DNA of 64,000 nt from an uncultured Acidobacteriota bacterium. GTDB taxonomy: Bacteria > Acidobacteriota > UBA6911. This document shows positions 1 to 64,000 of the stretch, piece by piece (positions within the stretch are counted from its first letter, which is position 1; every line of letters begins with the position of its first letter). A model generated the notes under the pieces. The model did not search any database and was not told where the DNA came from. It saw only the letters and a program-made list of their open reading frames with translations. A program made the position numbers and the translations under genes. Where the stretch lies: positions 544,001-608,000 of the forward strand of contig CAWEJX010000008.1 in assembly GCA_963809485.1 (NCBI GenBank), in the 5' to 3' direction.

Positions 1-308
1 GCATTCTCAAAGAACTGGCGCAGGAGATACCGGTTTTGGCGCTTGGGCCTGAAGCCGGTGACCGGTATGGCGAAATTCGCGCCGAATTGGAAAGGCTTGG
101 GCGTGTTATTGGAAATAATGACCTGTGGATTGCCGCGCATGCCCTTGCGCTCCAGGTGGTGCTGGTGACAAACAACGAAGGGGAATTCGTTCGCGTCCCA
201 GGCTTGAGAGTGCAGAATTGGGTTAAAAAAAGCGGTCCCTCTCAAGTTCACGAAAAGGAAAAGCGCTACAGCAAAAACGCCACGGATTCCACTGATCTAA
301 ACCCATGA
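1..308 (+). CDS. vapC: VapC/PIN-domain toxin, 5'-truncated by window edge
   Basis: YGEIRAELERLGRVIGNNDLWIAAHALALQVVLVTNNEGEFVRVPGLRVQNW is the typical VapC C-terminal half; frame open from position 3. Confidence 0.9.
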   Translation, partial: ILKELAQEIPVLALGPEAGDRYGEIRAELERLGRVIGNNDLWIAAHALALQVVLVTNNEGEFVRVPGLRVQNWVKKSGPSQVHEKEKRYSKNATDSTDLNP

Positions 309-325
309 TAATCCGTGGCGTTTTT
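273..325. repeat. 16-bp inverted repeat hairpin (REP-like / bidirectional terminator) between convergent TA genes
   Basis: AAAAACGCCACGGATT (273-288) / AATCCGTGGCGTTTTT (310-325); related GCCACGGATT motif at ~58143. Confidence 0.7.
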
Positions 326-629
326 TTAATTGCTCTTCAAAGATGCCAGAGCCTTTTTTACCGCATTTGCATCTACGAGCCTGTCTGTGCTGAATTTATA
401 GAGAACGCTTGAGATCAGCGTCTGATAGGGGAGTCCCTCATCTGCTGCTTTCCGCTTTAACGCCTGCAGCACATTTTCACTGATTCGCAGGCTGATGGTT
501 CTGGTCTTAGCCGCAAGCTGTAAAATTTGCCTCTGTTCCTCAGAAGGAACCGGCAAATACTCTTCCAGGGATTCTTCGACAGCCTGTTCGTAAGCATCAA
601 GCTCATTGTTCTTCTTTTTTCTCTGCCAT
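326..629 (-). CDS. BrnA/CopG-like RHH antitoxin (apparent +1 frameshift in A6 run near start)
   Basis: ELDAYEQAVEESL...KTRTISLRISENVLQALKRKAADEGLPYQTLISSVL; GAGGAG RBS + ATG at 629 is out of frame by one base (T-run 615-620). Confidence 0.75.
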
Positions 630-708
630 AACTCCTCAATTTCCTCGAATCCTATCTCCCCCTCTCTTGTAACAGTTTTGTGTTCTTGTCTTCATCCCAG
701 ATGATCAC
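630..708 (-). pseudogene. BrnT-like toxin N-terminal remnant
   Basis: GTG-IIWDEDKNTKLLQERG then frameshifted IGFEEIEE; rest of toxin missing; TTGACA at 743-738 upstream. Confidence 0.65.
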
Positions 709-757
709 TTATAAGCATTATCTCAATGTATATACGATGTCAACGGCAACCGCAATG

Positions 758-824
758 CACGCGGAGCCGCAGAGTTCGCGCGGATCTGTCATTTTATTCT
801 CGGCGACCTCCGCGGCTCCGCGTG
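758..824. repeat. 17-bp imperfect inverted repeat (REP-like)
   Basis: CACGCGGAGCCGCAGAG (758-774) / CTCCGCGGCTCCGCGTG (808-824). Confidence 0.6.
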
Positions 825-1059
825 AGAAGGTTTTTTCAGATCCTCATGGAGACTAAAAATTCCTTGCGCTGAAACGGACGCCTGGGCTGGACAGCTTTTG
901 GGAACCTTCACTGCCGGCACAAAGGTCAAATGGATCGTCAGAAAAGTGAATTACGTGATTGTTATCACGAATTTAGAGCATGCAAAAATTCTTTATTTCA
1001 TAGTGTTTTTGTGACTGCCAGCACAGCATCATTTTTGCGCATCGCCGAGAATATGGTTC

Positions 1060-4000
1060 ATGAAACCATATATATTTGTGCTGGCTGTGCTGCTTGCTTT
1101 TATACAGGTCTCAACCGCAGCTGATGTAAAGCTCGCATGGGATCCTAATACTCAACCCGAGCTCGCAGGTTATGAGCTCTCCTACGGTAACTCCTCGGGC
1201 AACTATGGTACGACACTCGATGTCGGCAATGTGACAACGCGTACCGTATCGGGCCTGGCCTCGGGGACATACTATTTTGCGGTCAGAGTCTATGGCACTG
1301 GAGGGGAAAGAAGCGCGTATTCGAATGAAGTCACCGCGACGGTCTCCCCTTCGGACACCACGCCGCCCACTATCTCTTCGGTCTCTGCTTCAGGCATTAC
1401 CACGTCCAGCGCGACGATCACGTGGACGACCAATGAAGCCTCGGACAGCCAGGTACAATACGGCACGACCACCAGCTATGGTTCTAACGCATCTAATACC
1501 ACAAAGGTAACAGCACATTCAGTCGCGCTCTCCGGGCTCATCTCGGCCGCCACCTATCATTATAAAGTGTGTTCTACGGACGCTGCCGGCAACACTGGAT
1601 GCTCCGGCGACTTCACATTCACTACCTCGGCTCCGGCCGACACCACAAAGCCCACGGTGACGGCCTTCACCATTCCATCGACGGCGACCACCCTGACCGT
1701 GTCCATCAGCAGCTTCACGGCGACCGATAACGTTGCGGTGACCGGCTACATGGTCAATGAATCGTCCACCGCCCCTTCGGCAGGAACCAGCGGATGGTCG
1801 GCAACAGCCCCGACTTCTTACACATTCGCATCAGAAGGCGCGAAAACCCTGTACGCCTGGGCTAAGGACGCTGCCGGAAACATGTCGGCGAGCAGAAGCG
1901 ATTCTGTTACAATCACGCTCCCCGACACCACAAAGCCCACAGTAACGGCCTTCAGCATCCCGTCAGCTGCATCCAGCCTGACGGTGTCCATCACCAGCCT
2001 CACGGCAACCGATAACCTGGCGGTGACCGGTTACATGGTCACCGAATCATCCACCGCTCCTTCGGCAGGAGCCAGCGGATGGTCGGCAACAGCCCCGACT
2101 TCTTATACCTTCGCATCAGAAGGCGCGAAGACACTGTACGCCTGGGCCAAGGACGCTGCCGGAAATGTGTCGGCGAGCAGGAGCGCTTCCGTTACCATTA
2201 CGCTCCCCGACACCACAAAGCCCACAGTAACCGCCTTCAGCATCCCGTCAGCTGCCTCCAGCCTGACGGTGTCCATCACCAGCCTCACGGCGACCGATAA
2301 CCTCGCGGTGACCGGCTACATGGTCACCGAATCCATCCACCGCCCCTTCGGCAGGAGCCGGCGGATGGTCGGCATCAGCCCCGGCTTCTTATACATTCGC
2401 ATCAGAAGGCGCGAAGACCCTGTACGCCTGGGCTAAGGACGCAGCCGGAAACGTGTCGGCAGGCAGGAGCGCTTCCGTTACCATTACGCTCCCCGACACC
2501 ACAAAGCCCACAGTAACGGCCTTCAGCATCCCGTCAGCTGCATCCAGCCTGACGGTGTCCATCACCAGCTTCACGGCGACCGATAACCTGGCGGTGACCG
2601 GTTACATGGTCAATGAATCATCCACCGCTCCTTCGGCAGGAGCCGGCGGATGGTCGGCAACAGCCCCGGCTTCTTATTCATTCGCATCAGAAGGCGTGAA
2701 AACCCTGTACGCCTGGGCGAAGGACGCTGCCGGCAATGTGTCGGCCAGCAGAAGTGCTTCCGTAACCATTACCCTTTCTGACACAACACCGCCGGAAATC
2801 TCTTCTGTGACCAGCACCGGCATCACGACCTCCGGGGCGACCATTACATGGAGAACCAATGAGGAAGCTGATTCGCAGGTTTCCTATAAAATAACTTCCC
2901 AGACGGTCGAATCCACCGCGAAAAGCACCACAATGGTTACGACGCATTCGCTGTCTCTGACTGGCCTGACGGCTGGAACCAGGTATTACTACAGCGTCAT
3001 ATCCAAGGATGCCTCCGGGAATGAAGCCACATCATCAGGATACTCATTTACCACAACCGCCTCAGCGGATATAGCTTCGGGGCTGGTTGCAGCCTACGGC
3101 TTTAACGAAGGAGCCGGCAATACCAGTGCGGATCTTTCCGGCAGTGGGAACACGGCAACGATCTATTCAGCCAGCTGGACAACCGGCAAATACGGCAAGG
3201 CTTTGTATTTCAATGGGAAGAAAAGCTATGTGTCGGCCGGCACTAACGGGCTTCCCGGCGTGAATGAGACTAAGACGGTTGTCGCCTGGATTTATCAGAA
3301 CACCCTGACTTCGGCAAGTCAATCGGTCGTTTCGCTTGGCAACCCGGCGGCTCGTTCGGGTCTGGAGCACGGCTTTAAAGCGTATAAGACCGGAGTACTC
3401 GATTATGATGACACATGGCTTGTTACCGCCAATTCCCCAAGAGAGAAGCAATGGCATCATTTTGCTTATGTCTTTGACGGCTCACAGAACCGCCTGTATA
3501 TAGACGGAAACCAAGCCGGCAGCTCGACAATCATGCCGGAGGTTTCTTCCACAACAGTATTTCAAATCGGGCGCTGGTTCACAGGCTCGGAGTATTTCAA
3601 AGGCAGCATCGATGAACTGAGAGTTTACAACCGTGCGCTGAGCCAGGATGAAATTAGGGCGGCGATGGCTACACCGGTTGCGCAGAGCGCGGCAGCGGCC
3701 CAGACGACTGCCAGTTCGGAAACCTCTCAGGAAGTCGCTGCTTTGGCGGCCACTGAAGAAGTGGCTGTGGAGGAAGGGCTTGCTGCGGAAACGGTTACGG
3801 CGGAAACGGCAGTAGTGCAGGATCCCGGACTGCCGACGGTGTCCGATGTTTCCGTCAACGCCCATCTGGAGCGCCAGACTTACAGGCCGGGCCAAACAGT
3901 TAAAGCTGATTCTTTCTGGATCAGCAACCCGTCGCAGCAGAAGCTGAAGGTCGAGCTTAAGACCTGGTTGGAACTCCCAGGGATTTCGCCAATATCTATT

Positions 4001-4528
4001 GGCAATGTGAGCACAGATGAAGTGATTGCCCTTGGGCCTGAATTCAGCCAGGAATACGGCGAGATCCAGCTCTTTAAAGTTGCCAAGACTTCTCCATCCG
4101 GCGCCTGCGAGTTTAATGCCCGGCTGCTTGATCCCGCAACGGGAGATATCCTATCCGAGGATGTTAACTCCTTCTCCATAAGGGGCAGCGCAAGCTCCAA
4201 AACGCCAGGCACGGTTCCAAATCCCAACGTAGTACTTGAGGTTTCAGCGGCCGAATCCGGATATCAGTACATTATTACGAACAAAGGCACGGAAACGGCC
4301 ACGGTGGAGCTGAAGGTGTGGATTGAGGCATCAGAAGGCAACCGGATTCCCGTGTATTCGCTAGGCGCCAACGGTTCGCTCGTTCTGCCCGCCGGAGCCG
4401 ACGTAACCTTGGATCCTCTGTCCTCCTTCCAGATATCCTCGGGCACCTATGTGGTGAAATCGAGGGTCCTGGACCAGGTTACGGGACAGGTTTTGTTCGA
4501 GGGGGAGAACGACCTGATATTGCCGTAA
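1060..4528 (+). CDS. Large secreted surface protein: signal peptide, FN3 domains, 4x95-aa Ig-like repeats, LamG-like jellyroll, two C-terminal beta domains; split by 1-bp insertion at ~2333 (ORFs 1060-2436 + 2453-4528)
   Basis: MKPYIFVLAVLLAFIQVSTAA signal; VKLAWDPN..LAGY..YG FN3; SATITWTTNEASDSQVQYG; GLVAAYGFNEGAG..FKGSIDELRVYNRALS LamG; repeat 3 is 286 bp vs 285. Confidence 0.85.
1639..2779 (+). repeat. Four tandem 285-bp coding repeats (DTTKPTVTAF...SVTITLP)
   Basis: Units begin GACACCACAAAG at 1639, 1924, 2209, 2495; next domain at 2780. Confidence 0.95.
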
Positions 4529-4836
4529 AGCGCCACGAGATCCGAGGTAGCAACAGCTTGATCTAAAAGAAGTTTGCTCGGAGAGGTATATAATTCTCGC
4601 GGTCAGAATCGGTTTCCTCCGTGATCTCCGCGTCTTTGTGTGCCATTTTTTTGAGCAATGGCTTGATTTAGATTCTTACTAATCCTAAGATGGCACCATG
4701 GGTTTGGAAAAACCGCTAAAGCGGTGCCGCCTCCCACAGTAGCAAAAACCCTGGCTAGATAAATGCTTTACCTTCTGTATTGGGTGTGTGCAGAAATTAT
4801 GCAAGAAAAATGTGAAGTCTCGCTATATGTGAAATT

Positions 4837-5862
4837 ATGGTGCCCTTGGACACTAAAAGCTCATTTCGTATCAGCATAATCATACCGACCTGGAATCGTC
4901 CTGCAGCGCTGGCCAGGTGTCTACGATCCATAATGAATCAGACATACGCTCCTGCTGAAGTTATAATTGTCGACGCTTCTGAAACAAGGCAAAGCTCCGA
5001 CCTTGTGGAGTCCATCATCAAAGAGAATCTCTCATTTGAGCTGAAATATACCTCAATAGCGCACGAACTTCGCGGAATTCCCAAGCAGCGCAATATTGGC
5101 ATCCGGCTTTCGAGATGTGAAATTGTTGGCTTTCTGGACGACGACGTCGAACTTTTTCCCTCCTATCTTGAAAACATCCGGGGCATATTCGAAGCTGATA
5201 CGACCCGACAGATTGGTGGCGTTGAAGGCAGGATTGTTAATCTTAAACCCCTTAAACTGCGGATCCGGCATCGAATTGAAAAACACCTTGGGCTTTTTGA
5301 TGTAGGCAAAATTTTTCGGTTGGACAGGATTATGCCAATATTGCCCGAAGGCGACTCTCCTATGGACGTCGAATGGTTGCACGGCTGCAATTGTTTTTTC
5401 CGGAGGGAAGTGTTTTATAAAAACGGCTTCGAGGAAGAGTTCAAGAGATATGCGATAGGTGAGGATTTCGTTTTTTCCTTTGTTGTGGAGAAAAGCTGGA
5501 GGCTAGCCTACCAGCCGAAAGCGAAGCTCAATCATTATCTTGATCCTTCGGGTAGACCATCATCCTACGAACTGGCTAGAATGAGAGTAAGGCATCAATA
5601 TTACATTTATCGATATTTGCTCCGCGGCAAAACACTTGGGGATTTTTTAATATTCTGGCTTTATATGGCATATGTGGTTACATTGCAGCTATTGCGAATA
5701 TTGAAGAGATCGCGTGACGGGAGTTTTGCAGCATTACATGGGCTAATGGTGGGAATATTGGACGTCTCAATGGGCAAATATCCTCGCCGGTCCAAAAGCG
5801 TTGAAGGCGTTCTCCTTCCTAGGACAATTGACCATTCCCTCTCGACTACTGAAAGGTCATGA
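4837..5862 (+). CDS. Glycosyltransferase family 2
   Basis: ISIIIPTWNRP, EVIIVDAS, GFLDDD, HGCN..GED motifs. Confidence 0.9.
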   Translation: MVPLDTKSSFRISIIIPTWNRPAALARCLRSIMNQTYAPAEVIIVDASETRQSSDLVESIIKENLSFELKYTSIAHELRGIPKQRNIGIRLSRCEIVGFLDDDVELFPSYLENIRGIFEADTTRQIGGVEGRIVNLKPLKLRIRHRIEKHLGLFDVGKIFRLDRIMPILPEGDSPMDVEWLHGCNCFFRREVFYKNGFEEEFKRYAIGEDFVFSFVVEKSWRLAYQPKAKLNHYLDPSGRPSSYELARMRVRHQYYIYRYLLRGKTLGDFLIFWLYMAYVVTLQLLRILKRSRDGSFAALHGLMVGILDVSMGKYPRRSKSVEGVLLPRTIDHSLSTTERS

Positions 5863-7073
5863 GCCGCATTCTCTTACCCGTAAAGCACGCTGGCGGGGAT
5901 AGTTTCGATGAATCAACCAGTGAAAAAATACCCGGGTTATCCGAGCGACCTCTTGTCACTGTCGTAATGCCTTCCTACAACGCAAAACGATTCATTGGGG
6001 CGGCTATTGAATCGGTTATTGCTCAATCGTATAAAAACCTCGAAATCATTTTAGTCGACGACGGTTCTACAGACGGTACCACTGCAGTTGTAGAGCAATA
6101 TTGCCGGAAGGATTCACGAATTCAGTTGCTCAGGCAGCAGAATGAAGGCGTTGCCTCAGCCCGTAATCGTGGGATCCAGAGCGGACGCGGAGAATACATT
6201 GCGCCCATTGATAGCGACGACATTTGGCACCCTTCAAAAATTGAGGCCCAGGTACTCGCCTTGTCACAAGCTGGCGAATCGGTAGGGCTGGTCTATTCAT
6301 GGATTTCTTTGATCGATGAAAAAGGCAGGGTAGTCGGTTTGAGCCGCCGCAGTTTTGAAGGGAACGTATTTGTAGATCTTTTATATTCCAATTTCGTTGG
6401 AACGGCAAGCTCGCCTATGATTCCCCGCCGCGTCTTTGATGAAGTTGGAGGCTACGATGTAACGCATCGACAGAAAGAGGCGCAAGGCAGCGAGGACTGG
6501 GACCTTTACCTTAAAATTGCACAGCGCCATGATTTCCGCCTGATACCTCAAGCCCTCGTAGGATACCGTATTCATCCAAACGCCATGTCCACGGATTATG
6601 TATCCATGGAACGGTCTTGGCATCTGGCCGTCGGCCGACGGGGCGATACGCTTCCGCAGAGCTTCAATTCCCTAATTCGGTGGTCCAGGAGCAATTATCT
6701 CTACTACCTGTTTGGCAAGGCGTCTCAACAGGGCAGAAGCGAGGAAGCTCTGGCCTATCTGTTCCGTTCAGTTGCGAAAGATCCTGTAAGGCTTCTCACT
6801 ACAGGGTTTCACAAAAGCTTTGCCAGAGAAGTTCTAAAATGCAGTCTGGGGGCACAAAGGTCTAAAGCGCTTGTGGCCTGGGGAAAGTCAATTTTGGAGA
6901 ACACAAGGGTTCAAGGGAGCACAGGAACGGAATCATTATCAGGTGCGAATCTTCAGGTGCCCCGGCCTTGTCTTTTTGACATAATCCACAGCCGCAGGAT
7001 GAAAAAAGCCAGGGATCTGTGGATTTCATACATTTCTGAATCCAAAACGGGCAATTTTGCGGTTCGTTCATGA
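5859..7073 (+). CDS. Glycosyltransferase family 2
   Basis: VTVVMPSYNA, VDDGSTDGT, APIDSDD, EDWDLYLK; ATGA overlap with upstream gene. Confidence 0.92.
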   Translation: MSRILLPVKHAGGDSFDESTSEKIPGLSERPLVTVVMPSYNAKRFIGAAIESVIAQSYKNLEIILVDDGSTDGTTAVVEQYCRKDSRIQLLRQQNEGVASARNRGIQSGRGEYIAPIDSDDIWHPSKIEAQVLALSQAGESVGLVYSWISLIDEKGRVVGLSRRSFEGNVFVDLLYSNFVGTASSPMIPRRVFDEVGGYDVTHRQKEAQGSEDWDLYLKIAQRHDFRLIPQALVGYRIHPNAMSTDYVSMERSWHLAVGRRGDTLPQSFNSLIRWSRSNYLYYLFGKASQQGRSEEALAYLFRSVAKDPVRLLTTGFHKSFAREVLKCSLGAQRSKALVAWGKSILENTRVQGSTGTESLSGANLQVPRPCLFDIIHSRRMKKARDLWISYISESKTGNFAVRS

Positions 7074-7356
7074 AAGTGATTCAACCGATAATTTGTGGTT
7101 AGCATGTTCAGCCTGCAACTTGCCGATGATCCAATTACAGGCTGAACAGCCTGTCATTAGCCGCCAAGCCAGCTGAAATTATTAGCTTTTTGGATATAGC
7201 AACGATAACGGATATAGCCCCGAGGAGCGAAAAGATAACATCCCCGGGCATCAGCCCTGAATGCGGGCACACTTGAGACTGCGGGCAAGCTGGCTTTAAT
7301 TCCGGATGAGACCAGGTTCAAGCAGCCTGCCGGCTATGGTTTGCTTGCCACATTCT

Positions 7357-7443
7357 ACGCCTAAGGCGTTACGTCCCAGAGCCCAGGGTTGACCGCAAAA
7401 AGCGCGGTCAACCCTGGGCTTTGGGACTCAGCCCCGTTGGGGC
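7357..7443. repeat. REP-like palindromic element
   Basis: Long stem GTCCCAGAGCCCAGGGTTGACCGC / GCGGTCAACCCTGGGCTTTGGGAC (7373-7427) flanked by ACGCCTAAGGCGT and GCCCCGTTGGGGC. Confidence 0.7.
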
Positions 7444-7630
7444 AGAATGCAATAGGGAAGGAGGAAGGAAGTTTGGGACACGGCCTCAGTGTCAGGTGTG
7501 GGTAACAGTCCGGGCATGAGCCCGGGATTAGGAATAGCGAGAAAAAGAAGCCCAAAAGGCGACACATCAATCTTTGATAAACAGTAATTGTGACATCTGA
7601 TCAAAATAGAGCTGCGAAGATTTGATTTAT

Positions 7631-9427
7631 ATGCGCCAGGAAATGCACATTGTCCGCAGGCTGATATCCATTCTCGGTTGGTATCCCTGGGCAATATCTT
7701 TAGTTATTGCGCTCGGCTTGTTCTCATCGCTCACCCAGGGTTTCGGAATTGGGCTATTTATTCCACTCATCAACAGTTTTGACAAAACTGCCGGTGATTC
7801 TGCGACCGGCCGGTGGATTGTCGATTTGCTTTCCCGGATATTCCACGATATCCCGCCAGCCAACCGGTTTCTTGTCATCACCAGCTTGATTATTCTCTCC
7901 GCCGTAATCCGCACAATTGCTTCTTATCTCAACGCGATTATCACTGCATGGCTGAATTCACAGGTTGGACATCGGCTGCGGTCCGGCATTTTCGAGCAAC
8001 TTTTGACAATAAGTTACAGCTACCTTGAACGAAGGCAGACCGGGACGTTGCTCAATACTCTTGCCTCGGAAACCTGGCGTACCTGTCAGGCACTTTCGGT
8101 CCTGATTGGAGCTATCACCGCCTGCTGCATGTTGATCACCTACATGGCGTTCCTCTTTCTAATATCATGGCAGCTTACAATTGTTGTCGGAGTTGGAATG
8201 ATATCTATCTCTCTCGTCAATCGGACTTTGTCGCGGCAGGTCAAAGACCTTGGAGATCGTGCGACGCGAGCAAACTCCAGGCTGGCTGATAGAATGCTGG
8301 AGGGCTTTGGGGGCATGAAACTGATCCGTGCTTTCGGGCGCGAACAATATGAAAAAGATCGCTTTGACCGTGCATCGGAAGAAGTAAGTCGTACCTTCTT
8401 TAAGCTTGGAGTTATCGGAGGAGCCGTCAATCCCATCTATGAAATCCTGTCCATTGCGCTTTTGGCCGGGGTATTGCTGTACGTTCAACCTCAAACCACA
8501 GGCAACCTGGCACCAATTCTTGTATTCGTCTTCCTGCTATACCGGCTTCAGCCTATAGTAAAGGCTATCGATGGATCCCGGCTTCAACTGCTTTCGCTTT
8601 CGGCCGGAGTGGAAGCCGTAACGTCCTTTATGGATCGCTCTGACAAACCATATCCCCTCTCCGGCAAGGCGAGTTTCGGTGGCCTGGACAAGGGCATCGA
8701 GCTCTCATCCGTAACATTTCGTTATGATACTGATGCGCCTCCGGCCCTGAAAGATGTTTCGCTGGTAATTCCGGCCCGCAAGACTACAGCGCTTGTGGGG
8801 CCGTCTGGCGCCGGAAAGTCTACATTGATAAACCTGCTGTTTCGTTTTTATGAGGCTGATGAGGGCAATATCCTTATCGATGAGAGGCCATTGCACCAAA
8901 TTGATATCGCCTCCTGGCGGCAACGCCTGGCGCTGGTGAGTCAGGATGCCTATATGCTCAATGCCACAGTGCGTGAGAATATTGCTTACGGTAAGTTGGA
9001 TGCAACCATGGATGAAATTATTAATGCTGCAAAAAAAGCCCAGGCCCATGATTTCATTATGAAGCTGCCGGCAGCATACGAGAGTCAGGTTGGAAATCGC
9101 GGGGTGTTTCTATCGGGCGGTCAACAGCAACGGATCACCCTGGCGCGAGCTATTATTCGCGATCCGGACATCCTTATCCTTGATGAAGCCACCAACCAGC
9201 TCGATAGCATTGCAGAACACCTGGTTCAGGAAGCATTGGAGAGCTTCAGTGGGCAAAAAACCGTTATCATCATTGCCCATAGACTTTCAACAGTGGATCG
9301 GGCGGATCATATAGCCGTCCTGGATAATGGTGAGCTTTGTGAGCAGGGCAGGCTTGAGAATCTGCTTGACCTCAATGGCCTTTTTGCCAAACTTTACAGA
9401 CTGCAATATCGCGACGTCCTCAAATGA
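7631..9427 (+). CDS. ABC transporter, fused permease/ATPase (MsbA/HepA/PglK-like glycan exporter)
   Basis: N-terminal TM helices, GPSGAGKS, LSGGQQQR, ILILDEAT, IAHRLST; start uncertain (7622/7631/7643). Confidence 0.9.
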   Translation: MRQEMHIVRRLISILGWYPWAISLVIALGLFSSLTQGFGIGLFIPLINSFDKTAGDSATGRWIVDLLSRIFHDIPPANRFLVITSLIILSAVIRTIASYLNAIITAWLNSQVGHRLRSGIFEQLLTISYSYLERRQTGTLLNTLASETWRTCQALSVLIGAITACCMLITYMAFLFLISWQLTIVVGVGMISISLVNRTLSRQVKDLGDRATRANSRLADRMLEGFGGMKLIRAFGREQYEKDRFDRASEEVSRTFFKLGVIGGAVNPIYEILSIALLAGVLLYVQPQTTGNLAPILVFVFLLYRLQPIVKAIDGSRLQLLSLSAGVEAVTSFMDRSDKPYPLSGKASFGGLDKGIELSSVTFRYDTDAPPALKDVSLVIPARKTTALVGPSGAGKSTLINLLFRFYEADEGNILIDERPLHQIDIASWRQRLALVSQDAYMLNATVRENIAYGKLDATMDEIINAAKKAQAHDFIMKLPAAYESQVGNRGVFLSGGQQQRITLARAIIRDPDILILDEATNQLDSIAEHLVQEALESFSGQKTVIIIAHRLSTVDRADHIAVLDNGELCEQGRLENLLDLNGLFAKLYRLQYRDVLK

Positions 9428-9446
9428 GAAAGCCTGACAGGCCGCC

Positions 9447-10676
9447 ATGGAGTATCCGATTTTCGACATTGAAATAACGGATCCCCTTCCCGATATCCCG
9501 CTCTCCAGGCTTGAGCAAGGCTGTGCTCTTTTGATCCGGAGAAAGGGTAAACCTCTTGGATTTCTGCTGCCGGATGTCGCCAGGATCGTGAAGGACAAGA
9601 CCGATTCTTTATCACAGATAATCGCGGCACACGCGGGAAAACAAATCCTTGAAAACGCTATCCAGGATGAGCTTCAGAGTCGTGTATCCGAACCTGTGGT
9701 TGACCTTCCCAGTGTAACGGCCGTCCTCTGTACTCATGGGCGTCCTGCCTATGCGGCCCGGTGCCTGGATTCCCTCCAAAAGATTACGTTCCCTCCCGGT
9801 TTTTCACCAACTAAGCTGGAGGTACTGCTAGTCGATAACGCGCCGGCGAATAGTCAAACCAGAGAACTCGTGAAGAAATTTCCCGGGATTCATTACATTT
9901 GCGAGAAGAAGCCGGGGTTGGATTTTGCCCGCAACCGGGCGTGGTCCGAGGCAACAGGCGCCATCGTCGCTTATATTGATGATGATGTCGTTGTAGACCG
10001 GGGATGGCTCCACGGTCTCCTGGAAGCCTATCGTGCGTATCCAGCGGCAGGCGGTTTTACCGGGCTTGTCCTTCCTTTTGAGCTTGCTACCCAGGCACAG
10101 TTCCTTTTCGAAAAGCGAGGCGGCTTCCGAAAAGGATTTAGGCGCATCGTGTACGGCAATAGCCTGCCCCGTAATCCGTTGTATCCCGCCGGTATCGGGA
10201 TAATCGGTACCGGAGCAAACATGGCTTTCAGGAGGGATTTGCTGGAACAAATCGGTGGATTTGACGAGGCTCTTGACACTGGGGCTTCCCTGCCAGGTGG
10301 CGGGGATCTTGACATGTTTTACAGAATAATCCGATCGGGAATTAGCATAGTCTATGAGCCTCGCTACATGGTCTTCCATCAGCATCGGAGAGCGATATCA
10401 GCTCTGCGCGGTCAATATAGCAGCTGGGGCCTCGGCATGATGGCTTTCGTGGCAAAGACCTATCGCACCGATATGGATGAACGGAGGAAATTGCGTCGTC
10501 TCGTCGCCTGGTGGCTACCTTATCAGTTGCGCTTGCTGATTCGCGGATTGAAGGGGCGGAAAGAATATCGTGCGGATTTTGTTCTTGCGGAGCTTATGGG
10601 CGGCTTATTCGGGCTGTGCGGCGAATACGACAGGTCGCTGCGTCGAATCCAGAGGATCCGGAGGAGTCTCGGATGA
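9447..10676 (+). CDS. Glycosyltransferase family 2 with N-terminal accessory domain
   Basis: VTAVLCTHGRP, LLVDNAP, PGLDFARN, YIDDD, GANMAFRR, GGGDLD. Confidence 0.9.
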   Translation: MEYPIFDIEITDPLPDIPLSRLEQGCALLIRRKGKPLGFLLPDVARIVKDKTDSLSQIIAAHAGKQILENAIQDELQSRVSEPVVDLPSVTAVLCTHGRPAYAARCLDSLQKITFPPGFSPTKLEVLLVDNAPANSQTRELVKKFPGIHYICEKKPGLDFARNRAWSEATGAIVAYIDDDVVVDRGWLHGLLEAYRAYPAAGGFTGLVLPFELATQAQFLFEKRGGFRKGFRRIVYGNSLPRNPLYPAGIGIIGTGANMAFRRDLLEQIGGFDEALDTGASLPGGGDLDMFYRIIRSGISIVYEPRYMVFHQHRRAISALRGQYSSWGLGMMAFVAKTYRTDMDERRKLRRLVAWWLPYQLRLLIRGLKGRKEYRADFVLAELMGGLFGLCGEYDRSLRRIQRIRRSLG

Positions 10677-11953
10677 AACCCTTTACTCCCTGGACGATTA
10701 TGCACTGGGATCTCACACAAGGCGTTCCCCTGCTCGAATGCCGGGAATGCCGGGGCCCAATTATGCTTTTCCTCTGGCACTCTCAGATCCCGCTTGGCCA
10801 CCTCGAGATCGCGCCGGACCTGCTGCCTCTTTCTTCCGACGAACTCACATTCCTGATTGGGAGGGCGATTGCACCAGCCGTTGGGACTCGCGTTTTGAAG
10901 AAAGGTTTTCGCCATCCCCTGCCCGGGCCTGCGGCCGCATCTCAAAACCTTCCGGATCTTGCGGAACTGGCATTTTTGCGCAATCCCCTGGAAATGCTGA
11001 GCATGCAGCCGTCTACGGCAAGCGGAAAGGGAATCGGAATTTCTGTTATTGTCTGCACATGCGACCGCCCGGATCAACTGCGGCGTTGTCTTGCTGGATT
11101 GAAGAACCTTGAAACCTGCTCTGAGGAGATAATTGTTGTGGACAATGGGCAATTGACAGAAGCGACGCGCCACGTTGTTTCTGCCTTCCCCGGAATCCGC
11201 TATATTCAAGAGGCAAAACGCGGTCTGAGCGCTGCAAGAAACGCAGGCATACACGCAAGCTCCCATGAAATTCTGGCGTTCACTGATGATGATGCCGTCG
11301 CACATCCGCAGTGGCTGATCAGAATCGCCGCAGCTTTTGAAAATGAGCAAACGCTGGCGGTTACTGGCCTTGTTCTACCAGCAGAGCTGAAAACCGAGGC
11401 CCAGGTAAAGTTTCAAAAGCTGATGGGAGCCGCCCATTGGGATTACCGCGCGGTTAGCTACGGCCGTGACTTTTTTGAGCGGTGGAAAAACCGTGGCACA
11501 CCCGTCTGGAATATCGGCGCGGGGGCCAATATGGCTTTCAGGAGGAAGGCGTTTGATCTGGTGGGTTACTTTGATGAGCGTCTCGGAGCCGGCACCTCAG
11601 GATGCAGTGAGGACTCTGAGATGTGGCACAGAATACTTGCGGAAGGGTGGGAATGCAGGTATGAGCCGGCTGCCGTTGTATATCACAACCATCGGCAGGA
11701 GATGGAGGAGCTAAAAAAACAGCTTTTTGCCTACATGCGCGGGCATGTTGTAGCGTTGTTGGTGCAGTTCGAGAAGTACCGGCATTGGGGAAATCTTGTC
11801 CGGCTTGTGATCATACTGCCATGGACCTATATGAAAGCCTTGCTTTCCTGGCGGCGTGATGGATTTGGCCCAAGGCAGCCAATGCTGCTTCGCCAGGTGG
11901 CTGGATGTCTCGCAGGTTGTCTTTATTACCTCCGCCACCGCAAGCGAGTCTAG
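10673..11953 (+). CDS. Glycosyltransferase family 2 (paralog of upstream gene)
   Basis: ISVIVCTCDRP, GLSAARN, FTDDD, GAGANMAFRR, GCSEDSE; ATG 10673 overlaps upstream TGA. Confidence 0.9.
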   Translation: MKPFTPWTIMHWDLTQGVPLLECRECRGPIMLFLWHSQIPLGHLEIAPDLLPLSSDELTFLIGRAIAPAVGTRVLKKGFRHPLPGPAAASQNLPDLAELAFLRNPLEMLSMQPSTASGKGIGISVIVCTCDRPDQLRRCLAGLKNLETCSEEIIVVDNGQLTEATRHVVSAFPGIRYIQEAKRGLSAARNAGIHASSHEILAFTDDDAVAHPQWLIRIAAAFENEQTLAVTGLVLPAELKTEAQVKFQKLMGAAHWDYRAVSYGRDFFERWKNRGTPVWNIGAGANMAFRRKAFDLVGYFDERLGAGTSGCSEDSEMWHRILAEGWECRYEPAAVVYHNHRQEMEELKKQLFAYMRGHVVALLVQFEKYRHWGNLVRLVIILPWTYMKALLSWRRDGFGPRQPMLLRQVAGCLAGCLYYLRHRKRV

Positions 11954-12172
11954 ATTCCAGTTTCTGAGGCATACCGTTGGATGCCTCAATGAGCCAATAC
12001 GCAGCCCTGACGAGCCGGAGCCAAAAAGGTTTCAGCGTGCCTTCGGCGCGGAATTCAAAAAGAACAAAACAAGAATTGCAAAACCCTGAAACCCAATCCA
12101 CGGAACAATTCCCACGAAACCGGTGCATAAAATCCATACAGGCACCAAGGTTGCACCTCCGAATAGGAAAGC

Positions 12173-12283
12173 ATGGACCTACTGACGGATCGGTATACCG
12201 AGAAGATTTCCGGGATTTTCAAAGGACTCGATCGCATCATCCTCCAAGGAATGCTCCCAAGCTCTACCATCTGGACCGAATGA
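12173..12283 (+). pseudogene. N-terminal remnant of a putative mobile-element protein
   Basis: MDLLTDRYTEKISGIFKGLDRIILQGMLP resembles (from recall) the start of a multicopy uncharacterised transposase-like family; hairpin TGAGGCAT..ATGCCTCA at ~11966-11988. Confidence 0.35.
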
Positions 12284-12450
12284 CCGGCTGAGGCACCTGG
12301 AGCCAATCTGCGAACCATGTGATTTGAGTCACAGCTGTTCCCAATATTCTGGATTAAAGTATTAGCTGGCGACAAGTGTATGGCTTTGCAGCTGATGAAT
12401 GGGTAATCATCTCACCGATTCTGTGGGCATTTGTAAAGGAACAGAGCGCG

Positions 12451-12660
12451 ATGAAGATGTGGCTTTCGTCATCGGCTGCGGGGACTATGGTTATTTTCTG
12501 TTCCCCTGCATGGAGGCAGCCACTGCACCTATTACATTGCACCCAACGGCAGCGACTCCAACCCTTGAACCAAAAGCAGTCCCTGCGGCACGATCCAGAA
12601 GGCCGCCAAGACGCTCCGCGCAGGGGACACAGTGCTGATCCTGCAGGGTGTTTACGCCAA
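12451..12660 (+). pseudogene. Remnant of secreted right-handed beta-helix (DUF1565-like) protein
   Basis: From 12527: TYYIAPNGSDSNP*TKSSPCGTIQKAAKTLRAGDTVLILQGVY with TGA at 12566-12568; signal-like MKMWLSS.. in another frame. Confidence 0.75.
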
Positions 12661-12873
12661 GAGGGCGGTTCCGGGCTCAAAATAACGCACAGCGGGTGAT
12701 TAGAATCACAGCATAGCTCGTTGAGAAGCATTATGCTATCGATGGTTGAACTGTCTCGAGAGCCTACGAACGTATTTGGCGATTTGCTAGAACATGTTCC
12801 ACCAGCTATTATATCCAAAAACGAGTCCCGGACACGTGTTTGGCTATCGTCGCAGAAATTGGGAGGTAAAACC

Positions 12874-14316
12874 ATGGACGGCGGACTTCGATCGAAATTT
12901 TCACTGTACCTGATTCTCTATTTTGTTTTTTTTCAGGCGACGCTGTTTGCAGCCAACGGATTTCCAGAAGCTGAAGGCTTCGGAGCCGTTACCCTCGGGG
13001 GAAGAGGCGGAAAGATCTATCGGATAACGAACCTGAACGACTCCGGCTCCGGAAGCTTGCGCGAGTGCGTGAATGCAAGCGGCGCCCGGATTTGTGTCTT
13101 TGCCGTCGGTGGTATCATTACGGTCAATACCTCGCTCGTCATCAGCAATCCTTACATCACCATCGCCGGCCAGACTGCGCCTGGTGGCGGCATCACTCTC
13201 CGAACCGCCTCGGGAGGGGACGTGTTCTCCACACGAACCCACGACGTCGTCATGCGTTACATCACGGCAAGACCGGGACCCGGCGGCGAGAACCATGCGA
13301 ATCAGATCGCGGTGAACGGCGTCGAGCTTTACAATATCCTGATCGACCACTGCACATTCAGCTGGGGGGTAGATTCAAATATCGAAACCTGGTACCGTGT
13401 GAAGAATGCCACGATACAGTGGTCGATTATTTCCGAAGGCCTCGACTGCAGTACTCATTCGAAGGGATGTCACAGCAAGGGCTTAATGATCGGGGGGTAT
13501 GCCGGTAGTGAAAGCCACAACAGCCTGGGTTCCGAGAACATCTCGATCCACCACAACCTCATGGCGCACAATGGTGAAAGAAATCCGCTGATGCAGCTCT
13601 GCGGCCCGGCCCAGGTTGTCAACAACATCACGTACAACCCCTATTGGACTTTTTCCCACCAGCAGGACAACTGCATTCTCCCGTCGAACAACACCATTAA
13701 CTGGATCGGCAACTATCACAAGAAAGGTCCGGACAGCACTTCCAGCAGCGATCTGAAAGTGATCGCAGGGGATTCAGGCTTTGCCGGGAACGCGAAGGTC
13801 TATGTGAAGGGGAACATCGGCCCCAGCAGGACCAGCGACACGCTTCCGGACAGCAACTGGGTTGATTCCGGCAGCAGAAGCTTCATCGTATCAACCCCGG
13901 TTGCGGCCCCGTCAATTACCACCTCAAGCGCCTTCGCCGCGTTCGATGAAGTCCTGGCAGACGCCGGAAACAACCGGGGTCTGAGCTGCGACGGCAGCTG
14001 GTTTTTGCGTCGCGACTCGATCGACACGCGGGTTGTCAATGACGTCAAGAACGGCACCGGGCACATCATCGATTCGCCTTCCGAGGTCGGTGGCTGGATT
14101 ACGCCCGCATCGGGTACAGCCTGTGCGGATTCCGATCGCGACGGAATGCCGGATGCCTGGGAAACTCTGCATGGCCTGGCGCCCGGGGATGTTGCCGACG
14201 CTCTCCGCGACGACGACGCGGACGGGTACACTAACATCGAGGAATTCCTGAACGGGACCGACCCGAAACCGGTGGCAGATAGCCTTGCGGCGCCCACCGG
14301 GCTGCGGATCCTCTGA
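12874..14316 (+). CDS. Secreted polysaccharide lyase family 1 (pectate lyase-like) with C-terminal Ca-binding DxDxDG repeats
   Basis: GGAGG RBS + ATG 12874; FPEAEGFGAVTLGGRGG..TNLNDSGSGSLR, IAGQTAPGGGI, IDHCTFSW, RNP, DSDRDGMPDAWE. Confidence 0.88.
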   Translation: MDGGLRSKFSLYLILYFVFFQATLFAANGFPEAEGFGAVTLGGRGGKIYRITNLNDSGSGSLRECVNASGARICVFAVGGIITVNTSLVISNPYITIAGQTAPGGGITLRTASGGDVFSTRTHDVVMRYITARPGPGGENHANQIAVNGVELYNILIDHCTFSWGVDSNIETWYRVKNATIQWSIISEGLDCSTHSKGCHSKGLMIGGYAGSESHNSLGSENISIHHNLMAHNGERNPLMQLCGPAQVVNNITYNPYWTFSHQQDNCILPSNNTINWIGNYHKKGPDSTSSSDLKVIAGDSGFAGNAKVYVKGNIGPSRTSDTLPDSNWVDSGSRSFIVSTPVAAPSITTSSAFAAFDEVLADAGNNRGLSCDGSWFLRRDSIDTRVVNDVKNGTGHIIDSPSEVGGWITPASGTACADSDRDGMPDAWETLHGLAPGDVADALRDDDADGYTNIEEFLNGTDPKPVADSLAAPTGLRIL

Positions 14317-14399
14317 TCGGGGCGAGACTCCTACGGCGCATTCAGATGACGGAGATACCCGAAGATTCTCGGTACCGATATCCGCGATTCAGACACTGG

Positions 14400-14754
14400 C
14401 GGCGGTCCCCCGCCGCTTATTGATCGCCTCCCGATTGATTTTTTCCACAGGGTTTCTTGACAGAGAACAATTCGAGCGCATGGCGGGTCTCCGCACTATG
14501 AACTGCTGATTCGAAAGAGGATCAGGATGGAGGAAGTCTACTATCGGGCGATCACCCTCCCTGGCAGGCTCATCGTCCTGAAAGCAGATCCCGAAGTCGC
14601 GGAACGAAAAAAGATGAAAAAGGCTCAACGTCGGTGATGGCCCGATCCGGTTAGATTGGGGATCCGATTGGAGGCCGCTTGAGTGATAGACGCGAACAGG
14701 GCCCGCGCTGGAGTCTTCTCCAACATCAGCACGCTTGTTTGGTCAAAACTCTGA
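14400..14754 (+). pseudogene. Degenerate C-terminal copy of the NTase/thymidylate-kinase-like gene (paralog of 22509-23981)
   Basis: Fragments LIDRLP, RMEEVYYRAITLPGRLIVLKADPEVAERK, IDANRARAGVFSNISTLVWSKL* align to LLDRFP, RMENRYYRRIMPPEIMIVLRVDPEIAVGRK, IDASRSKEEVLSEIKRAIWSRL*. Confidence 0.75.
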
Positions 14755-15097
14755 AAGACGACACGGGAAGGCGTGTAAAATTGAAGAGGGAGCGCAGAAA
14801 GCGTGGTAAAGGGCAGCCCAGGGCGAAGGCCGTGAAGCGAGCCGAAGCCCCGAGGTAAGATGGCAGGAACTCAAGCCCTGTATAGATGGAGCACTGGTCT
14901 GTTTGGCCCATACAGGACTCACTTCTGAATTTGTCCGGGACCCAGGATTCCGGAGCATAGCGGCAGGCGCTCCTTCAAATCGGGTTGTCCTCTGCCGCAC
15001 TCCGGTGCTCGGTGAGAAATAATCAGCTCCGCATGCTCCAGAGCTGTGAAGACCGGCAGACTGCTCATGACACTGCCGATCCGAGGCGCATACGGGA

Positions 15098-16171
15098 TCA
15101 GGCGAGCGTATTCCTGATAATCGCCACGACCGGCGATGCGTAGTCGGACACGGGAGTCGCGGCAAAAATTTGCTTTTGCCGCGGCAAGTCCGCGAGAACT
15201 TCTCGGATCGAGTTCAGGAATGACTCAGGCTCTCCATTCGTGAACAGGACGCTGGGTTCGGGCCGCGGTGTGGCGTTGCTCGCAACGACCGGTACCCCGA
15301 GCCAGATTGCCTCGCGTATCGAGGAGCTGTCCCCTTCGCTGCGCGTCGGCCGCAAAAAGACATCCGTGTACTTCAGCATCGGCCAGAACACGTGCTGTTC
15401 CGATCGCAGGAAGACTGCATCAGCAGGTCCGGCGTTCTCGATACATTGCCGCAGGTTCCGGACCTTACCTGGATTGATCTCAGAGTCGTAGGTGCTCAGC
15501 ATCAGACCGACCCGAGGATACTGCTCCCGGATTCTAGGCAGCACCGAGAGCAGCAGGTCCAGACCGTACATGTTTCCACGTTCGCCCAGCCACAATTGGC
15601 CATTTGCGGCAAGTACCGGCGTGTGACTGCGGGCGAATTCAATTACCTCATCGGGCGGCTCTTCGCTCCTGTCTGCGGGGAGTATGAATCCGGGAATCAG
15701 ATGGACCTTTGCAGGATCGATCCCCTGTTGCACGATGGAGTCGGCAAGGTGGGGAGAAACAGGCATGATATATTCCGCGTTGCGTAGCGCAACCAGGGTC
15801 ATCCACCTGGCAAGCGAACGGCTCCGTTCGAAAGTGCGCAGGATATGTTCCTCGCCGATGCGGAGGATGTAGCGTTTACCCCTAAATACCTTCAGCAGGT
15901 AGGCAAGAAACCGGACGCCGGGCCGGCCGGTAAAGACGTAGAGGCTCCTTTCGGGAGCCCAGAGGGCGAACTTGATAAACCACAGTATCTGGTTTCGGCG
16001 AATGGATACAGCACGCGGCGGATCCTGCCCATCGCTGACACGGTTGTACACCCGCGCCCTTATGCCCTCCTGCTGCAGACAATCCAACAGGCGAACGATA
16101 TGAGTAGCCATTCCCCCATAGGGCGGTGGGTAGATACCCCAGATTGCCACATCCCAGGAACGCTTGCTCAT
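15098..16171 (-). CDS. Glycosyltransferase family 4
   Basis: GIYPPPYGGMATH, DVFLRPTRSEGDSSSIREAIWLGVPVVAS. Confidence 0.88.
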   Translation of the reverse strand: MSKRSWDVAIWGIYPPPYGGMATHIVRLLDCLQQEGIRARVYNRVSDGQDPPRAVSIRRNQILWFIKFALWAPERSLYVFTGRPGVRFLAYLLKVFRGKRYILRIGEEHILRTFERSRSLARWMTLVALRNAEYIMPVSPHLADSIVQQGIDPAKVHLIPGFILPADRSEEPPDEVIEFARSHTPVLAANGQLWLGERGNMYGLDLLLSVLPRIREQYPRVGLMLSTYDSEINPGKVRNLRQCIENAGPADAVFLRSEQHVFWPMLKYTDVFLRPTRSEGDSSSIREAIWLGVPVVASNATPRPEPSVLFTNGEPESFLNSIREVLADLPRQKQIFAATPVSDYASPVVAIIRNTLA

Positions 16172-16217
16172 GCGGTCCTCCTCAGGAAGATTGTTCTGCC
16201 GAAGCGGCTGCGCACCA

Positions 16218-17921
16218 TCACTGTTCCAGCAACTGATTCAATCGATAGAATGGCAGAGGCAACCTCGACCGTCGCGTTAAGGCGTCGATCACGGTCAGGT
16301 TCCCCTCTTTCGCAAACGTGTGGCACGCCAGTATGCGTGAGTCCAATTCGGGCCGCACCGATCGCACGGTCTGCTCCCGGTAATCGGTCTCGTTCAGGAC
16401 CTCCACCTCGTTGATGTCGAATCCGTATCCGTACGTGCTGCCTCCATTCTGCGATGGCCGGAAGATCTTTCCGCCCTCGAAAAACACCCTGCCTGCCGGC
16501 CTCGCCCGCTGAATATCCGTAACAACGGGATTGCGAGGATGAGGATTCCAGGTGCCGGCAAATAGATCATCCGCGTAGTAGAGGAAGAGCTCCACCTGCG
16601 GATGTGCCCCAGGATGCTCCGCCATCGCCGTGAAGAGCCACCATCGGTCGGCGTGACGAAAGAGAGTGGTGTCGACGGCTGTGACGTCCTTCATGAGACA
16701 CGTCTTCAAACGCCAGACAAACGGGAATGATTCGCATTCATACAGGTCGATTCTCCTGCTCTGGGCCGATTCGGGGATCATGTAATACGTGTCTTCCCAG
16801 CAGAACACAAAGGGATAGGACAGGTGAACCGGTCTCTTCAGGACGGATACCGGAGGTTTCCAGCGGCCTTCGTCGTCCATCTCGATCACCGAGATGTGTC
16901 CCTTGCCGGTCGTGTACAGGAGTTCCTCGATGAAGATGTAGTACTTGCCATCCCGTCGTATAATTATCGGATCCGCCCAGAACCTGTCTCCGGGCGGCAT
17001 CATGACACTAAATCCCTTGAAGGATAGATCACCGTGCCCGCTCGGCCCATACAGGAGATACCATGTATCCCGACAGCCTATCCGCCGAACCAGCATCCCC
17101 GCCAACCTGGTAAAAATCCTGCTGAAGTGCAGAGCAGACGTGAAATTTGAGGGCACACCATAAGACGCAGGCGCTGAAAGCGTCGCGTTGCGATTGTTCT
17201 CGGCCACCTCACGGAAAAATTCCACTTCGCCTAGCCGCCGCAGCAATTCGAGTTGTCTCGGGAGAAACGCAGCGGAAACCCAGAAGTAGTAGCTTCGATT
17301 CCGACCTGGAGAGAAAGGGTATGTGAAATGGGAGGAACGATAGAGGACCATCTCCCGCCCCAGTTCGCCTCCCGCGGCGTGCAGTGACGATCCTGTCGTC
17401 GGGTGATTCCGTACCACTTCCCAGAATCCCGGCAGATCATCCGAGAGGACGGTCGCGTCTGAATGATTGTAATACCAAGTGCCGAAGCGGCACGCGCGCA
17501 GGTCCGCGACATTGAGGCCGGAAAATCCCAGCTGTACCAGCACATCGAGATTAAATAGCCGGATACGGGAGACGGTATTGGCGTCCAATGTGAGGCAGTC
17601 TTTCCCTCGTATCGGCTTGACACACAGCGCCGGAGCTCCCGGACAAAGCGGGCCGATGTCCCTCGGTTCCATGGGATCCGGTTTCCTGGCGAACAGCACG
17701 TCATCGATCCAGTTCAGAATGCGGTACATCAACGGCAAAGCCGCCGGCAACGCCTGGACGGAACTCTGTGGACGACCGGGCGGCGTTGCATTGATAACCA
17801 GCAACTCTATCCGGGCGCACCCGGAACCTACGGCTCGCTCGAGAGCGTAATGCGCCCATGCAGGGATCTGGCGACCATCGAGGAGCAACCCGAGTTTAAT
17901 CTCCGGCCTGGAAGTGGTCAT
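16218..17921 (-). CDS. Formyltransferase-like N-domain + five-bladed beta-propeller (GINT1/GH43-like) protein
   Basis: LDVLVQLGF..GTWYYNH..GFWEV; FWADPIII..YYIFIEEL..KGHIS..HLSYPFVF..YMIPES..ARPAGR. Confidence 0.7.
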   Translation of the reverse strand: MTTSRPEIKLGLLLDGRQIPAWAHYALERAVGSGCARIELLVINATPPGRPQSSVQALPAALPLMYRILNWIDDVLFARKPDPMEPRDIGPLCPGAPALCVKPIRGKDCLTLDANTVSRIRLFNLDVLVQLGFSGLNVADLRACRFGTWYYNHSDATVLSDDLPGFWEVVRNHPTTGSSLHAAGGELGREMVLYRSSHFTYPFSPGRNRSYYFWVSAAFLPRQLELLRRLGEVEFFREVAENNRNATLSAPASYGVPSNFTSALHFSRIFTRLAGMLVRRIGCRDTWYLLYGPSGHGDLSFKGFSVMMPPGDRFWADPIIIRRDGKYYIFIEELLYTTGKGHISVIEMDDEGRWKPPVSVLKRPVHLSYPFVFCWEDTYYMIPESAQSRRIDLYECESFPFVWRLKTCLMKDVTAVDTTLFRHADRWWLFTAMAEHPGAHPQVELFLYYADDLFAGTWNPHPRNPVVTDIQRARPAGRVFFEGGKIFRPSQNGGSTYGYGFDINEVEVLNETDYREQTVRSVRPELDSRILACHTFAKEGNLTVIDALTRRSRLPLPFYRLNQLLEQ

Positions 17922-18003
17922 TTTTGCTGCAGGTTCCCGTCGGCACTCGTAGATACCAGAAATTCAACGCTTTTATTGGATCCCTTCAGTGAAATCGTGA
18001 TCA

Positions 18004-19170
18004 TCACCCCTCCCGGTCGCGAAGGTCTGGCAGGTTTGCGCTGATGACGACGAGCCCCAGAACAAGCCAGGTGCATTTCCTGAACTCCCAGGTCAATACC
18101 GAGGCGCCGATGAACCAGATCGCGAGAACGGCAAGCCAGAGTTGCGACAGCACCTTCGGTTGAACAGCTGCCTGGCGCAGGACAATTGTCAGGACGCAGG
18201 CAAAAATCAGAAAGCCGGGCAGACCGAGTTCTGCGCTCACGGACAGGAGTGTGTTGTGGGGAACGGGGCCGATGCCAGCAGGAGGATGGAGAACTCCGCT
18301 GCCGACGCCTAAAACCGGATGTTCGGCAAACAATTGCAGCGTCTGAATCCATATCGCGCCGCGACCCCCAAGATCCAAGGAGGCTACCGAATGATGCGTA
18401 GTAGACAGCCGCTTGATCACAGACTCGGGTATGTATGGCACCGCGAGAATGCCTGCTGTCAGCAGAAAAAAGAGATACAGCACGCGCGAGGACAACCGGT
18501 TTTTGCTGCTCGCCCATACCAGGTAAACCACGAAAGGAAAGATGGTGAACAGAAATGTACGACTCCCTGTCAGCGTCATCCCAAAGATGGCGGCAGGTAT
18601 GTAAACGTAGTTCAAAATCCTGAGAACTCGATTTCTGATGCCCGTTCCCGACGAGGTCGCCAGGTGCCATGCGAACGGAAGCCCGATAGCCAGAACGAGA
18701 ACGAGATCTACTGCATTGATGTCTGCTCCGGCGTAGCGCCCCCCCGAGTATTCGGATATTTCGATGCCCGCACTGTAGTTGTATATTGTGGCCCCGATAG
18801 CCACGTACGCGCCGAGGATATAGGCCTGCAGTGCAGCTGCCAGCGCTTTGGGACCCGTGCAGAGGTCCCAGAGAATCCACATGAACAGGGCAAGCTGGGC
18901 ATACGTCTTGACGTGCTGGATCGTCTGATCAACCGCCAGAGACCAGAACAGACTGGCTGCATTCCACAAGACGAAACAAAATATCGCAAAATGGAAGGCG
19001 CGAAGCCTGCGCAGTGACAGTCTGCTCAGCAGGGAAAATGACCAGACGGCTGCCGTCAGGATCCCAAGAATCCTCGACATGGTCCCCCATTCGCCGATTG
19101 TGACGGCATTCTCCCAGGGAACGGTGAATATCACAAGCAACGACAAGACGAATGCCAGTTTTCGCATCAC
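18004..19170 (-). CDS. O-antigen ligase/polymerase (Wzy_C) family membrane protein
   Basis: Multiple TM segments, LTGSRT, GGRGAIW..HPVLGVGSG, PHNTLLSVSAELGLPG. Confidence 0.88.
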   Translation of the reverse strand: MMRKLAFVLSLLVIFTVPWENAVTIGEWGTMSRILGILTAAVWSFSLLSRLSLRRLRAFHFAIFCFVLWNAASLFWSLAVDQTIQHVKTYAQLALFMWILWDLCTGPKALAAALQAYILGAYVAIGATIYNYSAGIEISEYSGGRYAGADINAVDLVLVLAIGLPFAWHLATSSGTGIRNRVLRILNYVYIPAAIFGMTLTGSRTFLFTIFPFVVYLVWASSKNRLSSRVLYLFFLLTAGILAVPYIPESVIKRLSTTHHSVASLDLGGRGAIWIQTLQLFAEHPVLGVGSGVLHPPAGIGPVPHNTLLSVSAELGLPGFLIFACVLTIVLRQAAVQPKVLSQLWLAVLAIWFIGASVLTWEFRKCTWLVLGLVVISANLPDLRDREG

Positions 19171-19299
19171 ATCAAACCTACTATTATCTCCGCCACCGGG
19201 ACTTTCGGCGTCTCGCCGCCCGGGAGCAGGACCCGACTGGGAGCGCCGGCGTCCCGCCGGCCGTTACGAAGGGGCGCTGGCTGATCGCAAAGGAATTGC

Positions 19300-20019
19300 T
19301 TGACTCAAACCGAAGATCAAGAATATAAGCTCCTTTCGGGATCCACGCGAATGAACACACCTTTTCACTCTTCGAAACAGACTACTCTCCTAGGCTCTAT
19401 CGTGCTTGCCGGGATTTTCCTATTCCTCTTCCGCACCCAATTTTTGTTGTTCCTTGGCAACCACCTTATTATTGAAGACCGTCTGCATCCTGCGGATGTC
19501 ATTCATGTCATCGCCGGCGAAGATTATCGGACCGATTACGCCATCCGACTCTATAAAGCGGGTCACGCCAAAATCCTTTTTTTTACCGGCGGCTGGTGCA
19601 GACAGCACTCCTACTATCACGGCGATCACGCTAGGGCTCGATCCCTGGCGCAGGGCGTCTCCGCAAATGCGATAGTTTTAGATAATTCAAACGTCATCAG
19701 CACATATCAGGAAGCCGAAAGGCTGAAAGAATGGATGGGCCGCAGCCGGACAGTTGTCCATTCGGTGACGGTCGTCAGCGACCCATTTCACATGCGCCGG
19801 GTTCGCTGGACCTATGAGAGATTGCTCGGAAAGTCTGTTGCCGTGCAGATGGCCCCGGTTCCTTTTGAACTGACGCCTTACCAGCGTAATTGGTGGGCCG
19901 ATGGATTGAGCCGCGGCTATGTTAAAGATGAGTATAAGAAGCTTGTTTATTATGTGCTTCGATATCAAATCAGCACAGGGAAATTCCAGGAATGGCTTGC
20001 TTCCAGGGATCAGGAATGA
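19300..20019 (+). CDS. YdcF/DUF218 (ElyC/SanA-like) protein
   Basis: ADVIHVIAG..R..AIRLYKAG, STYQEA, VVSDPFHMRR; start may be ATG 19351. Confidence 0.85.
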   Translation: MTQTEDQEYKLLSGSTRMNTPFHSSKQTTLLGSIVLAGIFLFLFRTQFLLFLGNHLIIEDRLHPADVIHVIAGEDYRTDYAIRLYKAGHAKILFFTGGWCRQHSYYHGDHARARSLAQGVSANAIVLDNSNVISTYQEAERLKEWMGRSRTVVHSVTVVSDPFHMRRVRWTYERLLGKSVAVQMAPVPFELTPYQRNWWADGLSRGYVKDEYKKLVYYVLRYQISTGKFQEWLASRDQE

Positions 20020-20147
20020 TGCCTATCCACCTACCGTATCTTAGTCTGCAACATCCCGATTGTTATTGCTGAAAAATGGAGATTCGCAGGTTGGGTTGCG
20101 TTCGGGTGTACTGTTTCAGCCAATTCGTTTATTTCAAATTGGCCCCC

Positions 20148-21809
20148 TTATTTTAAACGAATTGGCAAGATTGCTTTAAACCGACGAAGGACATCTGTTT
20201 TCTGCTTCCCGGACAGGCCGATGAAAAAAGCAAGGGCAAGAGCGGTGCAGAGTGTCGGTCCGGCCGCAACTATCAAGGCAGCCCACGCGACTGGTGAATG
20301 CCATTCCCCAGTCGTGAGAATACTGTCAACGAGGGATGCTGCAGCAAAAAGAGCCGCTGTGGTCATGGCAGGACGGATGATTGACTTTATCTGCGACATC
20401 ATCTCGATATGTAGCATGCGGCCGATCAAAAATGGGTATTGCATACTGAGAATCGCTCGACCTAAAATAAGCCCAAGACAGATTCCAATAATGCCCATCT
20501 TGAAGAAATGAACAAGGATTCCGGCGGCTATCAGGGACAATGAGACGGATATCGCTCCAATACTCACCTTTCGGGCAAGGTTGAGTGTTAGATCAATGAC
20601 GTTCGCGTCATTACGAATAAACACAAACTGCGCAACCACCAGGACTATAAAAAGGTTTGGACCGGTACCGACCCAGTGATTTCCTCCGACCCACAAGGTA
20701 ACGAAGGTTCGATTCCAAAGTAGCATTCCTGTCCCCAAGGCTGTAACAATCAGCCATGTGAAGGTCATGATTTCGCCGCGTACTCTGGCCGCCCTCTCCA
20801 AATCGCCGGAACCAATGATTCCTCCAAGCCCGGGCAGGATTCCAAAAACCATGATGGCTACAAGGGCAATTGCGGTTTCCGGGCCATATTTTGCGAGAGT
20901 GTAATTGGTGACAGACTCTACAGAATTCAGCAGAGCCAGCACGACTACGTCCGATGCGATCATCAGGTTCATGATAAGGTTCCATGCAAGGAACCACCAG
21001 CTCAGACCGAAAAATTCCCGAAGTGCGGTCCTTTTGGGTTTCTCAATACCGAACCATGGCGCATAGGTCTTCACGATCTTCAGGTAAAAAAGGCCTGACA
21101 AAATGGATGAAGCCAGAGTTGCAGCGGCTACGCCGACAATGCCTGCCTTGAAATATAATGCCAGCCAAACCAATCCCCCACCCAGCAAAACGAGGAAAGC
21201 TGAAACGCCCATGCGCTTATATCCCTTGTTTTCTCCCTCCAAGACGGATTGTGGCACGCTGACAAGGCTGCTTGTAATCAGGGCCGCGACAAGAAGTGCA
21301 CATGCGACACGGATAGGCATAAAAGATTCAGCAGGCGTCTTAATCCAATAAGGTACAAACCAGACTAGCAGCCCTCCAAGCAGGGACAAAATCGGCAAAA
21401 AGAAGCTGAATACTATCAGCGTGCTACCTACAAATGAGCGCTTTAGATTATAGTCGTCGGAATTTTGCACTTGTGCGAGGGCGAACTTCAACGTCTGGGT
21501 CGGGCGCCCGCTTGCAGGAGTAATATAGCCGGTCAGGCGATTAAGTACCTGCCAGGCGCCGAAATAGAAGTCACCCAGGCCAAACACCATAAGTGGTGTT
21601 ACAAGAAATGCTACGGTGATTCTGGCTGCATAATCCAGGACAGAAGCTAATGCATTCAAGGAAGCTTTATTGGTGAGACTGCTCTCGGGAAAAAGGCGGG
21701 GAATTTTATCTGGCGCATGCACGGATTTCAGATTTATTACCTTGGCGAACATGAGAGCCTCGATGATGTGAGGATCAGATTGCGAAATCTCGGTCTTTCC
21801 TTTTGGCAA
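20148..21809 (-). CDS. Oligosaccharide flippase (Wzx/MATE-like)
   Basis: ~12-14 TM helices, VTPLMVFGLGDFYFGAW; start uncertain (ATG 21752 possible). Confidence 0.82.
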   Translation of the reverse strand: MPKGKTEISQSDPHIIEALMFAKVINLKSVHAPDKIPRLFPESSLTNKASLNALASVLDYAARITVAFLVTPLMVFGLGDFYFGAWQVLNRLTGYITPASGRPTQTLKFALAQVQNSDDYNLKRSFVGSTLIVFSFFLPILSLLGGLLVWFVPYWIKTPAESFMPIRVACALLVAALITSSLVSVPQSVLEGENKGYKRMGVSAFLVLLGGGLVWLALYFKAGIVGVAAATLASSILSGLFYLKIVKTYAPWFGIEKPKRTALREFFGLSWWFLAWNLIMNLMIASDVVVLALLNSVESVTNYTLAKYGPETAIALVAIMVFGILPGLGGIIGSGDLERAARVRGEIMTFTWLIVTALGTGMLLWNRTFVTLWVGGNHWVGTGPNLFIVLVVAQFVFIRNDANVIDLTLNLARKVSIGAISVSLSLIAAGILVHFFKMGIIGICLGLILGRAILSMQYPFLIGRMLHIEMMSQIKSIIRPAMTTAALFAAASLVDSILTTGEWHSPVAWAALIVAAGPTLCTALALAFFIGLSGKQKTDVLRRFKAILPIRLK

Positions 21810-22524
21810 TCTCAGCGGTGATGTCGTTCACAAGCTCGTCGGGTAAATGTATGCCGGAATCATAGCGAAGCACCTGAACATGGCTATTGCATAACTCAAT
21901 GCGCTCGATCACCCGGTCATACGCTGACCGATACCTGTTCAAGAAATCAATCAGAACCTGATCGGATTGGTCTTTGAAGATATGATCCTCTGCTCTGGAA
22001 CGAATCCGTTTCATTAGAATCTCGTTGGCCGCATCCAGATAGATGAGGAGGTCCAAAGTATTGGCCCACATGGCGTTTATCTTTGTCCACCATTTGCGAG
22101 CACCAGGGCCCCGAAGGTGCAGCGGGCCGAACTCAAGTAGTGTCGAAATCAGGAAGACCGGCCCCTGATCCAGCAGAAGATCCTTTCTGTGCTTGATCAC
22201 AGCCTTACTCAAAAGACCGGGCCAGCCGTTCAACATCGCCATCCAGGCCAAATGACGCCGAGAAAGCCCTATATCCTCCTTTCCATCAAAGGGCCGGCGA
22301 ACAATTATGGGAATGACATAGAGGATGTGCTTAACAAAAAACAGGCTGTTCTGAATAGCGTGCACGTCAGGGAGCGACGAGGCGCGGATATCTGGGATGG
22401 ATTTCAGAATAGCCGCAAAAAGTGTCGTCTTCCCTGCGCCTGCCGGACCGACTACCTCGATGATCCACGGCCGATTTCGGCTCGGTTCTCGGCAGGGCGG
22501 TAAACCGATCAGAGGCGTGACCAT
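21775..22524 (-). CDS. P-loop nucleoside/nucleotide kinase-like protein
   Basis: IIEVVGPAGAGKTT, LLLDQG, IYLDA..ILMKRIRSR. Confidence 0.75.
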   Translation of the reverse strand: MVTPLIGLPPCREPSRNRPWIIEVVGPAGAGKTTLFAAILKSIPDIRASSLPDVHAIQNSLFFVKHILYVIPIIVRRPFDGKEDIGLSRRHLAWMAMLNGWPGLLSKAVIKHRKDLLLDQGPVFLISTLLEFGPLHLRGPGARKWWTKINAMWANTLDLLIYLDAANEILMKRIRSRAEDHIFKDQSDQVLIDFLNRYRSAYDRVIERIELCNSHVQVLRYDSGIHLPDELVNDITAEIAKRKDRDFAI

Positions 22525-23981
22525 ATCGCCCTTTTTATTTCCGACAATACCTCTTCCTTCGAGCGACTTGCATCAATCAGATCGACCGATGATTGGCTCC
22601 AGTCGATTTCCCAAACCTCGCCGGAGCGAGCGCGCACCGATTCTTCGCTCTCGTCGAATTTGCGTCCGACAGCGATCTCGGGGTCGACGCGAAGAACAAT
22701 CATTATCTCTGGCGGCATTATTCTCCGGTAATATCGATTTTCCATTCTGCCCAGACACCTAGTGAACCAGTTATTGGGTCCATTAACGGTCATGCGATCA
22801 ATCTGTGGACCGTCCATTAATGTGATTTGTGGCAAAGGGAAACGATCCAAAAGGACCATCTTTCCTTTCATAGCGCGCCGGCGGGCCCTTTTGAAAACTG
22901 TATAGCGGTCCCGCGCCGTGCAGACTTCACGGATCATCCATGGATATCCTGGGAATGTAAGCAGATATGATTCCTTTGTGTAACGGATTTCAGCCCGGAT
23001 GAAAGGATAAATTCCAAAGGTTCGGCCGATTTTCAGCATTCCGCGAATGACGATGGTTAGGAGGGACCACTTCGGTTTGCCCAGATGGTAGCGGCACGCC
23101 TGAAATTCCTGCGAAAGCCAACCGAAGATGGCTTCCACGGCGCTCGTTTTGCCTGCCCCGTCCCCACCTGCAATGGCAACAACCTTTCCCCCGCTGTTCA
23201 GAACCTTGCGATGCATTCTTCCCAAAATACGCCACTCCAGCGGCCAAGCGACCCGACGCCAGAACTTCAGCCCGACATCGATCCATCGAGGTTGGCGGCC
23301 GAATGCCGCAATGGAATTCAATAGCTTCTGGCCGGTTCTCAGATGCGACCAGAATGAGCCGTTCCCGCGGAGCGTATCAATACACGATCGAAAGAGCGCA
23401 GGTTCCATATACGGCAAATGGAGTCCGAGGATCTGATCCACATAGGGCAGAGATGCCCGCTTCAGCAGGAAATCCAGCTCATTCGACTCTGCAGATGAGA
23501 GTTGACCTTGACCCAAAAGCACAGTATCCCAGGTAAAATGTTTGATCATCAGCCGAATCACCAAGAGTATCAGTTCAAATTCAGGATCCGGTACCTTAAA
23601 GAGGTTTTTCTTGGCCGAAGCAGCTAGATATGCTTCTTCGAGTGGGATGCGATAGTTCTTGGTTGCATCATGGCCAAGAACAAGCTGGTAATGGGCATGC
23701 ACATGAACCAACCGGCCGGTCTCACGGTCATGACCATAGTAGTCATCAATCCCGTGAATACGTCGCGATGGCGCATCAAATGCTTGCTTATAATCCAATC
23801 GGTTAAGGATTTCTGTAAAACGCTGCGCATCCGCCCGACTGATCAACAAATCCAGATCGCTTTCACCAGCTGCCGCACGGTCCAGCATGGCGTTGCTTTT
23901 CCAATGACAGTAGCGGATGTTGTTAGAGGCTAGTTCGCCGCACAATCGGCGAACAAGAGTCAAAGCCAGGGTGCTGTCCAT
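22509..23981 (-). CDS. Nucleotidyltransferase-fold + thymidylate-kinase-like fusion
   Basis: YCHWKSN..GESDLDLL (NTase DxD); AIAGGDGAGKTS, LLDRFP, IDASRSKEEV. Confidence 0.75.
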   Translation of the reverse strand: MDSTLALTLVRRLCGELASNNIRYCHWKSNAMLDRAAAGESDLDLLISRADAQRFTEILNRLDYKQAFDAPSRRIHGIDDYYGHDRETGRLVHVHAHYQLVLGHDATKNYRIPLEEAYLAASAKKNLFKVPDPEFELILLVIRLMIKHFTWDTVLLGQGQLSSAESNELDFLLKRASLPYVDQILGLHLPYMEPALFRSCIDTLRGNGSFWSHLRTGQKLLNSIAAFGRQPRWIDVGLKFWRRVAWPLEWRILGRMHRKVLNSGGKVVAIAGGDGAGKTSAVEAIFGWLSQEFQACRYHLGKPKWSLLTIVIRGMLKIGRTFGIYPFIRAEIRYTKESYLLTFPGYPWMIREVCTARDRYTVFKRARRRAMKGKMVLLDRFPLPQITLMDGPQIDRMTVNGPNNWFTRCLGRMENRYYRRIMPPEIMIVLRVDPEIAVGRKFDESEESVRARSGEVWEIDWSQSSVDLIDASRSKEEVLSEIKRAIWSRL

Positions 23982-24145
23982 TCAATTCCGATCTGCCATA
24001 AGCTCTGAAAATTCCGCCGAGCAAGTCGCCAGCTTGCAGGTTCGCGGTCTTCAGAAAGCTCTCCAGACACAATGCTTATCTTGTTTCAGCGAACTTCCTG
24101 TCTTCCTTGAAACCAGTTGTTTATAGGCTTGTTCGCTTGTATCCG

Positions 24146-25360
24146 CTACATCTTCTGATCCAGATTCTTACACCTTTCTCTGTGCTTCAATTCAGGAACA
24201 ACAATTCCTATGGCTTCCACCATCTTTTCCTTCTGCCAGAAAGGCGCCTCTTTGAGGCGCTCAAATTCATACAATGCCTGATCAATTTTCTCGCGTGCCG
24301 ACCATGCAAGCTGGCTGATTACGCCTACTCGTCTGTAGCGATCCAAATCTACCGGGTCATCCATTCTATAAAACTCTTCAACAGCCTTTTCGCCGGTTGT
24401 ATCGCTTGGAGAGAACCAGCAAGGCCATTCCTTGGAGTCTACAGTCAGGCGGCCAGCCAATATTTTAGCCTCCTCTTCGGAATCACAGATAGCTGGCCGG
24501 TATCCCCCGGCTTCCAGCACCATAAGCGCAATTTCGGGAAACGACAGAAGATCTTTGTTCCGATCCAGTTTAGGAAAATATACCTCGCGATTTTTACCCA
24601 GGAAACAGGACAGAAGACACAATTGTCCAGCCTCCTCATGGGAGATGAAATATCGTTTGACATCGTTTGGCGCAGATAAAGGCTGGCGCTTGGCCAGCCT
24701 TTGCATAAAACCGTACAGCAGGCTGCCGTCAGAAAAGGCTACGTTTGCAAAGCGAGCGGTGGAAAAGGGGACGCGATCGGCAAAGGATAGCAAAATCCGC
24801 TCCATAAAACTTTTTGTCGCGCCCATGATATTTTCGGGGTTTGTTGCCTTGTCAGAAGAGACCGAAAAGTGTTTCCTGATTTTTGTATCCACAAGCGCAT
24901 CGAGTAATTGCTTGACATAATATACATTTGTATTGTACATCCGCATCAAACTGTAAGGATCCTTTTCGGAACGCACATGCTTTAAAGCAGAGAAATTGGC
25001 CACATAATCATAATCCTCCTCTGCCTGAAGCAGCCGGTTGAACTCTTCCGATCCTATGGAGATTGCAAACGTCTTAAAATCGTCGGGCAGAGCGATCAAT
25101 GAAGAGCGAAGATCCCTCACCACCTCCACCAGGTTGTTTTCGCTGATATCCACCAGGTGAAGCGCCTCTGGTTCATACGGGATCAGTTGTCTTAAAAAAA
25201 TGCTGCCGATTGATCCCGCCGCCCCTATGATCATGATTCGGGCACCGCGAATGACATTCCCAATTTGCATATGGTGATCGGCAATATCATCAGCGAAAAT
25301 CGATCTGGATCTTTTAAGAATTCTGTTGACCAAGTCATTGTCTATCATTGCGGTTTCCAA
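24146..25360 (-). CDS. UDP-GlcNAc 4,6-dehydratase-like (Polysacc_synt_2/CapD catalytic domain)
   Basis: IGAAGSIGS, SALKHVRSE, SVSSDKATNPENIMGATK, RFANVAFSDGS. Confidence 0.88.
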   Translation of the reverse strand: METAMIDNDLVNRILKRSRSIFADDIADHHMQIGNVIRGARIMIIGAAGSIGSIFLRQLIPYEPEALHLVDISENNLVEVVRDLRSSLIALPDDFKTFAISIGSEEFNRLLQAEEDYDYVANFSALKHVRSEKDPYSLMRMYNTNVYYVKQLLDALVDTKIRKHFSVSSDKATNPENIMGATKSFMERILLSFADRVPFSTARFANVAFSDGSLLYGFMQRLAKRQPLSAPNDVKRYFISHEEAGQLCLLSCFLGKNREVYFPKLDRNKDLLSFPEIALMVLEAGGYRPAICDSEEEAKILAGRLTVDSKEWPCWFSPSDTTGEKAVEEFYRMDDPVDLDRYRRVGVISQLAWSAREKIDQALYEFERLKEAPFWQKEKMVEAIGIVVPELKHRERCKNLDQKM

Positions 25361-25444
25361 ACGAGTTATTCAATTTACTCAAGGAAGCTCTTTGCCACTC
25401 CAATGCTCAATCCGATATCCTGTTGAGATACGCTGCAAATTGGG

Positions 25445-26668
25445 CTAAGAATGGGTTGCTTTTGTCAGAAGTCCTTCAAACTGTTCAGCAGCCGCCTGTT
25501 TCGAGTGATGGCACTCCACCCAGTGACGGCCGTTCTTGCCAAGACGGTCGCAAAGACGTGGTTCGCCTTTCAGATTCAGGATAGCTCGGGCCAACTCAGG
25601 AGGATTTTCCGGGGCTACGCATAAACCGGCCCCTGCACGCATGATTAAGTTCCAGGCTTCACTCCCTTCATCCACCGACGCTATGACAGGTCGGCCACTG
25701 GCAAGTATAGAGAAAATCTTGGAAGGTAACGAGTCTGCTGTAACACCTTTTCGCAGTAAAACTAATGAAACATCCGAAGTAGCCAGCACTTCAGGTAGTC
25801 GGTCGCGCGGTTGGAATGGCAAAAATAGTACATTCGTTAAGCCGCGTGTCGCTGATTGACGCATCAACTCCTCCTTGCCAATACCATCGCCGATCACAAC
25901 GAAACGAATATCACCGACTCCGCCCAGAAGCTCGGATGCGGCCAGGATGCTTTCAAGTCCTTGAGAAAGCCCCAGATTTCCTGCATACAGCACAACAAAT
26001 GAATCTATGAGGCCGTGTTCCTTGGCAAAAGGCGTCATGCGTGGCATGGGCCTGATGAATTCGGTATCGACCCATATGTTAGTTAAAATCATCTTTTCAT
26101 CGGGAACCCCTAAGGCCCGCAATTCTGGCCGGAATGACTCGGAGAGAATACCGATGATGCCCGAGTTCTCAAGACAAAACCTTTCAAGGCGGCCAACTGC
26201 CGAAATGACACTGGTGTTCCGGAAGACACCCAGGGTTATCCCAATATGTGGAAAGACATCAAACACCGAGAACACCGCAGGTTTCTTCTTTCGCCGAACC
26301 AACCAGGCAAACGGGAACCATACCCACAGGGCCGGATTTGCAACAAATGCAACATCGAATGAAATGCCCGTGCCAGCCCACGCTGCCCCAATCTGATAAG
26401 ATGCAAACTGAAGAATTCGCAAACTCAGCCTGGACCTGTTGACTGAAGGAAGGGGAATTCTCAATACATCCACCCCATTTTCATTGGACTGGCGAACTCG
26501 CAATCCACGAAATGCCTTTTGAACATAACCCGAAGGATAATGCGGTACCGTAGTGATCACGCTAACCTTGTGACCCCGTTTTGCCAGTTCCGTGCCAAGC
26601 AACGTGAACATCGGTGCACCCGGCCCAAGGTCCGGTTCATAGTGAGGGACAAGCATTAGAATATGCAT
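25445..26668 (-). CDS. Glycosyltransferase family 4 (WbuB/WcaI-like)
   Basis: HYEPD..TTVPHYPSG, LYAGNLGLSQGL, PSKIFSILASGRPV. Confidence 0.9.
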   Translation of the reverse strand: MHILMLVPHYEPDLGPGAPMFTLLGTELAKRGHKVSVITTVPHYPSGYVQKAFRGLRVRQSNENGVDVLRIPLPSVNRSRLSLRILQFASYQIGAAWAGTGISFDVAFVANPALWVWFPFAWLVRRKKKPAVFSVFDVFPHIGITLGVFRNTSVISAVGRLERFCLENSGIIGILSESFRPELRALGVPDEKMILTNIWVDTEFIRPMPRMTPFAKEHGLIDSFVVLYAGNLGLSQGLESILAASELLGGVGDIRFVVIGDGIGKEELMRQSATRGLTNVLFLPFQPRDRLPEVLATSDVSLVLLRKGVTADSLPSKIFSILASGRPVIASVDEGSEAWNLIMRAGAGLCVAPENPPELARAILNLKGEPRLCDRLGKNGRHWVECHHSKQAAAEQFEGLLTKATHS

Positions 26669-26967
26669 AGTTTTGGCAACAATAGGCTTTTCCGTGCCTA
26701 ATGAGTTTTGAGGGGGAAGTCATCCTCGCGAGCAACTAACACGAGATGGGGTATTAGTTTGAGCACTGCTAATATTTCGTGCTGAGGCGTAGTGCCAGTT
26801 TCAGTCGGCTTCTCGTTTGGGAAACAACGCATTGATATGCCGGAGCGTCAGCCAATTCATATATCATTTGCTCCTACCGGAAGCATCCACACACTGGGGT
26901 AGATTTAATACTCTACCTGTGAGCAGCAAAGGACAGGTACATTTGGAACGAAATGCCCATTTATATG

Positions 26968-28068
26968 TAACGTCACTAATAATTGCACATAAAAACGCCT
27001 TGTGATATTTTGGTATCATGAAACCAATAACGATGGAGGATGCCAAAGGCGCTATTTTATAACTGCAGAATGAGATCCGGCGGTCCAAGGAATCCCGATG
27101 TGATCACCGTCTGCACGGCGTTCTTTGGGTGGCTCAGCGAATGAGCTGCCGCCATGTATTGGAAATACTTGTCAATTCACTTTGAATTGTTGCTTACTGA
27201 GTGCAACGATTTGAACGCAAGGCACTAATCGGTTTGACTGAGGAAGAACGGCCTTAACGACATGGATATCTGTGCAAAGAACAGATACGCAGCATAAATG
27301 AGGCTTGGCGCAGGCAGCCTGTCGATTTTGGATTTGCGCGGAACCTGTAGGATGGCGAGATCCTTTCAATATACCCGAAACACGAATTGGATGTGCGCCT
27401 GGGCCTGCGACAATGCCAACGCATGTTCCGGTAGTTCATGTTCCGTTTTCGCAAGGCGAGGCCCCTAATCGCCAATGCCTGTCCTTAGAATCAGCGCCAG
27501 GTAACATTATATATATTTGCATATTTGCCGGTTGCCGAAAAGAGAAGACATCGATCTCTGGTCGATGGATGATTTCCACTCCCAGCAGCACGGTTCTTTA
27601 ATCCGGACGTGGGATTCCGCCGGAGACCAAAGACCCGGTGCGGCTACATCACCCGGCTCAGATGTGTGTCGGCTACTTTGGCCCTGTCCGGCTGCGAGAC
27701 GGCAAACTGGTATATAGGCCCTAGACCACTCGTTTTAATGCCGAGATTTGCTTTCATTTTCCTCGGCATCTCTGGAATATTAGTTCTCGTTCCGTCCGGA
27801 GAGTCATTGCGATTTCAAATAACGCGCGATGCCATGCAAGGACTGGAGGAGGGCAGCGGAACCTTGGTTTAGTCTCGAAAATCCTCCGCCGTATAGCCCA
27901 GAACTCAACGCGATTGATTGAGCATGGGAGTTGATTCTCCGCCTCGCAACACCCAATCAGTAATTTCCAGCGCTTGAGGGTGCATTCATGGATGTTGGCA
28001 CATATTCGAATTCTGACTCAATAGCAGTCATGCGTTTAGGGCATGATGCGCAATTATTTAGGACGTTA
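26968..28068 (+). mobile_element. Degenerate IS630-family element
   Basis: TA-bounded imperfect TIRs TAACGTCACTAATAATTGCACAT / ATGCGCAATTATTTAGGACGTTA; broken transposase from ATG 27018 with DLWSMDD and PPYSPELNAI motifs. Confidence 0.85.
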
Positions 28069-29217
28069 TGCATAGGTATGGGATGCCGATATGGTTTGAT
28101 AAAAACCTAGGATAGCCCTACCTATTTGTTCAGGCGAACAATAATTCAGTACATAATTCCTGCCAGCAGTTCCCATTTTTTCTGCAAGAAGCGGGTGCTC
28201 GAGTAATCCACAGATTGCATCAGCTAATTCATCTGGATTATCTGGCCGAACCAACATTCCGGTCTTTTTATTCTGGATAAGGTCAAGAATACCATCCACC
28301 GATGAGGCAACCACTGGCCTGCCAGCCACCATAGCTTCAATCACGGCACGAGGCATCATCTCAGCACGGGTAGGGAATGCAAAAATATCGCAATTAACCA
28401 ACCATTTTTTTACATCGCAAAACGGAATTTCCCCAACCAAACGAAATCGATCACCGATATCATACCTGCGAATAAGTTCGCGAACTTTATCCGCATAGGC
28501 TTGATGAGCGGGATCTATCCTGCCCACCCAGTCAAAATAAGCATCAGGATATTTTTTTATAATCAGCGCAGCAGCATGTACCAATAAATCAACTCCTTTG
28601 CGTTCACTAACATGTGCAATAGTTAGAATATACGCTTTCCTCTTTGCATGATCTGCCAATTTGATATTCTTGGGTCTGACCTGAGAAACATTGTCCATTT
28701 CATCATATGGATTTGGGATTACAGTCAATTTTTTAGCAGGTACACCAAGACGAATAAGTTGATCCTTATGAGTAGTGGCTAACGCGATAAAACCATCAGC
28801 GAAAAGACGGATAAATTTGGCCGAAAGCCATGATGTTAGTGGATTTTGCCATGTTTGAGGGTTTCGCGACATCGCTATGATGGCAGGCTTTTTTTTGCCT
28901 AAAGCGGCTAATTGGACAGCGATAAAGGAAAATAGCAAATCTCGTAAGGCATTAACATGAACAATATCTGGATGGCCAGCCAATATTAGTTTTATAAGAT
29001 CCCGAATTATTTGAGTACCATTCGTAATAAAATTGGCTTTCTCACGTTGAAAATCCCTCGGTATGATCTTCAGTTGATCGCCCAGCACTTCAGAGGTCAG
29101 ATGATGGGTCTGGTCTATAATGCCATACGCCGTTATATAAATATCCTGTGTAGCCACGGCCTTGACCATCTTCGAATGTAACCTAACAACAAGGATTTTT
29201 TCTATAGAAGGAGTCAT
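28066..29217 (-). CDS. Glycosyltransferase family 4 (AT-rich)
   Basis: RKGVDLL, DIFAFPTRAEMMPRAVIEAMVAGRPVVAS; stop codon coincides with IS630 end. Confidence 0.88.
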   Translation of the reverse strand: MTPSIEKILVVRLHSKMVKAVATQDIYITAYGIIDQTHHLTSEVLGDQLKIIPRDFQREKANFITNGTQIIRDLIKLILAGHPDIVHVNALRDLLFSFIAVQLAALGKKKPAIIAMSRNPQTWQNPLTSWLSAKFIRLFADGFIALATTHKDQLIRLGVPAKKLTVIPNPYDEMDNVSQVRPKNIKLADHAKRKAYILTIAHVSERKGVDLLVHAAALIIKKYPDAYFDWVGRIDPAHQAYADKVRELIRRYDIGDRFRLVGEIPFCDVKKWLVNCDIFAFPTRAEMMPRAVIEAMVAGRPVVASSVDGILDLIQNKKTGMLVRPDNPDELADAICGLLEHPLLAEKMGTAGRNYVLNYCSPEQIGRAILGFYQTISASHTYA

Positions 29218-29256
29218 CTATCAGCGCCGTTAAAAATGCATTTCCCCATTTAAATC

Positions 29257-30402
29257 CTATCGGATAACAGCCAGCTTATTTTCAAGAGCTTTGACATACA
29301 ATTCGCCATACTGCCTGGCCATTTCGCGCACATGAAAGCGCTTTTTTACTATTTCCCGGCTTTTTTCACCCATTTGCGAAACCTTTTCAGGAGACTGGAG
29401 TAACCAAAGCATGGCAGATACGAGCTGCGGACAGTTTCCTGGCGGAAAAAGAACTCCATTCTCACCAGGCAAAACAAGTTCGCGAATACCTCCAACAGAT
29501 GTTGCGATAATCGGCTTGCCCACTGCCATCGCTTCCAAAATGCTAATTGGCAACCCCTCCCAATCTGATGGCAATATAAAACAATCCCCCGCGTTTAAAA
29601 TGGCTACTACATCATTCCTGACACCGGTGAAAATTACGTTATTGGAAATCCCCAAATCCCGTACAAAGTGAATTGTTTCCAGTTGCAACTGTCCATCTCC
29701 AACCAAAATCAGCACACAATTGGGGTAATATTTCAAAACATCTTTAAATCCATCCACAAGCATTCGTTGATTCTTTTTAGGGCTAAAGCTTGCTACATTT
29801 ACAAACACGAATGATTTTTCATGAATGCCCAATAGCTCCCGCATCTTTCTCCGCTGGATTATGGACGGAACAAATTTTTCTGCATCAATTCCGTTATAGA
29901 TAACCGGTGTATCTATCTGCCCATAAATTTCGTATACGGTTTTCTGAATCTCCGCGGAAATAGAAACCGGAATAACCCCCATTCTGTTAAATGCAAGCAT
30001 TTGAATAAATCTGTGCAAACCCCGAGACTCCTTATCCGCAATATTATGAATTGTATGGATCCTAACAGGTGTCTTGCACATCACCAATGATGGCAACAAT
30101 ACATATAGCGCATGCAGGTGATTATGAACAACGTGCGGCCGGAATTTGGAGAAAACCCGATATATCTCGCCAAAAATCCCAAAATCAAGGCCTACATGTT
30201 TTGTTAAATAATGAACATTACGCTCCAAATTATCTACATACATCTCAAATATCTTGCCGCCAGACGGTGATAGGCTGACAAGCTCCGCATCAAACTGCTG
30301 ATGGTCCAAATGTTCCAGCAAATCTATTGCCACCCGTTGTCCCCCTCCGGTGACGAGGCTGGGAATAACTTGTAGCACCTTCACCCGATCTGATTTAATC
30401 AT
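29257..30402 (-). CDS. Glycosyltransferase family 4 (AT-rich)
   Basis: QVIPSLVTGGGQR, VIYNGID, FILPSDWEGLPISILEAMAVGKP. Confidence 0.92.
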   Translation of the reverse strand: MIKSDRVKVLQVIPSLVTGGGQRVAIDLLEHLDHQQFDAELVSLSPSGGKIFEMYVDNLERNVHYLTKHVGLDFGIFGEIYRVFSKFRPHVVHNHLHALYVLLPSLVMCKTPVRIHTIHNIADKESRGLHRFIQMLAFNRMGVIPVSISAEIQKTVYEIYGQIDTPVIYNGIDAEKFVPSIIQRRKMRELLGIHEKSFVFVNVASFSPKKNQRMLVDGFKDVLKYYPNCVLILVGDGQLQLETIHFVRDLGISNNVIFTGVRNDVVAILNAGDCFILPSDWEGLPISILEAMAVGKPIIATSVGGIRELVLPGENGVLFPPGNCPQLVSAMLWLLQSPEKVSQMGEKSREIVKKRFHVREMARQYGELYVKALENKLAVIR

Positions 30403-30831
30403 GACATCTTAAGTAATTGTGCATAATCGTCTCAGAGCCTGACTGCCTTTGAATCAGGATTCGAAGGTATACCCACCACGATGATTACATCCTTGATCGC
30501 GGGAATTACCTTTTGGAGGTGGTGAGACAGCGTCTCAGTCGCCCAAGCTGTTTTTCCTCAGTTAGACCAGTTAGTCTCTCGCGTTCGAATCATCGCACCC
30601 AGCAAGCAACCGTTCGCGGTGCATCGCCAAGTAATTCCGATACCCAGCGGCAGCTCATCCCCTGAGCTACCCAAAGAACGCCGTGCAGGCGGTGATCATA
30701 TCGGGATTCCTCGGACCGCCGGATCTCATCCTGCAGCCCCAAAACTGCGCTTCCTGCATCCTCCATTGTTGGTGGCTTCATGCCAGCAGAACATCATGAA
30801 GCGCCTCTATGCGCAATTAATTATGACGTTA
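30402..30831 (-). mobile_element. Internally deleted IS630 copy, inverted relative to 26968-28068
   Basis: MKPPTMEDAGSAVLGLQDEIRRSEESRYDHRLHGVLWVAQGMSC matches first copy; TIR-like ends at 30809-30831 and 30402-30424 (18/23 match to the 28046-28068 TIR). Confidence 0.8.
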
Positions 30832-30870
30832 GCCAAGAACAAATAGGAGCCGGCAGAATATCCTGTTCTG

Positions 30871-31803
30871 TCACAGTGGCTGCCCGATTTTGTCCAAACA
30901 ATCTGGCACCCGCTGTTTGTGGAGAGGGAGCTTGCCCTCCAGATAGAAACGAAGTATGCCTTCCGCTTTGGCAAAACGATAGTTGGAATGATATTTTCGA
31001 TGCATTTCTTCTAGAATGCGGTGGGAAAATTTGTTTGCCAATGGCCGAAGATTAGAATGGAACACAACCCGCTGCCGGACGGGTTTTGCCGTGTAGCCCA
31101 TGCGAAACTTGAAATCATCCACACTTGGAGGCGCATCGAGCGACTGGATACCCAAAAAAACAATCGAAATTTCCGGATTTTTGAATGCTTCACGGGTTAT
31201 GGAATAAAATAGCGCGTTATTTGCACGAGATTCTAGATGGGCGGAAGAACTCTGCGCATAGGGTATAATATACGAATCATCGCACCTGAAACCCAGAACT
31301 GAGGCTATCAATTCGCCATGGCGAGTAGCTCCATAACACTCAAATCCTGGCAGATCCAGAGCGCTCATACATAAACGATCCCACCATTTCTGGGTTTCGG
31401 CGCCGGACCTGCCCTGGCGTGCCAAGGTATCCTGCCGAAGAGGCCAGCCTTCCTTGGCAAGTCTGGAAACTGGAATTTGTTCAATTTTGGCATAGGCAAG
31501 ACCTCTATTGATGTTTTGGCGGGCCTGGCGCGGAAGCGATGAGAGATCAAAACCGGGATCTTCACAGACCACGTGATAGCTCGCCATCCCTTCCGGAGCA
31601 TCCAGCATCACCGAGTATCTGAGGGCAATAGCACGGCTTCTCCGCAGCAGCTGTTCCAGTTCTTCCTCAGAAGGCTGGATCAGCCAGTGAAAGGGGAAGG
31701 CCTGGAAAACCCTCAGACCGGCATCGTACCAGTAGCTGCTTGCAGTATGAACCACCGCGTAGCCCTGCCGCCGGAACCATTCCGCCATAACCTCAGCATT
31801 CAT
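30871..31803 (-). CDS. GNAT/FemAB-like acyl- or aminoacyl-transferase
   Basis: RQARQNINRGL, ANNALFY, VDDFKFRMGY typical of Acetyltransf_6/FemAB-like proteins in EPS loci. Confidence 0.65.
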   Translation of the reverse strand: MNAEVMAEWFRRQGYAVVHTASSYWYDAGLRVFQAFPFHWLIQPSEEELEQLLRRSRAIALRYSVMLDAPEGMASYHVVCEDPGFDLSSLPRQARQNINRGLAYAKIEQIPVSRLAKEGWPLRQDTLARQGRSGAETQKWWDRLCMSALDLPGFECYGATRHGELIASVLGFRCDDSYIIPYAQSSSAHLESRANNALFYSITREAFKNPEISIVFLGIQSLDAPPSVDDFKFRMGYTAKPVRQRVVFHSNLRPLANKFSHRILEEMHRKYHSNYRFAKAEGILRFYLEGKLPLHKQRVPDCLDKIGQPL

Positions 31804-32237
31804 GAAAGCCTATTGTTCCAGAAAAGGGGTGAATACTCTCAGGATTTGGCTGGCTTCGTCGCCGCAGCTTTACCTACAAATCCAACTCGGACGCGTTTTC
31901 CAGTAATGAATCCGCACCTGTAGCGTGTGGCTTTGAAAAATGCCGCCCATAGGGGGGCCACCAAGTTTGTGCCAATTTGAGATATTGTCATGATAAATTC
32001 AGAGCAACCGATCGATGCTTCCTCATTTGCTGCGATGTTGCGGCACAACTCAAAGTGAGCGACAACAGCGGGCGGCCTCGGGCCATACCCATCCGGGACC
32101 GGCATAGCCAGTCCTCGTAACCCCACCCATAAGGCGGGGGCTTCTAATTCGCACTAAAACATTTTTGATCAATGTTTTGTTGAGAATATGCACATAATCA
32201 TGCGGCTTAAATGCTAAAGTTCCAATATCCTTAAAGA

Positions 32238-34233
32238 CTATCCGGCTTTGTTCGCATATTCCTCAAAACCGTATTCAACCAACGATGATAAATCCCGTTG
32301 ATCTGTCAAAGCCCGAATCCTGGTTTTCCCAGCCAATCGAAGCTCCTTTCCGAAAACCGGGATCGGCTCCGACATCAATTGATTGATTCTCTTTTTGATT
32401 GCTTTTGCTTTGTCTTCATCAGCGATATTTTCGAGGATCAGCACGAATTCACGCGAGTTGAAGCGACCCAATGTGTCGCTTTCCCGTTTAATTTTGATCA
32501 ACCGTCTGGCCAGGGATCTCATCAATTCATCCGTGGTTACCTGACCATAGACATCACGAAGACTGTCAAGGTCATGCAATTCTATGATAAGAACCGCTGA
32601 GTTTGTGTTATAGCGCCTTGAATAGGAAAGCGCGTGCTTCAAACGATCTCTGTAATAAGTAACCCTTCGGAAGTCCAGTAAGAGGATCGTACATCAACTG
32701 AGAGTGAATGTATTCCTGTAACGTCCCGGCAAACTCCGATGATTTTACCGGTTCATCCAGATGGGCCTTGACTATCCCAATAAGGTTGTCTAGAAACATC
32801 AGCCGGACACGCGAGGTTTTGCAGAGGTCGAAGAGAATATCTCTGGCCTTGGAATCGGCATTTGAGACAGCGCACATAATCAGGCCTACATCATAGCGTT
32901 GAACCAATCCGGGAAGGTCGCTGATCCCACCCCGCACCCAGCAACCGTTTATTCGCATGCCCTGGTTTTTCGGATCGTCCGTGGAAACCATTCCAACAAT
33001 GGTAAAGATATGGCGGAACATTCTGCGCCTGAGCAGCCAGTTTGCCATCTGGCAACCTTCACCGCCGCCTACGATCAGCACCCTTTCGCCGATCCCCTTC
33101 ATATTACCTCGACGGGTTAGCCAGAATTCGGAAATGCCCATCAGGATTCTCAGGTGGTACCGGGTGCACAAAAAGCCGATCTGAGCCAATAGTCCTATTG
33201 TGACGATTAAAACGGGCGGCAAAGCAGGATATGGCAATATCTCGTAGAGATACTGCAAATGGTTAAGCATTAATACCCAAAAGGCCACAAATCCGCTTGA
33301 AACCAGCAAGCCGAAGGCGTCCGCCGCCGTTGCCTCAGCCCATAAAATCCTGTTAAAACCTGCAAGCGAATTGACGCCGCCAAACAGCAGAGCCAGTAAC
33401 AAAACCAAGCCCAGGAGCGGGATGGGGCCCCAATCAAAGGGTCCCTGGGTACGCCACAATAGCGCGGAGCTAACCGCGGCTGTGAACAATGTTAGAAAAT
33501 CGATTAAGAACCAGGACACATATCTATGAACGAAACGGGAAAGCGGACCAAAAAGCAGAAGCGTTTCTGGAATACCTGCTTCCGAAATGGGTGGGATGAA
33601 AAGCGCCAGGGTCAGGAAAATTACGTCCAAATCTGTTGAAAACGATCGATTGCGGACATAAAGGCGGTCAAGACGTATCTTATTAGGCAAGATGTCATTG
33701 AAATACATCCTCATAAGTTCAATCTTGGAGAGAAGATTTTCTTCGCTGTGATAGAAAACACTCGCCGGACTCGTAACGCCCGGCCTGACAGAGAGAATTT
33801 CTTCACGCGCATCTTCAGGCCAACCCATCATCAATTCCGGATCCTCGGGGCGAGGGCCTACCATGCTCATATCGCCGACCAACACATTCCATAGTTGCGG
33901 CAATTCATTCAGCTTCGTTCTACGAAGCCAGCGTCCCAGCGCCGTAATACGGTCATCTTCCGAAGACGTCAACCGAGGCCCATCATAGCTTTCCGGACTA
34001 TCATACATTGTCCGGAATTTAAGAATCTGAAATACTCGCCCATTGCGACCCACACGCGGTCCACGATAAAAAACCGGGCCCGGAGAATCCCGTTTGATAA
34101 CGATCCAAGCTATAAAGAAAAGAGGCGAAAGAAGGATCAGACCGATGATAGAGGACACAATGTCAAAGGCGCGTTTAGTTACGAGGCTCCAGCGGTCCAA
34201 CAAAGATGGAGCGTTTGCCTGGACCGGATGCAC
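32238..34233 (-). CDS. Priming phosphoglycosyl transferase (Bac_transf) + TM/CoA-binding domain + degenerate GGDEF domain (1-nt frameshift at ~32650)
   Basis: KRAFDI..KFRTM..KLNELPQLWNVLVGDMSMVGPRPE..RPGVT; RVLIVGGGEG; YDPLTGLP|DRLKHAL..RESDTLGRFNSREFVLIL. Confidence 0.85.
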
Positions 34234-35473
34234 GATTCTTCAGCAATTCTGAAAGATAACGGAAGCTGATCATTTCTATATAGCCGCTTGGATTTCTTCG
34301 GTTTTTTGAGAAGGCTACAGTGACCGCTATGATTTCAAGGCTCGAAGAGCCTGATGTGAGGCTTTCCACTACATAATTAACATGGTCTTCGGTCATTGCA
34401 GGATAAAGAGGCAGCGTAAGCAAACTATATTTGAGGCTTTCCGTTACAGGAAGGTTATATGGTGTTGCAGAAACATATGCGGTAAATGTATGAATGGGCC
34501 TATAGTGGACGCTTGACTGAATACCATTCTCTCTCAGCGATGATGCAATCGTGCTCCTGTCGGCCCCTTCAGGAAGAACAATCGGGAAAATATGGCAGGC
34601 AGAAACTGAAGATTCACCGGCATTTTTGAACGGCACTACAATACTCGAATCTTGATATAAAAGTGCCCGATATTTCTCAACGATTTTCATGCGGGCGATG
34701 TTTTTGCCCCCAAGCCTTTTGAGCTGCACCCTGCCCATAGCCGCGTTGATTTCGCCGGATCGATAATTGAATCCCTTCTCCATCACATCATAGGACATGG
34801 AATGCCCTTTGTGTCTATCCAATGTATTGGTGGTCATCCCATGGGATCGCAGCAATTTTATTCTTTGGGCAAGATCATCCCGGTTGGTGACGACCATTCC
34901 GCCTTCGCCGGTGGAGAGGTTTTTGTTCGAGAAAAAGCTGAAGCAGCCGACGTCCCCGAATGTGCCGGTCATTTTGCCTTTTAGAGAGGCTCCTGGAGAG
35001 TGTGCGCAGTCTTCAACCACATATAAATGATTTTCCCCGGCAATCTTCATTATCTCATCCATGAGGCAAGGGTATCCGGCATAGTGCATCACCGCTATTC
35101 CTTTGGTCCGCGGACTTATCTTTCGGGAAATATCCTCCGGAGATATGGTCAAAGTCTCTTTCGAAATTATATCTGCTAAAACAGGTGAAGCGCCGGTTTG
35201 GGCAATTGCGCTGGCTGTAGCGACAAAGGTCAAAGAAGGACAAATCACCTCATCCCCGGGGCCCGCCCCGAGAACATGATGAGCCAGGTGCAGCGCCGCT
35301 GTGCAACTGGATACCATAAAGGCATATTTCACGTTGAGAAAGTTCGCAAATTCCCTCTCGAAGGCGTTGATTTCCTCGCCCATGGTAAGCCAACCGGACT
35401 TGAGAACACGCAGCACGGCGTCCTGCTCGTCCTGACCAAAATCGGTGTCAAAAAGTGGGACTTTCCAATTCAT
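34175..35473 (-). CDS. DegT/DnrJ/EryC1/StrS sugar aminotransferase
   Basis: SSCTAALHLA, PSLTFVATA, EDCAH, FSFFSNKNLSTGEGG, LTLPLYP. Confidence 0.93.
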   Translation of the reverse strand: MNWKVPLFDTDFGQDEQDAVLRVLKSGWLTMGEEINAFEREFANFLNVKYAFMVSSCTAALHLAHHVLGAGPGDEVICPSLTFVATASAIAQTGASPVLADIISKETLTISPEDISRKISPRTKGIAVMHYAGYPCLMDEIMKIAGENHLYVVEDCAHSPGASLKGKMTGTFGDVGCFSFFSNKNLSTGEGGMVVTNRDDLAQRIKLLRSHGMTTNTLDRHKGHSMSYDVMEKGFNYRSGEINAAMGRVQLKRLGGKNIARMKIVEKYRALLYQDSSIVVPFKNAGESSVSACHIFPIVLPEGADRSTIASSLRENGIQSSVHYRPIHTFTAYVSATPYNLPVTESLKYSLLTLPLYPAMTEDHVNYVVESLTSGSSSLEIIAVTVAFSKNRRNPSGYIEMISFRYLSELLKNRASGPGKRSIFVGPLEPRN

Positions 35474-35482
35474 TCCGCATGC

Positions 35483-36187
35483 CTATTGCAAAAAGTGATC
35501 TCTCTTCTGATCAAATTCATTGATCGCGCGTTCGTAGTCGTCGTTGCGGCCTATATCAAGCCAGTAACCGTCGAAAGGATAGGATGCTACCTTCTCCCCA
35601 TTCTTAATCAGAACTCGTACGAGGTCCGGAAAATCGAAATAGGTATCAGGCTTTATGAACTGCAAAACCTGGGGCGAAAATACGTAAATGCCCATGCTGA
35701 CCCGATATTTAAATGATGGCTTTTCGATGTAATCGGCCAGCAGGTTGGATCCGTTAGTTTCAATTACGCCGAAGTCAATATTGACAGTGCGCTGGTAAGT
35801 AGCAATTGTTGCCACTGCCTGCTGTTTCATATGGAAGCTATAGAGGTCGGCGTATCGCAAGTCTGTCAGGATATCCCCATTCATTACGAGGAACGGTTCA
35901 TCGAGGCCCTTGACCAGCGCGAGAGGACCGGCGGTCCCCAGCGGCTTGCTTTCCACGGAATAATTGATCCGAATACCGAGCTTGCTTCCGTTGTTAAAAT
36001 AGGCCCGCAGGAGTTCCGCGAGATGGCCAACCGCAAGCGTAACTTCATCACAGCCGGAGGATTTAAGCTGATGCAGAATCACCTCCAGGATGGGCATATC
36101 GCCGACAGGCATAAGCGGCTTTGGGAATACGGTTGTGTAAGGTGCCAACCTTCTTCCCTTTCCGCCTGCGAGAATGATGGCTTTCAT
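35483..36187 (-). CDS. Sugar-phosphate nucleotidyltransferase
   Basis: MKAIILAGGKGRRLAPYTTVFPKPLMPV, PLGTAGPL, VMNGD, YWLDIG. Confidence 0.93.
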   Translation of the reverse strand: MKAIILAGGKGRRLAPYTTVFPKPLMPVGDMPILEVILHQLKSSGCDEVTLAVGHLAELLRAYFNNGSKLGIRINYSVESKPLGTAGPLALVKGLDEPFLVMNGDILTDLRYADLYSFHMKQQAVATIATYQRTVNIDFGVIETNGSNLLADYIEKPSFKYRVSMGIYVFSPQVLQFIKPDTYFDFPDLVRVLIKNGEKVASYPFDGYWLDIGRNDDYERAINEFDQKRDHFLQ

Positions 36188-36441
36188 ATTTTCACTCCGA
36201 CTTTCGGGCTGACGATGAGCATATGATAATGATGCCAGGTGATTCGGATAGATGGCATCGCTTCCCGCTTGTACGAAATTTGGAACCCTCTACCACTGAT
36301 GCAATCCACACTCATCCGGGCACAATCGGACGGTCTCTGGCGCCTCGTCCGTAAATTTTAACGCTGACGCACGCTGAAAAATTATAAATAAATACTATTT
36401 TCTCAGCAGTTTATGGCCGTGGCTTCAGGTGCGTCGATTAG

Positions 36442-37203
36442 CTAAATTCTGCGATAGAGGGCTGGGGGAATGGGATATGTACGTTTATTCAGGACGGCGC
36501 CAAAAAGCTTGATATTGGCTGCCTCGATATCATCTTTGGCTTTACGGGCTGTATCCCGGCGCGTGGAATGCGCCTCAAGCACCAGAACCATTCCATCCGA
36601 CAATTGCCCCAAAAATAGAGAATCCAAAGACCTGCTTATGGGCGGTGCGTCGACCAGGATAAAAGCAAACTCCGAACGCAATTCCGTAAGACGAATCTTC
36701 AGACGGTCGCGATTCATTACACTCGCACCGTTGCTCGGCAATGCACTCCCCGACATAAGCCATAAATTGCTATTGTGGATTGCCTGCACGAAGTTGTGAA
36801 CGGGACCCTCCTGTAAGATGGCATTCGCAAGCCCGCTTCCTCCATTTACACCAAAATATTGATGAAGCATTGGAGATTGCAGATTGGCATCAACAAGGCA
36901 GACTCTTCCCTCACCAAGAGCAGCCAGCGCTTCTCCGGCCCGAGCGCAAATCCAGCTGCAGCCGTTGCCCTGCTCGACCGCAGAGAAGACTACCATCTGT
37001 GGGGCGCCCTGAACATTTGCAAGGAATACCCGCTGAACAAGCTGAAGGATTTCCTCCCGGACGTGGTCACCGCGACGGAGATGTCCATTTCCCCTGATTA
37101 CGGCGGGATGGCTCTTTTTTTCTCCCGTACTGGCCAAAAGATCCGTGCGGAAAAGCTCCAGGTCCTTTTCTGCACTGCGAAGAAGCTCATAATTTTTGCT
37201 CAC
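36442..37203 (-). CDS. CpsD/CapB-family BY-kinase-like protein with degenerate Walker A
   Basis: SAVEQGNGCS (Lys missing), CLVDANLQSP, ILVDAPP, GAVLNK; no Tyr cluster. Confidence 0.85.
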   Translation of the reverse strand: MSKNYELLRSAEKDLELFRTDLLASTGEKKSHPAVIRGNGHLRRGDHVREEILQLVQRVFLANVQGAPQMVVFSAVEQGNGCSWICARAGEALAALGEGRVCLVDANLQSPMLHQYFGVNGGSGLANAILQEGPVHNFVQAIHNSNLWLMSGSALPSNGASVMNRDRLKIRLTELRSEFAFILVDAPPISRSLDSLFLGQLSDGMVLVLEAHSTRRDTARKAKDDIEAANIKLFGAVLNKRTYPIPPALYRRI

Positions 37204-37224
37204 AACTATCTCCCAAACGAATAT

Positions 37225-38520
37225 TTATGGGTGCACAGCAGGCTTCGTTGACCCAGAGGTCGGCTTTTCCAAGGCTCGTTTATCGGGATTTGCCGGCAAG
37301 CGCAATGTCATGCCAGAACTGATCCAGTTCAGATCCTTGATTGCTTCGTTCAATTTTAGAATCTCTTCGCTCAAATCTTTATCCAGTTCGCGACCGAGAT
37401 ATTTCACGCTTATGGATCCGAGCGTGTCGCCCTCGCCAACAGTCACCGTCAGGTATTGAGGCTGTATGACCGCAGGGACCGGAACCGGCGCCGGCGCAAC
37501 CGGCCGGTATGAAAAAGAAAGAGATCCAGCAAGAATAAGCAGTACGGCAGATGCTGCCACGCGAGGAGGCGATATATGCCCCACCGGCCTGAAATATTCC
37601 TCAATCGAGGGTTCCCGCGGGTTCACGTCAGAGGACACTGCACGGGTTGCAGAAGCCGCCGAATGAGAGGGTGACAGGGAACTTGCAGGTTTTTTATTTT
37701 CATCAATAGACGGACGGTGCATATCCAGGTCGGATATTACTTCGCGGACAATCGATGTATTCACCTTCCTGGAACGCTTGGCATAGCCAAGCGACAGCGC
37801 ATTGAAGCAAAGATTGTTGATTGTTCGAGGTATGCCTTGCGAGGCTGTAACTATCATTTCCAGCGCATCTTTCTTGAAGGGCAAAGATCCCTGATTGCCG
37901 GCAATCCTGAGCCGATGATCAATATATTCGTTTACCTCCGAAGGGCTGAGAGGTTCCAACTGGCTCATGATTGAAATGCGCTGGCGCAATTGCGTCATTT
38001 CGTGACGCGCCAGTTTCGACGCCAGCTGAGGCTGCCCTGCCAGCACAATTTGCATCAATTTCCGGCTCGGCGTTTCGAAGTCGGAAAGCAGGCGAATGGT
38101 CTCCAGAACCGGCTCATCCAGGTTCTGAGCCTCATCGATGAAAAGGACAAAACGCCTCCCGTTGCGCGCTTCCTCAATGAGGATTTCATTCAGCTTTCCG
38201 TGAAGGCTCACCGCATCCTGATCGCCGGGATCGCACCCGAGGTCGGCCATAATATAGCGAAGAAGCTCTTGTGAATTGCACTGCGTTTGAAACAGGAAGG
38301 CGGTCCGCGACGATTCCCGCATGCGCTCAAGCAGTTGAAAGAGAAGCGTGGTCTTACCCAAGCCGGGCGGGGCGATCAAAGTCACGAATCCCCGGTCCGA
38401 TTCAATTGCATAATAGATCGACGCCAGAGCTTCGCGGTGCGATTCGCTCCAGAAAATATATTTCGGATCGGGGGTTAGGCCGAAGGGTTGTTCCCGCAGC
38501 CCATAGAAATCTAGGAACAT
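37225..38520 (-). CDS. ExeA-family AAA ATPase with TM and C-terminal LysM
   Basis: MFLDFYGLREQPFGLTPDP, PPGLGKTTL, IDEAQNL, LAGQPQL, GIPRTIN; VTVGEGDTLGSISVKYLG..LN. Confidence 0.9.
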   Translation of the reverse strand: MFLDFYGLREQPFGLTPDPKYIFWSESHREALASIYYAIESDRGFVTLIAPPGLGKTTLLFQLLERMRESSRTAFLFQTQCNSQELLRYIMADLGCDPGDQDAVSLHGKLNEILIEEARNGRRFVLFIDEAQNLDEPVLETIRLLSDFETPSRKLMQIVLAGQPQLASKLARHEMTQLRQRISIMSQLEPLSPSEVNEYIDHRLRIAGNQGSLPFKKDALEMIVTASQGIPRTINNLCFNALSLGYAKRSRKVNTSIVREVISDLDMHRPSIDENKKPASSLSPSHSAASATRAVSSDVNPREPSIEEYFRPVGHISPPRVAASAVLLILAGSLSFSYRPVAPAPVPVPAVIQPQYLTVTVGEGDTLGSISVKYLGRELDKDLSEEILKLNEAIKDLNWISSGMTLRLPANPDKRALEKPTSGSTKPAVHP

Positions 38521-38551
38521 TTCAGGAATCCCATGAATGAAGGAATTCTAT

Positions 38552-40156
38552 TCAATTACGCGGCAAAGAGGCAATCACAGGGACTGCCAGAACATGTTCA
38601 ACCTCACCCGGCGTCCTGAAGGTCGGGTCAATGTAATCGGCAGCGATTGCCAGTCCTATGCTCGTCAAAAGCGCAAGAGTAAAGCCCAGAGTCAGATTCA
38701 AAGGCCAATTGGGGCCGGTCGGCATGGCCGGAACCGTCGCAGCCTCGACCATCGCGACATTGACAATATGCTTGCGATCCAGTGCATCCGATATGCGTGC
38801 TTCCTCCTGCTTGCGCAAATATAAGAGATAGTTCTCTTCGGCGGTTTTAGCTTGCCGTTCAAGGTCGGTGAGCGGAATCTCCCTGCTGCTGATCTGACGT
38901 GCGCTCCTGCGATAGGAATCCAGGCTCATTTGAATCTGTGTTTCACGCGCACCAAGCGCTGCCCTTTCAGCCCGTGCCTTGGCTAGTTCTTCGTCCAGCC
39001 ATTGGCGTGTCCTATCGAGGTCCGTAGATTCCTCACGAATGGGATTTTTCTCGGCCTTGTCCAAAGCATCACGAGCCTGGGAGATCTGTCCATCAATTTC
39101 CTTCACCGTACGGTATTCGGGATCATATTTGGTGAGCAGATCCGCGCGCTTCATCTCAAGATCCAGCAGCTTGGATCTGATTTGCTGAAGTAAGCTGGAA
39201 TTGTCCATAGTTCGCACCTGTGTGACAATCCGCTCGGGAGTCGCCGCTGCCTGTGCCTCCAGCAATTTGATGCGCTGCTCAAGCGCTGCTCGAGCCGCTT
39301 GCGTTTCGCGCAGCTGCGACTCCGTGTCGCTAAGCTTTCGCAGCGTTATATCCTTTTCAATCTCCACTGAGACAACACCTTCGCTCCTGTTGAACTCGGC
39401 CAGATGCTTTTCGGCTGCCGCAAGCCCCTTTTTGTACTGTTCTGTTTGCTGCTCGAAAAAGTCCAGGGTGCCCGGCGGGCGGTGTACAGCCAGATGCTTC
39501 TCCAGGTAAAGCTCCGAAAGCGTCTGCAGGACCCTGGCAGTCAACTTTGGATCCTGCGAAGCATAATTGACCTGTATCATCTTTGATTTTTCTATGGGCC
39601 AGGCGATCAGGTTCTTTTCCAGCGCGAGCACAGCATTGGGGATTTGGGAATCCGGACTGGATTCCGCCTTTTCGCCAAGTGGCAAGTATTTTAGAATACG
39701 GCTTAGGAAGGATTCGTTTTTATGCAGATGCAATCCGCAAGAAACAACCACCTTTTCGAGAAGGTCCCGGCTTCTCAGCAATTCGACCTCTGAGTTGAGA
39801 TCCTCAAGCGTAACATCCCTGACGACAAGCGATTGAACATTCGAAGAAGGGGTCACAACAGGATCGACTCGTTCCCGCTTGATCAGGATCTTCATGCTGG
39901 TTTCATACTTTGTTGGCAGCATCCATGTCCCAAGAATTACGCCAAGGAATATTGCCAGAAAGGATGATACGAGCAGAGTCTTGTGCCGGAAAATTACACC
40001 AATGATGTCGCGCAACGTCGAGAACCTAATCCGATCGGCTGCCGGGGCCAGTGAAATAGATTCCTCACCCAGCCTTTTCAAAGCTTCAGCGTGCTCGGAG
40101 ACTGCCGGAGGACGCGCCGCACTTGGGATTGTAACATTTGAAGTTGGTTCTTCCAT
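38552..40156 (-). CDS. Polysaccharide co-polymerase / chain-length determinant (GumC/Wzz)
   Basis: Two TM segments, NSEVELLRSRDLLEKVV, coiled coils, YDPEYR, DPTFRTPGEVEHVLAVPVIASLP. Confidence 0.9.
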   Translation of the reverse strand: MEEPTSNVTIPSAARPPAVSEHAEALKRLGEESISLAPAADRIRFSTLRDIIGVIFRHKTLLVSSFLAIFLGVILGTWMLPTKYETSMKILIKRERVDPVVTPSSNVQSLVVRDVTLEDLNSEVELLRSRDLLEKVVVSCGLHLHKNESFLSRILKYLPLGEKAESSPDSQIPNAVLALEKNLIAWPIEKSKMIQVNYASQDPKLTARVLQTLSELYLEKHLAVHRPPGTLDFFEQQTEQYKKGLAAAEKHLAEFNRSEGVVSVEIEKDITLRKLSDTESQLRETQAARAALEQRIKLLEAQAAATPERIVTQVRTMDNSSLLQQIRSKLLDLEMKRADLLTKYDPEYRTVKEIDGQISQARDALDKAEKNPIREESTDLDRTRQWLDEELAKARAERAALGARETQIQMSLDSYRRSARQISSREIPLTDLERQAKTAEENYLLYLRKQEEARISDALDRKHIVNVAMVEAATVPAMPTGPNWPLNLTLGFTLALLTSIGLAIAADYIDPTFRTPGEVEHVLAVPVIASLPRN

Positions 40157-40171
40157 AGCTTCTCCTGTGAT

Positions 40172-40888
40172 CTACCAGGGAGTATAGACGCCGATAGACG
40201 TTTTGGGTATGAAGTCCTTGATTTTGGACAATGTATTTTTGGGAACATATATCATATCGCCAGGACGCAGATGAAGATCCTCGCTCAGATCCGCAGTGGC
40301 AAGCATCTCTTTCATATCCAATTTTTTGACCGAGACCCACTGATCCGATATCTGACGGAAAAGCAGCACCTGCGAATGCTTGGCTTTCTCGTTAATCCCG
40401 CCCGCTATCCCGATCGCTTGCAGGACCGTTGTGTCTCCCCGAAGCTCGTATTTTCCGGGCTTTCCCAGTTCTCCCTGGGCAATGAAATATGGCTTCTCAA
40501 ATTCCTTCAACACAACATCTATGACCGGGTCTTTGAGGATGCCGGAATATTTTTTTTGCAGCATTTGCGCTAATTCGGGAGTCGTCTTTCCGGCAACATG
40601 TAAATCCGCCAGTTCGCGAAGGCTAATGTAACCGTCAGGCTGTATCGTTAGGATTTGATTGAATTCCGGCGTAAATCGAAAATTAATTTCAATTATATCC
40701 CCCACACGAAGCAAGTAACGTGGATTGGGAGTTTGCAGCACGGGTTCATTGGCTCGCTTTGTCGCCTGTTCGATGGTGTTTGGGTCAACGCCTGATTCCG
40801 AAATCGGCTTTTGCTGGAAACCCGCCGCTGAAGTTGCCAGGACCAGCATCAGGACAATTGCCGGAATTGAGATGTGTCGAAAAAACAT
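40172..40888 (-). CDS. wza: Polysaccharide export protein (Poly_export + SLBB)
   Basis: YLLRVGDII, IQPDGYISL..GKT, GELGKPGKY, LRPGDMIYVP. Confidence 0.88.
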   Translation of the reverse strand: MFFRHISIPAIVLMLVLATSAAGFQQKPISESGVDPNTIEQATKRANEPVLQTPNPRYLLRVGDIIEINFRFTPEFNQILTIQPDGYISLRELADLHVAGKTTPELAQMLQKKYSGILKDPVIDVVLKEFEKPYFIAQGELGKPGKYELRGDTTVLQAIGIAGGINEKAKHSQVLLFRQISDQWVSVKKLDMKEMLATADLSEDLHLRPGDMIYVPKNTLSKIKDFIPKTSIGVYTPW

Positions 40889-41110
40889 TGTCTTCCTCCC
40901 TTCCTAACTCAGATCAGAGAGAATCAAGCCTTCTATTGTTGATCTTATATTTATGGCGATTTTACATAAAGCGCCGATGTTTCGCCCTTCGGGGCGGGGA
41001 GCTGCATTTCTGATCCTATGCCATCTGATTTCCCTCAAACCAATGCGGCTTTTAGATCGCGCGATTGGCAACAACGAAAATTGGTTGGGAAAAAAGGCTG
41101 ACCGACCTCC

Positions 41111-41401
41111 TCATGAATTGTGATCACCGGTTTTTGGATTCGCTTCATGCTTTCCCTTTAATTCCTCAGCCAGCATCTGGATGCTGTGATCCAGCATCTC
41201 CATTCTTTCATTTAATGCGCGCAGCGATTCCTCGAGCTTATCCACTCCATCGCCATTAGGGGTAGCATTCATGTTACAGGCGACAGAGCGCGTAAACTCG
41301 GAAACGCTTCGGGCACCGCACGTCGCACTCACACTTTTGAGCGACCTATATTCTTCGTCGGAGAGACGGAAGCTTACCGTCCGAGATCGTTTTTTCAGCA
41401 T
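41111..41401 (-). CDS. Small ribbon-helix-helix protein with coiled-coil tail (putative operon regulator)
   Basis: RSRTVSFRLSDEEYRSL..GARSVSEFTRS; first gene of EPS operon. Confidence 0.7.
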   Translation of the reverse strand: MLKKRSRTVSFRLSDEEYRSLKSVSATCGARSVSEFTRSVACNMNATPNGDGVDKLEESLRALNERMEMLDHSIQMLAEELKGKHEANPKTGDHNS

Positions 41402-41427
41402 ATGTTTAACCAGGAGGGTTGAGGATC

Positions 41428-41439
41428 TGCGCTACCGCC
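41428..41439 (-). promoter_or_regulatory. ops-like element in EPS operon leader
   Basis: GGCGGTAGCGCA on the sense strand, 26 nt before ATG 41401; RfaH ops consensus GGCGGTAGCGTG. Confidence 0.4.
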
Positions 41440-41692
41440 AATTCAGTCACAGATCCCTGTTTTGGGAAGGAATGCTGTCTGACATCTGAATTGCATAAAT
41501 CCAGTGCTGATTTTTAACAACTTCTGAGCATTACTTATGTAATACAATGCTGTTTTTAACAATGGCTCGACGGTATGGGATGGATTAGCCCTAAGGTGCT
41601 ATATGAATATCACTAATTGCTCAATGAGTAGTATTCGCGCCGTTTTAGGATTAGAATATGCCCAAAATGCCACCGAACGGCTATAAAAACCG

Positions 41693-43453
41693 ATGCTGCG
41701 AGCAATTCTAGCCAGGGGATTGTTCTATTGGCTGCGCGCCCCCAGGAATTATGCCGATTTAAGGCATGACGAATGGGCGCTCGCAAGAGCCAGAATTGTG
41801 CTCAGCGCAGCCTGCCTGGGCGCCGTATTGTGGGTGGCAAAAACCCGCAATCTCGAGCTCAACTGGAAACTGCCACTAGCATACCTCATATATAGCCTGC
41901 TTGTTCTGCTTGCGCTCCGTTTCTATCCTCGATGGAATCCTAAGTATCACATTGCGGTTCACTGCGCAGATATATTCTGGGCAGCTCAATTGACGATCCT
42001 GACCGGATGGCCTTCCATATTTTTCGCCCTTATGATTTTTGTGATGGCCAGCAGCGGTGCCCGCTGGGGTTTATGGGAAGCTTTGCTGACTGCATTTTTG
42101 CTATGGTCTGCAGTGTTTTTGATGCAATTCATATACGATCCGGTTGTCTCGAATTTCATCGAGTTAATAGCCAACCTTGAATTCTTCCCCGCAGGATTTC
42201 TCAGTCTGGCGCTGGTTCTCGCATATGGCTTTTTGGGCGAGACCAGGGCTGCCCGATCCGAAAGCAACTCTATTGCACGAATTATCCAGGGAATTCGCCT
42301 CGAAAGTGGATTTGAAAAAGCATTTCATAAAATATCTTTGGATAGCATACCGCTCTTCGGCGCTGTCCAAATTCTGGCTGCATTCGACGACAGTAACTCC
42401 GGCGAATGCGTGATATATAAGGCCATTGGCCCTCAGGCATTTGTCGAATCCGAAAGTATACCCGCCTCACGGCATGAGCAATACTTTTTCCACGCCCCCG
42501 CTCCCATCTGGAGCATGGGGCTTTCCCGCATGGCCCAGCGACCGCATTTCCGATGTCTCAAATTGGAGGCCGGCAAAGTAACCAGGGATAAATCCGGCTT
42601 TAGAGTGCCTGACACCTTTGTAGCAGCCCATCCCTTCCGAGCGCTGTTGGTGGTTTCCGCCTCTTTGAAGGATGGACGGTCGGCTCGCATTTTTATTGTG
42701 GATCCATTGACGTATTTCGGCAGCGCAGCCGCTCTCCGATTTCTGGAAGGCGCTGTTCGACAATTGGCGCCGACTATTGGCGATTTGTTTGCATTGGATC
42801 GAATAAGAACCAGGGCTGAAATTGAGGCCGTCGGCCGGATGGCCCGCGAAATCCACGATGGGGCGATTCAGTCGCTCGCTGCAATCAATTTGCAGCTGCA
42901 AATGCTGCGTCAGCAGATAGCATCCGTCAATTCGGAGGAGGCTGAATCCCTTGCTGTCATCCAGGAAAATATCCGGGCAGAGATTGCATCCCTTCGGGAG
43001 TTAACCCAGCAGATGCGATCGCTGGAAATTAATGCCGGCCAATTGCCAGGCTTTTTAGCCAACCTGGCTGCCAAATTCCAATTCGAGCATGGAATTGTCA
43101 CAAAGTTTGTGGCGGAAGTGGATGAAATCCGGCTGAGGCCGGAAGTCTGCACCGAATTGGCGCGAATTGCACAGGAAGCGCTGGTCAACATAAGGAAGCA
43201 CTCAAAGGCTAGTGAAGTCTATCTGCGGCTCAGCCGTGTTAACGGGAATTACGTGCTCGGCATCTTCGACAACGGGACTGGATTCGGATTTTCCGGAAGA
43301 TACTCGCATAAGGACCTGCAGATTTCGGGCAAAGGGCCGGCCGTCATCATGGAACGCGCACAAAGGATCCGTGCCGAGGTTACCATCGAATCGGTTCAGG
43401 GCATCGGTTCATCCCTTGAAGTAACCCTTCCCGATGGATCCTCAGAGGGCTGA
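41693..43453 (+). CDS. Membrane sensor histidine kinase (HisKA_3/NarX-type)
   Basis: N-terminal TMs, RMAREIHDGAIQSL, RIAQEALVNIRKHS, DNGTGF, MERA. Confidence 0.92.
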   Translation: MLRAILARGLFYWLRAPRNYADLRHDEWALARARIVLSAACLGAVLWVAKTRNLELNWKLPLAYLIYSLLVLLALRFYPRWNPKYHIAVHCADIFWAAQLTILTGWPSIFFALMIFVMASSGARWGLWEALLTAFLLWSAVFLMQFIYDPVVSNFIELIANLEFFPAGFLSLALVLAYGFLGETRAARSESNSIARIIQGIRLESGFEKAFHKISLDSIPLFGAVQILAAFDDSNSGECVIYKAIGPQAFVESESIPASRHEQYFFHAPAPIWSMGLSRMAQRPHFRCLKLEAGKVTRDKSGFRVPDTFVAAHPFRALLVVSASLKDGRSARIFIVDPLTYFGSAAALRFLEGAVRQLAPTIGDLFALDRIRTRAEIEAVGRMAREIHDGAIQSLAAINLQLQMLRQQIASVNSEEAESLAVIQENIRAEIASLRELTQQMRSLEINAGQLPGFLANLAAKFQFEHGIVTKFVAEVDEIRLRPEVCTELARIAQEALVNIRKHSKASEVYLRLSRVNGNYVLGIFDNGTGFGFSGRYSHKDLQISGKGPAVIMERAQRIRAEVTIESVQGIGSSLEVTLPDGSSEG

Positions 43454-43469
43454 GGTCCCGGCCATGCTC

Positions 43470-43665
43470 TGCTCATGGGTGGCAAAATACACAGTCGCGA
43501 CCTTCTCCAAATTAAGGCAGTCGATGACGTGTTCGCGGAGATTCCGCCACCAACGCTCAATCTTGTCTCTCGTCGGCCCGTCGCCGGGACGGCTGTGCAC
43601 AATGTGGATGTCGAGTTTGGCAAATAGGACCCGCAGATCATGGCTGCTGAAACTTTTATGATTAT
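43470..43665 (-). pseudogene. DDE integrase-core (IS481/Mu-like) transposase fragment
   Basis: SFSSHDLRVLFAKLDIHIVHSRPGDGPTRDKIERWWRNLREHVID. Confidence 0.7.
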
Positions 43666-43700
43666 CCAGCAGCAGCCTGCGTGGTTATCAGCAGGACCCG

Positions 43701-44900
43701 ATTATGTGAAGGAGAGCAGTCGGAACCCGCGATAACGCCGCAAAGTTTTTGGCTTTTCCTTCACATAATCTTGCCGGATTTACAGCGATTCGAGCCAAGC
43801 TAGCAACTCAGCATCCCGTTTCCATCGGGGAGGTTTTGCCGGGCGCATTGCTGTATCGAGTTGATCAAGGGCTTTGCGCTTTGTTTCCAGATTGGCCTGA
43901 GCATAGATATTTGTTGTGTCCAGGTGCGCATGCCCGAGCCAACTGCTGATCACTGTGATGTCAACGCCCGCAGCCAATAGGTGGACGGCAGCGGCATGGC
44001 GCAAATTATGCGTGGGCCGATACGGCCGGCAACGGGCTTGAGCCCAGCCCGGCGAAGCACCTTGACGAGAAGTACTGCTAAAGGCCCTTGTGAGTAACCG
44101 CGGCGTCCCCTTTCGTGCCAAAAGAGAGAAGCATCCGAATGGTCTGGGGCACCGGAACAGCTGCGAGCGTCGAGGTATTCACGCAAAACCGCTATGACAC
44201 TGGGTTGGAGTGGCAAGCGGCGGTATTTGAAGAACTTCGTCTCGCGGATGTCGATTGTTTCCTCTCGGAGATCGACATCGCCGACGGTCAAACGAACAAT
44301 CTCGCCAAATCTCAAGCCCACACAATAGGCAAGAACCACCACGGTGTAGAGGGTGAGAGGCCGTAATGGGGCATGTGGTGACGGAAAACGGCGGGCCGTG
44401 ACCATCACCCGTTTTAGAATGGCGCACTCGTATGCATTCGCCTCGCCAATCCAAGTCATCCAGGCTTAAAGCGACTAATTCCCCCGCGCGCAATCCGTAC
44501 GTGGACAAGACCATCAGAATCGCATAGTCGCGTCGGCCAAGAGGAGTGTGGTCCTTTTTAGCAGTTTCCAGGATCGCCGTCACCTCCCAGCTCTGAAAAG
44601 CTGACGGAATGCCCTCGAACGCATACAACGACGGGCTTTTGACAGCATGGGAGAGGTCATGTTTCATCAGCCCTTCTCTGTGGGGAAGGCACGGCACATT
44701 GGGATGGAGGAATCCGCCGGAGATCCTCCTTGCAGAAAGTGCCGTAAAGGCCTGGCTTTTTTGCGAATGTGGATCCGCTCGCACAGAGTGGCCCAAACTG
44801 CCTTAAAGCATGAGATTGCGGGGCGAATGGTAAGTCCTGCTTCGGCAAACAGACGTTCGATATGAATCCTTGCTCGGTATGGTCGACTGCGCTGTGACAC
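43701..44900 (-). mobile_element. Collapsed RIT (recombinases-in-trio) element: fragments of three tyrosine recombinases
   Basis: GRRDYAILMVLSTYGLRAGE; LAYCVGLRFGE..IRETKFFKYRRLPL; HNLRHAAAVHLLAAGVDITVISSWLGHAHLDTTNIYA; terminal IR ATTATGTGAAGGA/TCCTTCACATAAT (43701-43769). Confidence 0.85.
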
Positions 44901-45365
44901 CGAGTCGGAAGCCCAGCCACCGTCACAAGGTGGCGATATCGACAGCTGCCTGCCCATCGGCGGAGGTTTTACCATTCAGGGCTTCCAGAATCGCGGCCAA
45001 AAGGCATGCCGATCTCATTGGCCGATTCCTGCAAAATGCAGTGCCGGTACAAAGCCTCAATAATCACTTCGGCCGCATACCAGCGCCAGGGGTGAAGCCA
45101 ATCCGGAAGCAGACTCATCGTGTGTCCGCAACCCAGGCAGAGGAATCGCCGTACCCAAATGACAATCCAGCCGGTTTCTGCCAGGCCGCAAACCTGCCGG
45201 CTGTAAATTCCATGCCCGACAATCTGTAGCCCACCTACGGCATTCCAAGAGGCTTGCCCGCAGCAGACACAAAATCAGGAGCGCAGGGTTTCCAAAGAGG
45301 GGGATTCTATATCTCGTGCGCACAGTTGCTCGACACATTTTGCCAGGCTGTGTAGAATGACCAAT
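44900..45365 (-). pseudogene. DUF6431-like Zn-finger protein remnant (transposase partner)
   Basis: CVCCG..LQIVGHGIYSRQV..WVRRFLCLGCGHTMSLLPDWLHPWRWY. Confidence 0.6.
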
Positions 45366-45608
45366 GTTGTATGGGCGGCGGTAGTCGGCACGCAATCCGC
45401 TCAAGAAAGCTGCCGGCCACTGTTTGCCTCCTTTCCTACAGTCGATCATCCTAATCAATTGTTTTGGAAATCCAAAGTGCTTGCCGATTGATACAGCACG
45501 ATCAGGCAGGATTCTGCAGAGAAAATTGCGGGATTTCCCACGGGTCAGGAAGCCGCGCAACCATCCGATCCCCATGAACTAATTCGCTGCGCAACAGCGG
45601 AAGTAATG

Positions 45609-46345
45609 GTCGCGGTAGGAACCGCCCTTGCGAGCGGCCCCCCCGCACAGATTCGTACGGGCGCGGCTAGCGTATACGGCTCTTACCTTGGTTAAAGACG
45701 GCGAAGCACTGTTCAGGCCAAGGGTGAAGAATACAGGCGGGAGGCAGCCAAGCTTCTGCGAGTTCCTTCATACGATCCCATGTGAGACGGCTCTTCTGGC
45801 TGAGACGGCGCAGGGTCTTGTACCACAGCCGCGTGCATTGAATTCGGAAGGAACCCAGTGCGGCCCAGTTGCCCGTGATGGCATGGTAGGCAAAATACCC
45901 CCGGATCACCGAAATGAGCCAGTCACGCTGCTCGACAATGGGTTGATGCATCCGCTCGCGAAGTTCCGCTTTCACCGCATGCAGCTTTGCGGTTAGGCGC
46001 TTCTTCTGTGTAATGCGACCGACCATAAATTTTCCCTTGAGATTCACACCACAATCAATGTGTGAACCCAAGAAAGTTAAAGGTTTCGGGTTTGCTCCTT
46101 TCGTCGAAGCGATTACAATCCCGGCGCGCAAATCGGCCGAAACGGATCAATCGAGTCTTCTCGGGATGGAACTCCAGCGAAAACTTTTGCAGTCTGTCTC
46201 GCAGAGCCTCCTTGAATCGTGATGCCTCATCCTCGTATTGAAAGCCCATAACAAAATCATCGGCCCAGCGAACGATGGTCACATCGCCTCGTGCATGGCG
46301 TCGCCTCCACTGCTGCACCCAAAGGTCGCGCACATATCTTCCAAA
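45609..46345 (-). mobile_element. 5'-truncated group II intron: RT/maturase C-terminal half (broken) + domains V/VI
   Basis: IVRWADDFVMGF, HPEKTRLIRFG, FNFLGFTH, RGYFAYHA, ILHPWP; DV/DVI GAGCCGTATACGCTAG..GTACG..GGGCGGTTCCTACCGCGAC ending 45609. Confidence 0.9.
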
Positions 46346-46447
46346 GTGTCTCAAAAGGTCTGATATTCCTGCAGCGCAAGGCAGAAGCAAGGCTGCCCTT
46401 ATCTCTTTTGGAGGGCATGTTTAGTTCCGTGTTGGTTTGCAGTGTGT

Positions 46448-47074
46448 TCATCCAATCTTCCCGATACTGCCAGGATCCAGATCGATCATGTATTCGTTCA
46501 TCTCCCGTCCTCCGAGTATTGTATAGTGCTGCACCAGAGAGAATCCCAACTCCAGGTAGAACTGGTTAATGGTATCATTACCATCGCGGTCAGTGGTCAG
46601 ATTGACCCGTCGCACATTACTGGCAGCCACCTTGTGAAGGAAAGCTTTTACCAATTTTTTCCCAATACCCTTCCCCTGAGCTTGCGGGTGGACGGCGATA
46701 GACAACAGGGTGGCACATCCCGCATGCACGTCCTTTTCTGCGCCGCGTGAGAAGGCACGCAGCAAGCGCGGGATGCGTCCCGGCTGGCGCAAGGAGGGCA
46801 TGAGGGCCGCCCATGCGAAACGCCACCATCGATTTATCAACAGACGCCGGTAAAAGCCCTCAGGATCGGTGGTCCCGGCAATGGCCCCCATCACCCGATC
46901 ATTCGTCACATACACCAAGGCGATGCCGCTTTTATCCTGCAGGATCCCTTGATATAACTCGCATAGAAAACGATACCCCAAATAAGTCAGGAAAAAACCG
47001 GTGAAGGCTTCCAGGTGAATGGCGGACACCTGGCACACATCCGCATCAACCATGGGGCGCAGATCACCTTCCAT
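46448..47074 (-). CDS. GNAT N-acetyltransferase
   Basis: IHLEAFTGFFLTYLG, LLSIAVHPQAQGKGIGKKL, NQFYLELGF. Confidence 0.88.
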   Translation of the reverse strand: MEGDLRPMVDADVCQVSAIHLEAFTGFFLTYLGYRFLCELYQGILQDKSGIALVYVTNDRVMGAIAGTTDPEGFYRRLLINRWWRFAWAALMPSLRQPGRIPRLLRAFSRGAEKDVHAGCATLLSIAVHPQAQGKGIGKKLVKAFLHKVAASNVRRVNLTTDRDGNDTINQFYLELGFSLVQHYTILGGREMNEYMIDLDPGSIGKIG

Positions 47075-48311
47075 GGGCCACTCCGGTATGCTCAAGCAGT
47101 TGCATTATGCGCGGTAAATTCACTCGGCTGGTTTGCAGTTGGAGGGTATATTGCCTGCCTGCATTGCCACGCGACCTCAACTCCTCCCGGCTGAGGCTGG
47201 CAATACACCGCAGTTCGCGCAGCAAAGCCGCCGGATCATCCGGTGTGATGACCCAGCCGCAGCCTGAATCAGTGATGATCCGCGCCAGGTCCGAACCGGG
47301 TTGCGCCAAGGCAAGCACCGCGCGTCCCGATAGCATGTATGCCAGCAGCTTTGATGGCAGCGAGACCAGTGACTGCCTGCCGCGGGTGGGCAGCAGGAGC
47401 AGGTCCGCCGCCAGGAGCACCTGGCTGGTTTCTACATCCAGCCAGGGAGTGTGGAAACACACTCGGTTAGCGCAGGCTTCCGCCTGGCAACAAAGCGCTT
47501 CCAGACTGCTCCCGGACCCGGCGATCAACAGGCGCAAGGGTTCGCTGGAGGGGACATCCTTCCAGGCTTGCACCAGGGTCTCAACACCGGCAGCCATACC
47601 CACGTTCCCCGCATACACTGCCAGAAAATCTCCAGCATTGATCCCATGCTGCCGGCGGATGGCGGTACCATTGGCATTTACATCCACTTTCTGCTCATCG
47701 ATCCAGTTGGGGATGACATGAACATTCCAGGCCGGGATGCCGCGCTCTTCCACATACGCCCGGCGGAAGGAATCCGAGATCACCACCAAGGCGACAGCGC
47801 GGCGGGCATTGTGTCTGTCTATTGCACGTATCAATCGGAAGGGCCAGGATGCGCCCGCCTTTATTCGTCCCTGCGAGACGAGCGACTCAGGGTACAGGTC
47901 CTGGACGCTCAATACCAGCGGGATGCCGCGCAGGCGGCAGATCTCCGCCAGCATGCCCTGGGCGAAGAGTGGCCAGGTGTTGGCATAGATTACATCCGGT
48001 CTGTGGATGAAGAGCACTACCAGAGCGGAGAAGAAGCCGAAGGAGAGATTCTCGAGCAGTCGGGTGAGGAGGCTCGATTCACGTGACAGGATGTTGAAGC
48101 AGCGCAGCAGGGGAATGCCCTCCAGCACATCCCTGCGGTACAAGCCCCGGTGCGTGCTTAGATACAGCCTGCCCGCAGGACGGTTGGGGAAATTGGTTAT
48201 CACGCGCACTGCATGTCCCTGCGCCGCGCAAGCCCGGGCAATCTCTGCGCTGGTGGAGGCGGAGACGATCGGCTCCGGCGGGAAGACACAGGAGACGATG
48301 GTGATCTTCAT
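47064..48311 (-). CDS. Glycosyltransferase family 4 (WbuB-like)
   Basis: VFPPEP, FPNRPAG, VIPNWID, YAGNVG, PSKLLAYMLSGR. Confidence 0.9.
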   Translation of the reverse strand: MKITIVSCVFPPEPIVSASTSAEIARACAAQGHAVRVITNFPNRPAGRLYLSTHRGLYRRDVLEGIPLLRCFNILSRESSLLTRLLENLSFGFFSALVVLFIHRPDVIYANTWPLFAQGMLAEICRLRGIPLVLSVQDLYPESLVSQGRIKAGASWPFRLIRAIDRHNARRAVALVVISDSFRRAYVEERGIPAWNVHVIPNWIDEQKVDVNANGTAIRRQHGINAGDFLAVYAGNVGMAAGVETLVQAWKDVPSSEPLRLLIAGSGSSLEALCCQAEACANRVCFHTPWLDVETSQVLLAADLLLLPTRGRQSLVSLPSKLLAYMLSGRAVLALAQPGSDLARIITDSGCGWVITPDDPAALLRELRCIASLSREELRSRGNAGRQYTLQLQTSRVNLPRIMQLLEHTGVAHGR

Positions 48312-49423
48312 ACATGCACCAGGCTTGTATACAGGTCATAGAGCCTTTTGACCCGCAACTGGATATCAAATCGCTCATTGGCTGTGTTGCTCGCCCGGGC
48401 AGCCATCTCCCTGCGTAGGGCGGCGTTGTTGATCAGTGAGCTCAACGCCTTCGCCAGGCGCGGCGCATCACCCCAGGGCACCAGCAGTCCATTCTGCCCA
48501 TCATCCACAATGTCGGAGATGCCGCCCACGCGCGTGGCGATCAATGGGAGTCCCGATACCAGCGCCTCGATGACCGAGATCGGCATGCCTTCGGAGTGGG
48601 AGGGCAAGAGATAGATATCCGCATCATAAAGGCGCCGCAACTTGGCTTTAGCGAACTCAGGCGGATTGATGTACGCCTTGGCATCCAGACCATGGGCATG
48701 CACCTGTTCCACCAATCGCTGGCGGTCGCCGGGATGAATCTCCTCGCCCAGGATATTGACTCGATAAGGATGGCGAATGTCATTTTCGGCTATACGCAAC
48801 GCACCGGCGAGATCATAGCTGCCTTTTTCCTGACCATTATGACCCAGGTAAAGCAGCTTCATTTCCTCCCGCCCCGCAAAACGATCCAGGGGCATGGATA
48901 GGAACGGCGTCAGGTCAATACCGTCCGGGATATACACCACCCTGCCGGGCGGCAGCATCCCCTCTAGCGGCATCCATTCACGAGAGATGACGATCACTCG
49001 CTGACATTGGCGCAGGATGAACAGCACATAGCGCTGCCACCTGCCCGCCTCCACCAGCAACGCCCGGTAGCCGCAGTGTAGCATAATGACTACCTTGCGT
49101 CGCCACAGGCGGCTGAGCAGCACCATCAGGCTGTGCTTCATGAACGAGCCCGCATGCGCGCTGCCGATGTTCACCACGTCTGGCAGGTTCCGCAGGAGGG
49201 CCCACTTGAATTGCAGCATCATCGTCAGCGCCGAAATGATGTTTTCCAGGCTCCAGTACCCCGCCCGCGTGAAAGGGCGCCAAGCGGAGGTCTCCACGAA
49301 ACGCCGGTCCACCATCTCCCGCAGGCTGGAACGGGGCAGGTTCTCGGAATTCGTGGAGACGCCTCCCAAGGATTTCCCCGTATGGGCGGCGATCAACACT
49401 TTCAGCTTGCGCGTACGGGTCAT
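48308..49423 (-). CDS. Glycosyltransferase family 4
   Basis: EKGSYDL, LLPSHSEGMPISVIEALVSGLPLIATRVGGI; start set at MTRTRK (49423). Confidence 0.88.
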   Translation of the reverse strand: MTRTRKLKVLIAAHTGKSLGGVSTNSENLPRSSLREMVDRRFVETSAWRPFTRAGYWSLENIISALTMMLQFKWALLRNLPDVVNIGSAHAGSFMKHSLMVLLSRLWRRKVVIMLHCGYRALLVEAGRWQRYVLFILRQCQRVIVISREWMPLEGMLPPGRVVYIPDGIDLTPFLSMPLDRFAGREEMKLLYLGHNGQEKGSYDLAGALRIAENDIRHPYRVNILGEEIHPGDRQRLVEQVHAHGLDAKAYINPPEFAKAKLRRLYDADIYLLPSHSEGMPISVIEALVSGLPLIATRVGGISDIVDDGQNGLLVPWGDAPRLAKALSSLINNAALRREMAARASNTANERFDIQLRVKRLYDLYTSLVHV

Positions 49424-49449
49424 TGTCACATCATTGTCATAGTCCATAA

Positions 49450-49560
49450 GGAAGAAAAAAAAGTTGACCAACCGCCCGGCATGGGCGAGGAGATCAAATC
49501 GCTGTATTGCCTGTTCCCTGCCGCGCCTTCCAAAGGCGGCAGCCACCTGCGGATTATCCT
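49450..49560 (-). pseudogene. C-terminal remnant of another GT4
   Basis: DNPQVAAAFGRRGREQAIQRFDLLAHAGRLVNFF is a typical GT4 terminal helix with no upstream body. Confidence 0.55.
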
Positions 49561-50829
49561 TTACTAGGCGGATCTTTCCGGCAATGCTGGCAGTATCTGA
49601 TCAGCGACAGTTATTTTTTTCGAACCCATAAAAATGGCTGACGCTAGACAAGGATCACCAAAAGCAGCGATTAAGGCCTGCCTCCCGCAGTATAGCAAGA
49701 CTATTTCGACTAAACGACCCTCACCTGGAAGGTGAGGGGTTTGTAAAATGTCGGCTTGAAGCCGACTGAAGCACCAGCGGCCAAAGGCAACAATCATTTT
49801 GCGATTCCAAAATTGCTCAATCAGTAGTCTCGATAATCAAAAGCTTTGCTCGTCGACATTCGTCGACTTCGCAATCCTTTTCTTCGCCTGAAGGCGAGGG
49901 ATTTCAACCATCCCCGATGGGGACCACTAATAGGATACCCTTTAATCAAGCATCCGGTTGAAAAAAGGGGATCTCTGCAAAATTCCAGGTTTCTTGCATC
50001 GATCTGACCCATATGGTAGTAAAATTGCCGCCTGAGAATCAAGAATAGTTTATGTAAAACCACTGCTGTCCCAACGTTTGCGAGGGCGGAAGTCGGGCTA
50101 AGCTGATCGGTTAGCCGGAAGGGCGATCACTTCTTTGTTACGTTCACAACGACGTCGTCACTCGCCGAGAACTAGCCGTCGGAGGCCGTCAATCGACGAG
50201 TATAGATCCCGGTCTCTGAAAACTTTGCCGTAATAGAGAGAAGGCGCGCATTGCCAAAAGTGGCGCATCCCGGGCCACTGACCTTGCGACCGTTTCCCCG
50301 CCTTGAATTCGTACAGGCGGTGAAATAACACCGCTCCGACTACGCTTCCAAAGGATTTACGAGCTGGGGCCAGTTTGTCGCCATGCTCTTCCGTCAGTTT
50401 GGCCGGGCTCACAGCCTGCGGGAGATCTGCGGAGGACTGCCCAGTTCCGAGAGCAAGCCTAAGCACTTGGGCGTTCCCGTTTCCCCGAAACGCTCCACTC
50501 TCGCATATGCCAATGCCAACGGTCCCTGGTCGCTCTACCAGACCGTGTTTGAGCAACTCCTGGCAAAATGTCAGCTGAGTGTGGCAGGCCGCCGCACAGG
50601 AAAAAAGCTCCGGTTCAGGAACAAGCTTGTGAGTCTGGATTCCAGCGTCATCAATCTGTCCCTTTCCTTGTTCGACTGGGCTCAGTTCCGAAGGACCAAG
50701 GGCGCCGTCAAGCTCCACCTACTCCTGCTCCTGGACCATGATTGCTACCTGCCTTTGTTCGCCGTGGTTACCAACGGAAAGACCAGTGATATCAAGGCGG
50801 CTCGGAGGCTCGGATTTGAACGAGGCACA

Positions 50830-51711
50830 ACTAATGTAGCCTTCATGATGATCCTGAATCAAGACTGTCCAGTCTTCCTGTCGAGGCCTTTTCGAGCGTA
50901 CTGCCCGTTTACGGCCATCTTCGATGCGTATCGTTGTTTTGCTCTGGCCATAGGCATACACACCCGCGTACAGGGGATTTCTCAACAGGCTCAGAAGGCT
51001 ATGGTAGCGTGGTGGCTTCCACACGATCGGCAGCGGACTTCCGGCGCTGGCAATGACTGGCACTTTTATTTGCTGATTACAGAGCCAGAAATACAACTGT
51101 CGCACGCTGCCTAACTCGGTAAACTTTCGAAAGAGAATCTCAATCGAGGCACGGATGCGTTCATCGGGATCCTTCTCAACCCGGTCATCGGAGGTCCGTA
51201 CATAGCTGATGGGCACTCGTCGAAACAATTCGCCTCGCATGGCCTTTTGCGCGAGAGCAGCGTGCGCCCTCTGGCGGAAGGTTGCAAGTTCCATCTCGCT
51301 GATGGTGCCCTTCATTCCCAACAAAAGTCTGTCGTTGATTTCTGCGGGATCGTAGACGCCGTCGGCGTCGATCAACAGCGCGCCAACAACGCTGCAGAAC
51401 TCCAACAGCGTGTGCCAATCGCGGCCATTGCGCGCCAAACGTGAAGCTTCTATGCTAAATACCGCGCCGACCACTCCCTCGCAAAGAGCTCGTAGTAAAC
51501 GCTCGAAACCCGGACGGCGCGTGCCTGAGCCCGAGATTCCCAAGTCGTCGTCAATGACCGTGATGTCCTTCCAACCCAGTACCCGGGCATGCTCGGCCAA
51601 GGCATATTGACGGCGCTGGCTTTCCAGGTTGTTCTGAACTTGATCCGCTGTGGACTGGCGAATATATATGCAAGCCATACGGGACAGATGCTCAGCGCTG
51701 ATCTTTGTCAT
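50830..51711 (-). pseudogene. Large serine recombinase, C-terminally truncated
   Basis: MTKISAEHLSRMACIYIRQST..DDDLGISGSG..RPGFERL..EASRLARN..NPLYAG..HHEGYIS then junction to IS4 antisense. Confidence 0.88.
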
Positions 51712-51868
51712 TTTTCGCCTCCGCATCGATGGTTTTCGCCAGAGCCTGCATCCACTCTGTCAGCAGGAACATTACCGCGCGTTTTTCCTCCTCCTGGAGC
51801 GAGGGGAGAGGAATCCGGACGCACTCTTCGAATAACGTCCTTTGTTGTCTCGCTCGTCGCGTCATCAT
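51692..51868 (-). CDS. Small accessory ORF of serine-recombinase element
   Basis: GGAGG RBS; ..QQRTLFE..LLTEWM.. overlapping recombinase start. Confidence 0.5.
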   Translation of the reverse strand: MMTRRARQQRTLFEECVRIPLPSLQEEEKRAVMFLLTEWMQALAKTIDAEAKNDKDQR

Positions 51869-52170
51869 GGCCTCCTTCATTCGTACTGGAATGCATGGAG
51901 GATAATGCGTTCGTCGTCAAACGGCGAAGCTCAAGCAAGGCGACAATGGATAAATGCACTTCATCGACGATCTTGACATCAGCCAATGTAAGCTCAGTCA
52001 TCCAGGCCGGAAATGAGAGCGTTGTTCCGTCTGATTGCCGTACCACATAAGATGGTTCCTCATGAACCATGTGCAATCGGATGACTGGAAAACGCTCGCT
52101 GCGAAACGGGTGAAAATGGTATTGGATTGTGACTTCGTGAGAATCGTGTTTATGGGCAGTATGTCGTTCA
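51860..52170 (-). CDS. DUF5372/Y4bD-like accessory ORF lacking a canonical start
   Basis: EVTIQYHFHPFRSERFPV..YVVRQSDGTTLSFPAWMTE; same frame as ORF 51708-52076, open to 52175. Confidence 0.55.
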
Positions 52171-53396
52171 ATTGTTTATGGCGATCAAACAAAATCTGAA
52201 AATCAAAACCTTCTTTGGAACGAACGCCAATGCAGTCAAGACGCAGATTTGGACGGCGCTAATCGCAATGCCGGTCTTTCGCTACCTGCAGCTGATGTCG
52301 ACATTCGGCTGGTCGCTTTCGAATCTGTCTGCCTTGCTGCGGCATCAATTGTTTGTCTACCGCGATCTTTTTGCGTGGTTGAATGCACGCTTGAAGGCCC
52401 GCCGCAGTTGGCGGAACCTTCCAAAGCCCAACTGTCTTTGGGGATTATACCGTAGTTGGACAGCAGAATTGATGACAATAGTTACAAAATCAACGGACGG
52501 GAACCTTAACCCGACTTTGACAACTGGAGGGGTGGAGCACCCGTAAATAGTTGAAATCATTAGACGGCATTCGCAAAGCTGCATGATCATTTATCACGTG
52601 GTTTTCGAAGTCACCATGCCTTGGGGACACTGGGCGCTAAATCGCGCGTCAGCATTTCCCATGGCTTGCATTGTTGCTCTATTGAGTGTATTTCTTTTAA
52701 GGAGATGGCAAAAGACGACGGAATCCTGCCGCAGGATACCATAGATCCCAAATGGCAAGAAAAGATCATGCGTAAGGCAGAACGGACGCGCATCTTCCGT
52801 TCGACCGACGGTCTGCCGGACTTGGGAGCGAGGAGTGCAATCGTTGATGGAGAATTGGCGGCCGCTGTAATCACTGCGCGCATTCATAACGTATGGAACA
52901 TCCTTTTTGGCTGGAGCCACCGACTTTTTTTAAGCAAATATGTCAACCATGCCCTATTTTTTGCGATGGGCTGTGACATTCTTTCGCAATCTACCGTTGA
53001 GACAATCTTCTGTAGCGTTCAGTCGCCGGATTCAAGTGAAAACGTTGATGAGTTCAACTTACCAATGAACTTTATAGCAAATCCTTTTCGACTGTGCGTG
53101 GCTCCTAATCCTTTAATGACAATCTTTGTCAATTATTTTTCATGCAAGGTGTTCTTAAAACTGCATTGCCGCTATCCGGCCGGCTATCCCTTAACCACAA
53201 CGGCAGGCATTCCTGCTTTCTATCTGCAAGCAATATGTCCACCTAGAGATCAATCCCAGCCTGAATGTATGGTCGATCGAAATACCACACTGTTGCAGAA
53301 ACCGAATTTTGGCGTGGAAAACATAATACTGAGGGCGTTATTTAACGCCTTTCGCCTCTATTTGAAAGAAGATAATTATGGCTGTGCGAGTTCGCC

Positions 53397-54023
53397 ATGC
53401 TTAGCATACGAAATCTAGCGTTAGAAGATCTATCTGTTATCGCCAAATTACATATGGATCATATGCCGTTGACTTTTCCGCCCTGCCGGCCTTACTTCAA
53501 TTTGATGAAGCTGATCTATTCTTCTTTTTTAGTCACTAAAGAGGGCATTTGCCACGTAGCGACAATAGATGATAGCATTATTGGCTATGTGTGTTTCCAT
53601 AAATGTTCAAAACATATTTATATCAGTGCATTTAAAAATTGCCCCGTCGGGTTTTGCTGGAATGCTATGGTGCTGTTTTTCCGGTTTCCTGTTTTTTTCC
53701 TAAAAGGCGTGCCTCGCGTACTTGGAACACTATCATTATCAAGAACAAGCGAGCAACCGGCGACGCCGGATTCTGATTTATGGAAAGGGCTTTATGAGTT
53801 GCGCCCTATAGTAGTCAGAAAGGACAAACAAGGAACTTCAGTAGCCGATAGATTGATATCCTGCGGGGAAAATAGTCTGATCAACAGCGGGGAAAACAAA
53901 TACTTCCTGCGCGTCAGAAAGGATAACGCCAGAGCAATCGCCTTTTACAATAAAATGGGTTTCATAACAGTGCGAGATGAAGGAGTTCGAATTGTTATGG
54001 TCAAGGACATTAAAGGACATTAG
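53397..54023 (+). CDS. GNAT N-acetyltransferase
   Basis: ELRPIVVRKDKQGTSVA, LRVRKDNARAIAFYNKMGF. Confidence 0.85.
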   Translation: MLSIRNLALEDLSVIAKLHMDHMPLTFPPCRPYFNLMKLIYSSFLVTKEGICHVATIDDSIIGYVCFHKCSKHIYISAFKNCPVGFCWNAMVLFFRFPVFFLKGVPRVLGTLSLSRTSEQPATPDSDLWKGLYELRPIVVRKDKQGTSVADRLISCGENSLINSGENKYFLRVRKDNARAIAFYNKMGFITVRDEGVRIVMVKDIKGH

Positions 54024-54123
54024 AGGATAATTTTGTGATCCCCCTTGAACCATGGTTTGCGAGACTGTAAGGGGTATCGCGAGAACGCATGTATTGATTC
54101 GTGATAAGACATAGGTCTTATTA

Positions 54124-55197
54124 GTGCGGATATGTCAGCGGAAGGGGAGGTATGTAGCGGTGGGCAATGAAAAAAGATGTGTTACCTGCATATTGCCGGA
54201 GCCATTTCCGGGAATAACCTTGAATGAAAATGGCATATGTAATTACTGCTCATCTTATGAAAAAATCATCCCGTTGGGAGATAACGAATTGCTGGATGTT
54301 TTGGATAGGCAAAAAAGTAAAAGCTATGATTGTGTTATTCCTTTAAGTGGGGGCAAGGATAGCACCTATGTTTTATATTATGCCGTGAAGAAGTTGGGAT
54401 TAAAGGTTATCTGCGTTAATTACGATTCTGGTTTCCAATCGAAAATAGCAATCAGAAATATGAAACGCGCTTGTGAGATATTGGATGTGCCGCTGGTGAT
54501 TTATGAAGCAGACTTCCATAAAAGAGCCAGAATTGTGAAGAGAATTTTAAGCATAGCCCCGACTGTTGGAATACCTATCGGTATTTGTGCGAATTGCCAT
54601 AACGGCATACGAAGTGCATCCATGCGTGTGGCGAAGCTTCATGGTATAAAGACTGTAATTTCAGGGACAACACAATTTGAGCGCTTCGGAGCCAACCCTA
54701 TAACAGGAAGCAACTATTCGGTGAGAAGATTGGCAAAGTGTAGCTTACCCAAGATTCTGCCTAGCTTAATGCGAGTATCTGTACTAATTGGCATTGAACG
54801 GATTCGGCTTAGCATGCCGCTTTGGGATAGGAAATATTTTTTCGGAGATAAGTCGAATGTGAAAACCGTTCATCTTTACGATTATATTCCTTGGGCTTGC
54901 ATGCATAAAGACATCGTGGGCTTGTTAGCAAACGAGGTAGGTTGGGAGCATTCCAAAGAGCGAGTAGATAGGTTCGACTGCATGCTGCATCCTTTTCTAA
55001 ATTACAAATGGTTTAAGGAAACGGGGATTTCCCTGGATGGCTACCTATATTGCGATATGGTAAGGATGGGAGCTATGTCCAGAGAGGATGCATTAAGCCG
55101 TGAGCAAACAATAGAAAAGAGACTGCAGGAAGATTGTTTTGAACTGGTTAAGCTTCCTGAATTCAATAACGTAGCGCTGGATTGGTTACGACCTTAG
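54124..55197 (+). CDS. PP-loop N-acetyl sugar amidotransferase (WbpG/WbuX-like)
   Basis: RCVTCILP..GICNYC, YDCVIPLSGGKDSTY, CANC, FDC, MSREDAL; start may be GTG 54160. Confidence 0.85.
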   Translation: MRICQRKGRYVAVGNEKRCVTCILPEPFPGITLNENGICNYCSSYEKIIPLGDNELLDVLDRQKSKSYDCVIPLSGGKDSTYVLYYAVKKLGLKVICVNYDSGFQSKIAIRNMKRACEILDVPLVIYEADFHKRARIVKRILSIAPTVGIPIGICANCHNGIRSASMRVAKLHGIKTVISGTTQFERFGANPITGSNYSVRRLAKCSLPKILPSLMRVSVLIGIERIRLSMPLWDRKYFFGDKSNVKTVHLYDYIPWACMHKDIVGLLANEVGWEHSKERVDRFDCMLHPFLNYKWFKETGISLDGYLYCDMVRMGAMSREDALSREQTIEKRLQEDCFELVKLPEFNNVALDWLRP

Positions 55198-55286
55198 GTT
55201 TTCCCCAATTTGTATTTTATGGGGATCAAACCCCATTCTTCAACAAGATATTGCACTCACCCCGCTTTACCAAAAAGGAGAATTCG

Positions 55287-56540
55287 TTGGAATATCGCAC
55301 ATTGGGTAGGACTGGACTTGACGTGAGTGTAATTGGTTTAGGTGGGGCACACTATATGCAAATATTGCCACAAAAATCAGTTTTTTCGATTGTTCAAGAA
55401 GCCTTGGACAACGGAATCAACTATATTGATCTTTATTCCGCTAATCCCTATGTCCGTGACAAAATTGGGTTAGCCCTAAAGGGCAAACGCGAAAATGCAA
55501 TAGTTGCGGCCCATCTGGGTGTGTCAGAGAAACATGGACAATATTGTAGAACAAGAGACGAAGGAGAGTGCCGCAAATTCTTCATTGACTTCCTATCTCG
55601 ATTGCGCACCGATTGGGTGGAAATTCTAATGTTGCATTTTATCGATCTGGAAAATGATTATGAAAATGTCTTCAATGGGGGCATGCTGCAATTAGCGCAG
55701 AAATATAAAAGCGAGGGGAAAGCTCGCTTTATAGGAATGAGCAGCCATAACCTGGACGTTTCTTTGAAAGCTGTAAAGAGTGGGCAGATCGATGTCCTTA
55801 TGTATCCAATCAACATTACAAATCACACTATGCCGGATCGGCAAAAGCTTCTTAATACCTGCATCACTGAAGGGGTCGGGTTGGTCGCAATGAAACCCTT
55901 TGCAGGGGGAACTCTTCTTCAGCGAAGCGCAAGTGTTTTCACCGACACCCTCAGTTCAGGTTGGAGGAGTTTTCATAGAAACCAAGCCATTTCAGGAACC
56001 CCAATACAGTGTATCAGCTATGTACTGTCCCAAGCAGGAGTATCCACAGTTGTGCCCGGAATAAAAAGCGCTGCGGAATTGCAGGCAGCTCTTCGCTTCT
56101 TAAACGCCAGTTCCGAAGAGAAAAGCTTTGACTCGCTCGTAAAAACTCTTGACCTTTACATGGAAGGTGGATGCGTATACTGCAATCACTGTTTGCCATG
56201 TCCCTCTTCTATAGATATCGCCGGAGTTATTCGACTTGTAGAGACATCAAAGCACGCCTTTACGAGGAATCTATACTCTGAGTATAACGAACTTCCAGCA
56301 AAGGGTTCTGACTGTATAGAATGTGAAGCATGTATGGAGCGTTGTCCTTTCAGTGTGGATATAATTTTCAAGATGAAAGAAGCCAAGCGATTATTCGAAG
56401 GCAGCATGTACCAGGCTTGGATCCGATCGCTATATTGGCGTCTTTATAAGTTTCAATTATTCTGGCCCATTTTAAGAGCTTCAAGGAAGCTCAAGACGAA
56501 TCTTCAAAATTTACTGCTTCAGCAAAAGTGGGACAAATAG
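55287..56540 (+). CDS. Aldo/keto reductase with C-terminal 4Fe-4S dicluster
   Basis: AAGGAG RBS + TTG; YRTLGRTGLDVSVIGLG, AMKPFAGG, CVYCNHCLPCP, CIECEACMERCPF. Confidence 0.9.
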   Translation: MEYRTLGRTGLDVSVIGLGGAHYMQILPQKSVFSIVQEALDNGINYIDLYSANPYVRDKIGLALKGKRENAIVAAHLGVSEKHGQYCRTRDEGECRKFFIDFLSRLRTDWVEILMLHFIDLENDYENVFNGGMLQLAQKYKSEGKARFIGMSSHNLDVSLKAVKSGQIDVLMYPINITNHTMPDRQKLLNTCITEGVGLVAMKPFAGGTLLQRSASVFTDTLSSGWRSFHRNQAISGTPIQCISYVLSQAGVSTVVPGIKSAAELQAALRFLNASSEEKSFDSLVKTLDLYMEGGCVYCNHCLPCPSSIDIAGVIRLVETSKHAFTRNLYSEYNELPAKGSDCIECEACMERCPFSVDIIFKMKEAKRLFEGSMYQAWIRSLYWRLYKFQLFWPILRASRKLKTNLQNLLLQQKWDK

Positions 56541-56684
56541 ATCGTAAAAACAAGAGACACTTGGCACCGTGTCCTTTCGGCACGCTTGTCGAGCTATAAG
56601 AGTTCTCCTCAGCTGAATGCATTCCCAAGGTATTGCATTAAGCTTTTGAAGTATACAATTTTTCAGAACAGCGAGTATTGGACA

Positions 56685-57254
56685 ATGAAGTCTGATGATA
56701 CACAACTCAAATGTCAAATCCCTGGTTTGCAGGGGATGTCAGAGGGTCCTGCCGAAGCTCCGCCCGATTCTCTAATTGAACGTTTAAAGCTGATGATCAG
56801 GAGACGATTAGGCCCAAGCACTGAGAGAAAAATAAAAATTTTCACAAATGATCTCATGAACCGGTTTTACAGGTTGACAGGCAGGATCCCGAAACCATCC
56901 GTTTCGCCAGGAAATAACTTCTCGGCAGGTTTGCAGGCAGGCGATTGGGTGAGAGTGCGCCCGTTGAACGACATTGAGGCTACACTGAACCACTGGAGAC
57001 AACTCAAAGGTTGCGCATTTATGCCAGAAATGGCTGAATACTGTGGCACAACTCAGCGGGTTTTCAGGACGGTGAAGAGGTTTGTGGACGAACGTGATCT
57101 TCGGATAAAAAAGTCAAGAGGCATCGTACTGCTCGAAGGCGTTTTTTGTCAGCTCACGGCGGAACCCAGAGGCTGCGACCGTTCCTGTTTTCTCTTCTGG
57201 AGAGAGGAATGGCTGGAAAAGATTGATCCGTCTGACCGAATTTCCATTGAATGA
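56685..57254 (+). CDS. Conserved Cys-rich hypothetical protein
   Basis: GDWVRVR..IEATL..GCAFMPEMAEYCG..IVLLEGVFC..GCDRSCFLFWREEWLE. Confidence 0.7.
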   Translation: MKSDDTQLKCQIPGLQGMSEGPAEAPPDSLIERLKLMIRRRLGPSTERKIKIFTNDLMNRFYRLTGRIPKPSVSPGNNFSAGLQAGDWVRVRPLNDIEATLNHWRQLKGCAFMPEMAEYCGTTQRVFRTVKRFVDERDLRIKKSRGIVLLEGVFCQLTAEPRGCDRSCFLFWREEWLEKIDPSDRISIE

Positions 57255-57470
57255 CTTGGACGTAGTGATCGGCGAAGATCCCTTTCGTTTCTGTGGGGAA
57301 GGACATTATGGCGATCGGATTTCGAGGAATGGCTATATTGATGGAGCAATTAGCACTGTTTTCGACGGTGTAAATTGATTGTAAAATTGTAAGAGATTTC
57401 TTATATTTTTAAAGGCGATTAGCCAGGAAGCTTTTGCCAAAAAGGTTCAATTCAGTTCCGGCCATACCCT

Positions 57471-58139
57471 ATGACTCGTTCTGAGCCTGAAATACGGATC
57501 CTGATCGCGGATGATCATGCTATTTTTCGCGATGGATTGAAGACGATGATCACCGGCGAGCGGGGATTTCATGTAGTTGGAGAAGCAAGCGACGGCGATG
57601 AAGCCATTCGGCTGGTCGAGATATTGAATCCGGATGTGCTACTGCTCGATCTACTCATGCCGAAAGTATCGGGACTGGAAGTGTTGAAATCGCTTGCAGA
57701 TAAGCGCAAGAAAGTTCGGTCCATCATATTATCTGGCGCGGCGGATGGAGCAGATATTTCCCGTGCTTTCGAACTGGGGGCACAGGGGCTGGTATTGAAG
57801 GAGTCTGCAACCACTCTCCTGTTCAAGAGCATCACTGCGGTGATGGCAGGGAAATACTGGATTGGGCAGACCAGCGTCGCTACTCTGGCCCAGTCCCTCA
57901 ATCATTACAGGGATTCAGCCAAAAGCAACAAAAAGAAAAACTTCGGGCTTACAGAGCGGGAAATGGAAATCGTCGGGGCGGTCGTATCGGGATATCCCAA
58001 CAAGGAGATTGCCGGCCGATATGGAATCAGTGAGCAGACGGTCAAACACCACATCACAAATATCTTCGACAAACTGGGCGTATACAACCGCCTGGAACTT
58101 ACTTTATTTGTCTTTCACCACAACCTGATCGAAAAATAA
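57471..58139 (+). CDS. NarL/LuxR-family response regulator
   Basis: ILIADDH, LLLDLLMP, LVLK; LTEREMEIV..NKEIA..ISEQTVKHHITNIFDKLGV. Confidence 0.95.
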   Translation: MTRSEPEIRILIADDHAIFRDGLKTMITGERGFHVVGEASDGDEAIRLVEILNPDVLLLDLLMPKVSGLEVLKSLADKRKKVRSIILSGAADGADISRAFELGAQGLVLKESATTLLFKSITAVMAGKYWIGQTSVATLAQSLNHYRDSAKSNKKKNFGLTEREMEIVGAVVSGYPNKEIAGRYGISEQTVKHHITNIFDKLGVYNRLELTLFVFHHNLIEK

Positions 58140-58236
58140 AGGCGCCACGGATTCCGCGATATGATACGGCTTTATAAACTGGTGGGATTCGTGCCGTTTT
58201 TGGGTTTTTCCGGCATGCCTTTATAGGTTGCTGGCA

Positions 58237-58479
58237 CTATAGATTAAGTTTGTCGAGCAACTGTTCCAAGGTCATGGAATGATGATGGGCTATGCTTTTG
58301 AGGATTTGCTGCAGTGTTCCAACTTTTATAGGATTATGGCTTGGTATAACTTCGTGATGCTCCCCATCCAGATTTGTTGTTAATCGCATATGGGAGCCTT
58401 TTTGCCGAGTGACAGTGTATCCAAGGCTGGTTAGCTAACGAACTAATCGCCCAGCCGATATATCACGAGGGGTTCTCAA
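58237..58479 (-). pseudogene. hicA: HicA mRNA-interferase toxin with in-frame TAG at codon 15
   Basis: LRTPRDISAGRLVR*LTSLGYTVTRQKGSHMRL..IPSHNPIKVGTLQQILK; TTG overlaps hicB stop. Confidence 0.85.
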
Positions 58480-58688
58480 GGGGCCAAAACCTCATCACGT
58501 ACAAAATGAAGGCGAATCATTCCCACAGGATCCATAGACTCGTCAAAATAGCATGCTACGGCTTCACGAATGCGCTCCCGCAACTCGAAAAGAGAATCCG
58601 CCTCGGTGTGTATGCCATAACCGATTGCCGAGGCTGAATATCCACCGTCAATCTCATCCTCGGTCACTTCGAAAATAATCTCCTTCAT
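58476..58688 (-). CDS. hicB: HicB-like antitoxin (short)
   Basis: EIIFEVTED..GGYSASAIGYGIHTEADSLFELRERIREAVACYF. Confidence 0.82.
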   Translation of the reverse strand: MKEIIFEVTEDEIDGGYSASAIGYGIHTEADSLFELRERIREAVACYFDESMDPVGMIRLHFVRDEVLAP

Positions 58689-58739
58689 GTTTCACCTGCC
58701 AACTGAATTTTACCAAAAACCACAGGGATTAATACGGAT

Positions 58740-59492
58740 TCACGGATTTTCCATCCGGGATTTGATCTTTTCCCAGGAACCGGTGATCAGAAAGCTCTCG
58801 TCCATGTCGGCGACCATGCGCTCGAATTTTGCCACCGGGACAGCGAATGTCAGAGTGTTGGGATCGACGCCGGGACGGGCCGAAACATCGAACATTCCCA
58901 GGATAGCGCGCGGGCGGTCCGAGGCGCACTCCTGCAGCGGGTATTGGACGATGGTCGCGCACCCGGCCCCCATAGGGCAGAAGACGGCGTTGTTCGTGGG
59001 CTCGTCGTAGTTGGCTAGCGTGTAAAGGCCAGAAAGCACATCCGGCGGGGAGTAGAAAATCACGACCTGCGGGTTGTCCGCCGTATCCAGCGTGTCCCAG
59101 CGCTTGAAGACGATGTATTTGGCAGGCGCCGGCAGGACGGGGTTGTTCTTGAGCAATTCTATGACAAGTTCCGGAGATTTTTTGTATCGTTCGCCTTCGA
59201 GCTTTCCGGGAATGCCGCAGGAGAGAAAGTACTCGAAATTCGGCATCACGCCCTGAGTGAAGCCCAGGTAGCGCTTCCCTCCCGGGCAGATGACGGTCTT
59301 CGCGTCGAAGCGCAGGGAGTGGCCTTGCCGCACGGCAGCCAAGTCATCGACAAAACAATGCCGACCTTCCACTGTGCCAGGGGGAGGCACATTTCCCGGC
59401 TCGTCCGTGTAGTAGAAAGTGATTGGCAGTCCCGCGCCGGGGAAATATTTGTTCCATCTTTCAAGAAATTTCTCTTTCAGTTCTTTTTTCAT
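58740..59492 (-). CDS. DUF169 family protein
   Basis: HCF..CPGGKRYLGF..EGERYKKSPE..PDVLSGLYTLANY..GAGC..GMFDVSAR. Confidence 0.8.
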   Translation of the reverse strand: MKKELKEKFLERWNKYFPGAGLPITFYYTDEPGNVPPPGTVEGRHCFVDDLAAVRQGHSLRFDAKTVICPGGKRYLGFTQGVMPNFEYFLSCGIPGKLEGERYKKSPELVIELLKNNPVLPAPAKYIVFKRWDTLDTADNPQVVIFYSPPDVLSGLYTLANYDEPTNNAVFCPMGAGCATIVQYPLQECASDRPRAILGMFDVSARPGVDPNTLTFAVPVAKFERMVADMDESFLITGSWEKIKSRMENP

Positions 59493-59710
59493 AGTTTTCT
59501 CAATATGCGATCCTTCGCAAGATTTTTGCCAATGCAGCTTAAAACATCAATCGCACGGCTCTGGAGAGCCGTGCTCACTAGAACCTGATGAGGGGACAGT
59601 CTGAGTATTCCTATCATTTGTGGCCATCGGCCACGCCAGGCAATTCACATCTAATGATAAGATAAAACCCTGAGACCGGCCATTGGAAATATGGGGGGAG
59701 ACAGTCAGCC

Positions 59711-61018
59711 TTAAGAGGCTCTACCCGAACCACTGAGGTAGGAAAGCACATGGGTGTCCATGCTGGGCAGGACTGCTTCTGAGCCGAATTGATCGCTGTT
59801 GATCTCGGCAATCAGGCTGCGGAGCTGGCTGGAAAAGACCTGTTCAAAGTATAGGCCGTAGAGCCTTTTGGTGATTAAGCCTCGTTGAAATGCCTTCTTC
59901 ATCAATCGTGCAAACCGCAGTCCGGTTGTTTCACCCTTAAGGTGCGCGCTATAGTGTTTTAATGCGATTTCAGTGGCAACCTTTATTGGGGACTGGCTTC
60001 GCTCCTGAGTTCTCTTAAGCAGGCTAACAACAACATCCCGATATAATGTCGTGCTCAAAGCCTTTATTCGGCCGATTTCAACGCCGCAGTCCAATAGAGA
60101 TGTTCCAAAAGCCCCTCCACAGTTGGAGACAAATCCAGGCAAACAGGTGATGCCGCGCTGGCGCAGCCGCTCGGCCGCGCTTTCCGTATAAGGAGCATTC
60201 GCCGCGGGCACAATGAAACGGGCGTGGATCGCTTCGGCGTCGTCGTCGCGAATCGACAGCACCCTGGCCGATGGAACAAAAATATCGGCATCGCTGTAGG
60301 CGATATGCTGTCTGTCGACAGGGCGGGCATTCTCCAGGTGCGAGACCATATCATCCCCATAGATGCGCCGAGCTTTGATGAGCTCCTCAGAAGCGAATCC
60401 GGTTTGCCTCTCGACTCCACCGCATTCGGTTGATAAAGCAACTATGCGGAATCGGGATGGATCCAGTCTTTGGGCGAGATGTGCGGCTACCCGCCCGAAT
60501 CCCTCGATGGCTATCGTGCAGGGCTGCTTGACTCCGGTCGCGATTTCACTGCAGGCTATAATTGAGTTTTCAACCGAAAGCGCCGTGAAATAGGAACTGT
60601 CCGTCGTCTTCCGAAGATTGATGCCCGCCCCGCGATAGACCGCGCGAAGGTCTTTTTCGCTGCAGTTCATATCCATGGCCGGATAATAAATTGCGCTATG
60701 GATGAGGGCAGCTGTTCTTCGTCCGAATTCTTCAAGTATGAGACGCCTCTCTGCGGGTTCCGTATTCCGGGGAATGCGAACTCCACTCTTGGCGCCGCCT
60801 CTCGGGAGACCCATGAAGCTAAATTTCAGGGTCATTTCACGTGAGAGAAGCCGCACTTCCGAGGCATCAATATCGTGGGCGATCCGGAGACCTCCCGAAC
60901 TGGTGCCGTTAATCAGGGAATCAATAGCTATATATCCTGACCAATTGGTTCCTTCGGTGACAATCATGAAATTGGGCGGCAAGGCGACACTCCTTTGGTT
61001 CAGCAATGCCCTGGACAC
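59711..61018 (-). CDS. Glu/Leu/Phe/Val dehydrogenase family protein
   Basis: SGGLR, REMTLKF, GGAKSG, IEGFGRVA, PAANAP, PGFVSNCGG. Confidence 0.85.
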   Translation of the reverse strand: MSRALLNQRSVALPPNFMIVTEGTNWSGYIAIDSLINGTSSGGLRIAHDIDASEVRLLSREMTLKFSFMGLPRGGAKSGVRIPRNTEPAERRLILEEFGRRTAALIHSAIYYPAMDMNCSEKDLRAVYRGAGINLRKTTDSSYFTALSVENSIIACSEIATGVKQPCTIAIEGFGRVAAHLAQRLDPSRFRIVALSTECGGVERQTGFASEELIKARRIYGDDMVSHLENARPVDRQHIAYSDADIFVPSARVLSIRDDDAEAIHARFIVPAANAPYTESAAERLRQRGITCLPGFVSNCGGAFGTSLLDCGVEIGRIKALSTTLYRDVVVSLLKRTQERSQSPIKVATEIALKHYSAHLKGETTGLRFARLMKKAFQRGLITKRLYGLYFEQVFSSQLRSLIAEINSDQFGSEAVLPSMDTHVLSYLSGSGRAS

Positions 61019-61109
61019 ACGAACACTTCCAGGCTATCCGATATCCTCTGGAAGCTCTGTTGAGCTATGTCCTTCTCATCGGACGAATTGGCAAATGTAA
61101 TTACGATTC

Positions 61110-61146
61110 AAATAGGGGGACGGTCACCAGTGTCCCCCTATTTTTT
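61110..61146 (+). terminator. GC hairpin followed by T-run
   Basis: AAATAGGGGGAC / GTCCCCCTATTT then TTT. Confidence 0.5.
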
Positions 61147-61184
61147 CTGAAATAAAACCATCCCGGGCGAAGCTTTATATGTCA

Positions 61185-61335
61185 GGCACCTCCGGTAAAG
61201 CCGGAGGCTTGAAAGATTGGAACCGCTCAAAGCGGTTGGAGGAGTTACGCCGGTCTTGAACGCTGACTTACGCGTATCTCAGCGTTTCAAAATACGGAGC
61301 CGTCAAACTCTATGAGTCCCCCGGCAGAGCCGGGA
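61185..61335. mobile_element. IS200/IS605-derived non-autonomous remnant (hairpin ends, no TnpA)
   Basis: CCTCCGGTAAAGCCGGAGG, AACCGCTCAAAGCGGTT, CCCGGCAGAGCCGGG hairpins. Confidence 0.5.
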
Positions 61336-61414
61336 TTTACCAATAGAATTATGGAACGCAAAGCTCGTGTGGTCATCCCCGGGTGGCCCCATCATGTCAC
61401 CCAGCAGTCGGTCC

Positions 61415-61778
61415 TAACTGGTTTCTGTCGCGAAACTCGGGTTTTGTGAAAAAGCCAAATTTTTCAACCGTCAATAGGATATTTGATATTACATGGAAGC
61501 CGATAATTGGAGTCAGGCCGCGTAGCGGCCAGCTGAATTTAGCCAGGCCTTTTAAGGCCTGGATCGAAAGGAGTTAAGTTTTCCGTCGCGTAGCGACGGC
61601 TGAATCTCAGGCGTCGCTACGCGACGCGCTGCTCGCTGTACCATGGTTCCCGGCCTTGAAAGGCCGGGCTAAAATCATAGTGCCGCTACGCGGCACAAAC
61701 CAGTTTCGCGACAGAAACAACGCTAAAATCATAGTGCCGCTACGCGGCACAAACCAGTTTCGCGACAGAAACCCACTA
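61415..61778. mobile_element. MITE-like unit with 18-bp TIRs enclosing a REPIN-like palindrome cluster and a 51-bp tandem duplication
   Basis: GGTTTCTGTCGCGAAACT (61420-61437) / AGTTTCGCGACAGAAACC (61756-61773), TA at both ends; direct repeats 61668-61718 and 61722-61772. Confidence 0.7.
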
Positions 61779-61982
61779 AGTCGGATTCCCAAAGCGGCAG
61801 CACCAAAATTGTCCGCTCCAGGAAAAAATCAAAGAAAGAAATGAACACCCAAGAAGCCTGGAGCCTGGAATCTGGGAAATAAATGGGTGTCCCCAAGAGA
61901 CCTGCAAAAGCCCTGGACTGATGGGTGTCCTAAAGGTCAAGAGGTCTCCTGAGGGTGTCAGATTAGGGTGGAAAGTGAAAGG

Positions 61983-62603
61983 TTAAGGCTGTTCCGGAAC
62001 GAAGGGGGTAAGGAGGAGCTCGCGGTAGATCCTTTCGACCTGGTCGCGGGTCTGCTTCATCGTGCCGTTGGTGTCGATGACGTAATGCGCAAACTTGAGC
62101 TTCTCCTCGACCGGCATCTGCGACTCCATCCGCGCCCGGGCCTCCTTTTCCGTCATCCCGTCGCGGCCCATGAGCCGCGCCACCTGCAATGCGGGATCGC
62201 ACCTGACAATAATCAGCCGGTCGTACATCTTGTAGCCGCCGGTTTCAATCATCAGGGCGGCATCCACAATGACGACGCCTCCCGATCCCGACTGTTCGAG
62301 CACCACAATCCGCCGCAGTATCTCCCGCCCGACATCCGGGTGCACCAGGCTGTTGAGCAGCGTTCTTTTGTCTTCATCGGAGAAGACGATGCGCCCCAGT
62401 TCCCTGCGGTCGATCTCCCCGTCAGGGCCGACAATCGCCGGACCAAACGCATCGACGATCCTTTGAAAAGTCCGGGAGGTGGAAGCCAGCAGTTCATGCG
62501 CCACCGAATCCGCGTCGATGACGTGCGCCCCGAGTTCGGCAAACATGCGGGCGGCACTGCTCTTGCCCGATGCGATGTTCCCCGTCAAGCCTGCGTGCAG
62601 CAT
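61983..62603 (-). CDS. coaE: Dephospho-CoA kinase
   Basis: GLTGNIASGKS, IDAD, IDRRELGRIVF, LNSLVHP, ARMESQMP. Confidence 0.95.
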   Translation of the reverse strand: MLHAGLTGNIASGKSSAARMFAELGAHVIDADSVAHELLASTSRTFQRIVDAFGPAIVGPDGEIDRRELGRIVFSDEDKRTLLNSLVHPDVGREILRRIVVLEQSGSGGVVIVDAALMIETGGYKMYDRLIIVRCDPALQVARLMGRDGMTEKEARARMESQMPVEEKLKFAHYVIDTNGTMKQTRDQVERIYRELLLTPFVPEQP

Positions 62604-62707
62604 AGGGGCGCCATTGTATCACAGAGGGGCGGCGTTGACTCCCCAGGCGACTTGAGATACCTTGATCCCGCCACACCCTCGGTTCCCCCTAAGCAAGAAG
62701 GAGATTT

Positions 62708-63655
62708 ATGCGCGTTTTGATAACCGGCGGCGCAGGATTCATCGCCTATCACCTGGCAGCCGCATTGATCGCCAGGCGGGACGAAGTCATCCTGCTGGAT
62801 AATTTCAACGACTTCTACGATCCCGAACTCAAGCGGAAGAACGTGCGCGATCTCCAGGCGATGAGAGACGTGCCCGTTTACGCCGTCGATATCCTGGACC
62901 GCAACAGCCTCCGCCGCGTGTTTGAGGAAACCCGTCCCGAAACAGTCGTGCACCTGGCCGCATGGGCGGGCGTGCGGCCGTCCCTGGAAAAACCCGAGCT
63001 GTACTCCGCCGTCAATGTGACCGGAACCGTCCATATGCTGGAAATGGCGAAGGAGTTCGCAGTCCAGTGCTTCATTTTCGGATCCTCTTCGTCCGTCTAC
63101 GGCGGCAGCACACGCGTGCCCTTCGCCGAGGACGACCCGGTCGACCGGCCGGTCTCCCCTTACGCAGCCACCAAGCGGGCGGGCGAACTCCTGTGCCACA
63201 CCTACGCGAAAAACTTTTCCCTGCGCACCACCTGCCTGCGCTTCTTCACCGTCTATGGCCCGCGCCAGCGTCCCGAAATGGCCATCCACAAATTCGCCCG
63301 CCTGATGTCCGAAGGCCGCGAAATCCCCATTTTCGGCCAGGGCGATTCACGCCGGGACTACACCTACGTGGAAGATATCGTCTCCGGCATACTCGCCGCC
63401 ATCGAGGTGAATCCGCAGTTCGAGATCGTAAACCTGGGCGAGTCGCAGACCATCACGCTGCTCGGACTCGTCGAACACCTGGAGCAGGCCCTGGGCAAAA
63501 AAGCCGCCCTGCGCTTTCTGCCCAATCAGCCCGGAGACATGGAGGTCACCTACGCGGATATTACCCACGCGCGCCGGCTGCTCGGATACAATCCGCAGGT
63601 GCCTATCCGGCAAGGGATACGGTTGTTTGCGGAATGGTATAAAAGCAGGGATTAG
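62708..63655 (+). CDS. NAD-dependent epimerase (UDP-glucuronate 4-epimerase-like)
   Basis: TGGAGFI, DNFNDFYDP, HLAAWAGVRPS, SSSSVYG, YAATKRAGE, LRFFTVYGPRQRPEMA, QPGDM. Confidence 0.92.
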   Translation: MRVLITGGAGFIAYHLAAALIARRDEVILLDNFNDFYDPELKRKNVRDLQAMRDVPVYAVDILDRNSLRRVFEETRPETVVHLAAWAGVRPSLEKPELYSAVNVTGTVHMLEMAKEFAVQCFIFGSSSSVYGGSTRVPFAEDDPVDRPVSPYAATKRAGELLCHTYAKNFSLRTTCLRFFTVYGPRQRPEMAIHKFARLMSEGREIPIFGQGDSRRDYTYVEDIVSGILAAIEVNPQFEIVNLGESQTITLLGLVEHLEQALGKKAALRFLPNQPGDMEVTYADITHARRLLGYNPQVPIRQGIRLFAEWYKSRD

Positions 63656-63681
63656 GGATTAGGGATTAGGGATTAGGGGGG
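63648..63681 (+). repeat. (GGGATTA)4 + G-run heptamer tandem repeat
   Basis: GGGATTA GGGATTA GGGATTA GGGATTA GGGGGG, includes epimerase stop codon. Confidence 0.9.
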
Positions 63682-63727
63682 TGTTGCAGGAGTTGGGTGC
63701 TGTTTTAGGGTTTGCCCTGTGGTTTTG

Positions 63728-63825
63728 TTAACGCCGAATTACGCTGACAAAAGCTGACATACGCTGACAAAAAAATATATATTTCAGCGTGTGTCGGCGT
63801 TGGTTCCGCGTCCGTCAGCGTTAAA
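63728..63825. repeat. ACGCTGAC-type imperfect inverted repeat (REP-like); related copy at ~36359-36410
   Basis: TTAACGCCGAATTACGCTGAC..TACGCTGAC / TCAGCGTG..GTCAGCGTTAA. Confidence 0.5.
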
Positions 63826-64000
63826 AACGGAAAGGGCGTATGACCGCGCAAACAAAAAAGCTCGCGCTATCAGAGCTGAACAAACAATTCCGATGTAGAG
63901 AGTTTTCCGGATACGGCAGCCGGCGGTTGCCGTTCGCGAAGCCGGTTTGCGGCTGGAATAAGGCCTTTTAACCTGACACGGGAGCGATCCCGGTCCCGGC

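Follow-up and report, generated by a model that had tools for sequence, protein, structure and literature searches.

PelD of Pseudomonas aeruginosa, PssE of Listeria, and the putative receptor YdaK of Bacillus are receptors built on degenerate GGDEF domains. All are membrane-anchored, keep the RxxD motif in a dead GGDEF domain, and gate a polysaccharide in response to c-di-GMP. The locus described here lies in a 64-kb stretch of DNA (hereafter the window) and resembles these systems, with binding predicted from sequence; it differs in that PelD, PssE, and YdaK are separate receptor subunits of synthase-dependent systems, whereas here the domain is fused to a phosphoglycosyl transferase (PGT)-like protein in a Wzx/Wzy-type cluster. 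PelD also has a GAF domain, which the window fusion lacks: Pfam scans of the window protein, its intact relative P0001, and the neighbourhood revealed neither a GAF domain nor pel genes, and the window protein does not show the combination that marks the PelD family (TM, GAF, and degenerate GGDEF domains within a pel operon). We observed the anatomy, family, motif conservation, and gene context of the fusion directly.

The holdfast of Caulobacter crescentus is made by a Wzx/Wzy-type pathway. According to a published excerpt, c-di-GMP binds directly to HfsJ, an early cytoplasmic glycosyltransferase crucial for the holdfast (PMC9980756, excerpt). HfsJ is a soluble glycolipid glycosyltransferase rather than a PGT and has neither a GGDEF nor a PilZ domain, but it is a precedent for direct c-di-GMP control of an early Wzx/Wzy-type step, which makes the idea less novel than an earlier sequence-only reading of this DNA had stated. 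In Myxococcus xanthus, the receiver protein EpsW activates the initiating PGT EpsZ post-translationally in a Wzx/Wzy pathway (PMC12802240, excerpt). The likeness is a signalling domain on a PGT, and one relative of the window protein, P0140, carries a fused C-terminal receiver domain (E 1e-22); EpsW, however, is a separate regulator, and its signal is phosphorylation, not c-di-GMP. BcsA-type synthases owe direct c-di-GMP activation to a fused PilZ domain (PMC12220298, excerpt), comparable to the N-terminal PilZ of a sister subfamily described below, although BcsA is a processive GT2 synthase with a translocon and not a lipid-carrier-priming enzyme.

The PGT-like part resembles WbaP, a large monotopic PGT (monoPGT) of Salmonella, in combining Bac_transf, a four-helix TM bundle, and a CoA_binding_3-like DUF, and WbaP is the best PDB match of the window transferase (8t53_A, E 6.3e-25). 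The WbaP DUF has been assigned a nucleotide-sensing, regulatory, and dimerising role (PMC10312794/PMC10942596, excerpts). The order is reversed: the TM bundle and DUF of WbaP are N-terminal to the catalytic domain, whereas the window protein runs from catalytic domain through four TM helices to the DUF. The WbaP dyad is Asp-Glu and that of the window family Asn-Glu, the WbaP motif PGxTGxWQ reads PGxTSPAS in the window family, and a GGDEF domain has been added. PGT-dehydratase fusions (PglF/CapD-like) have the same core in the same order and are the nearest Asp-Glu (D-E) relatives; they keep the dehydratase domain that the window family swapped for GGDEF, and most keep Asp-Glu. As the sequence-only reading suspected, no paper that we found characterises this architecture. 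The literature covered did not extend to the PGT-fusion survey of O'Toole et al. 2021 (PNAS), which is said to list regulatory domains including receiver domains (PMC12802240, excerpt), and the words GGDEF, diguanylate, and c-di-GMP are all absent from PMC11626204.

Anatomy of the Fusion Gene and Its Frameshifts

The Bac_transf ORF, 32608..34233(-), encodes 541 aa with PF02397 at residues 20-210 (E 8.3e-56, 188.8 bits against a cut-off of 27), runs into YDPLTGLP as the sequence-only reading had noticed, and ends in ...YDPLTGLPKGYLLQRSFEARAFLFKAL*. The neighbouring ORF 32238..32642(-) matches positions 20-131 of the 161-position GGDEF profile PF00990 (E 2.1e-15), so that it misses only the first ~19 positions; YDPLTGLPKGYLLQ, read in the other frame, provides them (Table 1). 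The same reading had proposed one gene split by a one-base insertion, and P0001 (677 aa, 90% identical to the window protein) bears this out. P0001 is continuous across the junction (...GLPKGYLLQDRLKHAL...), a letter-for-letter match to the one-base repair of the window gene, and dropping a base at 32649-32651 restores its LLQDRLKHAL. A tblastn search with P0001 puts its residues 18-541 at 34221-32650 in frame -2 and switches to frame -3, at 32651-32241, for residues 541-677. The GGDEF remainder is 78.8% identical to the P0001 C-terminus, with a common end ...KAG*. With homologues reaching E = 0, the fusion is, by sequence similarity, far beyond chance expectation.

The repaired length given earlier, ~664 aa, needs correction. 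A second +1 frameshift, which that reading did not report, interrupts the gene near 34225 (at about 34222-34228), and the true start codon, ATG 34273, lies behind it in a further frame. Skipping one base there yields KNRASVQANAPSLL, equal in length to KHRSTDQTNAPSLL of P0001, and the repaired gene has 677 codons, the same as P0001. The proposed CoA-binding segment holds for the relatives and falls below detection in the window: CoA_binding_3 (PF13727) is significant in P0019 (E 7.7e-6) and several related loci, weak in P0001 (E 0.071), and, at a threshold of E <= 0.1, not detected by Pfam in the ORF of the window itself.

Table 1. Features of the fusion gene and the adjoining DegT ORF, in window positions.
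Feature	Position	Strand	Evidence
DegT aminotransferase ORF, last ~60 codons apparently out of frame	34175..35473	(-)	Pfam domain stops at residue 372/432
Gene start, first 14 codons MISFRYLSELLKNR	34232..34273	(-)	Frame of upstream DegT ORF; matches N-termini of P0001 MIIFRYLSEQLKHR and P0003 MINFHKLSEYWDNR
First one-base insertion (+1 frame change), within CATCCGGTCC	34222..34231	(-)	P0001 alignment in frame -2 begins at residue 18 = 34221
Bac_transf (monotopic phosphoglycosyl transferase) domain	33604..34176	(-)	PF02397 E 8.3e-56; WbaP 8t53_A E 6.3e-25
N-terminal hydrophobic helix, Ser-Pro kink LSPLF	34117-34131	(-)	Hydropathy
NELPQ, Asn-Glu at catalytic Asp-Glu dyad position	33895..33909	(-)	Alignment to LDELPQ of WbaP
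Four predicted transmembrane helices	33163..33522	(-)	Kyte-Doolittle scan of P0001
Rossmann-like region (VLIVGGGEG...), CoA_binding_3-like	32692..33081	(-)	PF13727 significant in relatives
YDPLTGLP, GGDEF domain start (frame -2)	32668..32691	(-)	Family consensus hDxxTGLPNR
Second one-base insertion (+1 frame change), within CAGAGATC	32649..32651	(-)	tblastn frame switch 32650/32651; P0001 LLQDRLKHAL
Rest of degenerate GGDEF, C-terminal tail, and stop codon (frame -3)	32238..32648	(-)	PF00990 E 2.1e-15
RESD, RxxD allosteric (I-site) motif	32475..32486	(-)	Aligns to RRSD of 4urg_A
NSREF at GG[DE]EF position	32445..32459	(-)	Alignment to 4urg_A
Arg 32 residues past I-site Arg, candidate third I-site residue	32388..32390	(-)	Arg in 97/108 relatives

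A third one-base insertion is probable in the DegT ORF at about 34366-34368 (GGAAAGCC), where the +1 frame gives ASHQALRALKS*, a short match resembling homologue C-termini. Two frameshifts within one 2-kb gene, probably with a third 140 bases upstream, beside about 20 neighbour genes of 300-600 aa that are intact throughout, are the kind of clustering that relaxed selection gives, and the window holds more broken genes (an integrase, a reverse-transcriptase fragment, an IS630-like remnant). The frameshifts could then be true mutations in a recent pseudogene, with the family's function lost in this organism, a reading that we regard as a real but minority possibility. Those other broken genes are, however, mobile-element remnants; the events in and beside the fusion gene are three insertions of one base each and zero deletions, two of the three in short homopolymer runs; and the correct frames are free of premature stops. 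Nor is there excess loss of conserved residues or excess divergence: the window keeps 114/118 of the columns conserved at >=95%, against 113/119, 113/119, 117/119, and 114/118 in intact controls, and its GGDEF part is 55.0% identical to the outgroup P0003, against 54.2% for P0001. The neutral decay of the GGDEF ORF that the sequence-only reading had named as refuting its proposal is not seen, and the window copy is, on these comparisons, without sign of decay. We favour two assembly errors over decay as the source of the insertions that break the gene. A natural split into two genes, or programmed +1 frameshifting, is very improbable and was rejected. Both ORFs are open and the second has a TTG at 32642, but it lacks the first ~19 domain positions, which are found directly upstream in the other frame, and no ribosome-binding or slippery sequence was seen on reading the sequence at CAG-AGA-TCG. 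The 108 full-length relatives, one of them 90% identical, are continuous and contradict a split, and natural short forms stop before any GGDEF sequence. Rfam models had 0 matches in the window, and a promoter and terminator scan of 31700-32700 found nothing exceeding shuffles.

The Fusion Family and Its Degenerate GGDEF Domain

The combination of Bac_transf, CoA_binding_3, and GGDEF, for which the sequence-only reading had suggested a search, recurs among homologues, with the GGDEF tail in 108 of the best 120: these have >=600 aa, PF02397 plus PF00990, four TM helices, and a CoA_binding_3-like fold. The other 12 comprise 11 natural short forms and the window's own truncated gene call. The short homologues (~515-545 aa) were also considered as frameshift artefacts like that of the window, a possibility rejected on the ground that their ends precede any GGDEF sequence. 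The fusion is, as far as sequences tell, a real family that is widespread in Chloroflexi. Restricting the homologue search to the GGDEF part gave 9 matches. Among the matches listed in a scan of genome contigs, 1/16 family loci (L001) has the GGDEF tail, a figure that is no census of the fusion since the scan patterns lie in the transferase domain.

The GGDEF profile PF00990 matches the window piece at E 2.1e-15 and P0001 at E 3.4e-18. When aligned to the Thermotoga cyclase 4urg_A, RESD falls on RRSD and NSREF takes the place of GGDEF, with Glu standing where the cyclase has its first metal-binding Asp. GG[DE]EF occurs in 0/108 full-length family members, and the column of the first metal-binding Asp varies (E26/D25/R16/G10). 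Both the dead active site and the RESD exactly five residues upstream (RESD-TLGRF-NSREF), as described in the sequence-only reading, are thus corroborated in the window and across relatives. An active diguanylate cyclase was rejected because the active-site motif and metal ligand are lost; judged by these residues the domain is catalytically dead, and the database label of these proteins, 'diguanylate cyclase (GGDEF)-like', is wrong.

RxxD is kept in 99/108 full-length members (R in 100, D in 107), and its five-residue spacing to the former active site in 108/108. An Arg at +32, a candidate equivalent of PleD R390, is found in 97/108, and all three residues occur together in 96/108. The pattern recurs among 23 GGDEF-bearing representatives at 50% identity (RxxD in 21, the canonical motif in 0); the motif is missing from 9/108 relatives and 2/23 representatives. 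With its dead active site and kept RxxD, the domain is most likely a c-di-GMP receptor. We consider it rather unlikely that the domain binds no nucleotide and was kept as a dimerisation or docking module. Many degenerate GGDEF domains do serve protein-protein roles (PMC5635695, excerpt), and the last third of this domain is poorly matched, the Pfam match stopping at profile position 131-155 of 161. Against this, the conserved block is K-R-E-S-D-T-L-A-R, RxxD included, while the former active-site residues drift freely, and a PilZ domain fills the equivalent regulatory place in a sister subfamily. There, P0157 has an N-terminal PilZ domain (PF07238, 26 bits against a cut-off of 22.5), and when P0157 is taken together with its 20 nearest full-length relatives, RxxxR and [DN]xSxxG are present in 18/21, the remaining three being N-terminally truncated. 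This subfamily supports a c-di-GMP input by independent comparison, and with the receiver domain of P0140 it makes a convergent set of signalling inputs to one core.

The Asn-Glu Dyad and the Gene Neighbourhood

The sequence-only reading called the protein a priming glycosyltransferase. The domain assignment stands (PF02397, E 8.3e-56), and KFRTM, DxRxT, and PRP motifs are all present in the window, as is a putatively re-entrant, Ser-Pro-kinked N-terminal hydrophobic helix, IVSSIIGLILLSPLFFIAWIVI; the helix peaks at a hydropathy of 2.51 (P0001 residues 34-61). The TIGR03025 score of 250.7 bits is under the full-length cut-off of 295.55 because the match covers the catalytic half only. The functional name is not safe, because window LNELPQ aligns to LDELPQ of WbaP, and where the monoPGT Asp-Glu dyad has its nucleophilic Asp the window has Asn (N122), as do 119/119 relatives containing the motif. 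The dyad Asp carboxylate is both nucleophile and Mg ligand in monoPGTs, and the covalent mechanism is accepted (PMC10541605, excerpt). An invariant Asp-to-Asn change conflicts with that mechanism, so the protein may lack any transferase activity on which a signal could act; catalysis by the Asn-Glu (N-E) domain, if it occurs, has to dispense with the normal covalent Asp intermediate. On a tree built from 131 core sequences, the N/D state changes a single time. Asp216 is a residue specific to N-E sequences.

As for origin, 25/41 representatives scanned combine Bac_transf, 4TM, CoA_binding_3, and Polysacc_synt_2, and some N-E members (P0256, P0276, L028) have a weak, decaying dehydratase match.

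In the window, the gene lies among genes for Poly_export, Wzz/GNVR, NTP_transferase, DegT, GT4 enzymes, Wzy_C, and many glycosyltransferases, and eight related loci have Wzy_C, glycosyltransferases, and Wzz-kinase. The Wzx/Wzy setting proposed earlier is therefore supported by the clustered Wzy_C, Wzz/GNVR, Poly_export, and glycosyltransferase genes, and is weaker for Wzx, whose candidate scores 20.4 bits to Polysacc_synt against a cut-off of 28.2. A dehydratase, NTP_transferase, and DegT trio adjoins the gene in 4/8 related loci; in L005, dehydratase and DegT adjoin it without NTP_transferase. Scans of the window turned up no cyclase, phosphodiesterase, or c-di-GMP riboswitch. The window also contains an integrase broken across three frames (43783-44802), a reverse-transcriptase fragment (46058-46420), and an IS630-like remnant.

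The domain might be a pseudo-transferase, in which Bac_transf only binds nucleotide-sugar and/or polyprenyl phosphate and the protein acts as a c-di-GMP-responsive sensor or scaffold for another initiating enzyme or the export machinery. Such a role would suit the invariant N-E dyad, its single change on the tree, and the double duty of the Asp carboxylate, and two of the eight related loci have a canonical D-E GT2-Bac_transf fusion within 10 kb (L005 19207-20805, L010 17223-19436). However, pseudoenzymes usually lose conserved catalytic-core residues, and here KFRTM, DxR, R117, K120, E123, and PRPE are conserved at >=96% across 247 N-E sequences, just as they are in 18 D-E relatives. The gene adjoins sugar-precursor genes, like true initiators, and it is the sole PGT candidate in the window and in 6/8 related loci, where no other Bac_transf or Glycos_transf_4 was found. 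On balance we think the pseudo-transferase reading somewhat unlikely.

Proposed Mechanism and Its Meaning

We lean towards the view that this locus is a member of a GGDEF-fused Bac_transf family whose dead GGDEF domain would serve as a c-di-GMP receptor tuning Wzx/Wzy initiation, the window's insertions being likelier assembly errors. The family consists of Chloroflexota (Anaerolineae-type) inner-membrane proteins of ~690 aa, in which an N-terminal monotopic Bac_transf domain is followed by four predicted TM helices, then by a CoA_binding_3-like Rossmann domain in the cytoplasm, and at the C-terminus by GGDEF. In this reading the TM and Rossmann parts are what remains of the N-terminal half of a PglF-type dehydratase. 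Unable to produce c-di-GMP and with its RxxD inhibitory site kept, the GGDEF domain most likely acts as receptor. We infer from motif conservation and gene context that c-di-GMP binds and affects initiation: its binding at RxxD, together with the conserved Arg at +32, could shift how the cytoplasmic domains are placed or paired and so tune the opening step of a Wzx/Wzy-type exopolysaccharide pathway, at which the lipid carrier is consumed. NTP-transferase and DegT, encoded next to the gene, would probably supply the first sugar, a 4-amino-4,6-dideoxyhexose being the product expected of the neighbouring genes.

How Wzx/Wzy pathways are controlled post-translationally is said to be poorly understood, and the priming substrates (lipid carrier, nucleotide sugar) are described as scarce and common to several glycoconjugate pathways (PMC12802240, excerpt). 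Control by c-di-GMP is regarded as typical of synthase-type systems, indeed as their hallmark (PMC12802240, PMC12220298, excerpts). A more daring suggestion, which we make tentatively and think improbable as a whole, is that a Chloroflexota PGT lineage wired c-di-GMP twice independently into the first committed Wzx/Wzy step, once through a dead-GGDEF I-site and once through an N-terminal PilZ, while its Asp nucleophile became Asn. With that change, the lineage would either catalyse the reaction with no covalent enzyme intermediate or use the transferase fold as a switch that senses substrate. For annotation, the finding means that the cyclase-like label of these fusions needs correcting. For PGT enzymologists, the invariant Asn at the nucleophile position provides a natural case in which to ask whether the covalent ping-pong mechanism can be dispensed with. 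If a PGT does carry a built-in c-di-GMP receptor, it would be a compact one-protein system for testing messenger gating of initiation, and the natural PilZ version would offer a second.

The fusion gene and its reading frame

The 541-aa Bac_transf ORF of the window ends in ...YDPLTGLPKGYLLQRSFEARAFLFKAL*, in which YDPLTGLP is the start of a GGDEF domain that the overlapping downstream ORF, whose frame is open from 32693, does without. The sequence-only reading had placed the rest of this domain in the adjacent frame, in agreement with a Pfam match that begins only at profile position 20, and had proposed that one extra base splits the gene. At 90% identity, P0001 (677 aa) is the closest homologue; it is a single continuous protein that reads ...GLPKGYLLQDRLKHAL..., and in a tblastn search of the window its residues 18–541 align in frame −2 (34221–32650, 89.5% identity) and its residues 541–677 in frame −3 (32651–32241, 78.8% identity). 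Thus, one extra base at 32649–32651 splits the gene, as proposed. The repaired length of about 664 aa suggested earlier does not hold, since a second insertion lies at the 5' end. N-termini are MIIFRYLSEQLKHR in P0001 and MINFHKLSEYWDNR in the outgroup P0003, and once both extra bases are ignored the gene comprises 677 codons, equal to P0001. Upstream, the DegT frame continues about 60 codons without a stop past its domain; because DegT homologues in related loci are 380–400 aa and end in ...VVEAARKSLDG* or similar, and the +1 frame at the window's DegT end reads ASHQALRALKS*, omitting one A of GGAAAGCC probably restores a normal C-terminus, as judged from this short match.

Features of the fusion gene and its neighbourhood (window coordinates; "same" denotes the strand of the fusion gene)
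Feature	Position	Strand	Details
Bac_transf ORF	32608–34233	minus	541 aa; Pfam Bac_transf at residues 20–210, E 8.3e-56
GGDEF ORF	32238–32642	minus	next frame, overlapping; Pfam GGDEF profile positions 20–131 of 161, E 2.1e-15
One-base insertion	32649–32651	minus	in CAGAGATC; tblastn frame switch with P0001
RESD (RxxD motif)	32475–32486	minus	5 residues before NSREF
NSREF (former active site)	32445–32459	minus	at GGDEF position
LNELPQ	33895–33909	minus	Asn for catalytic Asp of Asp-Glu dyad; WbaP alignment
Asp216 (P0001 residue 216)	33616–33636	minus	two residues after universally conserved Asp; C-terminal Bac_transf motif
5' end of gene, with N-terminus MISFRYLSELLKNR and frameshift	34222–34273	minus	N-terminus from ATG 34273; true start, in frame of upstream DegT ORF
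One-base insertion, 5' end	about 34222–34228	minus	+1 frameshift in CATCCGGTCC; parts MISFRYLSELLKNR from 541-aa frame
DegT ORF	34175–35473	minus	432 aa; Pfam domain stops at residue 372
Probable one-base insertion, DegT ORF	about 34366–34368	minus	in GGAAAGCC
Sugar-precursor genes beside family gene	34178–36187	same	NTP_transferase and DegT (Pfam)
ParA/BcsQ-like ATPase	36445–37203	same
AAA_22 + LysM protein		same	listed between Wzz/GNVR and ParA/BcsQ-like ATPase
Wzz/GNVR	38555–40156	same
Poly_export/SLBB	40175–40888	same
Acetyltransferase and three GT4 genes		same	listed after fusion gene
Polysacc_synt_2 enzyme		same	listed after GT4 genes
Wzx-like match, weak	20151–21809	same	20.4 bits, below cut-off
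Wzy_C	18007–19263	same

Three one-base insertions (the third, in DegT, probable) and no deletions therefore fall within 1.72 kb. Such breaks could be real and the gene a very young pseudogene, as their clustering in a pair of adjoining genes, with about 20 neighbours uninterrupted, would suggest. Against this less likely explanation, the window copy retains 114/118 of the family columns with at least 95% conservation (compared with 113/119, 113/119, 117/119, and 114/118 in four intact members), and its GGDEF part is no more divergent from P0003 than that of P0001 (55.0% vs. 54.2% identity). Neutral decay of the GGDEF ORF, which the sequence-only reading had named as counting against its interpretation, is not apparent from these comparisons. 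An assembly or base-calling error is the likelier cause, a preference we hold with fair but far from complete confidence, and the window copy is probably out of frame through sequence error. A homologue at another locus (L013:9923–11429) is likewise divided between two frames that overlap, one for the transferase part and one for the middle part. Two minus-strand stretches of the window (11814–12917 and 14392–15213) may also be frameshifted genes: in each, three ORF pieces in a row overlap, lie in different frames, and match nothing in Pfam.

The other broken genes found are remnants of mobile elements. Between two GT4 genes lie 1.3 kb that contain no long ORF (26720–28065), and the plus strand at 27823–27921 reads ...PPYSPELNAID, which we take to resemble a decayed IS630-type transposase. 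Also observed were a phage-type integrase spread over three frames that overlap (43783–44802, minus), a reverse-transcriptase fragment (46058–46420, minus), and part of a DUF4372 transposase that overlaps a serine recombinase encoded on the opposite strand (50329–51759).

The GGDEF domain and the origin of the shared core

Most homologues share the GGDEF tail and its RxxD motif: PF02397 and PF00990 occur together, in proteins of at least 600 aa, in 108 of the 120 best homologues, the remainder being the window's own truncated gene call and 11 proteins of 513–544 aa that stop naturally ahead of any GGDEF sequence. Source names include "diguanylate cyclase (GGDEF)-like protein," "sugar transferase," Chloroflexi, and Anaerolineae. 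The dead active site and intact I-site first noticed in the window prove to be family-wide, with GG[DE]EF in 0/108 full-length members and a complete RxxD, invariably exactly five residues upstream of the former active site, in 99/108. The block K-R-E-S-D-T-L-A-R is retained, with member counts of 100 for R, 98 for S, 107 for D, 102 for T, and 106 for L, and residues at the first metal-binding Asp position are mixed (E26/D25/R16/G10). An Arg 32 residues further on, a putative equivalent of PleD R390, is found in 97/108, and together with the RxxD Arg and Asp in 96/108. Counting fragments, RxxD occurs in 21/23 of the 50%-identity representatives that bear a GGDEF domain, and a canonical active site in 0/23. 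Alignment to the Thermotoga cyclase 4urg_A bears out the earlier reading of the window itself, placing RESD on RRSD, NSREF on GGDEF, and Glu at the first metal-binding Asp. Loss of the catalytic site with retention of the allosteric site is the signature of known I-site receptors, which the family's GGDEF domain resembles.

The domain order is a transferase domain with a Ser-Pro hydrophobic helix, four TM helices, a Rossmann region, and GGDEF. The TM and CoA-binding segments noted previously hold in part, as the CoA_binding_3-like match reaches significance in relatives (E 7.7e-6 in P0019) but is weak in P0001 (E 0.071), and Pfam does not detect it in the window ORF. We searched 1.84 billion representatives with a profile and analysed 41 of the best 150 with Pfam. 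The commonest architecture on the shared core (25/41) is Bac_transf, four TM helices, CoA_binding_3, and Polysacc_synt_2, a phosphoglycosyl transferase (PGT) fused to a full PglF-like dehydratase. Since these fusions predominate, the middle part of the window protein corresponds to the N-terminal half of a PglF-like dehydratase, and the TM and Rossmann part is, on domain architecture, a predicted dehydratase remnant. A weak dehydratase match persists in some members with Asn-Glu at the catalytic dyad (N-E; P0256, P0276, and locus L028). A C-terminal GGDEF is present in 7/41, one with an extra N-terminal GT2 (P0134, 1021 aa); P0140 carries a C-terminal receiver domain (E 1e-22), P0275 a GT4 domain, and P0157 an N-terminal PilZ domain (26 bits against PF07238, cut-off 22.5). 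Among P0157 and its 20 closest full-length relatives from 120 listed (P0277–P0296), which share the N-E core, RxxxR at residues ~5–9 and [DN]xSxxG at ~32–37 occur in 18/21, the three exceptions being without an N-terminus. On a FastTree phylogeny of the window together with 130 of the 268 eligible core sequences (131 in all), the presence of GGDEF requires two changes and that of PilZ three, and the window falls within a well-supported set of 32 sequences that all carry GGDEF. The PilZ subfamily lends independent support to the receptor reading, and the enzyme core is arguably a regulated node, as it occurs with a receiver domain and with two c-di-GMP-binding modules that are unrelated to each other.

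Asparagine at the transferase nucleophile

According to passages of PMC10541605, the Asp of the Asp-Glu (D-E) dyad in monotopic PGTs acts as nucleophile on the sugar-linked phosphate, giving a covalent intermediate, and also binds Mg. At the aligned site WbaP reads LDELPQLFNVL and the window LNELPQLWNVL. Asn is present in 119/119 homologues containing the motif and in all 16 family loci among the matches listed in the genome scan, where 18 N-E sequences (the 16 loci plus L028 and L043) stand against 51 D-E sequences from generic PGTs at other loci. On the same tree the N/D state changes once, and N-E forms a clade. Other core residues are at least 96% kept in 247 N-E sequences and likewise in the 18 nearest D-E relatives; the only strict discriminators are position 122 (N vs. 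D) and Asp216, which is invariant in the former and variable (K/V/N/G) in the latter and may be a compensating carboxylate. With the nucleophile replaced and the remaining core residues kept, the N-E domain is evidently under strong constraint, and by its residues cannot use the textbook covalent mechanism.

The domain would then either transfer without a covalent intermediate or act as a binding module only. The latter gains from L005 and L010, which also carry a canonical GT2–Bac_transf fusion. It fits less well with the family gene having no other PGT candidate near it, either across the 64-kb window or in 6/8 related loci (Pfam), and with sugar-precursor genes alongside, a context that favours a functioning initiator. 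The GT2–Bac_transf fusions (L005:19207–20805 and L010:17223–19436) lie 7–8 kb from the N-E gene; that of L005 is canonical D-E, and that of L010 has an added low-molecular-weight phosphotyrosine phosphatase domain.

Pathway context and a possible role for c-di-GMP

In 4/8 loci (L002, L004, L006, and L011) the family gene has neighbours that encode a 4,6-dehydratase, an NTP-transferase, and a DegT aminotransferase, and L005 has the dehydratase and DegT without the NTP-transferase. Because these genes adjoin, the first sugar is suggested to be a 4-amino-4,6-dideoxyhexose. A Wzx/Wzy-type route is likely, the flippase call being weak.

The sequence-only reading did not recognise the architecture as characterised, and a literature search, judged at listing level, found no description of a PGT–GGDEF or PGT–PilZ fusion; O'Toole et al. 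(2021) may list it. Passages of PMC12802240 describe understanding of post-translational control of Wzx/Wzy pathways as incomplete and c-di-GMP control as known for synthase systems, and recount activation of the PGT EpsZ by a receiver protein and the monotopic PGTs fused to regulatory domains, receivers among them, reported by O'Toole et al. (2021). For an action of c-di-GMP on an early glycosyltransferase, HfsJ provides a precedent. In the best-supported mechanism, to which conservation and convergent domain fusions give somewhat better than an even chance, the degenerate GGDEF domain would have been kept as a c-di-GMP receptor acting on the initiating enzyme.
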